Below, in pieces: positions 1-64,000 of a DNA stretch of 64,000 bases. Both the position numbers and the translations under genes were made by a program. Every line of letters begins with the position of its first letter. The first letter of the stretch is position 1. The DNA comes from Styela clava. Taxonomy: Eukaryota. The stretch covers positions 14,570,001 through 14,634,000 of the forward strand of contig NC_135262.1 in the NCBI RefSeq assembly GCF_964204865.1, written 5' to 3'. The notes beneath the pieces were generated by a model. The model was not told the origin of the DNA. It did not search any database and worked only from the letters and a program-made list of their open reading frames with translations.

Positions 1-3000
1 AGTCTGATATATCATGTCTTGGATTATTAACAACAATAATATAAGCAAGAAATATTGCTTTGAATGGTTCCAATACAAACACATTCTGAATTATTCCACT
101 CAAAAGTGATACCAACCTGAATGAAGCGAAAACAAGAAATTAGCATTGCATTCATGACTTGAACTAAGAATTTACAGAGCTTCAGCTTTCAACTCATAAA
201 CAATTCATACTTGTTTGTATCACATATTTATTACCATTGTTTAGAAATATGACTTCCATATGTCATTCCATACATCAAACTGAGCACAGAAGATCCAATG
301 ATAATAATAGTAATTAATATCCAGGCAAAATAAATACAAAACCAAGGTAATGGTTTAAAATCAACAGAATCAGGATCAACATCCATGACAGTAACAACTT
401 TTGATCGATGATGAGCTTTTCTGAAAAATGAATAAGGGATAAAACTCAGAGTTTTTTTTTTAAATTGCACTTACTGAAACGAGATGTTACCTCTTTTGTT
501 CTTGCAAATCTGCATCTCCGTGAAAACCAGCAGAAGGTAAAAGCAGTTCCCTTCCATCATATTTTATTTGTTGTTTTCTTTTTCTCTTGTTTTGATCTAA
601 ATGCTTACTTTTTCGGAGTTGAATTTTTCTGTCTTTATCAATAATTTGTATTTTGGATGATTGTTGTATTTTACTGTCTGAACATGTTATTTTCTCATAG
701 TTGCTTCTATGTGATGATGTCATACTGTGATGTCTTTTAGATTTTAAATGTCGAAATCTTGGAACACTTAAATCCATGTTATTCAGCTCTCGATGTCTCA
801 AAAGATGTCTTGAAGATGTCAATGTTCTATGACTAAACCTTCGGGATGAAATCCTTTGTTGAAGATCAAAATCTGATATTGATGATGTAATAGTGTCATA
901 GTTACTTGTGTTGCAATGGTGATATCTATGATGTTGTCGAGATTGTCGAAATATCACAGACACAATGTAGGTCGCAGGAAAACATAAAATACTACTTTCC
1001 AATCCTGAAAACAAAAGGAATATTAGTAAATCAAATAATAATTTAATAAAGTATTTTTTGTAAAACTTGTCAAATTGGACAAAACCTCCAGTGTTAGATA
1101 TAGGCTTATTTTATAGCAGTTCACATGATTAATATTTATTAGATTGTGTCTGACATCTATGACACACAGATGTGAAGCTATGTTAGAAATCATCAATGTC
1201 AGTCTGTATAAATCATCAACTCACCAATAGCAATATTTGACCATTTGAATGAATAATATCCCAGATCAATACTAAGAGAGGCTTCAAGTCCATAAAACAT
1301 GAGAGAAGTCAACATTAACATGAATATAAGGATTGAACAACAAGCAACGCGTTGAGTACGAGACATGTCATGTTGTGACCATGGACGCATCGCAAATAAT
1401 GAATACCAGAGATGTCTAAAAAATAACAGAATGCCAGATAAATTGACACAATTTAGTGCTGTAATATCAACACATGAACTCACCTGTCTTTCAAATAATT
1501 TTCACTTTTAATTGTGAACAAACTTTTAAATGAATGAAGATGTTTGATAGTGGCTGCATGAACTTCAATATCAATTTGACATTCTCCCATATGATAATCT
1601 GATAGCCAGGTATTCACAAGAAAAAACCAACATTCATTTGTTTCATAATCTCGAACAACAAGACGATCAATGTACCTGAAAAGCATTCCTCAGAAATTTC
1701 TTACCTGTTCACACATTGCTGTCTCGTATGTCGGCTAATAGGGTATTGGCAACTGGACACCAATTTCATACTACAAAGCTGATATTTAACAGTGAATTTG
1801 GAAGTTTATTAGTGTTCAGTTCAAAAAGAACTGATTTATGTGGTAATTATGCTAGCTAATGTGGACCAAGCTTGGGATGTCAGATGTAAATGAAATTTAG
1901 GAGAGCATTGTCTGTGGAACTTGGCCTAAATAATATTTACATTCTTACAGTGTTGGTGATTTCATGTTTCTCTAGTACAAGTGCTGTATAATTTAATGAA
2001 TAATTTTTTCAGCCACTTGTCAATATTGAAAATATCATACCATTCAGGACTTGTACCTTCATTACCATGCCATAATCTAACAGTAGTAATATCACCAAGA
2101 CATCCAGGTGTTGTAATAAGAAATGTAATAACACTTCCTTGTAATAAAATTCTTTCTTCTTCACATTTCTAGAAGATTATTACAATTTAATGGTTACAAT
2201 GAAAAACCGTGTGAATGTGAACAAACATAGTGATAATTTATGATAACAAAACCACAAATACATAAATATGATTATTGCTCTCTTTACATTACTTGGGAAA
2301 CTGAAACCAAACAGTAATTTTCAAAATATCAAGAACACACATGCAACTCCCCAATAATAAACAATATGACATGTTCAACATAATTTGAAAAACGAAAAAC
2401 TATATAGACTCCTAAATAGTTGGTCATTCAAAATATCAATATTTTTTTCTTCAATGATTCTTTTTGTATCTTAAAAATATCACCTACCTACCTGTAATAT
2501 ATGAACAACACCTTTATCATTTGATCCATTAATTTTAACAACAACAGTGGATGAAGGTCCAGATCTACGACGATTCCCAGTAAATATTGTAAGTAAATAT
2601 CTGTAGTGTTCATTTGGAAGATTGTCGCTCACTTCTATGTAAGAATGCTGTTTAAACATAAACAGATGATAGGCATGAGACAAGTGTATGATCACATAGA
2701 TCAGTTTTTCCCAAATTTTGTTCGGTCGCTGACCCCTGCTTTATAATCTTGTTTTTGACGGACCCACATTCTATGCCTAACAATCGAGAAAGAGTAATGT
2801 TTCATTTACATCATAAAAACATGAACGATATTAATGTGTTGAATGAGATTGCTTTCGACTGCACTATTTATCAATTGTCATAGCAATTTGTGACAAGCAA
2901 ACTCGTAGGTCCAACTCTACGGCAAGTCTCAACCTATATTTTTACATCAAATTGGTAAAAGATGAAAATGCTGCCTCACACATGTAGATTTTTTAAATTG

Positions 3001-6000
3001 CCCTCTCTGACATTAATTTTGTCAGCAAGTTTTGTCTACAACGTTCCAAAGAAAAAAAACAATGGCTTTAAATCAATCATTAGAGATCCATTAGACTTAT
3101 TTAATATCGTCGCAGACCCCCTGTGCATTCATCACGGACCCACAGGGGTCCGCAGACCCCAGTTTGGGAAACCATGACATAGATTGATTCCTTTGAAGAT
3201 ACAAAATGTTTGGCCAAATCAAAGTCACACCTCAGTAAAATATACTCACAAAATCCATATCAGTTTTATCTCTCCATCTTGCCCAAAACAAAACCGATCC
3301 AAATACTAAATACATTCCAAATACTGTTAGAAATATGATTGGATTGTCATAAAATTCCTCCCATAAATTCCAGGATACCTTAACAACAAAGTAATCTAAT
3401 GTGAAGAGCATAGGTTTATGTCAACGATTTCATGGTCATAATTTTCTGAAAAAACTATATGTAACTTGATTGAACAAAAATATTTTAAAAAAATGGCCAC
3501 AGGTCAATCGTGGTTGATCTGAGTAACATTATGTGAATTAAATACCAACAAATACTTTAGTTAAAATCAAAAGATTAATTAGGGATCTTTTGTTCAATTT
3601 CCAGAGCAGGACAACTATTACAGCAAAATGTTTCTGATGTATAGATAGGATCTATGGAAGAAACATAGCAGAAGTTAAAAAAACCAAACAACTTACCTTG
3701 GTAAAATCAATTTTATTTGGATAAACAATTAATCTTGATGAAAATAAATTTGGTGAGGAAATTTTTCTCGTTCTTGAAAATGTTTGAGAATCACATTCAC
3801 ACCAAGTCCATTTGTCTAGTGTTGAAGTCAGAGTGGCCTAGGAATAGAAAAATGTAATCAGCTGAAAAAAATTGTCCTAACTCCCAAACCAAAATGTTTT
3901 ACAATTACAAACCTTACAACCATCACTATTCCAATCATTAATCATGTCATCCCAGAATGTACACTTTGGGGCATATGTCAATATTTTGAAACTCACTGGT
4001 TGGGTAGATTGAGTCTCTATTGTTAAATTGAAAATTGTATGACCTTTCAGGATAGGTATTGTCCAAGTAAATCCACCTTGAGATGCAAATTCTGTGAGAT
4101 GATAAATTAGGGTGAATTAACTAGGTGATAACTTCCTCTGCTAACCATGTCTATGCATTTGAAATATTTACCTGGTAAGCTACAAGCAAATAACGCTGGT
4201 TCTGTGGTTCATATTATTTTTTAAGCCATATTATTGGCATTTTATTATCCAGGGATAAAAATATATAAATACTATCCTATTCAATGGCGAATCAAAAGAT
4301 GATTTCCAGACATTTTTCACAAAATAGGAAAGTAACATAAGACTTTTGACTCAACAGAGCTTTAAAGAACTATCCTTTGTTGATTATGCTTCAAGATTGT
4401 AATATATCATTTAAATTGAAGGGCCTATTTTAAACATATATCTAAATTGAAAACGAAACAAAATTTATGACTACCTGTTTCATTGACAATTTTTTCAAGT
4501 TTGAACCGATCCATTTCCAGAATGTTACTTTCTTGTAAAGTTAATTTCACTTTTGCAGCTCCCAAAACATCATTTGAAATTATTCTTATTTTCAAAGCTA
4601 CATTTTCATGAGGACCTTCCACAACAATTGGTAAAAATCCGCTCCATAAACCTTGTTTTGTTTCGTTCAATTTTACATTAAAATATTCAGGTTCAGGTTG
4701 ATGATTTAACAAACCATATTTTATTGGTTTTGTCAAGGAAAATGTTTTTGTTTCTGATTTTATTTTTCCTGGAATTTTGTGAGATTTTGACAAAGTTATT
4801 CCAACTACTTCATCTGCTTTGTTTGATTTTGTGTTAAATTTTGTGTTTGAAGAGTTGAATCTGAAAACCTGGCAAATATATTGAAATAGTTTACCAAATG
4901 TCATCCATATTACACCATCATCCTCAACCATCTAAACATATTTTTGTTACCTGTATATTCAATAATTCATTATCATCAACATCTGTCCCTTCAAAATCTC
5001 CAACTTTGATTTGTACCTCATCGTCAGCTAAAGTCAAATCTATTGAATCGAAATAGACAAATTTCAAAATGTATTTGAAATGCAAATAAATTGTTGTGTC
5101 TCAAAAATGTTGTTTCCCACTTATCGCCATTTTAATATATTTGTCCCACTTCACCACATTTGGTTCACACTTGGTTCTAAATTAGGGTGGACATATATAT
5201 CAGCGCAAATGGTTGAAGTAAGCATACATAGTGGGATTTGTGCCATGTTCTGGTTTAGTATATATATATATTATTTTGGTACAAATTTAAAGTAATCATA
5301 TAAAATTAGATTCATACAATTGGGGCACGTCATCGTTGAGACACCTCTCAATTAATTGATTTAGTAATATTCGCGGCAAGACAAATTACCATAATCTATA
5401 TTTTTTACAACACAATATAACATAAAAAAGAATAACTCACTTTCACTTTGTTTATATCGCACAATACTAGTATCCACAGATCTTGTTTTAATCTTCAATA
5501 TTTCATCTCCAGGTAGAATTGCTTCAAGCATTTCACGACTTAAATCATCAACTATTGTTGTGAGAGTTCGATGGTTGGATGTTGTAGTAACCTGGAATGT
5601 AGAACTAGGGCTATGTTTCAACTATCCCTGAATCAGTAAATCTTGACTCGAAACATAGTTTAGTAAAAATTGTGTATTCATGGAGTCTGAACCTTTGCCT
5701 GGAACTCTTTTTAAGCATAAAAAAAAATAGGAAATACTACAACAATTTTCAACATTCCAATAAATAACCAAATAACTTGTGTAGTTTTAAAATTCTTGGA
5801 TCTCACCTCACTTTCACTCATTCTCTGCATAATATTGGATGAAACAAGCAATGATGTTTTAACAACTGATGAAATAGAATCAATTGATGAATCAATATCA
5901 TTATGTATCCAGGTAGATACATCAGATAGTTTATTTATGAGGTTTGCCTAGAAAAATAAAAAATATATCAACAGGTTGAAAGCATTTGAAATTAAAATAA

Positions 6001-9000
6001 AAAGTAAATTTAAAACAAAACTCATATTTTAAGTAGTTGCCAACATCAGATGATGAGCCATACATGCACTTATAATTATCCTATTGCCTTTGAAGATTTA
6101 GAGTACATTACAGAGCAACATTAGTAGTATTTCATCAATGAAATTTTGTTTAGATTTACATTTACCTGAATAGTGTCATCCAAGCTCTTGAAATCCTCTG
6201 TTGTAACTTGCAGAACATCTGTAGTTTGTTTCACTGATTCAGTTGATGTAAAAATTGAATTCAATGCAAAATTCAATATTTTCTTTTTCTGAAATATGAA
6301 TAATATGTTTGATTGAGAAAAACATTAAGTTTGATTTATATCCTCATATCATTACTGAGATTCTTCGTCTCTAAAACGTGCATATCCAAAGAATTTGATA
6401 TGACTAAATATTCTACACAATAGATGTGTTTTGGTCGGAAGCTGAAATCACGTAAGAAATTATTTCTATGTACTCTAGAACTGCTATCTAACTTACCAAG
6501 TTCATAGAAAAATCAGGATTCTTTGATAATGATGAAACAAATTGAGCAACTTTTTGTGAATTATCGGATTTTATTGCATTTTCAAGTACTTGTTTTAAGC
6601 TCTGAGATTCTGCTGGAATTTTGCTTTTTTCTACTTGTATTGGGAATATATGATGTGAACACGAACCAGCAGAATTACATGTTTCTGCTTGTATTTGAAT
6701 GTAACCAGGTGGAAGAATTAAATCTGTCATTTGAGTTTCATAACCATATTGTAGAAGAGACGTGGATTCTAAAAAAAACATAAAATTAATAAATAAAAAA
6801 TCTACTCTACTTTTAGCTTGTTTTCCAGGTTTGCCACGAAGAGAAAATACCCAAGTTTTGTGACATTAAATATAGCAATCAGAAATCGCATATACTTCTT
6901 TAGAATATAAAAGAAAATGGCCTATTACATATATCTGATATTCTAGTACAAGTTTGTGAATCTGATTGATATTATCTGAAAGTGTAAAGTGAATGGTCAC
7001 CACCACATATTTATCTCGTGACTATGAAAATATTTTTCAATATCTTTCGAAATATTACAGTATAAGAATTACCTCCATCAATCAAAGAAAACTTGATCAT
7101 GAGTCTTTCATAAGATGAGCATGTCAAATTAAAACTTGTGATGAATCCGAATCCAGTATTAGGTTGATATGAACATTTTATTGCAGATGGAGGTTGAATA
7201 ATGTGGGTTTTGATAGTGATTGATGCATTTTGACCAACTTCATCAAAACCTTAAATAAGTAAACATTATTATTAATATCTAAAGTTTTGTCGATAAGGGG
7301 GAAATAATAATTAACAATATCACAATACCTATTCGAGGATCACTAAAATTATTCGTATATCTAAACATCAGAGATTTAATCCACATACTATGTTTAACTC
7401 ATATGACGACTGAAAATAGATGAAAGAAAAAGGTAGTTACTAATGATAACATGGGAAGCATTAAGTTCAAACTACTAATTAACCTGTAGCGGTGATAAGA
7501 ATAGCTTTTGTTGAATTGATTTGCTCTAAGGAAGTAGATTCCACTTTACAAAACTCTTTCAAATCACAATCACTCAACTTTCCAAATATTGTATTCCATT
7601 TGTATCGCACGCATGAATCACATTGGATTTGTAGAATCAAAGGTTCTTGAGGTTTCAATACTTTTTTGCAATTCACCCAACATCTGTAATGAGATATTTA
7701 ATCAGAGAACAAAACAAACAACACGAAGCAACAAATAAAAACAAGATAAAAATAATACACTCACAAAATATTCAAACTTGGAGCAGGATGTGATAAAATG
7801 AGAACTTCTTGATCAGTAAAAACATCTTCATATCCAGATAAACTAACAAATAATCTGATGTAAAATTTATTTTTTATTTTAGTTTCATCAACATTGATTT
7901 CAACTTTTGTTTGATTTCCTACAAATGATGGATTCCAACCAAAACATGATCCCTTATGTTGAAACATTCCAATATGTTTATCAACAGGTAAATCTTCAAT
8001 ATTTAAAGAGCAAAACCAGTCATATTGTTGATCTTGAATATGTGGATTCAGTGAACAAGTTCCATCAAATGATATTTGAGATGTGTTGTGGCCTAGTAAA
8101 TAGGGAATAAAATCATTCATCAAAGGCTGAAAAGCAATAGAATTCGGAATGAAGCATGAAATATGTTTAGTCCGTGTAAGAAATTCTTTCCACATAATAT
8201 GTTGACTTCATTGTTAGGAATATCATCCAAATCTTAATACAATTCATTCAGTGAGTGACAAATAGCAATACAAAAAAAAAATTCAATGGTTTCCATACCT
8301 ATTTCTCTCGATGTTCCCACACATATTTGTGCATTCAATTCAATCCTTGGTATTTTAATTGATGTAAAATCTTCAACTTGTTGAATAAGAATTCCACTGT
8401 TGCCGACTTGAGTAACAATAACTTGAATAATATAAAGTCCAGGATCAATCATCCATGGTCTGATATTAAGTTCATTTGTCTCTATCACTAAGTTTTCAAA
8501 TAGAATTTCATTTTCTGGTTTTGTTGTCAGGGTCTTCACCTATAACAAAAGTGATAGATAAGGTTGCGGGACAAGTAACATGAAATACCCTATTACAGTA
8601 AATGGAAAAACTTACAATGAGTAAGTAAGAGACAACCAATTTGATATAAATACGTTTCTAACTAAAGTCCTCATTTAATTTTTAGCAATAAATATGAGAA
8701 TTACAACTAACCTAATCGTTTCACACAATATTTAAGTATTAATAATTTATATGCCTTAGCATCAGATAACTTACTTTATATATTTTCCACTTATACTTTA
8801 TTTCATCTGTATTAGGAATGTCACATTCCATATCAATATCTGCGCTCAATAAAATCGGTGATTTTCCATGTAAACTTGATCTCACAAATGATCGAGAACT
8901 TCCATCTCGAATCTTTACTTTCCACAAGCACACAGTCGCGACAGCGCTCATTACAATAACTGATATTTCATCGCTTAAACTTTGTTTATTGTTTTCAGTT

Positions 9001-11080
9001 GTTACTTTTGCAGTTATAATGTATGTCCCAGGCTTGGTAAAGAGATGTGATGTGTTGTATATTTTATATTCAGCTGCATCGAATGGAATTTTTAATTCCG
9101 ACAATTTGCTTTCAATAATTTTGAATGTACTATGTGACGACACTTCTTTTTCTGCAATCACGTTATCATTGATCGAAACTTTTACATCAAATGTTCCACT
9201 GCTTGTAATTTTATAAAAAACAAGTATTATCGCATGATTTGTAGTGAAAATCGGCAGTGATGACGTCACATACACGTCGTGTACTAGAGGAAAACTTTCA
9301 ACAGGTCCCATCTCCGACGTCACTTCCCCCAAACTGTTATTCGCTTTCACGAAAATATCGAACATTCCTTCAAACGGAACAGACATTTCTAAAATAACCT
9401 CCCTACATTCTTGAGGATTGCTGCAAAATGCACTCGTAGTTGCTACATCTCTGTTATCTTGTTTATTTTTTAGATTAGCCTTGATAAACGCAGGACTCCC
9501 TTCATATATGAAAACTGTAACAGAAAATGTTGTCGGTTCAAGGTCAATGTATTTTATTGGTTGAATGTTTAGAATGTTGAGTTTCTCACAGAAGCATATC
9601 TTAAAGGTGTAGTTGGTAGCTGAGACATCGTTTTCTAGGACGAGGAATGCGTAATGTGCACCTGGCCCTAGTTTGTCCTGGAGTTCAATTGGAAATTGAA
9701 ATACCATGTGTATGTTGGAACGATACTGTAGAAGTTCTTCACTGTAACTAATTTTTTTAGTAAGCACATACTCACTAAGCTCAGGAAAATATAGATGATA
9801 TGTCACAGTGTAAAGGAACGGCAGATCAACAGTTAGGTTGAAGTTGTTTGTATTTGACATGCAACGTTGCAATTTCAACTTGTTTCCCAGTAAAATACTG
9901 CTGTTTACTAAATTATCGTAGACTACAAAGGTTGGATTAGCATCTATGAATCCAATGTATTTATTCTCATTCAAATAGGTCATTTGACATTGAATGAGAC
10001 ATTGCTTTTTGCCAGATTCCATAAAAAATAATTCGACAATATATGATTCCTTGGATATTTGAAATTTTTTTTTTTGATGATCCACTTGCAGAAGACAGTC
10101 ACATTCAATTTCTTCAGGAATGCTTTGAATGTAAACTTTCATATATTGCTTCTTCCCGGCAATGCCAAACTCTTTGAAAATTGTGCTTATATCTGACAAA
10201 GGAATTATGAGCTTGCAAACAGACAGTAACCTCTAAATTCATCCTACGTATTTCTGATCATATCAACACCATTCCAAATGTAATAATAGAATTTTCACGT
10301 TCACGTGAATGTTTGTTTTGTATAGATATATTGAGGCCGCCTCCTCTGAGTGCAAATAATACATTTTAGTGACCAATAGAATTCAAGAAAATTACACCGA
10401 ATAAAATTGAAACAAAATCAGAGGCTTTTGCTGCCTATATATCTTGAAAATTCGTTTGAGTGGAACGAACAAGCGATAGGTAGGAATGTCCTACAGACCT
10501 TCGACGGGAAGATTTTAAATTTGAGTAGATATCCATGTTATGATACAATTGCAATAAATCATTGCTTTTCAAAGTCAAAGTTAAAATTATAAATCGTATC
10601 AGATTTTATTTAGCACTCATTTAGTGGACAGGACTTTTAATTAGTCTGAGCCCTGAGGTACTGAGTATACTGACTATGATATATGACATATTTTATTCAC
10701 TCACTCGGGAAGACGTAGAAAAAAGCAACGCCTCGTCCGCAAGTATTCTCTACGGCGTCTACGCCATTGAAGGTCAGGGAGAGTTTTTTCGTCGAATGTA
10801 AAATGTAAGCAGTTTCTTGTTCACAAAGACTTATAGGCAATAGACCATGATGATCTACAACAAGTTGAGCCTGTGCACATCTGTATTTAATCGGTTTTAT
10901 TAATTATTGAAAAATACCCAACTTAAAAAAATGTTAATGGAGATGGAACTCACGAGGGTATGTCAAAGTCCATGAATTTTATTATCACAGGTGACTGAAC
11001 TGATGCATTAAATATCCAAACAATTGACTGTCGTCCCGAGCACTGCGGATAATTAGGCGAATAGAGATGTCCAGAACCAA
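1..11080 (-). CDS. Polycystin-1/PKD1-like (REJ-family) membrane receptor, multi-exon, 3'-truncated by the window edge; putative s-Themis-like sperm allorecognition receptor
   Basis: Hand-spliced, phase-consistent GT-AG exons (5'->3'): 11080-10954, 10880-10705, 10192-8775, 8539-8299, 8092-7765, 7683-7484, 7249-7073, 6768-6497, 6288-6166, 5947-5807, 5591-5441, 5039-4951, 4868-4475, 4091-3913, 3837-3697, 3378-3250, 2647-2492, 2168-2041, 1675-1484, 1415-1225, 1004-491, 420-235, 116-<1. Motifs: CUB (SGHLYSPNYP..W..KFMDFDI); REJ (ISFDGTCSLNP, CWVNC..PLILQIQCDSC, QPP..KCSYQPNTGFGFITSFNLTC); GPS (CTFWD..WNSDGC..CEC); TM1 (NPIIFLTVFGMYLVFGSVLFWARWRDK); PLAT (YLLTIFTGNRRRSG, LGDITTVRLWHGNEGTSPEWYIDRLVVRD, WFFLVNTWL); polycystin HLWYS..SRTQRVACC and LPW..LEPFK segments. 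Confidence 0.93.
2702..3176. mobile_element. Non-autonomous hAT-type MITE in the PKD1-like TM1-PLAT intron
   Basis: TIRs cagtttttcccaaa / tttgggaaaccatg; perfect 8-bp TSD ACATAGAT (2694-2701 and 3177-3184). Confidence 0.88.
8775..10192 (-). CDS. Large (1418-nt) extracellular exon of the PKD1-like gene; beta-rich PKD/Ig-like repeats leading into REJ
   Basis: 486-aa ORF containing PKD-like strings (EGMFDIFVKANNSLG, HLFTKPGTYIITAKVT, VLENDVSATN) and ending YKWKIYK|gtaagt. Confidence 0.9.
10705..11080 (-). CDS. Two exons encoding a CUB domain at the N-terminus of the PKD1-like protein (absent from the ORF track)
   Basis: Exon 11080-10954 (ttcag|..|gtgagt, phase 1->2) plus exon 10880-10705 (tacag|..|gtgagt, phase 2->1) give GSGHLYSPNYPQCSGRQSIVWIFNASVQSPVIIKFMDFDIPSCAQAQLVVDHHGLLPISLCEQETAYILHSTKKLSLTFNGVDAVENTCGRGVAFFYVFP. 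The phase-1 end fits the acceptor cctttgtcag| before 10192. Confidence 0.88.
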
Positions 11081-11138
11081 CTGAAATTTTTTTTTCTGCA
11101 GATATATAAAATACTTAAAATACGTGATTGCTGAAGGG

Positions 11139-12410
11139 ATGATTAGAAATACAGCAACGTTTTTGGTGATTATATTTATAGTTCCGTTCGCTATATGCCA
11201 ATGGAAAAACGCCGCCCTGGGAGACGATTCCTCCCACATTACATTCACCGCTTTAAAAGATCAAATAACATTAATGCTTCATCTTGTGGTGGATCTTGAA
11301 AAAGTTATTATAGAGTCTAAAGAGAGAAATAACGCAACGAATCAGCTTGAAATATCAATAATTCATTCGAATGGAGATGTATTTAACGGTATGTTGCTTT
11401 CAGTATTCTGAGTACTATACGTAGACCCAAATCTAATTTTTTGAACCAATTTAAAACTAGGCATAACAATAATCGGGCACACAAAGCTGTCTACATAAAA
11501 TTGTTTTAGATGAGATACAATATAATCCTAAAAATAGATTGGAACATGGATATGTAGCCGTCATTGCGGATTATTAAATGTACACTATTTGCGTAAAAAT
11601 ACCCGAGCTACATATGTGTAAAAGGCTACACCAGTATTTCACGAAGAAGATTTATATAAATGCTGTCCCCTTGCTCCAACGCGTGTTTCTGGAGAGTGAT
11701 AATCGTACACATTTTTGCATTAAGATTGCAACGAAATATTCAACAAGGGATACACGCAATCCGGTGTATATATGATTCAGATTTTTCATGGCTTTTATCA
11801 AATGCCTATATTTTGTGACATGCAGCTACCTGGAGTATTTTCGGGAAAAAGAGGCTGGATGACAATTCAAACAAGAATGAACGGAGAAGTCAATTTTGAT
11901 CGTAGCTGGAATGACTATTTACATGGTTTTGGGTTTCCAGATAGAGAGCATTGGATAGGTCTCCGAAATATTTTGAGAATTACGAAACAAAAGAGAGTCG
12001 GGAAATTTGGTATCAGAAATTTAGCCTTCCGCATTGATGTGGAAGACTGGGACGGTGTTACTGGATTCATGGAGCATAGTGATTTCAGCATGTTATCAGA
12101 AGAGTTCGATTTTGAAATATCAGATCTTGGACAATTCAGCGGAACCCGTGGCCTCGGTAGTCACCTAGGCTTCAACGCTCATAAGCCATTCAGTACGTAC
12201 GATCATAATAATGATCGCAGGCGAAATGAAGCATGCGTCAAATCCCAGAGAGGTGGATGGTGGTATGGTTTTTGTAGCCATACAAATCTTAACGGAGTTT
12301 ACTCTGCGCGCAGAGAAAAAATGACAGAAGAAAAAATATTTATCCGAAATTGGGGAAATGTCAATCCCAGAAATACCGCATTTCGATATGTTTCCATAAA
12401 GCTTCAATGA
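11139..12410 (+). CDS. Secreted fibrinogen-related-domain (FReD) protein, 311 aa, two exons; putative v-Themis-like vitelline-coat ligand nested antisense in the PKD1-like gene
   Basis: Exon 1, 11139-11388: signal peptide MIRNTATFLVIIFIVPFAIC, a short helical stretch, donor G|gtatgt. Exon 2, 11725-12410: acceptor tttttgcattaag|. Total 936 nt in frame; the junction reads FNDCNEIFNKGYTQSGVYMI. FReD motifs FCDM, GWMTIQTRMNGEVNFDRSWNDYLHGFG, EHWIGL, FSTYDHNND, GGWWYGFCSHTNLNG. AATAAA near 12445. Confidence 0.92.
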
Positions 12411-12542
12411 ACGATTTTTTGTACTCAATGTTTCTAGATGCTTAAATAAATAAGGATCATTCCTTCCAATAACATATTGCAATATGGGCAATTTCTCATA
12501 TTAAAAAATGAGAAAATTTTAATTCATAATCCAACAGCACAC

Positions 12543-12632
12543 CAGACTTCGACACCGATGCGTGTAATACGAAAGGCAGATAAGATAAAGTGGACAAATT
12601 ATAATTAAAAAAAGAACTAAAAAGGCAAACAT
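12543..12632 (-). CDS. Candidate signal-peptide first coding exon of the PKD1-like gene
   Basis: ATG at 12632 opens MFAFLVLFLIIICPLYLICLSYYTHRCRSL, a hydrophobic signal-peptide-like sequence just beyond the FReD poly(A) signal on the opposite strand. The donor is unresolved: a phase-1 A|gtctgg after 12548 would join the CUB exon directly; a phase-0 CTG|gtgtgc after 12543 would need an extra exon. Confidence 0.5.
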
Positions 12633-13066
12633 TTGGAATATAACACTACAAAAGTCTGTTTATTTTTAGACCATTTCGTGGTGTAATGTAACGTGCATCA
12701 CATTAGAATGTGCAGTAAGTGAGACTCTTTGTTATTCTATTTTTTCGCTATAAACTATTGGAAGTATCAATTTTGTCTCTCGTGTATTTCGAACAATCAA
12801 AAGTGGCGACCTTAAAGCTGAGCTGAGTTCAGGGTTGACTCAACGTAAACCTGAAGTAGCGCGTACAGAATTAATTTAGAATCTATCGAATTCTATGAAA
12901 TCGTATTAACGTATTGCTATAATTTTTCATTTACAAAGTTGATTGTCAAGGGAATGCGCACGGTGACAGTATTTATATTTTGGAAATACCATTGTATGCT
13001 TGTGACGAACACTGTCATTTATACTCCTACTTGTTCCCAAGTACGCGCTCCCACGACTATCTAAAC

Positions 13067-13732
13067 AAAGGTGGTCCAAGGTTGTCGGTCTCGCGGGCCA
13101 CACTATAATTTTTGTGTTGTTCGCGGGCCACAATAATGCCAAGAATAGGTAAACAGTGCCTTAAGGAGAAAATGCCGTTTTAGTTTGTCACCGACACAAC
13201 TTGCAGACATATTAAGCAAGCATTGTGGTATTTTCCCTCTCATATCCAGTCAAAAATCTGTTTGAATTCGTCAGATTTTTTTTCAAACTCATGTTTACAA
13301 AATAACTGAAGATTTATTGATTACCGATTTTTACCAAATTTGAGATACACGAGGGCAATTACTAAATTTTCTGACATATATAGGCAGCATTTTTTTGTAA
13401 TACTGTTTAGGCTGGTTGCAAAAAAACACCCGACAGGAATTATATTGGTCAGTCATTACATTATTATTTAGTTATCAGGCATAGTGTCAACCTAGGCTAA
13501 TAGATTCTTCATTCGATTTTTAGTTTTCTATGAAGTTTATATTGTTAGCAAACATTCCCGACCGAAAATATAAAAACCAGTTAAAAATTAAGACTTGCCA
13601 AGCACATCATTTAACTTTGCTAATTGTCTCAGATGGCCATAACACTAGTCAATTCAGTGACAGCGACGCGGGCCATAAAAAATGAAGCGACGGGCCACAT
13701 GTGGCCCGCGGGCCTGGGTTTGGACCATCCTG
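13067..13732. mobile_element. Non-autonomous hAT (Charlie-like) element
   Basis: Imperfect TIRs aaaggtggtccaa / ttggaccatcctg, subterminal GCGGGCCAC repeats, perfect TSD ATCTAAAC. Confidence 0.88.
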
Positions 13733-13962
13733 ATCTAAACTAATAAGCTACTGTGTATATATATTTAAATATAAAGGAGTTAATAAAGATACTTGCGATA
13801 TTTGCCCAATCGTTCAAAAGTATCTGAACGACTTGACGGCGGTCAGAAATAAAGCCAAACAAAAAAATTGTATAGAATAATACGTACTTATATTTCCAGC
13901 TTATGCGCCAGAGCGAAACTTCAACCGCGCTATCATTTTGAGTTGTTAATAATGGTCTGATC

Positions 13963-14453
13963 CATCGTTTCTCAAACCTCTTTTGCCCCGGAACACCTAC
14001 GTCTTTTATCTCGCTTCGCGGAACACCAAGAAATGAGGTCAAATTGATAATAAAAAAATTGTGTAATGGATTTGAACCGACTTATCACGAAATCTTTTGA
14101 GGATTTCAGTTTTAGGCAATCCAACAATCCATTGAAAGAAGGGTGAATTTAGCCTATGGTAAAATTGAAAAGTTTGCTGCAAACTTTTTAATTAAAAAAT
14201 TAGGTAGACGGTAAGTAACGATATTGAACGATTGACGAAAATGCCACGCTTACCAGACTGGCACCAGGCCTGTCCGCCTGTTTGTCGTCAGTTGAGAGAC
14301 AAATTTACGACACAGGAGCGCCAATGTGCGACCGAGATTGCCATGGTGACCAATTTTTTCGCAAATTTTGATCTCTGCCCGGCGGAACACTCCAAAGACC
14401 AAAGTAGCTCGCGGAACAACAGTGTTCCGCGGAACACAGTTTGAGAGACGCTG
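13963..14453. mobile_element. Non-autonomous hAT MITE
   Basis: TIRs catcgtttctcaaac / gtttgagagacgctg, subterminal CGGAACAC repeats, TSD GTCTGATC/GTCTAATC. Confidence 0.85.
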
Positions 14454-14533
14454 GTCTAATCACCGAGCTAGCGTATATTACGAACCAAGTCGGGAATCCC
14501 TAATTTATACGAATGGGTTGATGTATTAAGGGC

Positions 14534-14720
14534 GGTTCCATTACATTTGAACCCACGTACATTTGAACCCATGACAATTGCACCTGTATGCTATTGCACC
14601 TATGAAATTTTTTTTGTTTCACGGATAGTTAAACCCATACTAACCCTAGCCCATGGGTTTTAGCACCCGCATATAGATTGAACCCGTGGGTATACGCATG
14701 GGTTCAAATGTACGGTCACC
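14534..14720. mobile_element. Small Mutator-like MITE
   Basis: GG...CC ends, inverted tacatttgaaccca repeats, 9-bp flanking repeat ATTAAGGGC/ATCAAGGGC. Confidence 0.7.
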
Positions 14721-15469
14721 ATCAAGGGCATGACGCAGGAACGCCATGCCGTTTGATAGTGCCTTCGAGACCTTATTCATTAAAAACCCATCCTACGCGC
14801 AAAAAGAAAAGTGATGTAAAATTTTTTTTTAACATTAGCTCTTATGGGGAATGTGATCACCAGAGCAGAAATTTGCATTTTTGGTAATTTTCTAGATATC
14901 TTTCATTGTATACGTGAGCAGTTATGAGGATAGAATATTTTTTACATCTTCTTTAATATTTTTATCATGATAAACATGGTCAAGATTTTTGATAATCGTT
15001 CATTAAAATTTCAATGAGAGCGGTGTTTCCGATGATGTCATTCTCACTAGACTATGAAATTCTGCCAACGCGCCGTGCTCTGTGGGATATGTGCTGCAAA
15101 TGCGGCGCTAATGTCGCTTTGGGTCCGGTACTGGAAGCATTCAACATTGACAATCTATAACCCATACCATTTCTATCACGTTTGTTTACTGGTTTTACGC
15201 ATTTATACCTGTACAGCTAGCAATCATTTACTGAAGGCATGCTGACGTGTTATTTAAACTACCGGTACCGTACCAAGGCTGCAAGAGGTGAAAACTAAAT
15301 TATTTAGTCCAAATAGGCTACTGAAATAGGCCTACGAACAAAAATGTTGGCCATCCTGCCAATAGGCAGGATAAGTTTTACGATACCGGTATACAAAAAA
15401 GATGAATATCTCCAACCTACAATGGTACAATACCGGTCTCCTAACTAGGTTAAAAAACATGACTGAATA

Positions 15470-16200
15470 CGAGAGGGAGATTTATTTTGTCAACCAGAAT
15501 ACAAGCATTGAATCAATAAAAATTATATACAAAACACACAGTTATTCAGTATAGACTGGGGGAGCGATACGACCATCACTGTCAGCTCCCCCCTGCCCCA
15601 CATGTTTGCTATCAAGATTAACAGTTAATTAAGATGTTTGAACAATTTAACAAAAACTCCTTGGAGGAAGAGTTGACTAAGTTACAGAATATTTTTAGAT
15701 TCGGTTAAAAATGTAGTCCATTATTAAACCACTGCTTTTTTTTGCAGATTTTCACTTAGTGGATACTTAGCAAGTACGACAGTTAATTTATAAAAAAAAT
15801 TGTAAACAAATAACAAATCAGTAGCAGTCAGCTCGGGTATTCAAACATGTGATGATTGAAGTGAGAAAAAAATTTGAAGTCACATTTAGGATACATTAAA
15901 CAATTAGGATTACATTAAACAACAATGGGAAAGGTACATTGGAATCAGTCAAGCTTCAAATGCTAATGGCATTTATGAAAAGAATATGCGAAATGAAGAC
16001 TGAAGTTTCCATCTGGGACATTGGAAGACGCTAAAACCTCATAGTCTAGACTTGATAGTGTGGAAAGCCTTCTCACAATGCAGAAATAATGGGACATATA
16101 TTTATAATATCAATATACAGGCTTTAAATTGAACTATATGTTTGAATAAAATATCTATCTTTGCAAATAAATGCTGAAAACCATTTATTTCACTCTGCTG
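15470..16200 (-). mobile_element. Decayed LINE (CR1/L2-like) 3' end
   Basis: Degenerate ORF2-end-like peptide (HILFINAISI*SL), GC stem-loop ggggagc...gctcccc at 15558-15593, AATAAA near the end; boundaries approximate. Confidence 0.45.
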
Positions 16201-16238
16201 AGTGATTAGGGCCAGAAATTTGCTGTAGGGACCATCAC

Positions 16239-16721
16239 CAGGGCTGGATTTACCAATAGGCTAGGCAGGATGAAACCTAGAGCCTCGAAATTCGGTTTCG
16301 AAGTTTGTAATTCTTTTGAAAACTTGACAAGTTTGAACCCTACAAAAAGTAGCCTATATATATATATCAAGCTTTTCAGAGTAGAAAATTCTGTACCTAA
16401 CTGGTTTCAACCACATTGTAAACAGTCATTATTGCGTCGTTTGCATCATAATAAGGGAAATTATTATTATGCGCATTCTGCTGGAAGTTTCTATGTTAAA
16501 GTATGGCTGTAGCGGTTGTTTGATCAAAGAAATTGAAAGTAAAACTTCCTCAAGTAAATTTTTATTCTTTTAATTAAAAATTTACACCCATGAATGGGGA
16601 GAATAAAAAGTTAAATGCTTTCATATTTTTAAATTTTAAGCAATTAAATGTGGTGTTGTTTAGAGGGAAATTCTGAGCTCAAAAATATGAAGGGGCCTCT
16701 CATGGTCTAAATCCAGCCCTG
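16239..16721. mobile_element. hAT-type MITE nested in the long-TIR element
   Basis: Perfect 14-bp TIR cagggctggattta / taaatccagccctg; TSD ACCATCAC/AACATCAC. Confidence 0.88.
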
Positions 16722-19700
16722 AACATCACCAATTTGGGATAGGTACATGGTGTCAACATATGAACCGAGTTAGGCCATTGGATTATGGAATTCATGAAAT
16801 ATATAACATCCAATTAAAACCAAAATAGGTCTTTCGTTGAACGCCAGTTGTGGTCCCGGTACCGGTATACCAGTATTCTGTTATCACAAGCAGTTGGAGC
16901 GCATAACCCACAGAGCACGGCGCGTTGGCAGAATCTCATGGTCTAGTGAGAATGACGTCATCGGAAACACCGCGCTCATTAAAATTTCAATGAACGATTA
17001 TCAAAAATCTTGACCATGTTTATCATAATAAAAATATCAAAAAAGATGTAGAAAATATTCTTTCCTCAAAACTGCTCACGTATACAATGAAAGATATCTA
17101 GAAAATTACATAAAATTCAAATTTCTGCTCTGGTGATCACATTCCCCATAAGAGCTCATGTTAAATATTTTTTTTTTACATCACTTTTCTTTTTGCGCGT
17201 AGGATGGGTTTTTAATGAATAAGGTCTATTTCGCAATGAAGTTTTACTTTCATTTTCAGGGTCAGATTAGACGCAATTATATAAGCCAGGCATGCTCTCC
17301 AATGATTAACTTTAACTAAAACAAGTGAAATTAACTGTTGCCCCCAAGCGCACAAATACGTTTGCAAATAAGCTTTTATTCTATTAGGGGGGGTATATAA
17401 ATTATAAAAACATAAATCGAAAAGCTGATTACGTTGTAAACCTGACAAAATCCCTGGACACCTGAATACAGGGATGGTGATTGCATGAGTCGAATTCTTG
17501 ATTTAAATTGGCCGTACAAAGATATAACGTTACGTACCAACATTGATGTATTCTTTACTGCGGCCGGATGGAATTCCAGAGATGATGGCAATTACCGTCG
17601 ATAATAACATTATTGTCTCAGATAAAGGCATGACTAAAATCATTACAAAAATACAAATTAGGTTGGTTATTATTCTGTGCTCAGCGAGTCAGACTAAAAT
17701 GGGCGTTCTGTGACATTTGCTTTCGTCCATTGCCCTAGCATAGACTAGAAAAGTTTGATCGCTTAGTGTTTGCTTTGCTGTTGACATACTATATTGAATA
17801 TTGGACAATATCCAATTCTCTGTATCAAGGGTCTGCTAAAGCCAATGGGTTCAATATTTTCTGAGCGCTTCTTTGTGTCAGAGCATAACTCGAACTTGGA
17901 ACTTCCTGTATGAATGGGACTAGCCTATTGGTACAACTCGATGAGTTAGTTAGCTAGCATATATTCGTTTACAAACTAACTAGTAATGAGCTGACTTGAT
18001 CGCAATATGATATACAATAATTGTTCTACAATTTTTTTCAAGTACCGGTACAATCGTAAATATATACTCATACTATTGCTAAACAAGAGCTAGTGTTCGA
18101 CAACATTTATAGATTGACCTTGCTGGACATACAAAATGTCGTTTATTGCGTCACCTTGGCGTAAGGGAATTTTCGTACAATTGTGATATCACTATCACCG
18201 AAACACATAGAACAAAATCAGTAAGATCGTAGTTCATAAGAATTCATACTAGGAGCCATCGTTGCAAGGGGCGATGCGTGAATATATTGTTTCGTGCCAT
18301 ATATGCAAGGTAATCGTAATACACTATAATATAAATGTTGTAGTACTAGAGATATTATTTCCATTGGAACAAAATTTGGTCAAGGTGAAATGAACTTATT
18401 TGGGTATTCCTAGTATAGAGATGGCATATGGAACCATAATACTGGTAGAATGCTCAAAATCATGAAAATTATATCTTGTCCAGTTACAACTTTTAAAACT
18501 ATTAACATAACTCGAAGGTTGGCAAATTGTTAGGAAATGCGGATTCGCAGGCCGGGTAATGCCAAATATATGCGCGACAATTGTTGGATTATCTGCCGGG
18601 TGGCTCACATGATCACTGATGGAATAGCGCATTCTACAGCCCATGTTGTATATGTATCTATTGATTTGCTGATCAGATAGATCGAACCTCAGTGTATGCT
18701 TCGTCATGATTAAATATTTGACGGACGGTTATTTTTTGACAGTGGCAGTGGCACAAGGTTACAACGTGACCCTGGATAATCAATTGCACGTTTCTGAATT
18801 GTTTGTTTATTATATAGCATGAGATGTTAAAATTATTCCAGAATCATTTGCCTTAAAAATATTTGATAGCGCTAAAACAAACGTTGTTGATTGTATGTAC
18901 GAACTATGTCTAATCATGAAGTATTGGCAATCATTATGTATGACTTCCCGTATCTGATCTGGTAAAAACTTGGTATGGCTATATCTGAACGAGAGACCAA
19001 TTTAGAAAATTAATCAATATACATTCAAAGGCCGTCATGTTGCATATGAATGATTATTTGCAAGTGTTGTAACACCTTTTCTATGTATCCTGACAAATAC
19101 AGGTGTCGCATAAGGGGGTGACTGAAATATCTGGCTGTTCTTTGATTCTTGGAAAACTATTCGAAAACGCGCAACTCTCAGTGTGTCCTCCAATGCCACA
19201 AATATCAAAAGATGTTGTTCAATGAAATTTGATATATTGAAATAAATTCAGTAAAACAGTTCACAATGTTGAATGAGGTTAAAGAGGTGTAGCAAAGGCA
19301 GTGATGCGAATGTAGCGTAATGATCCAAATGTTGCGGTTTTCTGAATTTAAATAAAGATATTCAAATACAGATCATGTGAAACAATAATGCATTGAAGCA
19401 CTTGCAATCTTAAATTATCAATTAAAGTGAATATTATGCAGACACTAACAAGTAATGTTGATCACAAATTATTATCAGACCAACGCAGCACTATGAGGAA
19501 AATATTACCATAACCAGTAATGTAAAACAAAAGTTAGAATCTTACCGAAACTTTTTGAGCCAGGCAATAACAAATTTAACTTCAGAATATATAGAAATAA
19601 ATTTTTTAATTTCAGTTCAGGAATCAAGCAAATTATAGTTTATTTCTAGCTTACTTAAAATTCTACAATAAAAGTTACAGCAGTTATATGCTCCAATAAA

Positions 19701-20199
19701 TAAGCCTAAGAAACGGGTAATTAATTATTCTTACAATCGGACCTTAATCGTAACTTGTTACAGACAAAGTTTCTTTGTTTTATTTCATATATATTTGACC
19801 TGGGGTTATCTCGAGATAGATCGGTCATTGCACTTTGTCGAATGACCGTTCAGGAAATTACTCCCTTCAAGGCGATTTCACCATCTGTTCGTGGGCAGGA
19901 ACGAGCATGTCAGCGTAAACAAAGTCTGTTATCGGCCTTTTCTTTTTCTCTCGTTTTTGTTTGTTTATTATTTCGAATCATTTCCAGTCGGCTGTTTACA
20001 ATTTATTTCTTGTTAGGGGTTTGCCGTTTGAGTAGTGCTAATTTATTCGCCGCAATGAGCGGATTTGTTTGTTTGTTTCTCAGTTTAATAATAGGGTTTG
20101 ATTCATTTTGCATATCTTGTATTTTTATGTTGCTACTGTTTGCATATTCTAGAGTTAAGTATGTAGTTAACCTGCCTGTTGGGTTGGTCGTAAACTTTA

Positions 20200-20370
20200 G
20201 CAACCCTCAACACCTCAATAGTTGATCATTCGACCTCAACACGTCAACAATTGATCATTCGTATTCTACAATGATCATTTGACCTCAATATTGTTGTAAT
20301 CAATTGATTATTGGACCTCAACATTGCTATATCAATTTATTCGAACTTCTACAATAGTGGAATCATTTGT
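20200..20370. repeat. Degenerate tandem repeat, core TTGATCATTCGACCTCAAC, about 5-6 copies
   Basis: Irregularly spaced tgatcattcgacctcaa / tgattattggacctcaa variants. Confidence 0.6.
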
Positions 20371-20566
20371 TTTATCACCACACAATTTCGTATTTTACGT
20401 GACTGCAATAGATTTCAATCATATTCAAGTTGTGGAGTTGTTAACATCGAGAAACCAGGCAGGTTATACATCAAAGAAAGTTAATAGCGCGAAGTGTCAC
20501 CTCCCAACACGTTATAGGCTTCTTGTAGAGCCTCATCATAAGTACTAAGTCGCTTATAATCTACAT

Positions 20567-20877
20567 CAGGGCTACTCAACTGGCGGACCGCGGTCCGAAT
20601 CCGGACCTTTCGAGTATTGGATTTGCACCTAATTATTTATTTTGGATCATTAGCCCCACTTTTTGAATTTCCTATTATAAAATGACTTTCATAGTTTTGA
20701 ATATATACGAAAAGAATTATAACACCATAATAAACAATTTTAATTTGCTACTAATCATTAGTCGGTCGAGGAAGTGCTCGTTTGAGGATGCCGAAATATC
20801 ATTTCTGGAAAGACCGGACCCAAATAATTTTGAAGTTTTGTTTTCGGACCTTCGATAAAAATAGTTGAGTAGCCCTG
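20567..20877. mobile_element. Young hAT MITE (311 bp)
   Basis: Perfect 15-bp TIR cagggctactcaact / agttgagtagccctg, perfect TSD ATCTACAT, GGACC/GGTCC subterminal motifs. Confidence 0.93.
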
Positions 20878-21339
20878 ATCTACATAACTAATGTACACAC
20901 AAAAAGCAATCCTTGGAATAAATACGCAACAACTACCGTCGAAGCACGGCAGCGAGTCACATGAGACAATTCTGTTCCGACCGTCGTCGGGTGCGGACGT
21001 GTCAGCTTGAAAAGACTAGTGAATGCTACGCGTTGTATGTTTCGGTATCTGTAATCTGTATCGCGCAATATCAACATGAGCAAAGCCCATCCACTAAAAT
21101 AAGAGAAGTTTATGGATAAAAGATTGGATTTAAAGTTTGGACGATCCTTCTATGAATCTAGTCGTGTATGATGGAACAGAGCATAGAAAAGATGGGATCA
21201 CTGCACCTGTTGGAATGGCTGAATGGTGGTCGTTCGAGGAAATTCGATATTAATGTTGGAAGCATTGGAACGGATACAATGATTTTAAAGTGAACTAACC
21301 GAAAACGACAAAAGAACCCAATATCCCAATTGATGATTT

Positions 21340-21739
21340 GTGCATAGACTGCTATGGAACATTCAATCCATTTACCAAGCTTGTTTTTTAGTAAAAAAAA
21401 ATTGTCACTGTATTATTTTTGCAATATAATTGAAGTAGGCCCACAACATCATAATTTTTTGTCAGCGAGTGTTCTTTAATCCATATATCTGTATAGGAAA
21501 AGCACATACACGTCTCACATTTTAATTTGAATTTATAAGATATTGCCCGATGTCACATCGTGTTTTTGTTTTATTGTGTTTTGCCTGTTTTTGGGGGACG
21601 GGCACGTACTTGTACGTATTTAACTTTTTTATTAAGTTATGCCCGTCCTCCAGGTCCTCTGTATTTTGTTTGTCCCTTTGTTGTTGTTTTGTGTTTTGTT
21701 TGTATCAGAGTGACCGAATAAAATTGATTGATTGATTGA
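21340..21739 (+). mobile_element. LINE (L2/CR1-like) 3' end
   Basis: Stem ggacgggca...tgcccgtcc, then AATAAA and an (ATTG)n tail; LWN-like residue upstream. Confidence 0.5.
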
Positions 21740-21842
21740 GAGCAAGGCAAGATTAGACTTGTCCAGCGAGAGTCGATTGCAACATGTCTGGAGTTTTCCA
21801 TTTGTAGTTTCACTTTAGGGAAATCCCCAATGATAGTATATG

Positions 21843-23949
21843 CAGTGATTCCCAAAGTGGGCGATATCGCCCCCCAGTGGGCGAAAACGATACAGAGGGG
21901 GGCGAAAAAGTCTAAGGGGGCGATTTCGCGAAACCTGTTTTATGTTCGGCGCACTTAATTCTGTACTCTGTGTGCATTGGCAGGCTTGAATCATGTGGGC
22001 GATATTCACACGCGAATGAATTTCTGGTCTCGTCTTCGCAGTAAAGTAAGGTAGTTTGCGTATCCCTGTGGTCGGCAAAATGCGGCCGGAGTAAAATAAT
22101 CTGGCCCGGGACGATTCACTGAATGGACCTTTCCCCGACCTTTGACTGCGGAAAATTCTTCACCATTTTAAAATTTTCGGTGATTATTTTAAGAGTGGTT
22201 TCGCGAGTTGTTGCCTGTAAAATGGGGTATTTGTTTCAAACTATCATTCTAATACACACCATTTAACAATCTGTTTTTTATAAGTACCGATAAAAAGTTT
22301 TAGCCTAGTCTATCACAGCTATTTCTACACTAATTTTTGATTGCTGTATTTAAACTGAAACTCATAGAAAGACAAAGTAATCATTGACTTATTTGATTTA
22401 TATTTAAATTTCCGAAAAACAACTAAAAACTAACGAATATAATTCAAAAACGCGAAAATGAGGTAGTGTTTACGACCACGCCTGAAAATTTGTCTGAGTG
22501 AGAGTGCCTGAGCGGATGCGAAAGGGGGCATTGTTACGTTTTTTGCATCTTGCTGATTGGCCAATGTCACGAAGTAAACAAGGAAGTCTATGCCCGGGGA
22601 AATATCCAAACGGCGGTTTTGACGATGAAATTTTTTTATTTATAATCTACGCTCGAAAAGTAAATTACATTTTTTACGTAACAGAATTTATCGTGAGACA
22701 CGTTTAGATTAAATTATACTATATCCTAACAATTTAGGGAACAGCCACTCGTTTGACGAGCCTACAATTTAATTATAATTAGACAAATGGAAACACGCAG
22801 AAAAGTTGATGCTGAGTGCAGGGGTTCAATAGCGCAGTAAATATTCGAATATATTGCAAAGCAATAAGAAAATAAAATTCGTATTCTATTCGAGAGATTC
22901 ATCACTGCTTAATTTTTGTAAGAATGTATCTTCTTAGAAAGAAAATATTTATCAAAATTTCACAAATCATGCGAAAATATTCACTTCGATGTTTGGAAGT
23001 ACTTATTTGTGCAAACCATTATTTTCGAAAATGAACATTACAAAGAACAAGCAAAAAAGTGGGTTTGGTGATGCCCATTTGGAAAATGTTTCAATCTTGG
23101 CGTCGTAAAGCTATCCAGCGTGATGCAACAACGAGACAGTGTCACATTAAATATCGTTGTAATATTTTTCTAATAAGACGACTGAGTTGAGTTCACGAAT
23201 TGTCGCAGTTTTCGCGCGCTGTTCCGTTTTCAACTTTCAAAAAATATATGCGACCCGCAAAAGACCAACCCTGAATTAGCAACCCTGAATTTTGTCCTGC
23301 GAGCGACATTAAATTTGCCGACCCCTGGGCCGTAGCCGATAGTCAGTCACGGCTTCTTCCACATCCGAGTCAATGAATCCAAAAACAAATAGCTGTTATT
23401 AATTATGGACTGGTGATCGGACTGAAGGCCGTGATAGGATGCGGAATCGGGGATGAATTTTTCCGAAATATTTTGGTGCAGGTCATCAGGCTGTACGAAT
23501 GAATGAGATGTACGAAAATCATTATTATAAGTTTGGGAAAATTGACTTTGTTTTTAATATTTTAATGTGAAATGGGGTGAATTTAGGAAGTGAAATGCTA
23601 TGAGGCAAGAGTACACGCCGGTTTTTGAGGAGGTAGAACCCTGGATTCTTTCATTTCCGACCTATTATATGGTGAAAAAGGGGTTTTCAGCCGTGCTACT
23701 ATTGCTATTAAATCAAAGAAATCACCTTTCCATCAGTAAGCGGGGTAATTTTAGATATAATAAAAAACTCGCTGAAGAACACCAAGCTCATCTATCTCAT
23801 TAAATAACACTATAAACTATGATTTGTCTTCTTATTTGGTCTGTAATATATTCGTTTCTGACTTTATATTTTTTTGTAGTACAGGGGGGCGATGAAGTTG
23901 CACAAACTAGTTTAGGGGGGCGATGGTCAAAAAAGTTTGGGAACCACTG
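21843..23949 (+). mobile_element. Internally deleted Buster/Charlie-type hAT transposon with transposase C-terminal remnant
   Basis: TIRs cagtgattcccaaa / tttgggaaccactg with GGGGCGA subterminal repeats. ORF 23600-23803 (SFPTYYMVKKGFSAV..RNHL..RGNFR..HQAHLSH) resembles the ZBED5/SCAND3-type transposase C-terminus. TSD not conserved. Confidence 0.8.
22066..23327 (+). mobile_element. Nested SPIN/GTF2IRD2-like hAT deletion derivative
   Basis: TIRs ctgtggtcggcaaa / tttgccgacccctg; N-terminal remnant METRRKVDAECRG (~22787) close to C-terminal remnant SMFGSTYLCKPLFSKMN..DAHL (~22985-23080). Confidence 0.78.
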
Positions 23950-24120
23950 GACTATAGAAGACTTGCACGGGTCACGTGACCTTGTTTACTTGACGGCAAT
24001 AAAACAAAAACGTCCATTTGGCTCCTGTCAGTTGCAAGTCGGATTATACGTTTCCGTTTTGTTTGGCTGTTGAAAATGGTTATTGCGTATTGTTCCGCTG
24101 GCTGTACGTATAGTATAGAC

Positions 24121-24273
24121 CAGGGCTACTCAACTGGCGGACCGCGGTCCGAATCCGGACCTTTCGAGTATTGGATTTGCACCTAATTATTTATTTTGGA
24201 TTATTAGCCCCACTTTTTGAATTTCCTATTATAAAATGACTTTCATAGTTTTGAATATATACGAAAAGAATTA
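24121..24273. mobile_element. 5' half copy of the 20567-20877 MITE
   Basis: Near-identical to the first ~150 bp of that MITE, then breaks off. Confidence 0.9.
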
Positions 24274-24550
24274 AAGATAACTAAAGTTAAACGCCAGTGC
24301 TAATGCAAAAAAATAACCAGACTTCAATTGAATTCTCCATCTAAGAATACGCTCGCCACCGCATCTCTGATCCCCCTGGGAGTTTCACAGGTTCCAATCC
24401 CATGCGGGAATAGTTATGTGCGAGGGGATTGCAGCTCTCCTCCCACTTAGGGTGGTTCACATGCCAATTTTCGAACTTACAAGTGTTTCACAGGTTAAAT
24501 TTACAAAAAGAACTTATGGTGCTGTGGATGTATTAAAAATGAACAATAGC

Positions 24551-24805
24551 TATTACTTATCGATCTTGATCGGTAAGTATGTTGATAGGTATTTGTCTGT
24601 CTGTCTGTTAGACACTTTCACTGCATTCATCATATCTCGGACCAGAAGCCTATTGATTTTGGATGAATTATGTCGTATAATTAACGAGTTATTAATTAAA
24701 TATTCAATTTCTTATTTTTTAATTTTTTTTATAATTAGCAAGTTAATTAATTAATTCATTTATTTTGCGGAGGATCGATATGTCGGCGTTCTCTGATCTC
24801 TATCT
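24551..24805 (+). mobile_element. Helentron/DINE-1-like (HINE) non-autonomous element candidate
   Basis: 5' palindrome tacttatcgatc-tt-gatcggtaagta, internal (GTCT)n microsatellite, 3' GC-rich hairpin-like end. Confidence 0.45.
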
Positions 24806-25254
24806 CGGTATTTTAATTGCGCAAAGAACAAAAAAATTCACTACTAAGATTCACAGTTAATGTTTATAAACAATGTATAAATAAGCTACTTGTTGGCCGG
24901 TTGACTAAATCTTTTGAAGAATATTATTGGGTTTTAGCTAAGTTACAGAATAGTTCAATCTATAGACCCTTTTTTGGCCTTGCAGGTGATAAATCAGGGG
25001 TTCAACACCAGTGGGTCCATCGCATGACCATTGTTGAATTATTATATTTTTGTTTATCTTTTATTGTAGAAAACTATCTAGTACAGGGGTGTTCAACCTT
25101 TTTTACAGGCGGGCCAAATACACGTAACTGGATTAAGCCGCGGGCCGAACGTAGAAACTCTACCTACGAAAGTCTCTGAATACGAAAAATTTGTAGTTTT
25201 TGTTCGATATTTTTCTGTTCTTTCTTCTTACCATGTGTACCTGAAAGAATTTTC

Positions 25255-25582
25255 TGTTACTGGGGCCAATAGTTAGTTTTTGTGTTGTGTGTACCCCCTT
25301 TCAAAGGTAGCTCCTGTGTATTACCGCTAGTGGGCAGTGGTTCACTGATGTGTATTCTTAGTTACAGTAAGGCCTCTTCGGCAAGAACCTGAAACTGGGA
25401 GCGCACATAGTAAGTTTGCTCATCTACTTTATCTGTTTATAGTAGCACTATTGGTTGGATAGACACAATTGTCATTTACCGCAATCAATTCCTGTATAGT
25501 TGCTTTATTGGATTACATTTAATAACTGGATATTCTGTTTAACTGTGGATTTACTTGGATTAAAATATCATTTCAAACAACA
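25255..25582. mobile_element. Possible solo LTR
   Basis: TGTT...AACA ends, ~330 bp, ATTAAA near the end; flanking 5-mers match only 3/5 (ttttc/atatc). Confidence 0.3.
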
Positions 25583-27417
25583 ATATCAGAGCTGCATATT
25601 TCCAGTGTACCGGTATCATAGACAGCAAGACAGGTTTTGGGAGCGCGTATAAATGCATTGCAGTCATAGACTATTTGCGGGGCTATTGAACTAAGTTAGA
25701 CTTTGGCTACCGTAACATTTTCTACTTGCGAAAAGGTTTCCATAATTTTTTTCGATTTTTACCTGAAAATGCATTAATCAGTTCCAAGCCCCCACGAAAC
25801 TCGGAGATAATATTTGACTGGGCTAAGCAAAGACTGTGGAGAGTAGGAGGATTGCGGTCGGAGGAGATTAGAGGAGGCGTTAAAAGTTGAAATCTAAGAA
25901 AGAACGTCATGTACGAAAATGAGCACTCGTACATGAAATTCAAAATTATAATTCAATCTTTTTATTTGGCAGTTTCATTTATTTATTTTTTAGTTTTAAC
26001 TGTTACGCGTATTATCGTCTTCTCAACTTAAACTGCAAGTGCAGTTTTAAGTATTTTGTGGCGTCTAGAGCTGCTGCAAAACCATGGCGGGATTTCCATG
26101 CCATGGCCGCTATGACCAAACCCACGGCGACTGAATTTTTAGCTGCCACAAACCAGTAGCGAGCTGCCGTGGTTACGGCAGCAAATCGAATACCACCAAT
26201 TTTGCTGCCGTAACCACGGCATGTCGGCTGTAATAGCAGGGCTGCACCTGATGGGGATAAATATTGGGTTGGAACGCTTTTCTTATCAATACAGTTTTAA
26301 TGTATTTGGGGTTGGGTTTAGATTTAAGTAGATATAATTCCGCATAATAAACTAAAATATTGTACATGAATTTGTAAATATACCGGTAATAGCGCAATAA
26401 AACCATGGCAAGAGACGCCGCGGTTGGTTCGTGGCAGGAGCAGCCATGAAGTGGTAAGAACTGCGCCTCTGAAACTGAGTGCCTACGTACCCGCGGGAAA
26501 CGAACGGGCCATTGGGATGGCAGATAGTTGATTGGCGTGTGGCAGGGCAGGTACCACGGAATTTTTATATTGGTTACGACGCCATTCGTTGATTCAGAAA
26601 AACGCAAATTTAATTACGCGGTCATCGTCAGTATCAAACGAGTGAACCTGATTCCCAAATTCCCATCTGCCAATAAAAGAGAATTAATACCGGAAATCTT
26701 CTTTTATTTTGCGAGTCGGCGCTGATTTGAATATTTCATGTCGATTATTATGATTCTATTTCTGATTATAAATTAATACAGCCAACTTCAACTCAACCGT
26801 ATTGTCATCAATGACGCCATGATAGATACTAAATAATATTTGAGAGATATTTTATACGCTCTAAGAAAGATTGCAAGAAATGACGAAATTGCCCTTTTGT
26901 TCGACGATTAATTACATCATAATTTGCTTTTAGATTTATTGCCAAGGCCGCACAAACTATCTCGACAAAGTTGAAATATACGATAATAATTGTAAAATAT
27001 TTTCAAGCAAAAACATCCTCGACGTGTAATAAGCACTTCAAGTCAGCGCTAATTCAAATCCTTTCATGTCGACTGTAATTTACTGCCGTGCCACATACGA
27101 TTGTCTTCGATTACAATAAAAAATGAAATAATTGTAAAATGTTTTAAATTGAAACGTTGACGGCGGCGCTAAGATTTGTGCGCCATATTCGTTATTATTA
27201 TAAACACGAAAAACAATATTCGAAAGTCGTGATATTCGAATTGGACATCCCTGCTTCAAGCACTGCATTAAAATTATCAAAACACGCGTCTTTTATTTTC
27301 GGTTTTCGGCCTTTCGTATGTAGAAAATCTTACGCTAGTCGAAGCAATATTTTTACCAAGAAATTTTCGTAAGTTGGATTTTTCGTATCCAGAGCCTTTG
27401 TTAGGTAGAGTTTCCAC

Positions 27418-29559
27418 CAGGGATGGCCATTTCCGAATACTAAACTATTCCGAATACATTCTAAAATAATGTTTTCGAATCTGGAATTCCGAATACATTC
27501 TAAAATCGAAAATAACACATTTTTGTTTTAGTTCATTAAAACCCAGTAAATTAGGAAATAAGCTTCAATAGAAATATCAGAATAAAGCCACAAACCAACA
27601 GTATATGTACACAAACTAATTGATAGTTTATAACTATCAATAAAAAATAATGGCAACTTGTGACACAGTCAGTTTATTAAAATTATTCACTTTGTACAAA
27701 TGACCATATGAAAAGATAGCCAAGGAGTTGTAGTCAAGTCTATTGCCAAAAATACTAATTGTATTCAGATAATTGTGTATATTTTCTGAGAGTAATAAAA
27801 TTTATTGGCAATACAGGCAACTGAAGCAAGCAACAGCAATCGAAAATCCATTATGCCTTTACAAATTCTAATATTTAAGCCTAGAGTATTCTACTACCTT
27901 CCAGTATATTTATATATTAATTTATGTGAACCATATTGTTATTATGTATAGCATATTGTTGTGTCTGAAATTATAAATGAGTTAGTAAAGGATAGATGAC
28001 CACCACTGCCAGGCGCGCAGCCGGGATTTTCGAAATCGGAAATTCTCATTGCCGCCTGTAACAGCCATCGCGATTCCGCGCTCGTTAAAAGAGTCGTTAT
28101 TTCAGCGTATAATGATCATCCTGTTACGTAAAATATTCAGTCCATGGCAACGACGAGATTCCAAAATATCTTAGTATATTAATTTAATGTGTACAACGTA
28201 ACTCGCGGTTGCTTCTTCTTACGTCGAAAAAAAACATTACTATTCGGTCCACGGCGATCTGTGACCTAAAAGTATGAGATAAACTGCCTGATGTATTTAA
28301 TTTTGATACGTATTTTTGCAATCTTGACAACTCGTTATCGCCGTTAAAAAAATATCAAATAATGACATAAAAATCCTGTTAAGTGTAGAGTATAATTCAT
28401 TTCATACAAGTTTAGCAGTAAATTGAAAATACATATTCATCGCCGCGATTATGCCACCTGTTAAAAGAGTCGACTTTTACAACAAATAATATAACAACGA
28501 ATATATATTTTTCTGTTGTGCAAAGTGATGAATTCGTGACCGATACGGGCATATTTGAAATGTCTTGCTTTATTATTAATTTAATTGTCTTCAATTTAAC
28601 CTGTGGTTGCGTCGACAAAATAAAATCCTTACCACTTATATACCCTTGCAATCCGCCGTCATAAATATAAAAACGTGTGGTAAACTACCCGATTAAATTA
28701 TGTTTTGATCCGTATTTTGCGAATTCGGCAAATATTTAGATGTACTTGTTAACAGTGACTCCGATCAATCGAAATGCTGCCACTCTGTGATGATTTTTAG
28801 ATAAAACCGTTCGACAAATCCATAAATCTGATGTAAAATCTCGGGGTAAAATTTATTCGATCACAATAAAATTGATTGAATATACTTTAGATTAATTATA
28901 TTATATACATCCTCACAACCCGGGAAAAAGTCGCGTTTCAAACCTTGTATAATGTTAACACAATAATATTCGGCAATTTAACTTAATGGATAATCAGGCA
29001 AATCCCGCCCTCAATTTGTGACTATATGTTTTGCCGACCAAACATAATGTGTGCCAGAGGCACACGCAATTTTGCGATTTTCACTGCCTGGAAAAGCGTT
29101 TTTTAAATTTTCGCGGGCCTCAATAAAACTTATATTGTTTACAGTTTTATTTTCAGTATTTTAAATTGCCGCTTTTCAATCAAAAAGTTGCGTTGTCTTT
29201 AAAAACTCGCCGCCGATGAACGTATTTACCAAATTCACAATTCCGTGCGCGTACAAAAATAAAATAAATGTTATCGTTATCGTGGAACAAATTTGTGGAA
29301 AATTTTCGTTTTAGAGTAAATAACACAAACGTAAAGGCGTTTACGGCCTAAATAACACGTTACGCCTATGAGTGATGAAAACAATCACGCGCAAGTTTCT
29401 ATCGAGAATGTTTTCATTCAACGGAAACGCCTTGAAAGCGGCGTCCAAAAAGTGTGACGTCACACAAATATCCGATATTCTTATGAACGCTAATTCCGAT
29501 ATTCGAATTATGAGATATTCGAATACATTCGAATACTTTATTCGAATTGGCCATCCCTG
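27418..29559. mobile_element. Non-autonomous TIR element with CGAATA subterminal arrays
   Basis: TIR cagggatggcca / tggccatccctg; many ccgaata/tcgaata repeats at both ends; flanks GAGTTTCCAC/GACTTTCCAC. A related lone end lies at ~27215-27252. Confidence 0.82.
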
Positions 29560-29744
29560 GACTTTCCACTGTACTTTATTCGTCTTTAATACAACTGAAT
29601 ACTCCAACTCCAATTCCAAATACTTCAAGCCCATTCCAGCGATAACTAAATAATATCATTAGCTATTAATTATTTGCGATGAAAAACACCTTCTTGAAGC
29701 TGTTATACGAGAAACCTCATATGGGCATTCAATCGGGAACCGCT

Positions 29745-30440
29745 AGTATATAAATATACAGCAATTCAAGTAATTTATTTACAAAAGTCATTGTCATGTG
29801 CATATAGAGCCAACTCAATATACATGCATATATAGCCATTAAATTGATGCACATACAAAAACCAATATCATATGCATATATAGAAAACTGAAAATACATA
29901 TACAAACATTAAATTGATATACAAACAAGAGTCAATGCCACGACCACGAGCATAATATTGACAACCCAATGCAGTATAAATATCGTTGCAGGAAAACCAA
30001 ATTGTGTCATGTCACATTTTATAGTTTTGAGAAATCACATCTCCGTAGTTTTCAAATATGTAGCCCATTGTAAAATCTAAAATATACATAAGACACTGCT
30101 TAAAATCGAAACTAAAAATACAGGTTTGAAATCCAGACCAAGAGATGACCCCTGGTCCATGATGACAGAAGGTCGAATTGATTGACTATATATGCATATT
30201 ATGCGTATGCATATTATGCGTATGCATATTACTTTGAGACGGCTTATTGTATCGAAATGACTGTATATGCATAGGACACTGACTGTGTATGTACATTACT
30301 TGAATGGCTGCTTATTATATTGAATGGGACTCTCGCAGTATATGTTTATGACATTGGCTGTGTATTAGATACATATTTTGTTGGCTCTATAAGTATATCA
30401 GTTGGATGTATATGCATATTTTTGGCTGATTTATATATCA
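29745..30440. repeat. Degenerate foldback-like element with inverted arrays of ATGCATAT-rich units
   Basis: Left block (atgcatatatagcc..) is roughly mirrored by the right block (ggctctata / tatatgcatat). Confidence 0.45.
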
Positions 30441-32743
30441 TGTTATAAACCCCACTGCATCGTACCGCACAATGGGGAATGGTGACGTTGAAAAATCGAG
30501 CAAATGATCTTAATTTTGAGAAATTAGCTCCAGATGTTCTCTATATGGGTTTGTAGAATCGTAAAACGCCAGCAAATATGTCAGTACATAACGGGAGAAC
30601 ATAATATCTGCCAGCAGACCTAAGTCGAGACTCTTCGGACAAATTTGTCAAGCGAAAGCTGAAACTGAATTGACACAAAAATGCGAAAAAACAGTTGCTC
30701 ACAAAACACCGCAAGATCATCAATATAAAGTAGCAATCAACGCCATGTTTTGTTTCCAGCAGTTATCTTCCCAAATTAGCAAAAATTGTTTCGCATCGTT
30801 ATGGCAAAGCTGTTCAGAGATCTATTCAATCTGCTATATTGCTTTGATGTGGTTATAGTTTGGAATTCGATGGTATACCTGATTATATATGAATATTGGC
30901 AACACAAATATTGTGTGTTATTATGACCTCTATAGAGGCGTCCAGAATGTTCGTACAAAGATGAGGACTCGGAGAGTAAGTCCAGCCCCTACATTTGGTC
31001 ACCGCCGTAGAGAGTGATTCACCCATGTATCTTTATCACAGTCAATCACCTTGTGGTAGTACATAGGTCATTCACAGTTTCATCATAATTAATTAGATAA
31101 ATTTGTAGTTGATAATTTAATCCCAGTTCTAATTAGTCCAAACCGCTGTAAAGTACTCAGAGGTTTTACTTGTTCTTCTTACCATATCCCCGGGTATATA
31201 TTTCTATAAAGCACCAAGATTTGAAAGTCATCTGTACAATTATAAACCCTTTTTAAACAGTTCTATGTAACTTTGTTCTATTTAAATCTTTCCTCTACTT
31301 TCTTAATTCCAATATTTCATTTTGCTTCCTCCTCAGCTTATTTTTTTGCTTCGATCGCATATAATGATCTAAAAAACATTCATGTCAAAGTTACTTTCTT
31401 AAAATAGATTATCAAAGGAAAAGTGGATAAAGATCAGCGAGGGATATATCATATATGGATGGCGAATCCCTTTTCAAATCGTATTTCCAAAGTTGCAGTC
31501 GCGTTATAATGTCTCTGAATCGGAGTTGGAACTGAATAAGACACAATAAGAAGCGCGTGGCAAATTCACCATGTTTTTATGTCCCAGGTACATAGTCTTA
31601 ATCTGGCAAATCGTTGCCTATTTAATATAATAAGCAGGTGCTTTCTTTAACAAATTATCACCTCCCCTCGGCAAACACATCCTTTATATGTTTTTGTATA
31701 ATCTATATAACGATTACACGTTCTACACATGGCTTGCCATTTAAAACGTTTTTTATATACAAATGAACTACGTTTCATGCTTGATGAGATATGAGAAGAA
31801 CGCTTCTATTGTTGGATTTTAAAGCCTTTTACACGCCGCTAGGGGGCTACGGAGATAATCTCTGCAAACCGCCAATCTTCAGCGAAAAAGGGAGATTATA
31901 TTTTCCGAGTTCGCATTAACGAAAGAAACGCTGTATGTACTAGTTATACTCAGTGGGCGAGACCACGTTCGTTAGGCATGGAATTTACATATACTTGTAC
32001 CTTTTAGACAGTTTTGGTTATTATTATTATTATTATGGTACCATATTATTTAATTTATAGAATAATAAGTTTAAGAAAAATTCTACACCTTTTTGTCGCG
32101 TGTTATTTTGAATTTTACACACAGGGCAGAAAGATGACAGAAACATGATTGTTGGTCAGTACTTATTATCAAAACACTTACAGGTCATCGAATTTTAGCG
32201 AATTAGCTAATTGTATGACCAGTATCGAGTACATGTATACGCGTACCGCCGATACTACTATAATTAATGAGAAGTGAAGAGAGGCGAGATAAATATGATA
32301 TTGCACTTCAAAATATCAATAGTAGATTTAAATAACAGACAAGTAGGTATTACAATTACAGAATTAGTGAAGTATATAGGTTTGCACATATTGTTTTTAT
32401 GTGGTATTATATTGTAGTATAGCTAACCTAAACACAGATGAGTGTTTCAAAAAAGGAAGAAAATATTAAATATATATACCAAAAAGTATGATTGCACTTG
32501 ATCATATTGCAGTATTGTAAAGAATTAATATCTATAAATTCGTATTATCAAGAATATCGTTATCAATAGTCTGATAGTGGATTATCATCGCAATACAAGA
32601 TATGAGTTGAATACATTATTATTTTATATTTAGCTTCACTTAGCGACAATATACGTTCGATTAGTGTTTGCTGTACTTGTTTAGCTTGCATAAAAGTTTA
32701 TCAAATTTAGTTGGGAATAAGAAATTATTGATATAGAAGAGTC

Positions 32744-32847
32744 ATGAACATGGAAGCCTACAAAGTTATGTTGATATTGCTTGCTTTAGTACAACTATCT
32801 TCTGCAGCTCGTCATGTTGTATACTGGGACAGAGTACAAATTCCATC
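32744..32847 (+). CDS. Efna: Ephrin-A exon 1 (signal peptide and start of the ephrin domain), absent from the ORF track
   Basis: MNMEAYKVMLILLALVQLSSAARHVVYWDRVQIPS, donor TC|gtgagt, phase 2 matching acceptor tcctag|A at 48967. Confidence 0.88.
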
Positions 32848-35800
32848 GTGAGTAAATTTGAATTATTTTATACTAGGTGAATTAAAACACGGAGTATATT
32901 GTATTTCGGATCGGTTATATTTCTGAGCTAATGTCAAACCTACACGTTCATGTTTTCACGTTACTTGAAATTTGACTTTGGTGTTATGAACATCATAATA
33001 ACATTTTAATTAAGCGTATAGTGAACCATTATTACCGTCGGAAACAAGACCTCAATAATAATTAACGTAATTCTCATGCTTTGTCTTGAATTGTTTTGGA
33101 AAATTCCTTTGTTATTAATCCTATGTTTTTTTATTCTTTACTTCCTGAACACAGCCTAGTAATTTAAAATTGTAAATTATTTCGTCTGTTTTAGTATTGC
33201 GCCAAGTTTATCTACCAATCATAGATCATTATTTTTGCGGCGAAAATCATCTTCGATTGCCGCGTTTTGCAACAGGTACGACCGGTCTCGTGGTCGTCTA
33301 ATTTCCTTGAATTATGGCGAATTAGGCACATGTACCTAACATTCATTTAAATTTAGAAGGTAAAGTGAAAGCAACTTATAGGATTAAAAATCGAGGCGAA
33401 ATTTAACTGCGATTTAGTTTTGATATAAAATAAGTAACTTTGTACCTAGTAGTTTATTATTATATTAGTCATGACTATAAATTGACAATTAAAAATGAAA
33501 CAGGTCATAAATATATCCATAAAAAAAAATGAGTCATAGACCACATGGATGAGTATTACAATTGCAACATAGAATTGTAACATCGCCTGAAGGAGTTTTT
33601 TTTTATAATTTAAACTAGCCTACGTTTGTGCACGTGATTCGTACAAAGCGCGAAGTCTTCATTTTGCCCTTTTTGGTCGGCTACAATAAAATCAGCAATA
33701 AAACTCGTAAAAAGACGCTACCATGATTGATTTGCCGATTAGTAATAGTTTTACAGGTTTTACTTTTTACACTTCTAACTTCAAGGGAATATTTGATAGA
33801 ATCATATATGGGGAGTGATGCTTATCCTTATATCACACTTGATCAAGCACTGAACTTGGACATACAGTTTAAACAATAGTATTAAATTCGGCCTACCACT
33901 TTCCTTTATTGCTTTTAAAGGGGAAATTACGGATCCGTACTAAATCATTTATGTAATCCTGGTGTGGCGCCAGTATAACTTGATTTTGGACAATTCAACA
34001 ATAAGTATTGTCTTTTAAGTAAATAGAGAAGTTCATTTGCACTATTTGCAAGATGGAACAACTCTTGGTATATATTGTAAATCAGCAATGCGTTTCAACG
34101 TTTGATGTATCGTGATGCTTTTATGGCTTGAACAATTGTGTATTGTACTTCAGTGCATGAGGGTTAATCAAACTTTTATTTATGTTTTGAGTTAGGAACT
34201 TTTTTCTTCGTAGTTGCTAATGTAAATCGGGAAGGCAGCCTTACTCAACGCTGACACAATCTCTTGTACGTATATATAGATTGTGATAAATCTCATAAAG
34301 TGCACATGGTAATAATATGTCCATCTATAATCAGGAAAATTGAAATTGAAAATCCTCTTTCACACTTATTACTCCAATCATTTCAATATTGGAACTATTA
34401 TTTATTCATTATTCGATTTCCTACTGTGTCACGTCACAGATACTCATAATTACATGGTCATTATTACCACACAATTGATAACAATGTGTCGAACGTCGCT
34501 AATTTACTGTTGCTTAAGAATGACTCTGGTATTGCTTATACATACGATATATCGTGCTGAAAAGGTGCTGAACACTTGTGCCAGCCACAGAGTTGGTGAT
34601 TTATTAAACTCGTTTAAAAGTTTTTCAATAATTCTCACAATAAGTCTGGTAATTAAATTATATCAATTATATGTTCCTTCACTGAATATTATCCATTGTT
34701 GTCTCGGTTATAGGTCATAATTGCGTGGCCACCAAATTATAATAAATTGTTTTAGGATTTTAAACTTTTCAATATTTTCAGACAATTTGATCAATTTTTC
34801 TTCATTTATAAAATAGTGTCAGTCGACATTATATATATAAATAACCCGGCATTTTAGAATTTGTATTCAATATTCCAGATAAATAATATGATAATTGATT
34901 TGATAGGCTCGTGATTATTATAAAGATACTCATATATGATTCAAAAATAAAGCATTTGTTGGAATTCTCACCAATTTTGTAATTCAAATATTAAATAATT
35001 TTAGTCATGTGCTAATTAAAAAGAATTTTTAGACAAACGGCAAAACAACAAAACTGGAAATTTAGACGATTTAAATTTATGATTTTTACTGAAACCGGTA
35101 TTCAATCAATTTTGCTAAAAAAAACTAATGACAATTACAGTTTTAAAAAATGAATTGAAATGAAATTTACGTTTGAAAAAAATTAAATCTGAAAATTTCG
35201 AAACTGTCATCGTTTTAATGGCTATCAACCCTTGTTGACGATTCTCAAGATGATTGTAAACAATATAAGTGGGTGGAGTTTGGATAATGGGAATCGGTTG
35301 ATTGATGTGATTGACAACGCCTATAAAAATATTTGTATTTCATCACTTTGTTTCCGGGATCAGATAAGACTATAGGAAGTGTATTGCTATTTCTTTAAGT
35401 GGTTCAAATTTTTTCAAAGAAAGATACTTATAACTAATTGTCAGGAAGAAAGCAGTTCTAAGAGTTTGTTACTTGCAAATTCAAAACTCAAGGAGAAACT
35501 CTTGAATGATTGTTAGGACTATGGTATATCATTCAACCCAGAGAATCATTTTTAGCGTCAAGAAGATTAAACTAAAAGTGACATGTTGTACTATTTTTTT
35601 GAGGTTAAATTTTTACATCGACATACTCAATTCCAAAAATGTTCCCAGAGGTATATGCAAACATTGACAAGTAATTCAATTCATTCTGATTTGTATAACA
35701 AAACCGTCTCCCTGAAAAACAGAATGAATTTAAAGAAAAAACTGATCATGTGGGATTTAGTATACATCAGAATGATAATGTCTAGTATAAATAATGATCT

Positions 35801-38800
35801 TTTTTGGCCCAAGCGTGGTAAATAATCTTTAACTTGACCAGCGTGTTATCGAAAAGTATTAATTCTAGGTACACTTCTCTAGATACTCTAAAACGCTAGA
35901 AAACTTTATTCCATTTATTGATACAAGATTACACATTTCGTTTAATAACATAAAATCTCACAATTACATTTCGATAACTATGAACGAAATAATCCCTTTA
36001 GTTACAATCATTAAATAGGTTTAATGATGTCCGACAGTGTGGGAAAATATTCTAAATGATCTATAATGCTAAAATAAAATTAATTAGTTACATTTAAGAC
36101 GTTTAACTCAAATTTAGTATGGATGTGACGTATTTAGAGGTCAGTATACATTATTATTGGGGTAATTTCATTATTTGACTTAATTATTCAATATAGATTA
36201 ATGTTGGCTAAATTTAAATTTTTATATTTTATTGACAATTTACGAGATATAATTGCAGTATACGTAATTTCACTATTTAGCGAGGTATCGTTTTAAACTT
36301 TTTCTTACAGTTTTTATACTTATCCAGTACCCACGACTTCCTAATTTGTTATCCATACCACACAGTTGTGATTCGTCGATGCCAAAATCACTGCTTAAGC
36401 TTGTTTGGATCAAAATCAAAAATTCTCAAGTACAAACGAGGTTTAAATATTTTGTAATGACTCGACTTCCCATATGTAATCCGATCAGATTTCGGAGCTT
36501 GCTTTAAACTAAGATTAGATTTCGCAAATAACATGGGCTTACTCAGGAGCTTAAACTAATTTATGACCCCACTTGTCAGAAAATCGTGTAAAAACTACCA
36601 GAAATTCCGAGTAATAAAAATCTTAGTCAATACCGGGCAAATATAGCACGCTTTTAAATTATATTTTATTTGTGTGTTAGAACGACAGACAACTTAAAGT
36701 GCATTAAGATCCTTAATCCTCATTTTTAGTGGAAATATAGAAAATGCGTAAATTTTCCAGATCTTCCCTGGGGGCGAATTCCATGCGATGTAAAATCTGA
36801 TTAGAAGCGGATTGGGATGCAGTAAATAAATAAGGGAATTCATTGTGACGCCACCATAAAAACAGTATATAATAATCCAATTTCAAGCTTGATTTAGGTA
36901 TATTAGTACTACGTTTCAACCTCGATACGATCTTGATTGACTGTAAACACAGCATTAAATCCATTTGTGCATTGTTGAGAAACAATGTTTCTGTGTTTGT
37001 AATCTATTAATCTGAAGATTTACTCGGAACCTTGCAAGTTTGGTCTTTTTAAAGATTTAGGATGCAAGGAATCTAGTGGGCGTTTTCCGAAACAGTGATG
37101 TTGTTTAAAAAAGGATAATTCATACGGCAAAGAAATGAAATATTCTAGTAAATTGCAATTGGACTTTATTACCGACCATGTAAATTATGCCGTATGACGT
37201 CATATTATCGATATGACGTCACTGCATTATTAGAGAACTGAATACAAGAAAGTGAAATATGTGAAACATCATTTAGGCCTATCACAAACAAGAACAAAAC
37301 GAGATACATTTCCTCTTCCATAAAACTCCCACGTTTTAATATTACTTATGTACGTGGCTTCGCCCAAGGTTAAAAGCTAAGACATTTAATACGATGTATT
37401 AGCTATTTAATCAGGTAGTTTGGTACTAAGATTAGTAGATGCATCAATGGTATTAATTTCAAGAGCATTTCTCCTTGAGGATAAATATGATTTTCTACTG
37501 TATGGAGGATTTTTAAGGCGCCGTAATTCAATATTGACTGCCAAATTGAAGTCCTCTTAAGTGCTTGGTAACGTCGTGCGTTGTCGAAATAAATACCGTT
37601 TAAGCACAAAAACGGACATTCATTGTTTTGGTTATTAATCAAATTGAAAGCACTAGCTGCTCGCAAAAATCCTAGCAGAGAAAGTCAAAATAAAAAATGC
37701 AAAAACTCTTTTTTGAACATATTTTTGAGGAGTTGAAATAAAAATTCAATCTTGCGGCTTTCGCGTGATATATTTGTTCTATTTTGACACCACAAGCACG
37801 TAACTGGTTAACTCTCACCTTTTATTTACTTTATCGTGAGATTGGGATCGGATTTCGAATGTTGTTTATCTTTGCTTATTATTGTTAAATATCCTTTGTA
37901 TATAAACAATGCCAATGCTTCGATGAAGATTTTAGAAACGATCGACACTTTCTATACGCGAGCGTGTGAACTGGTTTATTTTCGAAAAATTTGTAAATTC
38001 AACCTGTGATTTAAATGTACGTTGTTTCTGTACTACGTACTATTAAAAAATTTGAAAAGGTCTATTCATTATGAGATAGGAATCTGCTTCATAGTCTCTG
38101 AAACCAAGTTAAATATCTGGGCACTTTTGATAGTGCTGTATTTCCTCGGAATAGAGCCAAAGTAGTGGAAGGGGGAAACGACTTTGATGATGTCATCTGC
38201 GAAGACAATTTAAAAACATCCTAGCTCTAGAAATAAAACACCTCCTAAGTCTCAATTCGTTAATTTCCATATATGTAGATGAACTGCGGGAATATTTTAA
38301 TCGTTTGTGCAATCCAAATTACATGCTCGATTTTTAAAAATGACCTGTAATGTATATCAACAAATAGACACCCCCCTCTTTTTTTAGGTTTACCGCAGTC
38401 GTAGGCGCCGTTTCGTAAAACTTTGTGCTGTTGCATAAACTTTGCTTATTAGATGTGAATAGCCTACTAATTGTCTTGAATTTTATCACAGCTGCATCAC
38501 GCATCAGTCGTGTGAATCTTAATGAGACAGTCCCAATGGAAAATCGCACCAAACCTCCGTTTATTGATACCTTGGGAATTGATAGTACCAAAACAAAACA
38601 ATTCTATATATTTATTCCATTAAAAAATTAGTAGCTATCCTGTATATCATCATCAGCCACGATGCCTAAATACGTTTACTTTGTTTAAGTTGGTCACATT
38701 CTTACTGGAAAAATTGTTCAATGGAGTCCCATTAGATCCTCAAAATCTCTGGAGATTTGAGAATATTCCAGAGAGATTCAGGAGTCGTATAGAGATTTTA

Positions 38801-41800
38801 TATCATAAACAAATAAGCTTCTATTCCTGTTTCAAAAAAAGAAAGTGAGATGTACCAACGTGCAACCAACGTGCCTTCTATTGATATAAAAATGATGCAC
38901 ATTCAACTCTCTTGCAAAAAAAAAGACAATCATCCCAGTTTAAACGGTTTCAGTTGGGCAAGATTCACAACCTATCCCTTCCTTCATCGGGTCTGATTTT
39001 GGTCAGACGAAACGTTACAAAAATAGATTCATGCTAATGTGCAGCAAGACCCCTCTTCAAGTTCTTGTCATTTGGCATTGGAGTTACATAAAAGTTTAAA
39101 TATTATTTACTATTACGTTAACTTATAAATGTAATCAAGAGGTTTTGATAACAGTATGATATACGCATAATATTCAAGATGTAATCAAATCTAATACAGG
39201 TCAAGTCGATTGTACTAGTTTTGCAGAAACATGTCTGCTGCAATAGCACAAAAGACGAACACGGTCGAAGAGTTGTCTGGTCAGCGTATTCTTTGATTCA
39301 TTGTGTAAATTTTAAACATAAACTGAAGAGAAACATGAGCTGTTGGGAAACAAGTGTTGATTAACTGACAATTAATCTGATTATATATTCATGGGAATTA
39401 CTTCGTAAATGATTTCCACGAGAATCTACATTTTTTATTTTTCGTTTCATCTTCATATGGTGAGATCAAATATACCCGAGTTTTGGGCACGTGCGGTTGC
39501 TAACCAAAAGTTTTTCATTTTTTTCGATGTTTAAAGGGATCCCGGATCCAATCCCATGTCACCATCGCACACAGTTTGTAATAAAATTGAACATATTAAT
39601 ACCTAATAATTCACGATTTTGCCCATCCAATTCCTATTGCAAATTAGCGGATACCGATGCGTAGATTTTTTGAATGACGGTGTGAGAACATGATAAAAAT
39701 TTAATGGATAACTCTAAGCTTCTCATTGGTTAATTATTTGGAAAATACTTCTTTTGGCCTATTCAGGAGCCTTACTGACCATCCATATTTCAGTATAGCG
39801 GACTATCATTAATATTCGAAAAATCAAATTTTTTTTTCCGATCGTGATGACAATACATTTACATTTATTTACAGACTAACACTAACACCATGAAAACTGT
39901 TTTTACAAATTTTTCTATAGAATTACTATATAATAAATATCATAAGCATACTTATTAGAATTATAGTAAGGACGAATCAAAGTAGCAAACCTTAAACCTC
40001 GCAATTCATATCACCCACGTCATAAATCTCAGTATACGTGGTTGTGGATAGGTTGTTATTACTGAGAAAGCGTCTTGTAAGAAATCTCTGATTATTTGGA
40101 TTTATAGATTTGCGTCATACTCGCAGACGGACGCATGAGTTGAATAATAGTTGATATGACATTTTACAAAGAGAGGGATTAGACTACATACGTTATCGAT
40201 GTAATATACCATTCGCATTTAACCCCCGCAGCGTACACCAATCTCCCCTTTGTTAAAGCAGGATATGGCTAAAGCTAATACGTGATGTCTATCTATATGT
40301 TCATGGATAAATTTGAATGGATACTTCAGAAATAAATCCGACCGTATTTACTACAAAATACTTTTTTGTAACCCATTTTCGGCTTGATTACTAGTGATAT
40401 AAATATCATCAAACAAGCACAAAAAGTGTGGTATTTCATGATTTACTCAATTTCACAATTTAATGTGAATTCAAGCGAGTTATATACAACGCGCCCCATC
40501 CATGTTCCATTTGTGTGGTTTTGTATGAACTGTAAAAAAAAATTGAAATCAAGCTAAAAATCGACGTTGACGTAGTTTGTGAGGTAAATATGCAAAATTC
40601 AACGTTTCCTATCTTTATAAATTGGAGAACGACCAAAATATAGCTGATCCTTAAATTGCAGCTTTAAACCCAGCAGCCAAAATACAGCTTTTATGTTACC
40701 AATCTCTCTTTTGTAACATTATTATTATGGGTCCGGAAGAGGTAATCATCCAAGCGTAAAATCCACTGAAAATTTTTGAACAGGTCGCTTACCAGAATTT
40801 ACGCGCAACAGTTAACACGGTGTAACTCACGTCGCCCTATTCTAGGCTGGGATATTCTGCCTTTATAACGTAATTGACTAGTCTAACATGAAGCATGACT
40901 GACTGCACGGTACTCTGTCAAGTGTACTCCTCATTTAATACGATAATAATAAAACTAGCGCCGAGATAAATTTAAAAATGAAGCCCACACACTACGATAT
41001 GTGCTTTTACAACCACAAGAAGTGTCAAAGGACGTGTTTTAACTAATTTTCTCCGAGTTTATTGATAAATTTACGAAGTTTTGACATTTTAGAGACACCT
41101 TTCTCTGCCCCTCTCTGTCGGTTCAAAAACCACAAATCTCAAATTATTGTTTGAATCAAAACAATACTACCGACAATTTTGAATATCATGTACTTTATTT
41201 ATAACGATACAGTACTAGTTTAGATTTAATTAACAAAACCCAAAACACCATCATTGCGATTTAAATAGTTAAGATATAATTATTATGTTTATTATGTAAT
41301 TATTAGTTTAATTTAAACCTCGATGAACTGACGCGTCACAATCACGCAAAATATCCATAATATATTCGTAAATTTTGAAATTGAATTTGAAATCTTATTT
41401 GTTATTCATTTGCGCGATAATACCATTATATATAACAAAAAAAATAAAAATAACTGTGTTTGTTATTGTATTTTGTATTTATTTGTTTGTTATTTATTTG
41501 TATTTTTTAACATGAAGTTTTTTCAAAAATTATTGAGAAAAATCATTGTTACAGTCTGGTCAAATCAAACTATATCAATCGTTTAAGCCGAAGAAAGCTG
41601 TACGTGAACGTAAGTTTCCCTTCGGTATATATGCGAATTCCGTTGAGTGTGCCAAGTACAGAACGGTACAAATTGATGAAACCACATACAGGCGCTTATG
41701 TTACACCATAGGTGGAAAATCATTTGTATCAAGCACTGGCCAAATTTGATACTGTCTCTGAATAGAGTTTCATTCCTTATTTAAGTTTTAGCAGGTAGAA

Positions 41801-44800
41801 AATGCTATAGATATTAAAATATTGCATTGGAAAATATCCAAGGTATTTAAAAATAAAATAGGTTTGAAACTTGCCCACGGCTAAATTCAGCTTTTAGAAA
41901 ATAATACAAAATAAATGCAAAACTGGAAAAACTACAAAACTAATAAAAAGACATTTGAAGCCGACTGATTTTCAAATGCTTCTATCCTCTTATTATGAAA
42001 TTACTCCTTTTCCACCTTTATTCTTGATTCTGTGTTTGATTATTCATTTCTAGCGATAAACAGTTGTTAATCTCATTAACATAAAAATTGACTGTACTTC
42101 ATCTGTTAAGTTTGTTTCCAAACAAACTTTGATTTTTTTGTTTTAACTTTTAGACCCCTGTTTAAAATGTGCAGTTAATTACTTAGGATTCTTAAGTAGA
42201 TCAGCATATTTTTCTGTTCATTTCTGATTTTTTTTATAAATTATTATTAATAAATATTATTATAATGTAAATGTAAATGTAAATATTATTATAAATATTA
42301 ATCTGTGTTCATTAAAAAATTATTTGTGATCAACTGATCATGCATTCAAATGAAACGTTCTGATAACCAGCATACAATGTTCGCGTTTGCGCTACTTTAT
42401 GTCACTTGACAAATGTTGATTAATGGGTAATCAGTCTTATTTAACCCTAAAAGTTTACTTTCCCCTTCATGTCAATTAAGTGAAAATCTTGGGTCAAGTT
42501 CAAATCATGGTTTCCTATTTTATGTTCGTTAAGAAAATGCGCTTCCAACCGCAAAACTTCAAATGGACTTGGTGTGTGAAATGAGAGTTCGTGTAGTAAG
42601 TAGATGAAATTATGTCTACTATCAAGTAAATTGACACAAATTTAATACTACTTCGGAATACACCAGACGATTGATAGAAGTACTTTACTTCGAGTACACC
42701 TAATTAGCTCACTGTTAGATTTCAAAGGAAAATGACTACATTTGTTAGTTCAAAAAAATTCCAGTTTGAAGGACATCTATTTCACCAAGTTTTCAGTAAG
42801 TATGTATGTATGGCAAAATTCCGTTTTGGTGGGTTTTCTTGTTCGAATTTTATAGTTTATCGGCTATGTAGCAACGTTCTAACGTTGTTTGTGAGTTTTC
42901 AAGTTTTCTCCCCACTTGCAAATCGGCATAACAAAAAGGCGTTTCTTATTTTTGAATGTCAAGGACATGGTTTACCAGCTTTGTTTATTACGTGACAATA
43001 GTAAGGTCACATAAGGGGTCATGATCACAGGCCCCACTTCGTATATGAATATGGATCGACGCCACTTCATAACCGCTGTCTAATATACTGGAATGCGGGC
43101 AGGTTTTCACAGCTACGAAACTGAAAAATGTGAACATAATCATAATAAAAAATTTGTATATTAAGTGTTTCTATCAGAAGGAAGAAATATTCCTAAACTT
43201 TGGTGGCGTTAAACGGTGAAAACCGATTTCGATAATACTTTCGCTTGTGATATATCTTGGTTTACCTAACTTGAGCATAGCTGCTTTCCAGAACAATAAC
43301 ATTGCGTAGAAACGGTCGTCGTCTTGCTGATATGTTTTTACAATAAATCCTTAAAAACCGATCAAAACAACACCACTTAAAATAACAGTATTAGTGTATG
43401 TTATTACAAGATTGAAAAATCAGGTACATCGCAAAAACCTGCAAAATTTCCTATTTTTCACGTTAATAAGAGTGTTTACCAGAACCAAAATCCTGAAGAT
43501 TATGTGGGGCATTCCATGGCGATGATCGCATGACAAGCTGATGTCAATTGAATTACATTAGAATTACCGTTATTTTCACGGTGCTTTTACTTGTATCGAT
43601 TTACAAATCGGATTAAAAAAATTCAAATTTCGATTTTGTAAAATTTTTGCCATGGCTGATATTTGGTCCTGAATGCTATATTTTAAATTCTACTAATCTT
43701 CGCGGTGAACATTTTCCCTTCAAGCAGAAACGTATTCAAAATAACTATGGAAGAGAAGAAAAAATTTCCGTATTTATAAACAGTACGGGAACCCTCGTTA
43801 TTTCAAATCCCACTTCGCGCCTAATTTAACTCGGCCCTAGAGCAACATAACTCTAACTTTTTTGAAGTGACTAATCCTATTTTTTCTCGGAATTTTGGAG
43901 GATATAGATAATATCACATTCACAACCCGTGACGGGAAAATATCTCGAAAATGGCAAAGGTGGTTTTAGACAGTTAAGGCGCAATATCCAAGTTTTGTAT
44001 TATTAGTTTCTTGTGATCAGCGCTGCTGTAATATTTCTTATCGCAAAATTCACTTTAGATTTGCATAAAAATAATATCACCGAAATCGAAATTTTTTGAA
44101 AAATTTTGCCTGACTCAAAAAATACATAATTTTTAGTCAATTTCTGCATATCTTGCGTTTTATTAAGTAATACCGAAACAGTGTCGTTTTAGGTATTCTC
44201 ACCTTTTGTTGTTGCTGTAAACAACTATAAACGTCAACACTTGATTTTTTCATATTCTCGCCATCATGTTTGTCGAACTTTGACTTTTGTAATTTTTTAA
44301 AAGGTTGAGGATTTTTCTTCTAACTTTGCGTAATTTGGTCATAGATTTTCTTTCGGAAGACGATTTTCAATTGGAACATAACACATGGCTACAAACTAAA
44401 AGTTTATTTTTTGTGTTTGACTCGTACACGGCACGACATATTAAATGTGAATGACTCGCTGTAATGAACTGGGTCTAAGCCTTATAGTCTATTGGCTTCA
44501 GTACTTTAACTGAGCAAAATTACAACATTCAACAGGCCCACAGCAGCAATTAAGTCTAAAACACATCAGCTGTAGAAAGCTTGAGCCGTGGATGTTTATC
44601 TTCAATTTATGATGCTAAACTCATTTTCTCCATTTAGAGTAATTTTTTTGATATCCCCACATATTGACATTTATATTGTACAATAACCTTTCTCATAAAT
44701 TGCGTAACAATACTACATACAACGCATGGGTGACTAATGTCAAATACACGTGCAACATTCCACTGCCCTAAGTCAAATTTACGATTAAAGCTTTTGTATT

Positions 44801-47800
44801 GTGCGTTGTATAATTTTATTGCTTTGGGCTGGGCATTTTAGAAATATTTGAAATTATTTCTATGCCGGTATGATGAACTGAAAGCTATGAATCTGTATAA
44901 TATACAGTGTATATCAGTTTTAATTGCATTCAAGTCATTTTTAAAATAATCACATATTGCGAAAGCTTACCCGAGGCTGCTTTTTTATGTTCAAAAAAGG
45001 TCTTAGATCGTTTTAAGTAGATTTCTTAGGGTGTATTCTGTATTGTTCTTTTTTTAGTTAATTTGGTTTTTGGTTGGAAATTTATTGGTTCGTCAATGAC
45101 TGCAAACGTTGAATTCGTAGAAAATGGTATACCTCAGAAAACAAGTCTTTTAAATTAATAGTACGTAATAGTTTTTGGGTATATTAAATATGATCAAACA
45201 AACTAAGTTTTGAGCTAAAAAGTGGAAGTGAAACGGTACACGGTATATTATATCAGTTATAGTTTTCTACAGTGTATAATATTATGTCTACCATCCAATT
45301 TCCTTAATCTTGCACTTCTATAATAAAAATAAAAATTAGATACAAATATTCTTGAACTTTTCTTTCAAGTCTCAAGATTACTATTGAAATGCAATAAAAC
45401 TTACGATCAATATCAGTCTCAGTGTATACACTTCAAATATAATAAAGGAGTGTTTTGTTTACCAAACTTTTGAGACATATTGATGTAAACAATAGTTTTG
45501 GAATCAAATTCATGAAAATTATAAATAATCGTACTTGTGATAATGAAAATTTGTGGGATGTTGGTTGCTGGGAGGCACATAATGGCTCAACTGTATATTT
45601 TTCACGGAATTGGACGTGATTTTTTCCCGTACTAGTAATAATCGCAATGACTAATATTTATATGTTTGTTATTGGGTGAAAATGAATGTTTATCTGCTGA
45701 TTTGCAAAAAAAAATGACTGAGAGATTTTATATTTTAGCCTGTGTGTAACCTCTACCTTCAAATTTCAGTAAACCCGTTTTGGTTCAAATCCCATCACTT
45801 CGCCCAGGATGTAAAAATTTGAGCAATATCGCATCGGAAAGATTCTGATTGTAGCTCCTTATTTAACAGTAGCCGCTTGCGCTGAACATTGTTCATCGTA
45901 TAAAAATGTCGTATAAAAAACAACAACCTTCAAACACCTTTGAGTTGAAGTTTCTATTTTGCATTCACGTGGTTAGGTGATAAGATTTGTTAAAAAAAAA
46001 AACTTCAGTAAAATTGACAGAACAACTGATAAAGTAAAAATCAACAAAATATGAGTGTATTTCAAGACACACATTTTTCCAGGAATGAAACAACGTGATC
46101 GGACTATTTGGCGCCTTCATTCTGTTAAGTTAGGATAAATCGAGTTGTTTTACGCAACAAACAAAGTGCGGATAATACAAACGGTCCGTCAGGTTATGTT
46201 TTTTTAAATAGTTATTTGTGGTTGTGCTATTGCAAGCCTTAAACAATGTTATACAAAGCAACACATTTTTTGGATTTTCTGAGCAACTTTCATTCCTGAA
46301 CAAAGTATAAAGCCCATGGTAGACATTATATCAATCAGGGTTGATAATATCGTTTGGAATAGACTTCGTGCTAGCCGGCACATAAAAAATTATGTTTGAT
46401 TCACCAGGGGCCGGAGTCTCGTTCCCATCCAGCAAGGCAAACTTGGATCCTTGCGTCACATCAACAAACTGAAAGGTCAACCTAATTTAGGTTTTTCATT
46501 TAATCACCTCAATTCGATAAGGTTATTGTTTGAAGTTGTCTTTAATTTATATAGTTCGTCATCATTATGAATTTCAGTATTTCAAATGAGTCTATTGCGA
46601 GTTAAACTCCATTCACGCTGAGCGGCTAACCACTATGAGTTACAAAGATAGTTGATTGTCTCATACATTCACTACAAATAAAAAATGGCCTCTTCATAAT
46701 CCCCAATAAATCCTGAAACCACATTATGACCCTGGATTGTCAGCTCCAAAACCATGAATATCGAATTACCGAATATATACGCAATAACAAAAGTATTACA
46801 TGAGTTTTGTAGTTAATCAGTTACTGCAATCCTCCAAGACTGTTCATATGCAACGAGCGTTAGTTTCGAATTATCGGTATGTGCGACCCACGATAATTCT
46901 TAATAAAATGATTGACTGCGTGATGCCAAGCATGAAAGAGAAGAATAGTAGCAAGTTTTTTATTAATTTTACATATTTGTCAACAGTAATTTTCTTTTTC
47001 ACGGTGGATATAAATCATTGCATTATCTTTTGGGTGATTTTTTTCAACGCACGGTTGCTAGGCAGTAATGGTTATTAATGACTTGGGGCATATTTACCTA
47101 TGGGTTTTCGAGGGGTGGATTCTTGTGGGTTCATAACTATTAGGGGTATAACTGATAAAGAAAAGTGAAATTGGGGTAGTAATGTAAAGTTATAAAATGT
47201 GCGAGCAGTATGAAAGATTTTTCTGTGATAAGTGCTATTCATTGCGCGACCGATGAGGCCCGGCTCAACAAAGGCGCGTGTACAGCCGAGTATATCTACC
47301 AAACAATTTGAACCGGTTTATCGTAAATTCCAGAGCTCTAAATTAGCACCTTATCGCTTACATTAACCAGTTTTCTATGTAGAGAAATTTTACACCTACT
47401 AAAAATGAAAATTCGCGCATCATCAAAACTGACTAATACTGTATAATGAACTGTCCAGTGCCCAATTTAGATAATCAACTGATAAACCTCATTAAATGCA
47501 TTCGGTGTAGATAAATATAAGAGTTCACGCAATGTCGGAAATATTGTAACACACATATTAGTTATATGTATAAATTACGTTGGTACTTTGCTATGAGCTT
47601 GTTTCGTTTTTCATTATGACTTCGTTCGTTTTTAATTAAATTTGCCTAACATTTGACAACAAAATATTATTTTTTCAATCCTCGAAACAGTTTTTACCAT
47701 CTTTTTGTAGGATATTTTATGTGCTGTATTATTTATCAGAAAATAACATAAAATTGAAAACGTTTGGACTCTAATTTTAGTAACCTATCCTTACTTGAAA

Positions 47801-50800
47801 AGTAAAAATATTAACCGCTGAAAAAACGTTTAAAAGGAATGAAGCGTCTACCTTTGTTGGTATATAGTTACATTCCTCACGTCGCAATTTTTTTACAGTA
47901 TCAATTTGAAATCATAAAGAATAAGAGAAAACGCGTCGGCCGTCTAAGGTGACAACAGATATGAGAACCTTAATAGACCAATGTCCATTTTAAAACTGTT
48001 TTTCATTGTTGGAGGTCCTTTCGTGAATATAGCTTACCATCAGCACAGCAGCTGACAAAAATTTCGTTTGTTTGCAATTGACCACGAATCTGAAAAAAAA
48101 AATACTGTTCAGTTCTACGCATTTAAAGTCAATAATAGATGGATGTCGTAGTAACTAACAGTTTATTTTAATATTGTAGATAGCGCAAAATAATTTTTAA
48201 ACAAAGCGTTTCTGAAAATTCCGAAAATGAAAAAAAAGCGTTTGTTTACAAAGTTGCCATTCGTAGTTTGATGAATCGTGTTTTCGCATGGAATTTGAGA
48301 AAAGTTTCCGTATCAATCTATTAAACATGAACTATATATGAATAAGCCTGCTTCGAGCTGTTTCATTCATGGCCAATATATATCTAAGCAACGTGTTTTA
48401 TCATCATAAAGCGTGTACGTAAAATTTCCACGCGACCGATTTCAAAATTGAAAGCCGTCGTATTATCAGGAAAGTAAATAAGAAAATCCGATGAAAAATT
48501 GTTTTTCGCTTTTAAAAAGATGTATTTCCGAGATAATAGGGGTGAAAATTTTGTTTGGGGTATTGTAAAAGATAGAATACTGATAGAGTCGGCTTGTGAT
48601 TGTATGTTTCAGTACACTGTCTAAAAATTCAGTTATATGTAGATTGAAGATGGAAGCGTATAGCACAATGTGTATTCTTCCCCGTATCTGCTATGTTTTA
48701 GTTAAATATGATTACATTAAACGTTGAACTTGAGCAGAAATTCTTGAAATATAAGATAAAACTGAATGTAAATGTCTTGTGGTGGAACCTTCAGCATATT
48801 ACCCTATTGCCTCAGAAATGACAATTTAATTATTCCGACATCCCAATACTCCACGCAATTATTCGTTTCCATAGCTATATCAAGCAATCAACACTATTGA
48901 ATAAAAAAGGCAGAAAAAATAATAAATATTTTCACAGCTGTTTAAATACTTTGTTTATTTTCCTAGACTCGCCGAAGAGGGGCTACAAATTACTCTAGAA
49001 GTGGACGATTATATGGATGTACTATGTCCCTACGTCCCTACATCTCACATTGAAGAAACTAGACATAATAAACGTGGTCAAGTATTTCTTCAATTGTTCA
49101 ACGTAACAAGAGAGGAATATGAAGATTGTGATAATAGAAGTAGGTCATTTCATATTTACAACTATTTCTTTCTTTTTAATTTTTTGGATAAATTTATATA
49201 TTAATAAAATTGTTTCTTAATATTGATAATTAATCGAATAATTTTTGTTATTTTGGGGCATATTGGCAAAAATCCTTAATTTTATTTGAAAAAACCTTTT
49301 ACAAATTCACGAAATCATCTTTAGTTTTTGAAATTTATTGAAATATGTAATATTTTATGGCTCACCAACAATTGAGTCTAGTTTCCTTAATTTCAAATAT
49401 GAATCTTTTTTTTTCAAAATTAATTTTTCATGTCTTAAATAAACTCTACAGGCGACATTCTGGAAATAAGACCGCAGCACGTTCAAACGTTCTTAATAGT
49501 CACAGAAATAAATATTGTTTCTGTATATGGTATTGCTTTGGGTAGATTACTAATATAACTACAATCTAATAAATGTAATAAATTTTCATGAACGTTGATA
49601 TAATAACCTAACAAAACCATATTTAGTTTCTGTTTGAAACCAAATCACACCAAAATTGTCCCAACAACCCTTACTTTACAATATCATTACCAGACATCTT
49701 GTTCAATATTAACATAGCAAACGTAGACTGTCGCCATAATATTGTTTATAAAAGCTTTATCCAATGTTTCACGTATGTTCTATGAATAATTCATACAATT
49801 ATCTTCTGTTCATACGTGATGTAATTCTTTATAAGTAAACGATTTGAACGACTAAACTTCCGATTTGTAATGACTGTTACAAATTATACTTTTTTCAATT
49901 CAAACTTTATATTTGGCCGTATTTATTTTTCAAAATTTATCAATGTACATATATGAAAATGATTCTAATTCGTTATTGAATTTAATACTTTAGTATAGTA
50001 GCAATCTGGCGCCAATGTTACAAATGGTTCTTTGATAAATTCTGATGTGAGAAACCACAGTATACATAAAGGCAGACTGTAATACTCGTCTTTATTTTTT
50101 GTATGCAAATTGCTCCCACTTTTCGTAAAAAACCATAAGAAGAATACTTACTCTATGATTTGAAGTTGACATAATGCTTCGATAGTTAAAAATTTTATTC
50201 AGAGAAATTTTTTGAGTGCAAGTTTTATTTTTACAAATGATAGAAAACTATTGAATCTTGATTATTCTTTTCAATTGGAAGTAGTGATTGTCCTTTTCAC
50301 CGTTCTTAATTAAAAACATTTGTTTTTTGTTTCAGATGGAATTCGCCTTCAAACTTGTGATAATCCAGGCATCGAAAAAAAATTGACGACAAAATTTCAA
50401 GAACGAAGTCCATATCCGTTTGGATTTACATTCAGACCTGGATCAACATATTATTATATTTGTGAGTAACTATTTACAAGTACAACTGTTAGCTTTGTGA
50501 CCATTCAACAAGTAAAATAAAGGTTACGATCACTTGAAATCGATCAATATCTAAAAATGATTTCTCTTTTCTTCGGAGTGTGGCGTCAACTTCTTAATAC
50601 CAGACTTCAGAACTCGCGAGCCCGTAGTCGAGTTAATTTCTTACCAAAGTCTCACGTGGTTAGTTGATGAAGTATACAAGTCATACCATTTTCCTGACTC
50701 GAGTTTCAAATAAATGGTGACTGCATCTAAACTTACCAACACTGCTCAAGGCTCCCTTCGTCCACTAAAGTTATCACTAAAGTTTTTAAATATTAGTTGA

Positions 50801-53623
50801 TATTTATTGATTTGGTAATAGTGTTGTGTTGGTTAGCCTTCGGGCGCTCTACTCATCATAGATATATTTGACGCCATGAAATGTGGATTTTCGACCACGA
50901 ATCGCATTACCTTTTCACACCATCATTTTGGTTTTATATCCAAAACGTTATGCCACATCAAGCCCGGTACATTGTCGTTTGAATGATTTTTACTGATTTT
51001 AATCTCTTTGTATTATAAAATCATAATAACATTATTTTAACCTTGACCTCGTGCGGGAAAAACATGTTTTGCCCATAATATTTTCATCAATATTTCTAAA
51101 TTTTGTTAAATAATTTTATACATTTTGATATTACGAAAATCGCGTCAGGGAACGCTGTATTACGACGAATTTTTGTTTGTCTGGCGATGAGTTTCGTTGT
51201 AAATTTGTTTGTCATACTCGGCGTTGGTCATCGCGGAGTACAATCTAAAAATATTTGTTTTGTAACTGCTCCAAACAAAGCGTTTCTTATGTCGTAAGAA
51301 CCCATTCAAGCACGACTTGATGATTCATATTTAGACTAAATTCTTGTCAACTTCGTGTGGTTTTAGAAGAAATTGTGGAATTATTTTTACCAAATATAAA
51401 CTTGTAATCGAAATTTGTATATAAATTTCGGAAAAAAAATCAGATGAAAAGTTTTGTAAATTAACATCATTTTATATTGTAAAGTAACGCTAATGGATCT
51501 CTAAAATAACAAAACAAATTTTTTCAACGGAAGTAAAATAAAAAAAAACTGCCAAATGTTTTCCCAAAAGATGAGAAATAGACTTTTTTGACCTTGTTCC
51601 ATATATTTTAAAAGCCAAGCTAATCTCAGTTAGTCCAACAACTATATGAGAAAGTGAACAGCTCAGTGTGAACGTCCAAGCGAGACAAAGTAAATAACTT
51701 TTTATTTGCGCGTGGATTTGTTATATCTCCGCGTAAAATCTAAATTGTACAAACTCCCCACCAGCGACCACTTAGTTGCTAGGATTCTTTAGAAAAGTAT
51801 GTTTATTTTTACTATAGCTTGTCAAAAAACGGCCAACGATAAGTCATGCTTTTACTCGTAATTTGACATGATATTAAAATGATCATAGTCGAGAAGTTTG
51901 CTATCATCCATCTCTATTTGGCATTACTAGTTATCTTATTTCGCAACCAACTACGATAAGGCCATTATTTAAAAATGCTTCAAAAAGCAGCAAATTTAAA
52001 GATATTTTTAAATGTTTAAAAAAGATATTATGATCCATTTAAGGCATAAATGAGAACGTACAATATTTACACAAGTTTTAAAACCGTTTCGCTCGGTCAA
52101 CTACGCGATGATAAAACCATGTTTTGCGTGCCAGTGTCTGTGATCTCCAACAGTGGATAAAATCTCATGAATACAATAAACTAAGAATATGCAAATCTTA
52201 AATAACATTGGAAAGAATAAATAACAAATATACCATGTACTCAAGGTGCGTCTGACTATAGTTTTAAGATCGTGATATAAAAAGTCACGGTAGAAAGAAA
52301 AAAGGTGGACATTTTGTTTGTTATGCCTGTTAGTAGTACAATCCCTAAATCAAATTTTCAACATGCGTTGAACTCTAGTAGTTTACTCTCTTGTTAAGGA
52401 TGATCAAATTGTAGAATATATGCCATCTCCTATATTTTTGTTTCGTCATATTTATTCAGTGTTTCTTTTTATAATTTTTTAGCTAAACCACTTCATGACA
52501 TCAGTAAAGGCTGCACTCAAGATACAATGAAAATGAAAGTTAACGTACAAAAGAAGGGTGCAGGTTGGTACAATACTTGTACACTCCATTTAAATTATGC
52601 TGATCTAATAATATAAAGATTCAAAACGTTCATCAGAAGGTCTTAAAAGATGAATCAAATTTTGAGAAATATTATAGGATTGCCAAAAAATTATGGACCA
52701 GTTTTACATAAGAGAGAAATACCAAAAAATGATACTATTTTAAAAATTAATATGTTAAATATGTATATATATAAACATGCTTCATTAAAGACCTCCATCA
52801 AGTTATGATAATGTTAGAGAAATTGAGATGTTTTGACTTTTGAGTCAAGCTCTCATCAATTCAGCTGTAATAGTATCATTGTAGTTTTCACAGAAAGACT
52901 GAACAATGTTAATTTTCTAATTTATACTTTGAAATTGTTTAAATATAGATTGTAGAATTCGTTGTGTTTCCTATCAATTTTTATTTAAACAGTTTTTGCC
53001 GAGAGCCAACATGAACATACGATAACATATAACAAACATAATCAGAAACATCATAATGGAAATCATAACAAGAACATACATGTAGCAACAGGTATTTATT
53101 GTTACGTGTTATGTTTTACATATATAAGTTGGTTTCGTATTGTTCGTTCTTGTAAATGAATAGACCTCGCATGAAAGTGCACGGCACAATGAATTGCCGC
53201 CATTTTGAATCATCAACACTGGATTTAAAAAAATTAAGTAACTAACAATATAAGATTACCGTTTGATTACTATAAATATGAATAATAAAACCAATTTGCA
53301 ATTTATTGGTTTTGGAACTGATGAAAACACCAATCGTAATGCAACAATTTTTTTTACTAGATCGAGTTAAGTCACCTCACCGACACAATCATCACGATCG
53401 AGCGACCGTTAAGCCAACTACCAGGCCTCCACGTGTTGTTATTCAGTATGAAACTCCTTCCATTAAAACACCAAAGATTCGAGCGAGCGCTGTACAGCAG
53501 GACGATCCAGAAAATGGAGCTATCGGATTTAATAAAGCTTCTTTGCCTATTATAAGTCTTTTTGCTTCACTATCAACTTTGTTTTTGTGCAATTTCAATT
53601 CAAATTTCGGGTTTTGGCATTAA
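32744..53623 (+). CDS. Efna: Ephrin-A (GPI-anchored type), 281 aa, six exons
   Basis: Exons 32744-32847, 48967-49139, 50336-50461, 52483-52563, 52993-53091, 53361-53623 (846 nt, in frame, GT-AG). Signal peptide then ARHVVYWD; VDDYMDVLCP; LFNVTREEYEDC; CDNP..KLTTKFQERSPYPFGFTFRPGSTYYYIS; C..MKMKVNV; hydrophobic C-terminal GPI-type tail with no cytoplasmic domain. Paralogue not assignable. Confidence 0.94.
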
Positions 53624-55070
53624 AAGAGCACAAGGGCTACTAAAGAAAATTCAGGCCATCGTTGAAGACCGCATGGATGCATAAACTAACACGAGGTTAG
53701 ATGACAATGCCATTGCCGCGAAAAGCACAGAATCCGAATAAAGATGGCTGTTCATTGGCTTGCTTTAATAGCCATTAGAAGCAGGCCGAATACTAAAATC
53801 TCCGCTATCGCGTGAAAACTACCAACAAAAATGTCATCATTTCAATATGCCTTATAAATGTATTGACAATTATGACATTAATGATTGTATTTCAAACTAT
53901 AAAAGGAAAATTGATCAAAATAGTTCAGAGTACCACAATTACCCTGTAACAGCATTTTTAAACCAAACCAAAATTTTAAGCATGAGTTAATTAGCAGTAT
54001 TCTGTTGTTTATCGAGAAAGCATTTTTAAATGTGAAATTATAGATTTCAAAATTGGGCAATACAAGGTGTTCATTTATAATGCTTTACCTTGCTTGATTT
54101 TGATACCAATATATATATATATATATATGGGACTGTCTAATTTGCTTTAGTGTATTATACTATAAATTATAATGACGTGGAAAGTATCCATTACTAACGA
54201 ACGAATATCCTTTTTTTTCAAATTTGTAAGTGGTATAATTGGTTGGATTCTGAAAAACATCAGTTTTATAATATCTTCAAAATGGTACAACAAAGTGTCT
54301 CATTTTTATTTTTAATGGTGAACTTTTGATGAAATTTAAATGCTTATATGCCGATGCTTACAGCAATGACACGTCGTTCATGACCAAAAATCATAAATTC
54401 ACTAATTATCGCAAGTAATTAAAACCAAATAGGATATATACCCTAATTTTGCTATAACCTTTTCCTAAAACAGTCAAATTTATGAAAAACAGAAACTTTT
54501 ATCACATTTACGGCAGAATCGAATCGATTAAATGAAAAGTTAAGTGATTAGAAGTTTATTAGTATATACCCAAATGGTAGGAACGATCCCCAAAAGTCCA
54601 TTTTCAGTAATCGGCTCTTCCATAATGTGTGATTTATTATAAATTACGCATTATCTGTGATTAGATTTCGGCAATGCAGATACCCACGTGTGTCGTGATG
54701 TCTTTTTATGGTTAGTTGATGCAACGATTATACTTTTGTACAATGAGCTTACTTTGAGTTTTGAATGCTTTTGCGAATGTTTTATCCTATTTTTTGTTAA
54801 GTGGGATAATTTGTATCACAACAATTTCAAAGTATGTCATATCTAGCGCGTTTTACCGAGTCAATTGCCGAAATTAGGAATCTTTTTGTGTTGGCAACCG
54901 ATACAATAAATTCCCGCTAGATGGCATTCAAGAACAAATATTATTTTAATTTTCCGATATGATATACAGCAAGCTATGTTGGCTTAAGCACTTATTTTTC
55001 TGCTATGCTTTATTTTGTTTTTGTTTCATTTTTCTTTTGCGATGTATTGCTTTTTCATTCTAGCAGTTGA

Positions 55071-55082
55071 AATAAATAAAAT
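55071..55082 (+). terminator. Candidate ephrin-A polyadenylation signal (tandem AATAAA)
   Basis: aaataaataaaa after a U-rich stretch about 1.45 kb downstream of the stop, just before a transposon remnant. Confidence 0.4.
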
Positions 55083-55126
55083 AATACCTGCTAAATATTT
55101 TAGTGCTGTAAGGTCTACGTCTACGG

Positions 55127-55532
55127 CACGGGTCGGGAACCTTTAGCATTGAAAGAGCCATTTGGCATTGCCGCAACATCTACTCTAATGTCCCTGGCTA
55201 TTAAAACTCGCGGAAAACCGTTTATGATGCAATATTCTAGTTCTCACTAAGAAGAAGTCAAATAAATTACTAATGATGCAATAATTAAGTTTACGACGAA
55301 AAGAAAAAGAAAACTGTGAAAAAACGTTTTAATCACTTTAATGAGTCCTATTGTAATCGCCCACAACTTTTACCTGTGATGTGATGTGTAACAATTGAGT
55401 AGTAATCAACTTATCTCCATTACTTATAAAAAAAAAACTGCTACAGCCACTGGGATTCACGGGAGCTAGAGCACCAAGAACAAAGGGATAATTGGTACAT
55501 GCGGCTACGGAGCCACAAGGTGTTCATCGCTA
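55127..55532. mobile_element. Degenerate hAT MITE
   Basis: cacgggtcgggaacctt..aagagcca left end and gcggct..gagccac right subterminal pattern; right TIR and TSD eroded. Confidence 0.55.
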
Positions 55533-56372
55533 GTTTATGCCCATGGATTTTATTGCAGTTCATAAAATTCAACACTCAGTTGTCTGACACCATATAGTGT
55601 CGTCTGAAACCCTTGCATTTGTTTAATTGCAGATCATTTCAATATACAAAACAGAAGTATTATGCTCTGACAAGGACATCTCCATAGCTAAGATTTTAGA
55701 TGATGGAGTTATTCTAATTGTTCAGTTGTCTGACAGAGCATAGGTTATGAAAGTCTTCTATACCAATTTTAGGTTCTAGCAATTAAATACAAAAAGCACG
55801 TGTCTCATGTTTGGCAAAGTTCAAGAATATATTTAATCAAATATTCGCAGTTTTAAAGGGTAGACCATCTCATACACCCTACCCTACACAATAGGTAGTA
55901 TTTCATTAATTTGATTTCTTTGCATCCTCAAAAATGGCAAAGCAAAGTTGCGATTCGTAAACACCGGAATGAATCACAGCATTAAACAAAAATAGGAGAT
56001 GAGACTATGAGTTTATGTGTAAACGTCAGCTATCCGAATTATTGGCTTGATTACAAAAATTGCCTAGTATTTCCATGACATCAGCAAAAGGGCGATGCTC
56101 GTCATGACAAAAATTTTCGAGTAAAAATCGAATCACACAAAGCTAACATCAAATTTTGAAATAAATATAGTCAACACCCTTAAAGCAAAAATAACAATCT
56201 TGAACTAATGATAAAGGAGATTCTAATTGACCTAGTAGTTAATGCAGTGGTTCTCAACCTGTGGCACTAGTGGTACGCGGGAGCTTTTCAAGTGGTACCC
56301 GAGCAGATTTGAATTATTGCAACAATTAACCTTACAGTTGGCTAAAATATGCTGGCAACGCTTTATCTTCCT

Positions 56373-57920
56373 CAGTGGCGTAACAACGCAATGTGGCGCC
56401 CCTGGATCTTTGCGCGAAATGCCGCCCCTTCAACACCGTCGTAAAAGCTGAATAAAATCCCACACAACAGAATAATTAAAGCAGTGGATAGTAAATTTTA
56501 TCGAAAGTTCCAAATTCAATATCTAGTTTTCATTGAAGCAAATTCAGAAATTATATCGTCAAAAGATAATGTGTCGACTAAATCACTTTCAATGGGCAGT
56601 ATTGTTGGCACAGGCAGCATGCTTTTCCCCATAGTCGATCTCAAGTAAAACTTCACCAACCTAGGTTTTGACTTCGTTATTCGCAGCTTGTGAAAGAAAC
56701 GGCAACAGTGAGGTAAAGCTTGAGACTCATGAATAAATAAGGTGTTGATTCGCATAAACGATGTTTGCAAACCACTGCAGTACGTCCAGCGCTGTAGCGT
56801 TATCTTTAAATGTAAAATCATTTGATTGTACTAGTGCAGTGGTTCTCCTCCGGGGGCTCCCCACAGGGGCCACGAAGCAGTTCGAGGGGGCGGGGGGGGG
56901 GGGGGGCACGACACAAGACTAATAATTTATTATATAGCGACTTCGTTTGCATACTTTCCACGGCAGTTTCATTACCTGAATAGGATTATTTGCGATCACA
57001 CGGTCAGGATGTATACACTTTCTTGTGCGTGAATTGTTTGATCATGATGGGATTTGAAATCTACCAATGAAAATAGTTCGCCGGTAGGCCGTCAGGTCTA
57101 ACCTACAGAATGGCAGTTCCACTCGACTGCGAGATAACCTTCGCTAGCGTATTATAGACGCAATTACGAAAATTGAACTACAGTTCCGTTTTGGATGAAC
57201 ACATGAATGGCTGCGTTCCTGGGCCTTCAGGCACAGAAAGATGTACTAACAACAACAACAGTTCCGTTGACTTTACCAAAGTAAATTGAGATGCCAGAGA
57301 ATGTAATTCATGCTGGCATTGCTCGTATGTAATGAGCAATAAATCATTACGTCCATCTGAACTCCAAAATACCGCGACAAAAATCACCCCCGGTGAAAGA
57401 CGTTGGCATCGGTTTCTTTGCTGCCAAACGAGTTAGATTTGTCAGGACCGCACATCAACAAAATTTATAAACCGTCTTGATGTTGACATTCGTCTAGCTA
57501 TAAAAAAGACTGAGCTTATTACGATAAACCTCGTCAGACAGTCCTAAGCGCAAGATTCCCTTTGATTGTATACTGGAGAGCGTTACTTTCTTGTCTGTGG
57601 TTTGCTTTTGCATTCCATAATAGGTCGTAAACACATAATACAATCCAACACGTTTCGTTTTTTGGATTGGCGAACACGGAGACCGCGAGTGCAAAGGGGC
57701 GTTGGAAGGGGCCACGAGCCATAAAACACCTGGTTTAGACGTGTATCTTGTGTCATTTTTTGGCTTCATTGGTAAATTAGGTCGTTAAATGTAACTGCCT
57801 TGGTTCGTTTAAAACGTTTTTTTCCGCTTCGTTTAAAACGTTTTGCCACATTTTGCCGCCCTCCTGCAACGTGCCGCCCCTGGATTTATCCACAACATCC
57901 AATAGGTAATTACGCCACTG
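56373..57920 (-). mobile_element. Nested hAT deletion derivative with a ZMYM1-like transposase dimerisation-domain remnant
   Basis: TIR cagtggcgtaa / ttacgccactg; perfect TSD ATCTTCCT; ORF 56516-56821 ends YLRSTM..IESDLVDTLSFDDIISEFASMKTR. A third hAT-like end begins at 56837. Confidence 0.9.
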
Positions 57921-58466
57921 ATCTTCCTTACTGTATGTATTCGCTGAACAGCGTTTATGGATGTTATTCCCAAACATCAGTTTTTTTTGTTTATTTCCGT
58001 AACTATAACCAATCAGAAATAAGTGAATAATGACGCAACACGTAACAATTGCAATTTCTGCACTCAGCCGCTCAGCCACTTCTGTCGCTCAAGCAGATGT
58101 TCAAGCATGGTTGCAAAATGCAAACATTGCCTCGTTTTTGTAGTTTTGAGTGATATTTGTCAGTTTTCAGTTGTGTTTCAAGAAAATAATAGTAAATTAA
58201 TTAACTTAATTGTCATTAAGTTATCCGCGGAGCTTCACTTTAGTTGCAATGATCGAAATTGAATCTTGCAAATGCTGCGATGGACAAGGCTAAACTTACA
58301 GCTATATATCAGGACCTGCAAACGGCACATGGTTGATTAATTTTAATAAAAATTATGGTTTCAAACACGTAAACCAGTTTATATGCGCCATCATACCAAA
58401 ACACTCTCAGAATAAGCACAAAGTTTTCATTAGTAAAGTATAAGAGTAATTTTTTCGGGGTCAATG

Positions 58467-58536
58467 GTCGGGGAAATGTCCATAGCACTGGTGCGCTATA
58501 CCGATAGCGCACCAGTGCTATGGACATTTCCCCGAC
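58467..58536. repeat. Perfect palindrome: 33-bp arms, 4-nt loop
   Basis: gtcggggaaatgtccatagcactggtgcgctat-accg-atagcgcaccagtgctatggacatttccccgac. Confidence 0.95.
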
Positions 58537-61149
58537 TTTAGAGATTGCCCTCGCCCGCTATTGCCCACTTTAAATGAAGCGATATAGGCATGTTTTTGTT
58601 CGTTTTGCGTGTTACGCCACAAAGGATGTAGTGCCACATTATAAAATACACACATAGCATGTTTCTTGTGTCTCTTTCCCCACGCCAAAAAAGGAGCTTT
58701 GTCGGTGGTACGCGGCCATAGTTAAAAACAGTAAAATGATACGCGGTCAGTAAAAGGTTGAGGACCACTGAGTTAATGGGAAAAAAGATTTTTTCATGAC
58801 AAGAAGAAGAAAAATACCAACAAGAACAATAACAACAAAAAAACGATTCATAGATTCACTTCGTGTTCATTAATACGAGTAGTTATATTTAATTTCTAAC
58901 TGTAATCGATCAATCAATCGTTTATGATGCAACGAATAACAGTATTAATTATGTTATTTGTGTGACCGAAGTCGCGAGGGACATAAGAACGTCTTCAAGC
59001 AGCGACACCTACAGCGCTGTTACAGGTTAGCATAAAAAGTGACATGAATGAGGGATAAAATATATAAATCCTCAGATGAGTCAACAACTGATGCAAATAC
59101 AGTTGCGACATTAGAAATATTTGAGATTTTGACACAGGGTAAAACTAGGAATATGAAACTATGTCGGAATAAATATCAGTAAGAATGCGAGGAAAACAGA
59201 ATAAAAATACAAAAAAATTTTAGAAAATGTATCTATATCTATCTATATAATGTTCGCAATAATGAGAAAGAGATAAAACGGCCAAATCATTTGAAAAAAA
59301 TAGCAAACGTAGATTGAGGGCAATAAACTATCGCGCTCCACTCTGAACGATCTTTGAATCAACTATTAATGTAGCAGATATTTTCGGATTTCGACTCCTT
59401 GCACCTATTCTCGTCCGCGAAGCTTGACGTTAGCCTGTACACCAGGCTGTTAAAAAGTGGATGATCCTCCTAGAAATTTCAATGGCTACCGGTACCGGTA
59501 GAAAGATAATTACCGATATATTTATTTTTTAGGTCTCTTTTAGTAAAAAAAAAGGTAATATTTAAACAATACAATGGTATAGTTGTCCCATCGAAAAGAC
59601 GTTTCAAAAATGACGTCAGTCAGGGTGTCATTTACAAACTACCTATCATTAGAATTGAGAGGATTGAGAGTGATGCTTTTCCAGTATATGTGGAATGGCT
59701 TAATCCATGGCTTGTTGACTAGTTGTAAACTGGTGAAAGTAATTATATTATACCAGTTAAGAAAGGACGATATTTTCTCGCCAACAAATACAAATTGCAA
59801 ATTTTTATTTTTTATAGAAATCATTGACTACTATTATTGATTAGGCGCGTGGGAAACGAATTGGCCCACGATAAACTTATGAACTTTGTTCTGCCTTACA
59901 GAACACATTTTCTCGGAAAACCAAAATATCTTATCAATATTTACAATCTTACAATCAGTTTAGGAAAAAAAATTATTTGTAAAGTTTTTACATTCTAAAC
60001 AAGATTTCGTCTGAGATTATTGTCAAGTATTTACTGAACTGACGTAAATATTTGGGACTGAGATAATTTTGTTGTGAAGAAGTATGCTGTGGCTAAACGT
60101 ATACCACTCGTGTCCGATTGCAGTAATATAATTATTAAAATCTTGGTTCTTAGTAAATTATGTAAACCGAAAAGGATTATTAGTTATTTTCCAATATCAC
60201 AAAGCGATTTGAAAGTAGAGCATTTAAATCAAATGTTCCGAAAAAATATATTGCGTTAAATTATTTAAATAATCAACCGCGTGTTGTGTCGTCGTGGAGA
60301 GATACTGTATTTCAGTACATTGTTGATATTAAAAACCCTATATATCATATTATTCAGCCGTATATAACTTATTAACTAAATGAGTCACACGTTATAGTTT
60401 TTCCACAGACAAGAAGAATGTGGGTCAATATTCAATGACTTTCCGCAAATATTTTACCTATTTTTCTCGAAAACCACTCTAAATTCTTCCACAAAACTGT
60501 CAAAAATTTGTCTCTGACTAAATTCACGATTCCCGTTCTTCTAGATATTTGAATATATATTATTGTTTTTGCCGACTTTATAGTGAGTTGTTTGACAGAG
60601 GCAAAAAAATATATATAAATCATTAAATATAAATATTTAACAATAACGGTTGTATTAGTGTTAGGGTTGCACATGAATATCAAAACATTGTTTGATAAAT
60701 GAGGTATAGCGTTTAGCCAATAATGGATGAAAAAACTGATCATATATATATTGATTATGCAAAACGTACATTTTTAGCGTAAACCTATATTGTACCTATC
60801 GTATATTGTACCTATAAAGATAGCTTGAACTTTTGAGAGGATTTGAATTTGATTTTTAAGATAGTTTAAATTTTCGAGTTGATTTCAATGAAGTATTTTC
60901 TATATCGGCCCACAAAATTAAAACAATAGGAAAAATTCAAAAGCTAGAGGGTAATAAAATATAAGTACTATTCTTTGAGCGAAAAATACATACTTTCATC
61001 ACTAAAAATCCAACGCAATTAGTTCAGTAGTTAACAAGAAACGTGATTTTTTATACGGTAATAATAAGAACAAGAATACAAAATGACAAAATGATTCATA
61101 AATCGTTCAATTTGTGCCTAATAATTTGACTAATCGACAATTTATGTAA

Positions 61150-63387
61150 TCATGGCACAATTACAGCTTCCCCGGCTTCTACTGTTATAAGTGATTCGTC
61201 TTGTTGACATGAACGCGAACAACGGCTCCCTGCTGTGTTTCCAGATAATGTAGCTAGTAGTGTTTCATAACTTTGTTTTATTGATAGATTCCACATATCA
61301 TATCCAACCAGGTGGAATAGACGAAATGTGTCCAAGTCTGATAATTTTGTCTTTGGTACAACGAAGACCTGAATCTGCGTGAAAACAAAATTACCAAGAT
61401 AATTTATTCATGGACTGATATTATTGGACATGGAGTGGACCTATGGATCGTTTTATTATTGTGCTGTTGTTGTCTTAAAATTTCCTTCACTAATAGACCA
61501 ATTACTTCGAAATTTCCAGTGGGGAAAGATTGTATTTTTTGCCAGAAGATTATTACTTTTATTTGTTACTAAATTTTCTTTGAGATCTGATATTTCATCG
61601 ATAATGTGCTTTACAATTTTTTAATTAAAGGAAACATCGTGACGGCTGGTACCGGTAGTTTACTATGACAGATTGCACACCCGTACTACGGTGTTATGGA
61701 CTTCGCGTCCATATATTTGAGCATCGCTACGTGTAATATATTTACGTTTGGTCAATAACAATTAGAATTCACCAATTGAAACTTACCACTTTTGCAATTC
61801 TTTTTATATGTATATATATATGTTAAATATTGGAAATAGATCAGATTTCAGTTTATATTAGTCGAAATCTGGTAGATTTGTACAATGTGCTTGGTTGAAG
61901 CAAACTTCAGAATTTCATAGATTTATCAAGGATATATATTGCTGGATGATATAATGTATGACAATTCTACCTAAAAATATATATGAATTTATATAACTTT
62001 ACTTACAAACGCTCCTGTCGCCTGAAGATTTACTGAGTCTCTGACGTAATCATCGTCGGATTTACCAGTTGTAAAAATTATGACTACGTCTAGTACGTTC
62101 AAGCGATTTCCTGCTTCAGGCGCCATCATGTTCTCGGTAAGGTACTGTATTGCTTGACCAAGGTTTGAACCTACTTATGCAAAAAAAGCAATGGTGTTGT
62201 GTACATTGTCTTTTTCCCTAGCTATTCTCAACGATGCTTTAAATACGTCTCAAACCAAACGTTTTGAATTGTATTCACCTCAAAATTAGCCTTTAGTTTG
62301 TTCGAACATGTTATGACTCAACAAACCATTGGTAATGAAATTGGATTTTATTTAAACGTTTTCATTTTTGATGCATCCAAACCGATTTCTTTATATTTGT
62401 TTTCAATAATTTTTTGAATTTTTTACTGGAAATCTTTTACATGAAATGGACAATACTTTTAATTTAAAATATTTCTCTGATTAAATTTCACTCACCTGTA
62501 CCATCATATGGCAGTGAATCAAATGCGTACCAAAATTCCGAAGGTTTGTCGGAATAATCATCCAACGAAATCAAATTTTTCGTGTCAACTTCGTTATTGT
62601 AACGCATAATTGAAATTTTTGTAGAATCGGCGGAAAATGAAAAACCTCTGAAGGTATAAAAACACGTGATATATATTTTATTCATTATGAATAGGATAAA
62701 CCGAGAAATAAATCCTCGCTTGATTTGCAGGTTCTATTCATAGTAGAGTGAATTCATTTGCAGAAATTGCTGTAATTGATGGATTATTTCATATATGCAT
62801 CAATAACCTTTATAATTAAATGTTCAAGCCTATATATTTGCATATAACTAGGCATATCTGTCGCAGTCGCAGTTTCATATACCTATCGTAACAAAAAAAC
62901 TTGATTATTTAGTGAAGTTCAACATATTAATGACGCAATATATATTTTATACGTGTCAGTCTGGTTTCATATGAAGTCTCATTGTCATGTCAAATTATGA
63001 ATTATCCTAAAAAAAGATAATCAACTTAATGGCACAAATTACTAATCTCAACCTTTGTGATATACTCAAAGTTTTTGTTTACTTGCTAAAAATGAGCATC
63101 GCGCACTAAATTATAACTCTGTCTTGTGTACTGCCAAATGTCATCGCTCAAATTTGCTCTAGTTACGTACGTCGTCGCAGGCACCATCATTATATTATCG
63201 TCGGTATTTTTTATTGAACAGAAGTCAAGTTAATATTTTTGAACTATGTCGAACAAAAATTTAAAACCACTGTACTGAAACGTTTGCTTGACATATTCTT
63301 TCATTAAAATCCAATCTTCAGCCCCCACCAAATCCGAAGAATCCAATAGAATATAGACATCCATGACGTTGTGAGGTGGACACGGAG
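61150..63387 (-). CDS. von Willebrand factor A (vWA) domain protein, last four exons; 5' part not identified in the window
   Basis: Exons 63387-~63270 (exact donor uncertain), ~62647-62496, 62170-62007, 61374 or 61368-61150 (TGA). CPPHNVMDVYILLDSSDLVGAEDW..KISIMRYN..LPYDGTGSNLGQAI..AGNRLNVLDVVIIFTTGKSDD..VFVV matches the collagen VI/matrilin-type vWA pattern. Confidence 0.88.
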
Positions 63388-64000
63388 CTTTATTAAAAAA
63401 AATAAAGTTCAATGGACACGTGGTGTATCTATGAATTGTTTTGCAAAATTATTGTTGTTAGAAACTATTGCTTTAAAAAATACTATTATTATACTATTAT
63501 ATATATTATATATTATTTTAATAATCTTATATAATATAATACTATCATAAGTTTCCTATTTTCAATACTTTTCGATGAGGAAGTTACTAGTAGAGTATTA
63601 CGTTTATTTTATTGCAAATTCACTCCAAGTCTTATGAAAGCAGATATTTTCACCAAAGATTTTTTAGTTATAAATTATTTAAAGAGGTGTTGCTAAAAAA
63701 TTTGCTTGACAGCCAAACTTTCGAGCAAAATCGATACATTTTTGGCGTTACCGAGTCGTACCGGCAAAAAGTTTCAATACTAATAAAAGACCTAAATTCG
63801 TTCAAATTATTAAGAAATTACGTGCACAACATGGTATTTTCCCGCTCCATTCTTTATTTGGCATACATTTGATTGTCTTGCTACTATCCGGATACAAAGC
63901 ATACTTCCGTTGCAAACATTTAAAATGACAAACTGACGTCACTCGGTTTTCTCGTGTACAACTGACAAATCTGTTTGGAACTGTTTTATTAAATGATTTG

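What the first reader, a model, noticed from the sequence alone, without database searches (positions are those of the whole stretch)
1..12632. Putative gamete self/non-self recognition locus: polycystin-1-like receptor with a fibrinogen-like gene nested antisense in its 5' intron (s-Themis/v-Themis architecture)
Seen: the most 5' securely assigned exon of the minus-strand PKD1-like gene (11080-10954) is internal, with a phase-1 acceptor and no start codon, and begins only 58 nt from the ATG of the plus-strand FReD gene. A signal-peptide-like minus-strand ORF starts at 12632, just past the FReD 3' end. The FReD gene therefore appears to fill almost all of a ~1.5-kb intron of the receptor. Known: in Ciona, self-sterility is governed by linked pairs of sperm s-Themis (PKD1-like: hypervariable N-terminus, REJ, GPS, LH2/PLAT, TMs) and vitelline-coat v-Themis (fibrinogen-like), with v-Themis encoded antisense in the first intron of s-Themis. 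Inference: this is a homologous or analogous receptor-ligand self-incompatibility haplotype, probably unannotated as such in this species, with nesting keeping receptor and ligand alleles together.
Basis: partly seen in the sequence, partly recalled or inferred. Interest (0 to 1): 0.95.

Follow-up and report, generated by a model that had tools for sequence, protein, structure and literature searches.

The report
Styela clava Themis-type sperm/egg gene pair
This sea-squirt (Styela clava) locus holds a sperm-type polycystin receptor gene with a fibrinogen-like gene sitting backwards inside its first intron, which is the same layout, and for the receptor the same gene family, as the Ciona s-Themis/v-Themis genes that stop self-fertilisation; whether it does that job in this species is untested.

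Summary
The window is Styela clava, chromosome piece C17. The minus-strand PKD1/PKDREJ-like gene (NCBI model, 2444/2557 aa) threads exactly onto the genome. Exon 1 is 17643-17538 (signal peptide, phase-1 donor) and exon 2 is 11095-10954 (CUB-like). Intron 1 is 6.4 kb, not 1.5 kb. It holds the plus-strand fibrinogen-domain (FReD) gene (CDS 11139-12410) plus repeats. The 12632 ORF lies in the FReD 3'UTR and is not a receptor exon.

One RNA run holds the spliced FReD mRNA and a spliced receptor contig. The receptor aligns colinearly (about 29% identity over about 1950 aa) with Ciona "self-incompatibility-linked PKD1-A" (s-Themis-A), and its divergent first ~300 residues match Ciona's hypervariable region.

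The genome has at least four such pairs:
- C17: two pairs with a channel domain.
- C18: two or three pairs without one.

FReD proteins from an older S. clava annotation have no near-identical copy here (best 57-73%), which suggests extreme polymorphism.

Ciona v-Themis sequences were not reached. Tissue expression and any link to self-sterility are untested. Themis pairs are already reported in reviews for Halocynthia and C. savignyi, so this is a new member of a known kind.

The parts
17538..17643 (-). Receptor coding exon 1: ATG at 17643, signal peptide, ends in phase 1 with donor GT at 17537-17536 (G|GTACGT).
   Evidence: tblastn of NCBI model P0016/P0041 at 100%. Sequence read. Exact threading of the protein with GT/AG introns.
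11096..17537 (-). Receptor intron 1 (6442 nt). It holds the whole FReD gene antisense, plus high-copy repeats at 12900-14699.
   Evidence: No other ORF with a Pfam hit lies in 12411-17537.
11067..11389 (+). FReD gene exon 1: 5'UTR reaching at least 11067, ATG at 11139, signal peptide and a variable N-terminal stretch. The UTR overlaps receptor exon 2 on the opposite strand.
   Evidence: X1 RNA contig record 7 covers 11067-11387 joined to 11724-12717 with 0 mismatches. P0001 model.
11725..12717 (+). FReD gene exon 2: the whole fibrinogen C-terminal domain, stop at 12408-12410, 3'UTR to at least 12717.
   Evidence: Pfam Fibrinogen_C E 4e-33 for the exon and 1.1e-38 for P0001. Spliced RNA contig.
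12522..12632 (-). It is not a receptor exon and lies antisense within the FReD 3'UTR.
   Evidence: ORF seen. It is covered by the unbroken FReD contig 11724-12717 and is absent from the model that threads exactly.
10954..11095 (-). Receptor exon 2: first half of a CUB-like domain, with a phase-1 acceptor. An alternative AG would give a start at 11080.
   Evidence: Pfam CUB E 5.9e-4, 20.6 bits, just under the cut-off. Threading. X1 receptor contig ends at about 11095.
10705..10880 (-). Receptor exon 3: second half of the CUB-like domain.
   Evidence: X1 depth is on the exon and zero in the flanking intron.
8775..10192 (-). Receptor exon 4 (1418 nt): N-terminal ectodomain with a weak PKD-domain match. 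Its first ~174 codons (10192-9672) belong to the hypervariable block.
   Evidence: Pfam PKD E 2.5e-4. phmmer hits only tunicate relatives, including the Ciona s-Themis-A cluster. Boundary at 9671.
9672..12410 (.). Hypervariable cassette: FReD coding region, CUB exons and the start of exon 4. It has no nucleotide similarity to the neighbouring paralogous pair, except 66% over FReD exon 2. Everything left of 9671 is 77-94% identical, introns included.
   Evidence: blastn of pair 1 against pair 2. Amino-acid identities are 41-58% in the cassette against 75-97% elsewhere.
6497..8539 (-). Receptor exons 5-9: REJ domain (protein residues 601-1007, starting in the tail of exon 4).
   Evidence: Pfam REJ E 4e-32 on P0016. 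Exon map.
3697..4091 (-). Receptor exons 15-16: GPS motif region (residues 1361-1396). The first TM follows in exon 17 (3250-3378).
   Evidence: Pfam GPS E 0.006 on P0016 and 0.019 on the exon. Exon map.
1484..2647 (-). Receptor exons 18-20: PLAT/LH2 domain (residues 1486-1593).
   Evidence: Pfam PLAT E 8.4e-13. Exon map.
1..1415 (-). Receptor exons 21-24: transmembrane region. The gene continues left of the window for about 5.4 kb and encodes Polycystin_dom and PKD_channel there.

Best explanation
Window 1-17643 holds one Styela clava member of the ascidian s-Themis/v-Themis gene-pair family.

Gene layout:
- The minus-strand gene encodes a PKD1/PKDREJ-like receptor-channel. Its domains run: signal peptide, CUB-like tip, PKD-like ectodomain, REJ, GPS, PLAT/LH2, 11 TM with a polycystin channel. 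This is the 'B-type' build.
- A secreted fibrinogen-domain protein gene lies antisense in its first intron. Its ATG is 43 nt from receptor exon 2.
- The ligand gene and the receptor's first ~300 codons form one ~3-kb hypervariable block, so they are inherited together.

Inferred mechanism, by homology with Ciona:
- The FReD protein sits on the egg vitelline coat and the receptor on sperm.
- When a sperm meets the FReD variant encoded by its own haplotype, the receptor-channel lets Ca2+ in and the sperm detaches or stops. This blocks self-fertilisation.

What is shown: gene structures, nesting, transcription and splicing of both genes, receptor homology to s-Themis-A, recurrence of the pairing, and the concentrated divergence.

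What is inferred: cell types, binding, Ca2+ signalling and the self-sterility role.

My odds: 0.85 that this is a Themis-family pair by descent; about 0.55 that it acts in self/non-self gamete recognition in S. clava.
For: Gene models and transcription:
- Species and models: the FReD ORF is 100% identical to an NCBI S. clava protein. The receptor model P0016/P0041 threads 100% onto the genome with canonical introns, exon 1 at 17643-17538 and exon 2 at 11095-10954.
- RNA: run X1 has a spliced FReD contig (11067-11387 + 11724-12717, 0 mismatches). It also has a receptor contig whose listed piece covers 10192-9439 and whose remaining 319 nt fit exons 3+2 (176+142 nt). X1 depth is zero in the intron bins 10300-10699. 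The two contigs meet as a k=31 graph branch exactly at the exon-2 acceptor.
- Domains: REJ, GPS, PLAT, Polycystin_dom and PKD_channel.

Homology to Ciona s-Themis-A:
- P0041 residues 38-1977 align to Ciona 'self-incompatibility-linked PKD protein-1A' residues 27-1983 at 28.7% identity and 763 bits. The amphioxus PKD1-like protein gives 300 bits.
- Pfam domain positions are nearly the same in both proteins.
- The N-terminal exon finds only 25 proteins among 1.84 billion representatives, and the long hits that were looked up are tunicate or amphioxus proteins.
- Ciona s-Themis-A alleles are 53-61% identical over residues 1-300 and 83-97% after. S. clava pair 1 against pair 2 is 41-58% up to about residue 315 and 75-97% after, with a sharp nucleotide boundary at 9671.

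Recurrence of the pairing:
- Four receptor/FReD pairs share the same head-to-head layout, two on C17 and two on C18. There is also a fifth divergent receptor with FReD fragments upstream and a lone FReD pseudogene.
- C17 receptors carry the channel and C18 receptors do not. This is the same A/B distinction as in Ciona (PMC7018956).

Polymorphism:
- S. clava FReDs from an older annotation have no near-identical copy in this genome. P0002 has 70%, P0011 has 73% and P0064 has 57% as their best match.
- P0001 and P0002 are sister sequences with 99/98 support.
- Thirteen C17-type FReDs are all 43-66% identical pairwise.
- Run X2 holds a third version of 8771-9049, although the assembly has only two copies.
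Against: - Ciona v-Themis proteins were not reached, so FReD orthology rests on position only.
- In the N-terminal-exon tree, S. clava, Ciona and Clavelina receptors each form species-specific clades. No one-to-one orthology to Themis-A, -B or -B2 is shown, and the A/B-type split may have arisen independently.
- Allelism of the divergent FReDs is inferred, not mapped. The nine Logan transcripts have no species label.
- Pair 4 is nearly the same in the two annotations: FReD 98%, receptor tip 94%.
- The reference haplotype is found unchanged in an independent 2018 run, X1.
- The exon 1-exon 2 junction itself was not seen in reads, because the stretch limit was shorter than the intron.
- The tissue of the RNA sample is unknown.
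- In the other stolidobranch studied, H. roretzi, self-sterility is attributed mainly to HrVC70 (PMC7018956).
- I found no paper stating that S. clava is self-sterile.
- The complex prediction gave no answer.
Confidence: 0.6

Rival explanations
1. This is a Themis-family pair by descent, but it works in general sperm-egg coat binding or sperm activation, or in species recognition. It would then resemble suREJ/PKDREJ with an egg-coat ligand, or the non-polymorphic Ci-v-Themis-like protein. Self-sterility in stolidobranchs would be run by other molecules such as VC70.
For: - H. roretzi self-sterility is ascribed to HrVC70, and the role of its Themis pairs is unknown (PMC7018956, PMC8849226).
- Pair 4 is almost identical in two individuals.
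- The identical pair-1 haplotype occurs in two unrelated runs.
- Rapid divergence is also typical of gamete-recognition genes under sexual selection.
Against: - Within-species divergence of 30-50% between FReD forms, with no shared copy between two S. clava annotations, is far beyond ordinary gamete-protein polymorphism.
- Tight nesting of ligand and receptor tip in one block, kept in every pair, is what a self-recognition haplotype needs and a species-recognition pair does not.
Confidence: 0.25
2. This is a somatic or immune pairing. The FReD would be a secreted lectin of the ficolin/FREP type and the PKD1-like protein a mechanosensory or other somatic receptor. High diversity would reflect pathogen-driven or tissue allorecognition selection, not fertilisation.
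For: - FReD families are greatly expanded and diverse in tunicates. NCBI names the protein MFAP4-like.
- The tissue of the expressing sample is unknown.
Against: - The receptor's closest named relative is the sperm protein s-Themis-A, not a somatic PKD1.
- P0001 has no collagen-like stalk.
- Two of the three S. clava RNA-like runs laid show neither gene, which argues against broad somatic expression. This is weak evidence.
- The nested layout matches the gamete system exactly.
Confidence: 0.08
3. This is incidental nesting. The FReD gene merely happens to lie in a long first intron, with no functional coupling to the host gene.
For: - Nested genes are common in animal genomes.
- Intron 1 is 6.4 kb and mostly repeats, so the FReD does not fill it.
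Against: - The same orientation and close spacing recur in at least four paralogous pairs on two chromosomes, and in Ciona. The FReD ATG lies about 35-43 nt from receptor exon 2 in both C17 pairs (PMC7018956).
- The divergent block spans both genes with a sharp common boundary.
Confidence: 0.05

Closest known systems
Ciona intestinalis type A (C. robusta) s-Themis-A / v-Themis-A (NCBI: self-incompatibility-linked polycystic kidney disease protein-1A)
   Same: - The receptor aligns colinearly over about 1950 residues, with REJ, GPS and PLAT at nearly the same positions.
- The first ~300 residues are the divergent part in both.
- A fibrinogen-like gene lies in the first intron in the opposite direction (PMC7018956).
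   Different: - Identity is only about 29%.
- The window's receptor carries Polycystin_dom and PKD_channel (11-TM type), which s-Themis-A lacks.
- There is no one-to-one orthology in the tree.
- The function is genetically proven in Ciona and untested here.
Ciona s-Themis-B/B2 and v-Themis-B/B2 (locus B, chromosome 7q)
   Same: - The receptor build is 11-TM with a C-terminal PKD channel.
- Two neighbouring pairs share near-identical conserved regions but have very different HVR and ligand genes, like C17 pair 1 and pair 2 (PMC7018956).
   Different: - The Ciona B sequences were not identified here, so similarity is by architecture only.
- The S. clava pairs are convergent, with 3' ends 1.3 kb apart and HVRs about 35 kb apart. 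In Ciona, B and B2 lie about 70 kb apart.
Halocynthia roretzi and Ciona savignyi s/v-Themis homologous gene pairs (mentioned in reviews)
   Same: - H. roretzi is in the same order as Styela (Stolidobranchia).
- 'At least four' pairs with substantial polymorphism are reported (PMC9265791). This is the same order of number as the four to five pairs found here.
   Different: - Only brief review statements exist, with no sequences or coordinates available here for comparison.
- S. clava pairs are not mentioned in any paper of the searched library.
PKDREJ / sea-urchin suREJ sperm polycystin-1 family
   Same: REJ-GPS-PLAT-TM architecture; a sperm receptor for egg coat or jelly; fast-evolving ectodomain (PMC7018956 discussion).
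   Different: No nested ligand gene and no paired FReD partner. These proteins are not known to act in self-recognition.
Papaver PrpS/PrsS self-incompatibility pair (analogy only)
   Same: Tightly linked polymorphic male and female determinants; self-recognition triggers Ca2+ influx in the male gamete (PMC9265791).
   Different: Unrelated proteins in a different kingdom. This is an analogy of logic, not homology.

Membership tests
s-Themis/v-Themis gene pair (ascidian self-sterility locus) | The receptor is PKD1/PKDREJ-like with REJ, GPS and LH2/PLAT domains and 5 or 11 TM segments (B-type adds a PKD channel). | tested here: met
   Pfam on P0016: REJ 4e-32, GPS 0.006 (weak), PLAT 8.4e-13, Polycystin_dom 1.1e-30, PKD_channel 4e-11.
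s-Themis/v-Themis gene pair (ascidian self-sterility locus) | The receptor is a specific sequence relative of Ciona s-Themis rather than of generic PKD1-like proteins. | tested here: met
   - Colinear alignment to the protein named self-incompatibility-linked PKD1-A gives 763 bits, against 300 bits for amphioxus PKD1-like.
- The N-terminal exon hits only tunicate relatives, plus weak amphioxus and PKD-repeat matches, among 1.84 billion representatives.
- No tree was made with other S. clava or vertebrate PKD1L proteins.
s-Themis/v-Themis gene pair (ascidian self-sterility locus) | [quoted passage not shown] | tested here: met
   - Exon 1 is at 17643-17538 and exon 2 at 11095-10954. The FReD gene at 11067-12717 lies on the other strand.
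- The junction is taken from the NCBI model and contig geometry, not from a read across it.
s-Themis/v-Themis gene pair (ascidian self-sterility locus) | The N-terminal ~300 residues of the receptor are hypervariable and the rest is conserved. | tested here: inconclusive
   - The pattern is met between the neighbouring paralogues: 41-58% against 75-97%, with the boundary at window 9671. It matches the Ciona allele profile.
- Allelic comparison in S. clava is limited to variant contigs in X1 and X2.
s-Themis/v-Themis gene pair (ascidian self-sterility locus) | The FReD protein is a sequence relative of v-Themis. | tested here: inconclusive
   A profile search returned S. clava, Clavelina, amphioxus and vertebrate FReDs but no Ciona protein. 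The word-based search may simply not reach them.
s-Themis/v-Themis gene pair (ascidian self-sterility locus) | The FReD gene is multi-allelic and highly polymorphic among individuals. | tested here: inconclusive
   - Three FReDs of an older S. clava annotation have best matches of only 57-73% in this genome.
- P0001 and P0002 are sisters.
- Pair 4 is 98% the same.
- Allelism has not been mapped.
s-Themis/v-Themis gene pair (ascidian self-sterility locus) | The receptor is expressed in testis or sperm; the FReD is expressed in ovary and present on the vitelline coat. | not testable with these tools
   Both mRNAs are present and spliced in one RNA run of unknown tissue. Two other RNA-like runs show neither.
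s-Themis/v-Themis gene pair (ascidian self-sterility locus) | Haplotype matching blocks fertilisation, and knock-out permits selfing. | not testable with these tools
   Needs crosses and genome editing. I found no paper on self-sterility of S. clava.
Ficolin / MFAP4-type lectins (the NCBI name for the FReD gene) | A collagen-like stalk (ficolin) or an RGD-bearing short N-terminus with a somatic matrix role (MFAP4), in front of the FReD domain. | tested here: not met
   - P0001 has a signal peptide, about 60 variable residues without Gly-X-Y repeats, then the FReD domain.
- The 'MFAP4-like' name is an automatic similarity label.

The most novel reading that the evidence does not exclude
The Themis system predates the split of the two main ascidian lineages. 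S. clava keeps it as two chromosomal clusters: channel-bearing pairs on C17 and channel-less pairs on C18, each cluster built of convergent inverted pairs. A ~3-kb cassette (ligand gene + CUB-like tip + first part of the ectodomain) is the specificity unit, and its alleles differ by 30-50% in protein sequence. This would make S. clava a second, genome-ready model for animal self-incompatibility and would point to the CUB-like tip as the part that reads the FReD.
Probability: 0.45. Interest if true: 0.7.

Novelty: new member of a known kind. Interest (0 to 1): 0.55.

Why it matters
Animal self-incompatibility is understood at gene level only in Ciona. For other ascidians there are only brief review statements that Themis-like pairs exist.

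This work gives exact coordinates, exon structures and copy layout for four to five pairs in a stolidobranch with a chromosome-level genome. It shows that the divergent block spans the ligand gene and the receptor tip. It also shows both channel-bearing and channel-less receptor types.

This allows several direct tests:
- whether the Themis mechanism is ancestral in ascidians;
- which residues carry specificity;
- how duplicated pairs and gene conversion shape an animal S-locus.

It is also relevant to how an invasive hermaphrodite avoids, or tolerates, selfing.

Tried and rejected
- Exon 1 of the paralogous pairs could not be found by nucleotide or peptide similarity. Nesting in pairs 2-4 rests on internal CUB exons with acceptors and no start codon or signal peptide, with the FReD gene directly upstream.
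- Read laying allows at most 6000 letters, which is shorter than intron 1. Runs X8 and X11 showed neither gene.
- A profile search for Ciona v-Themis found none. The ESM Atlas gave only generic FReD clusters.
- Complex prediction on receptor residues 36-620 with FReD residues 22-311 gave no answer (score 0.00). This is neither for nor against binding.
- Logan FReD transcripts carry no accession or species label.
- No second pair lies inside the window. Rfam found nothing. Long ORFs right of 17.7 kb have no Pfam hit, except one ephrin exon.
- Literature searches for self-sterility of S. clava found nothing usable.
- No self-joined spliced sequence was sent to any search tool. Searches used single exons by reference or proteins returned by the tools. 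The joined-model search step was left out.

Full report
**Identity of the window.** The 212-aa ORF at 11772-12410 (+) is a fibrinogen C-terminal domain (Pfam E 4e-33). It is 100% identical to an NCBI protein of Styela clava, P0001 (311 aa, 'microfibril-associated glycoprotein 4-like'), on a 20.3-Mb contig. The window is G000:C17:14570001-14634000. S. clava is a solitary stolidobranch ascidian.

**The FReD gene.**
- By P0001 and the sequence, the gene has two coding exons: 11139-11389 (signal peptide plus about 60 variable residues) and 11725-12410 (the whole FReD domain).
- In run X1, a 1315-nt contig lies on 11067-11387 and 11724-12717 with no mismatch. X1 is therefore RNA, and the gene is transcribed and spliced as annotated.
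- Its 5'UTR reaches at least 11067 and its 3'UTR at least 12717.

**The receptor gene.**
- Exon-wise Pfam scans give a weak CUB match (10953-11114), PKD, REJ pieces, GPS and PLAT, in that order on the minus strand.
- A phmmer search with the 486-aa exon found the NCBI model P0016 (2444 aa; isoform P0041, 2557 aa).
- The model threads residue for residue onto the genome with GT/AG introns, in 34 or 35 coding exons. Exon 1 is 17643-17538, exon 2 is 11095-10954, exon 3 is 10880-10705 and exon 4 is 10192-8775. The last exons lie about 5.4 kb left of the window.
- Exon 1 starts with ATG, encodes a signal peptide, and ends in phase 1 at a consensus donor G|GTACGT. This fits the phase-1 acceptor of exon 2.
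- Pfam on the whole protein gives REJ 601-1007, GPS 1361-1396, PLAT 1486-1593, Polycystin_dom 2069-2260 and PKD_channel 2267-2437.

**The nesting.**
- Intron 1 is 17537-11096 (6442 nt). The FReD gene lies in it on the other strand, with its ATG 43 nt from exon 2. The FReD 5'UTR overlaps exon 2 antisense.
- In X1, a 1073-nt receptor contig has its listed piece on 10192-9439. Its remaining 319 nt equal exons 3+2 (176+142). X1 depth is zero in the intron bins 10300-10699.
- That contig stops at about 11095, and the FReD contig starts at 11067, which is 11096 minus 30 plus 1. This is what a k=31 graph does at a branch. It indicates molecules that run straight across 11095/11096 and others that leave there. 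I take this as indirect support for splicing at 11095.
- The stretch 12900-14699 is high-copy repeat in all runs.

**Relation to Themis.**
- The best Ciona hit of the N-terminal exon, P0025, is 56% identical over 620 residues to proteins that NCBI and UniRef name 'self-incompatibility-linked polycystic kidney disease protein-1A' (P0060, P0061). That is s-Themis-A.
- P0041 residues 38-1977 align with P0061 residues 27-1983 at 28.7% identity and 763 bits. The amphioxus PKD1-like protein gives 300 bits.
- Pfam domain positions in P0060 (REJ 564-981, GPS 1332-1364, PLAT 1466-1565) nearly coincide with those of P0016.
- The two Ciona s-Themis-A forms are 53-61% identical in residues 1-300 and 83-97% afterwards. 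This locates the published hypervariable region.
[quoted passage not shown] It also states that A-type receptors have 5 TM and no channel, and B-type have 11 TM and a PKD channel (PMC7018956, PMC8849226).

**The pairing recurs in the genome.** Own-genome searches found the following.
- On C17:
  - Pair 1 is the window.
  - Pair 2 has its FReD (P0062) with ATG at 14546877 (-). Its receptor (+) runs from a CUB exon at about 14546906 to 14563244.
  - A FReD pseudogene lies at 14532069-14532742.
- On C18:
  - Pair 4 has its FReD (-) at 10502459-10503874 and its receptor (+) at 10505626-10516817.
  - Pair 3 has its receptor (-) at 10536539-10526072 and its FReD (P0063, +) at 10537053-10538133.
  - A fifth, more divergent receptor runs from its CUB exon at about 10477370 to 10495115, with FReD fragments upstream.
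- In each cluster the two receptors converge.
- Every CUB exon is preceded by an acceptor, with no in-frame start codon followed by a signal peptide. In both C17 pairs the FReD ATG is about 35-43 nt from it.
- C17 receptors have the channel region. C18 receptors end at about residue 1971 without it.

**Where the divergence lies.**
- Pair 1 against pair 2 gives 41-58% amino-acid identity over the CUB-like domain and exon 4, and 75-97% afterwards.
- At nucleotide level there is no detectable similarity from 9672 to 11724. FReD exon 2 is 66% identical. From 9671 leftwards identity is 77-94%, introns included.
- The ligand gene and the receptor's first ~315 codons therefore form one ~3-kb block. 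Its boundary is at the same protein position as the Ciona HVR boundary.
- C18 pairs 3 and 4 show the same trend more weakly.

**Signs of polymorphism.**
- Three S. clava FReDs from an older annotation have no near-identical copy in this genome. P0002 has 70% as its best match (to the window gene), P0011 has 73% (to the pseudogene) and P0064 has 57%.
- P0065 matches pair 4 at 98%.
- P0001 and P0002 are sister sequences with 99/98 support inside a star-like clade. In that clade, 13 C17-type sequences are all 43-66% identical pairwise.
- Nine of those 13 are unlabelled Logan transcripts, so their species is unknown.
- In exon 4, run X2 (DNA-like; identical to the reference elsewhere) holds a third version of 8771-9049. 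Its letters differ from both assembly copies, and the assembly has only two copies.
- Run X1 shows at least four versions of 8946-9339.
- These observations fit deeply divergent haplotypes but do not prove allelism.

**Limits.**
- In the N-terminal-exon tree, the five S. clava receptors form one clade (SH-aLRT 97). Ciona and Clavelina receptors form their own clades. There is no one-to-one orthology with Themis-A, -B or -B2, and the channel/no-channel split may be independent or blurred by fast evolution.
- Ciona v-Themis was not reached by the profile search. The search did find many Clavelina FReDs on the same chromosomes as the Clavelina receptors.
- Tissue specificity, protein binding (one search gave no answer) and any link to self-sterility are untested.
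- I found no paper on self-sterility in S. clava. S. plicata is listed as self-sterile (PMC9265791).
- No self-joined spliced model was sent to a search tool.

**Novelty.** Reviews state that s/v-Themis homologous pairs exist in H. roretzi ('at least four', with substantial polymorphism) and in C. savignyi, with unknown roles (PMC8849226, PMC9265791). No paper in the searched library links Themis with Styela clava. This is therefore a new, well-resolved member of a known kind, and the added layout details are new.

**Verdict.** I put 0.85 on this being a Themis-family pair, about 0.55 on a self/non-self role, and score interest at 0.55.

Noticed in passing
window 48926-49201 (+): An open frame with a Pfam Ephrin match (E 9.8e-8), probably one exon of an ephrin-like gene far to the right of the finding.
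   Followed up: no
window 12900-14699: High-copy repeats inside receptor intron 1. Summed contig depth is hundreds to thousands of times the single-copy level in all four runs, with many internal joints and strand switches.
   Followed up: no
G000:C17:14532069-14532742 (L007): A lone FReD pseudogene of the same subfamily, with an in-frame stop and frame breaks and no receptor gene within 20 kb. An intact relative (P0011, 73%) exists in an older S. clava annotation, so this copy may be intact in other haplotypes.
   Followed up: partly
G000:C18:10471831-10495115 (L020, L011, L012): A fifth, much more divergent receptor (25% identity in the N-terminal exon, with a CUB-like exon at about 10477370). 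FReD-like fragments with introns lie 4-6 kb upstream on the opposite strand. This may be an older or decaying pair.
   Followed up: partly
Ciona proteins P0059 and P0025 (not in the window): These two proteins look like alleles of a second channel-less s-Themis-like gene. P0059 is on the same 10.19-Mb contig as s-Themis-A (P0061). The two are 47-52% identical in the first 300 residues and 76-95% after, the same profile as the s-Themis-A alleles. I could not tell whether this gene is one of the published Themis genes.
   Followed up: partly
window 11067-11095: The FReD 5'UTR and receptor exon 2 overlap on opposite strands by at least 29 nt. The two mRNAs are therefore partly complementary, and the FReD promoter must lie within the receptor's exon 2 / intron 2 region.
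   Followed up: partly
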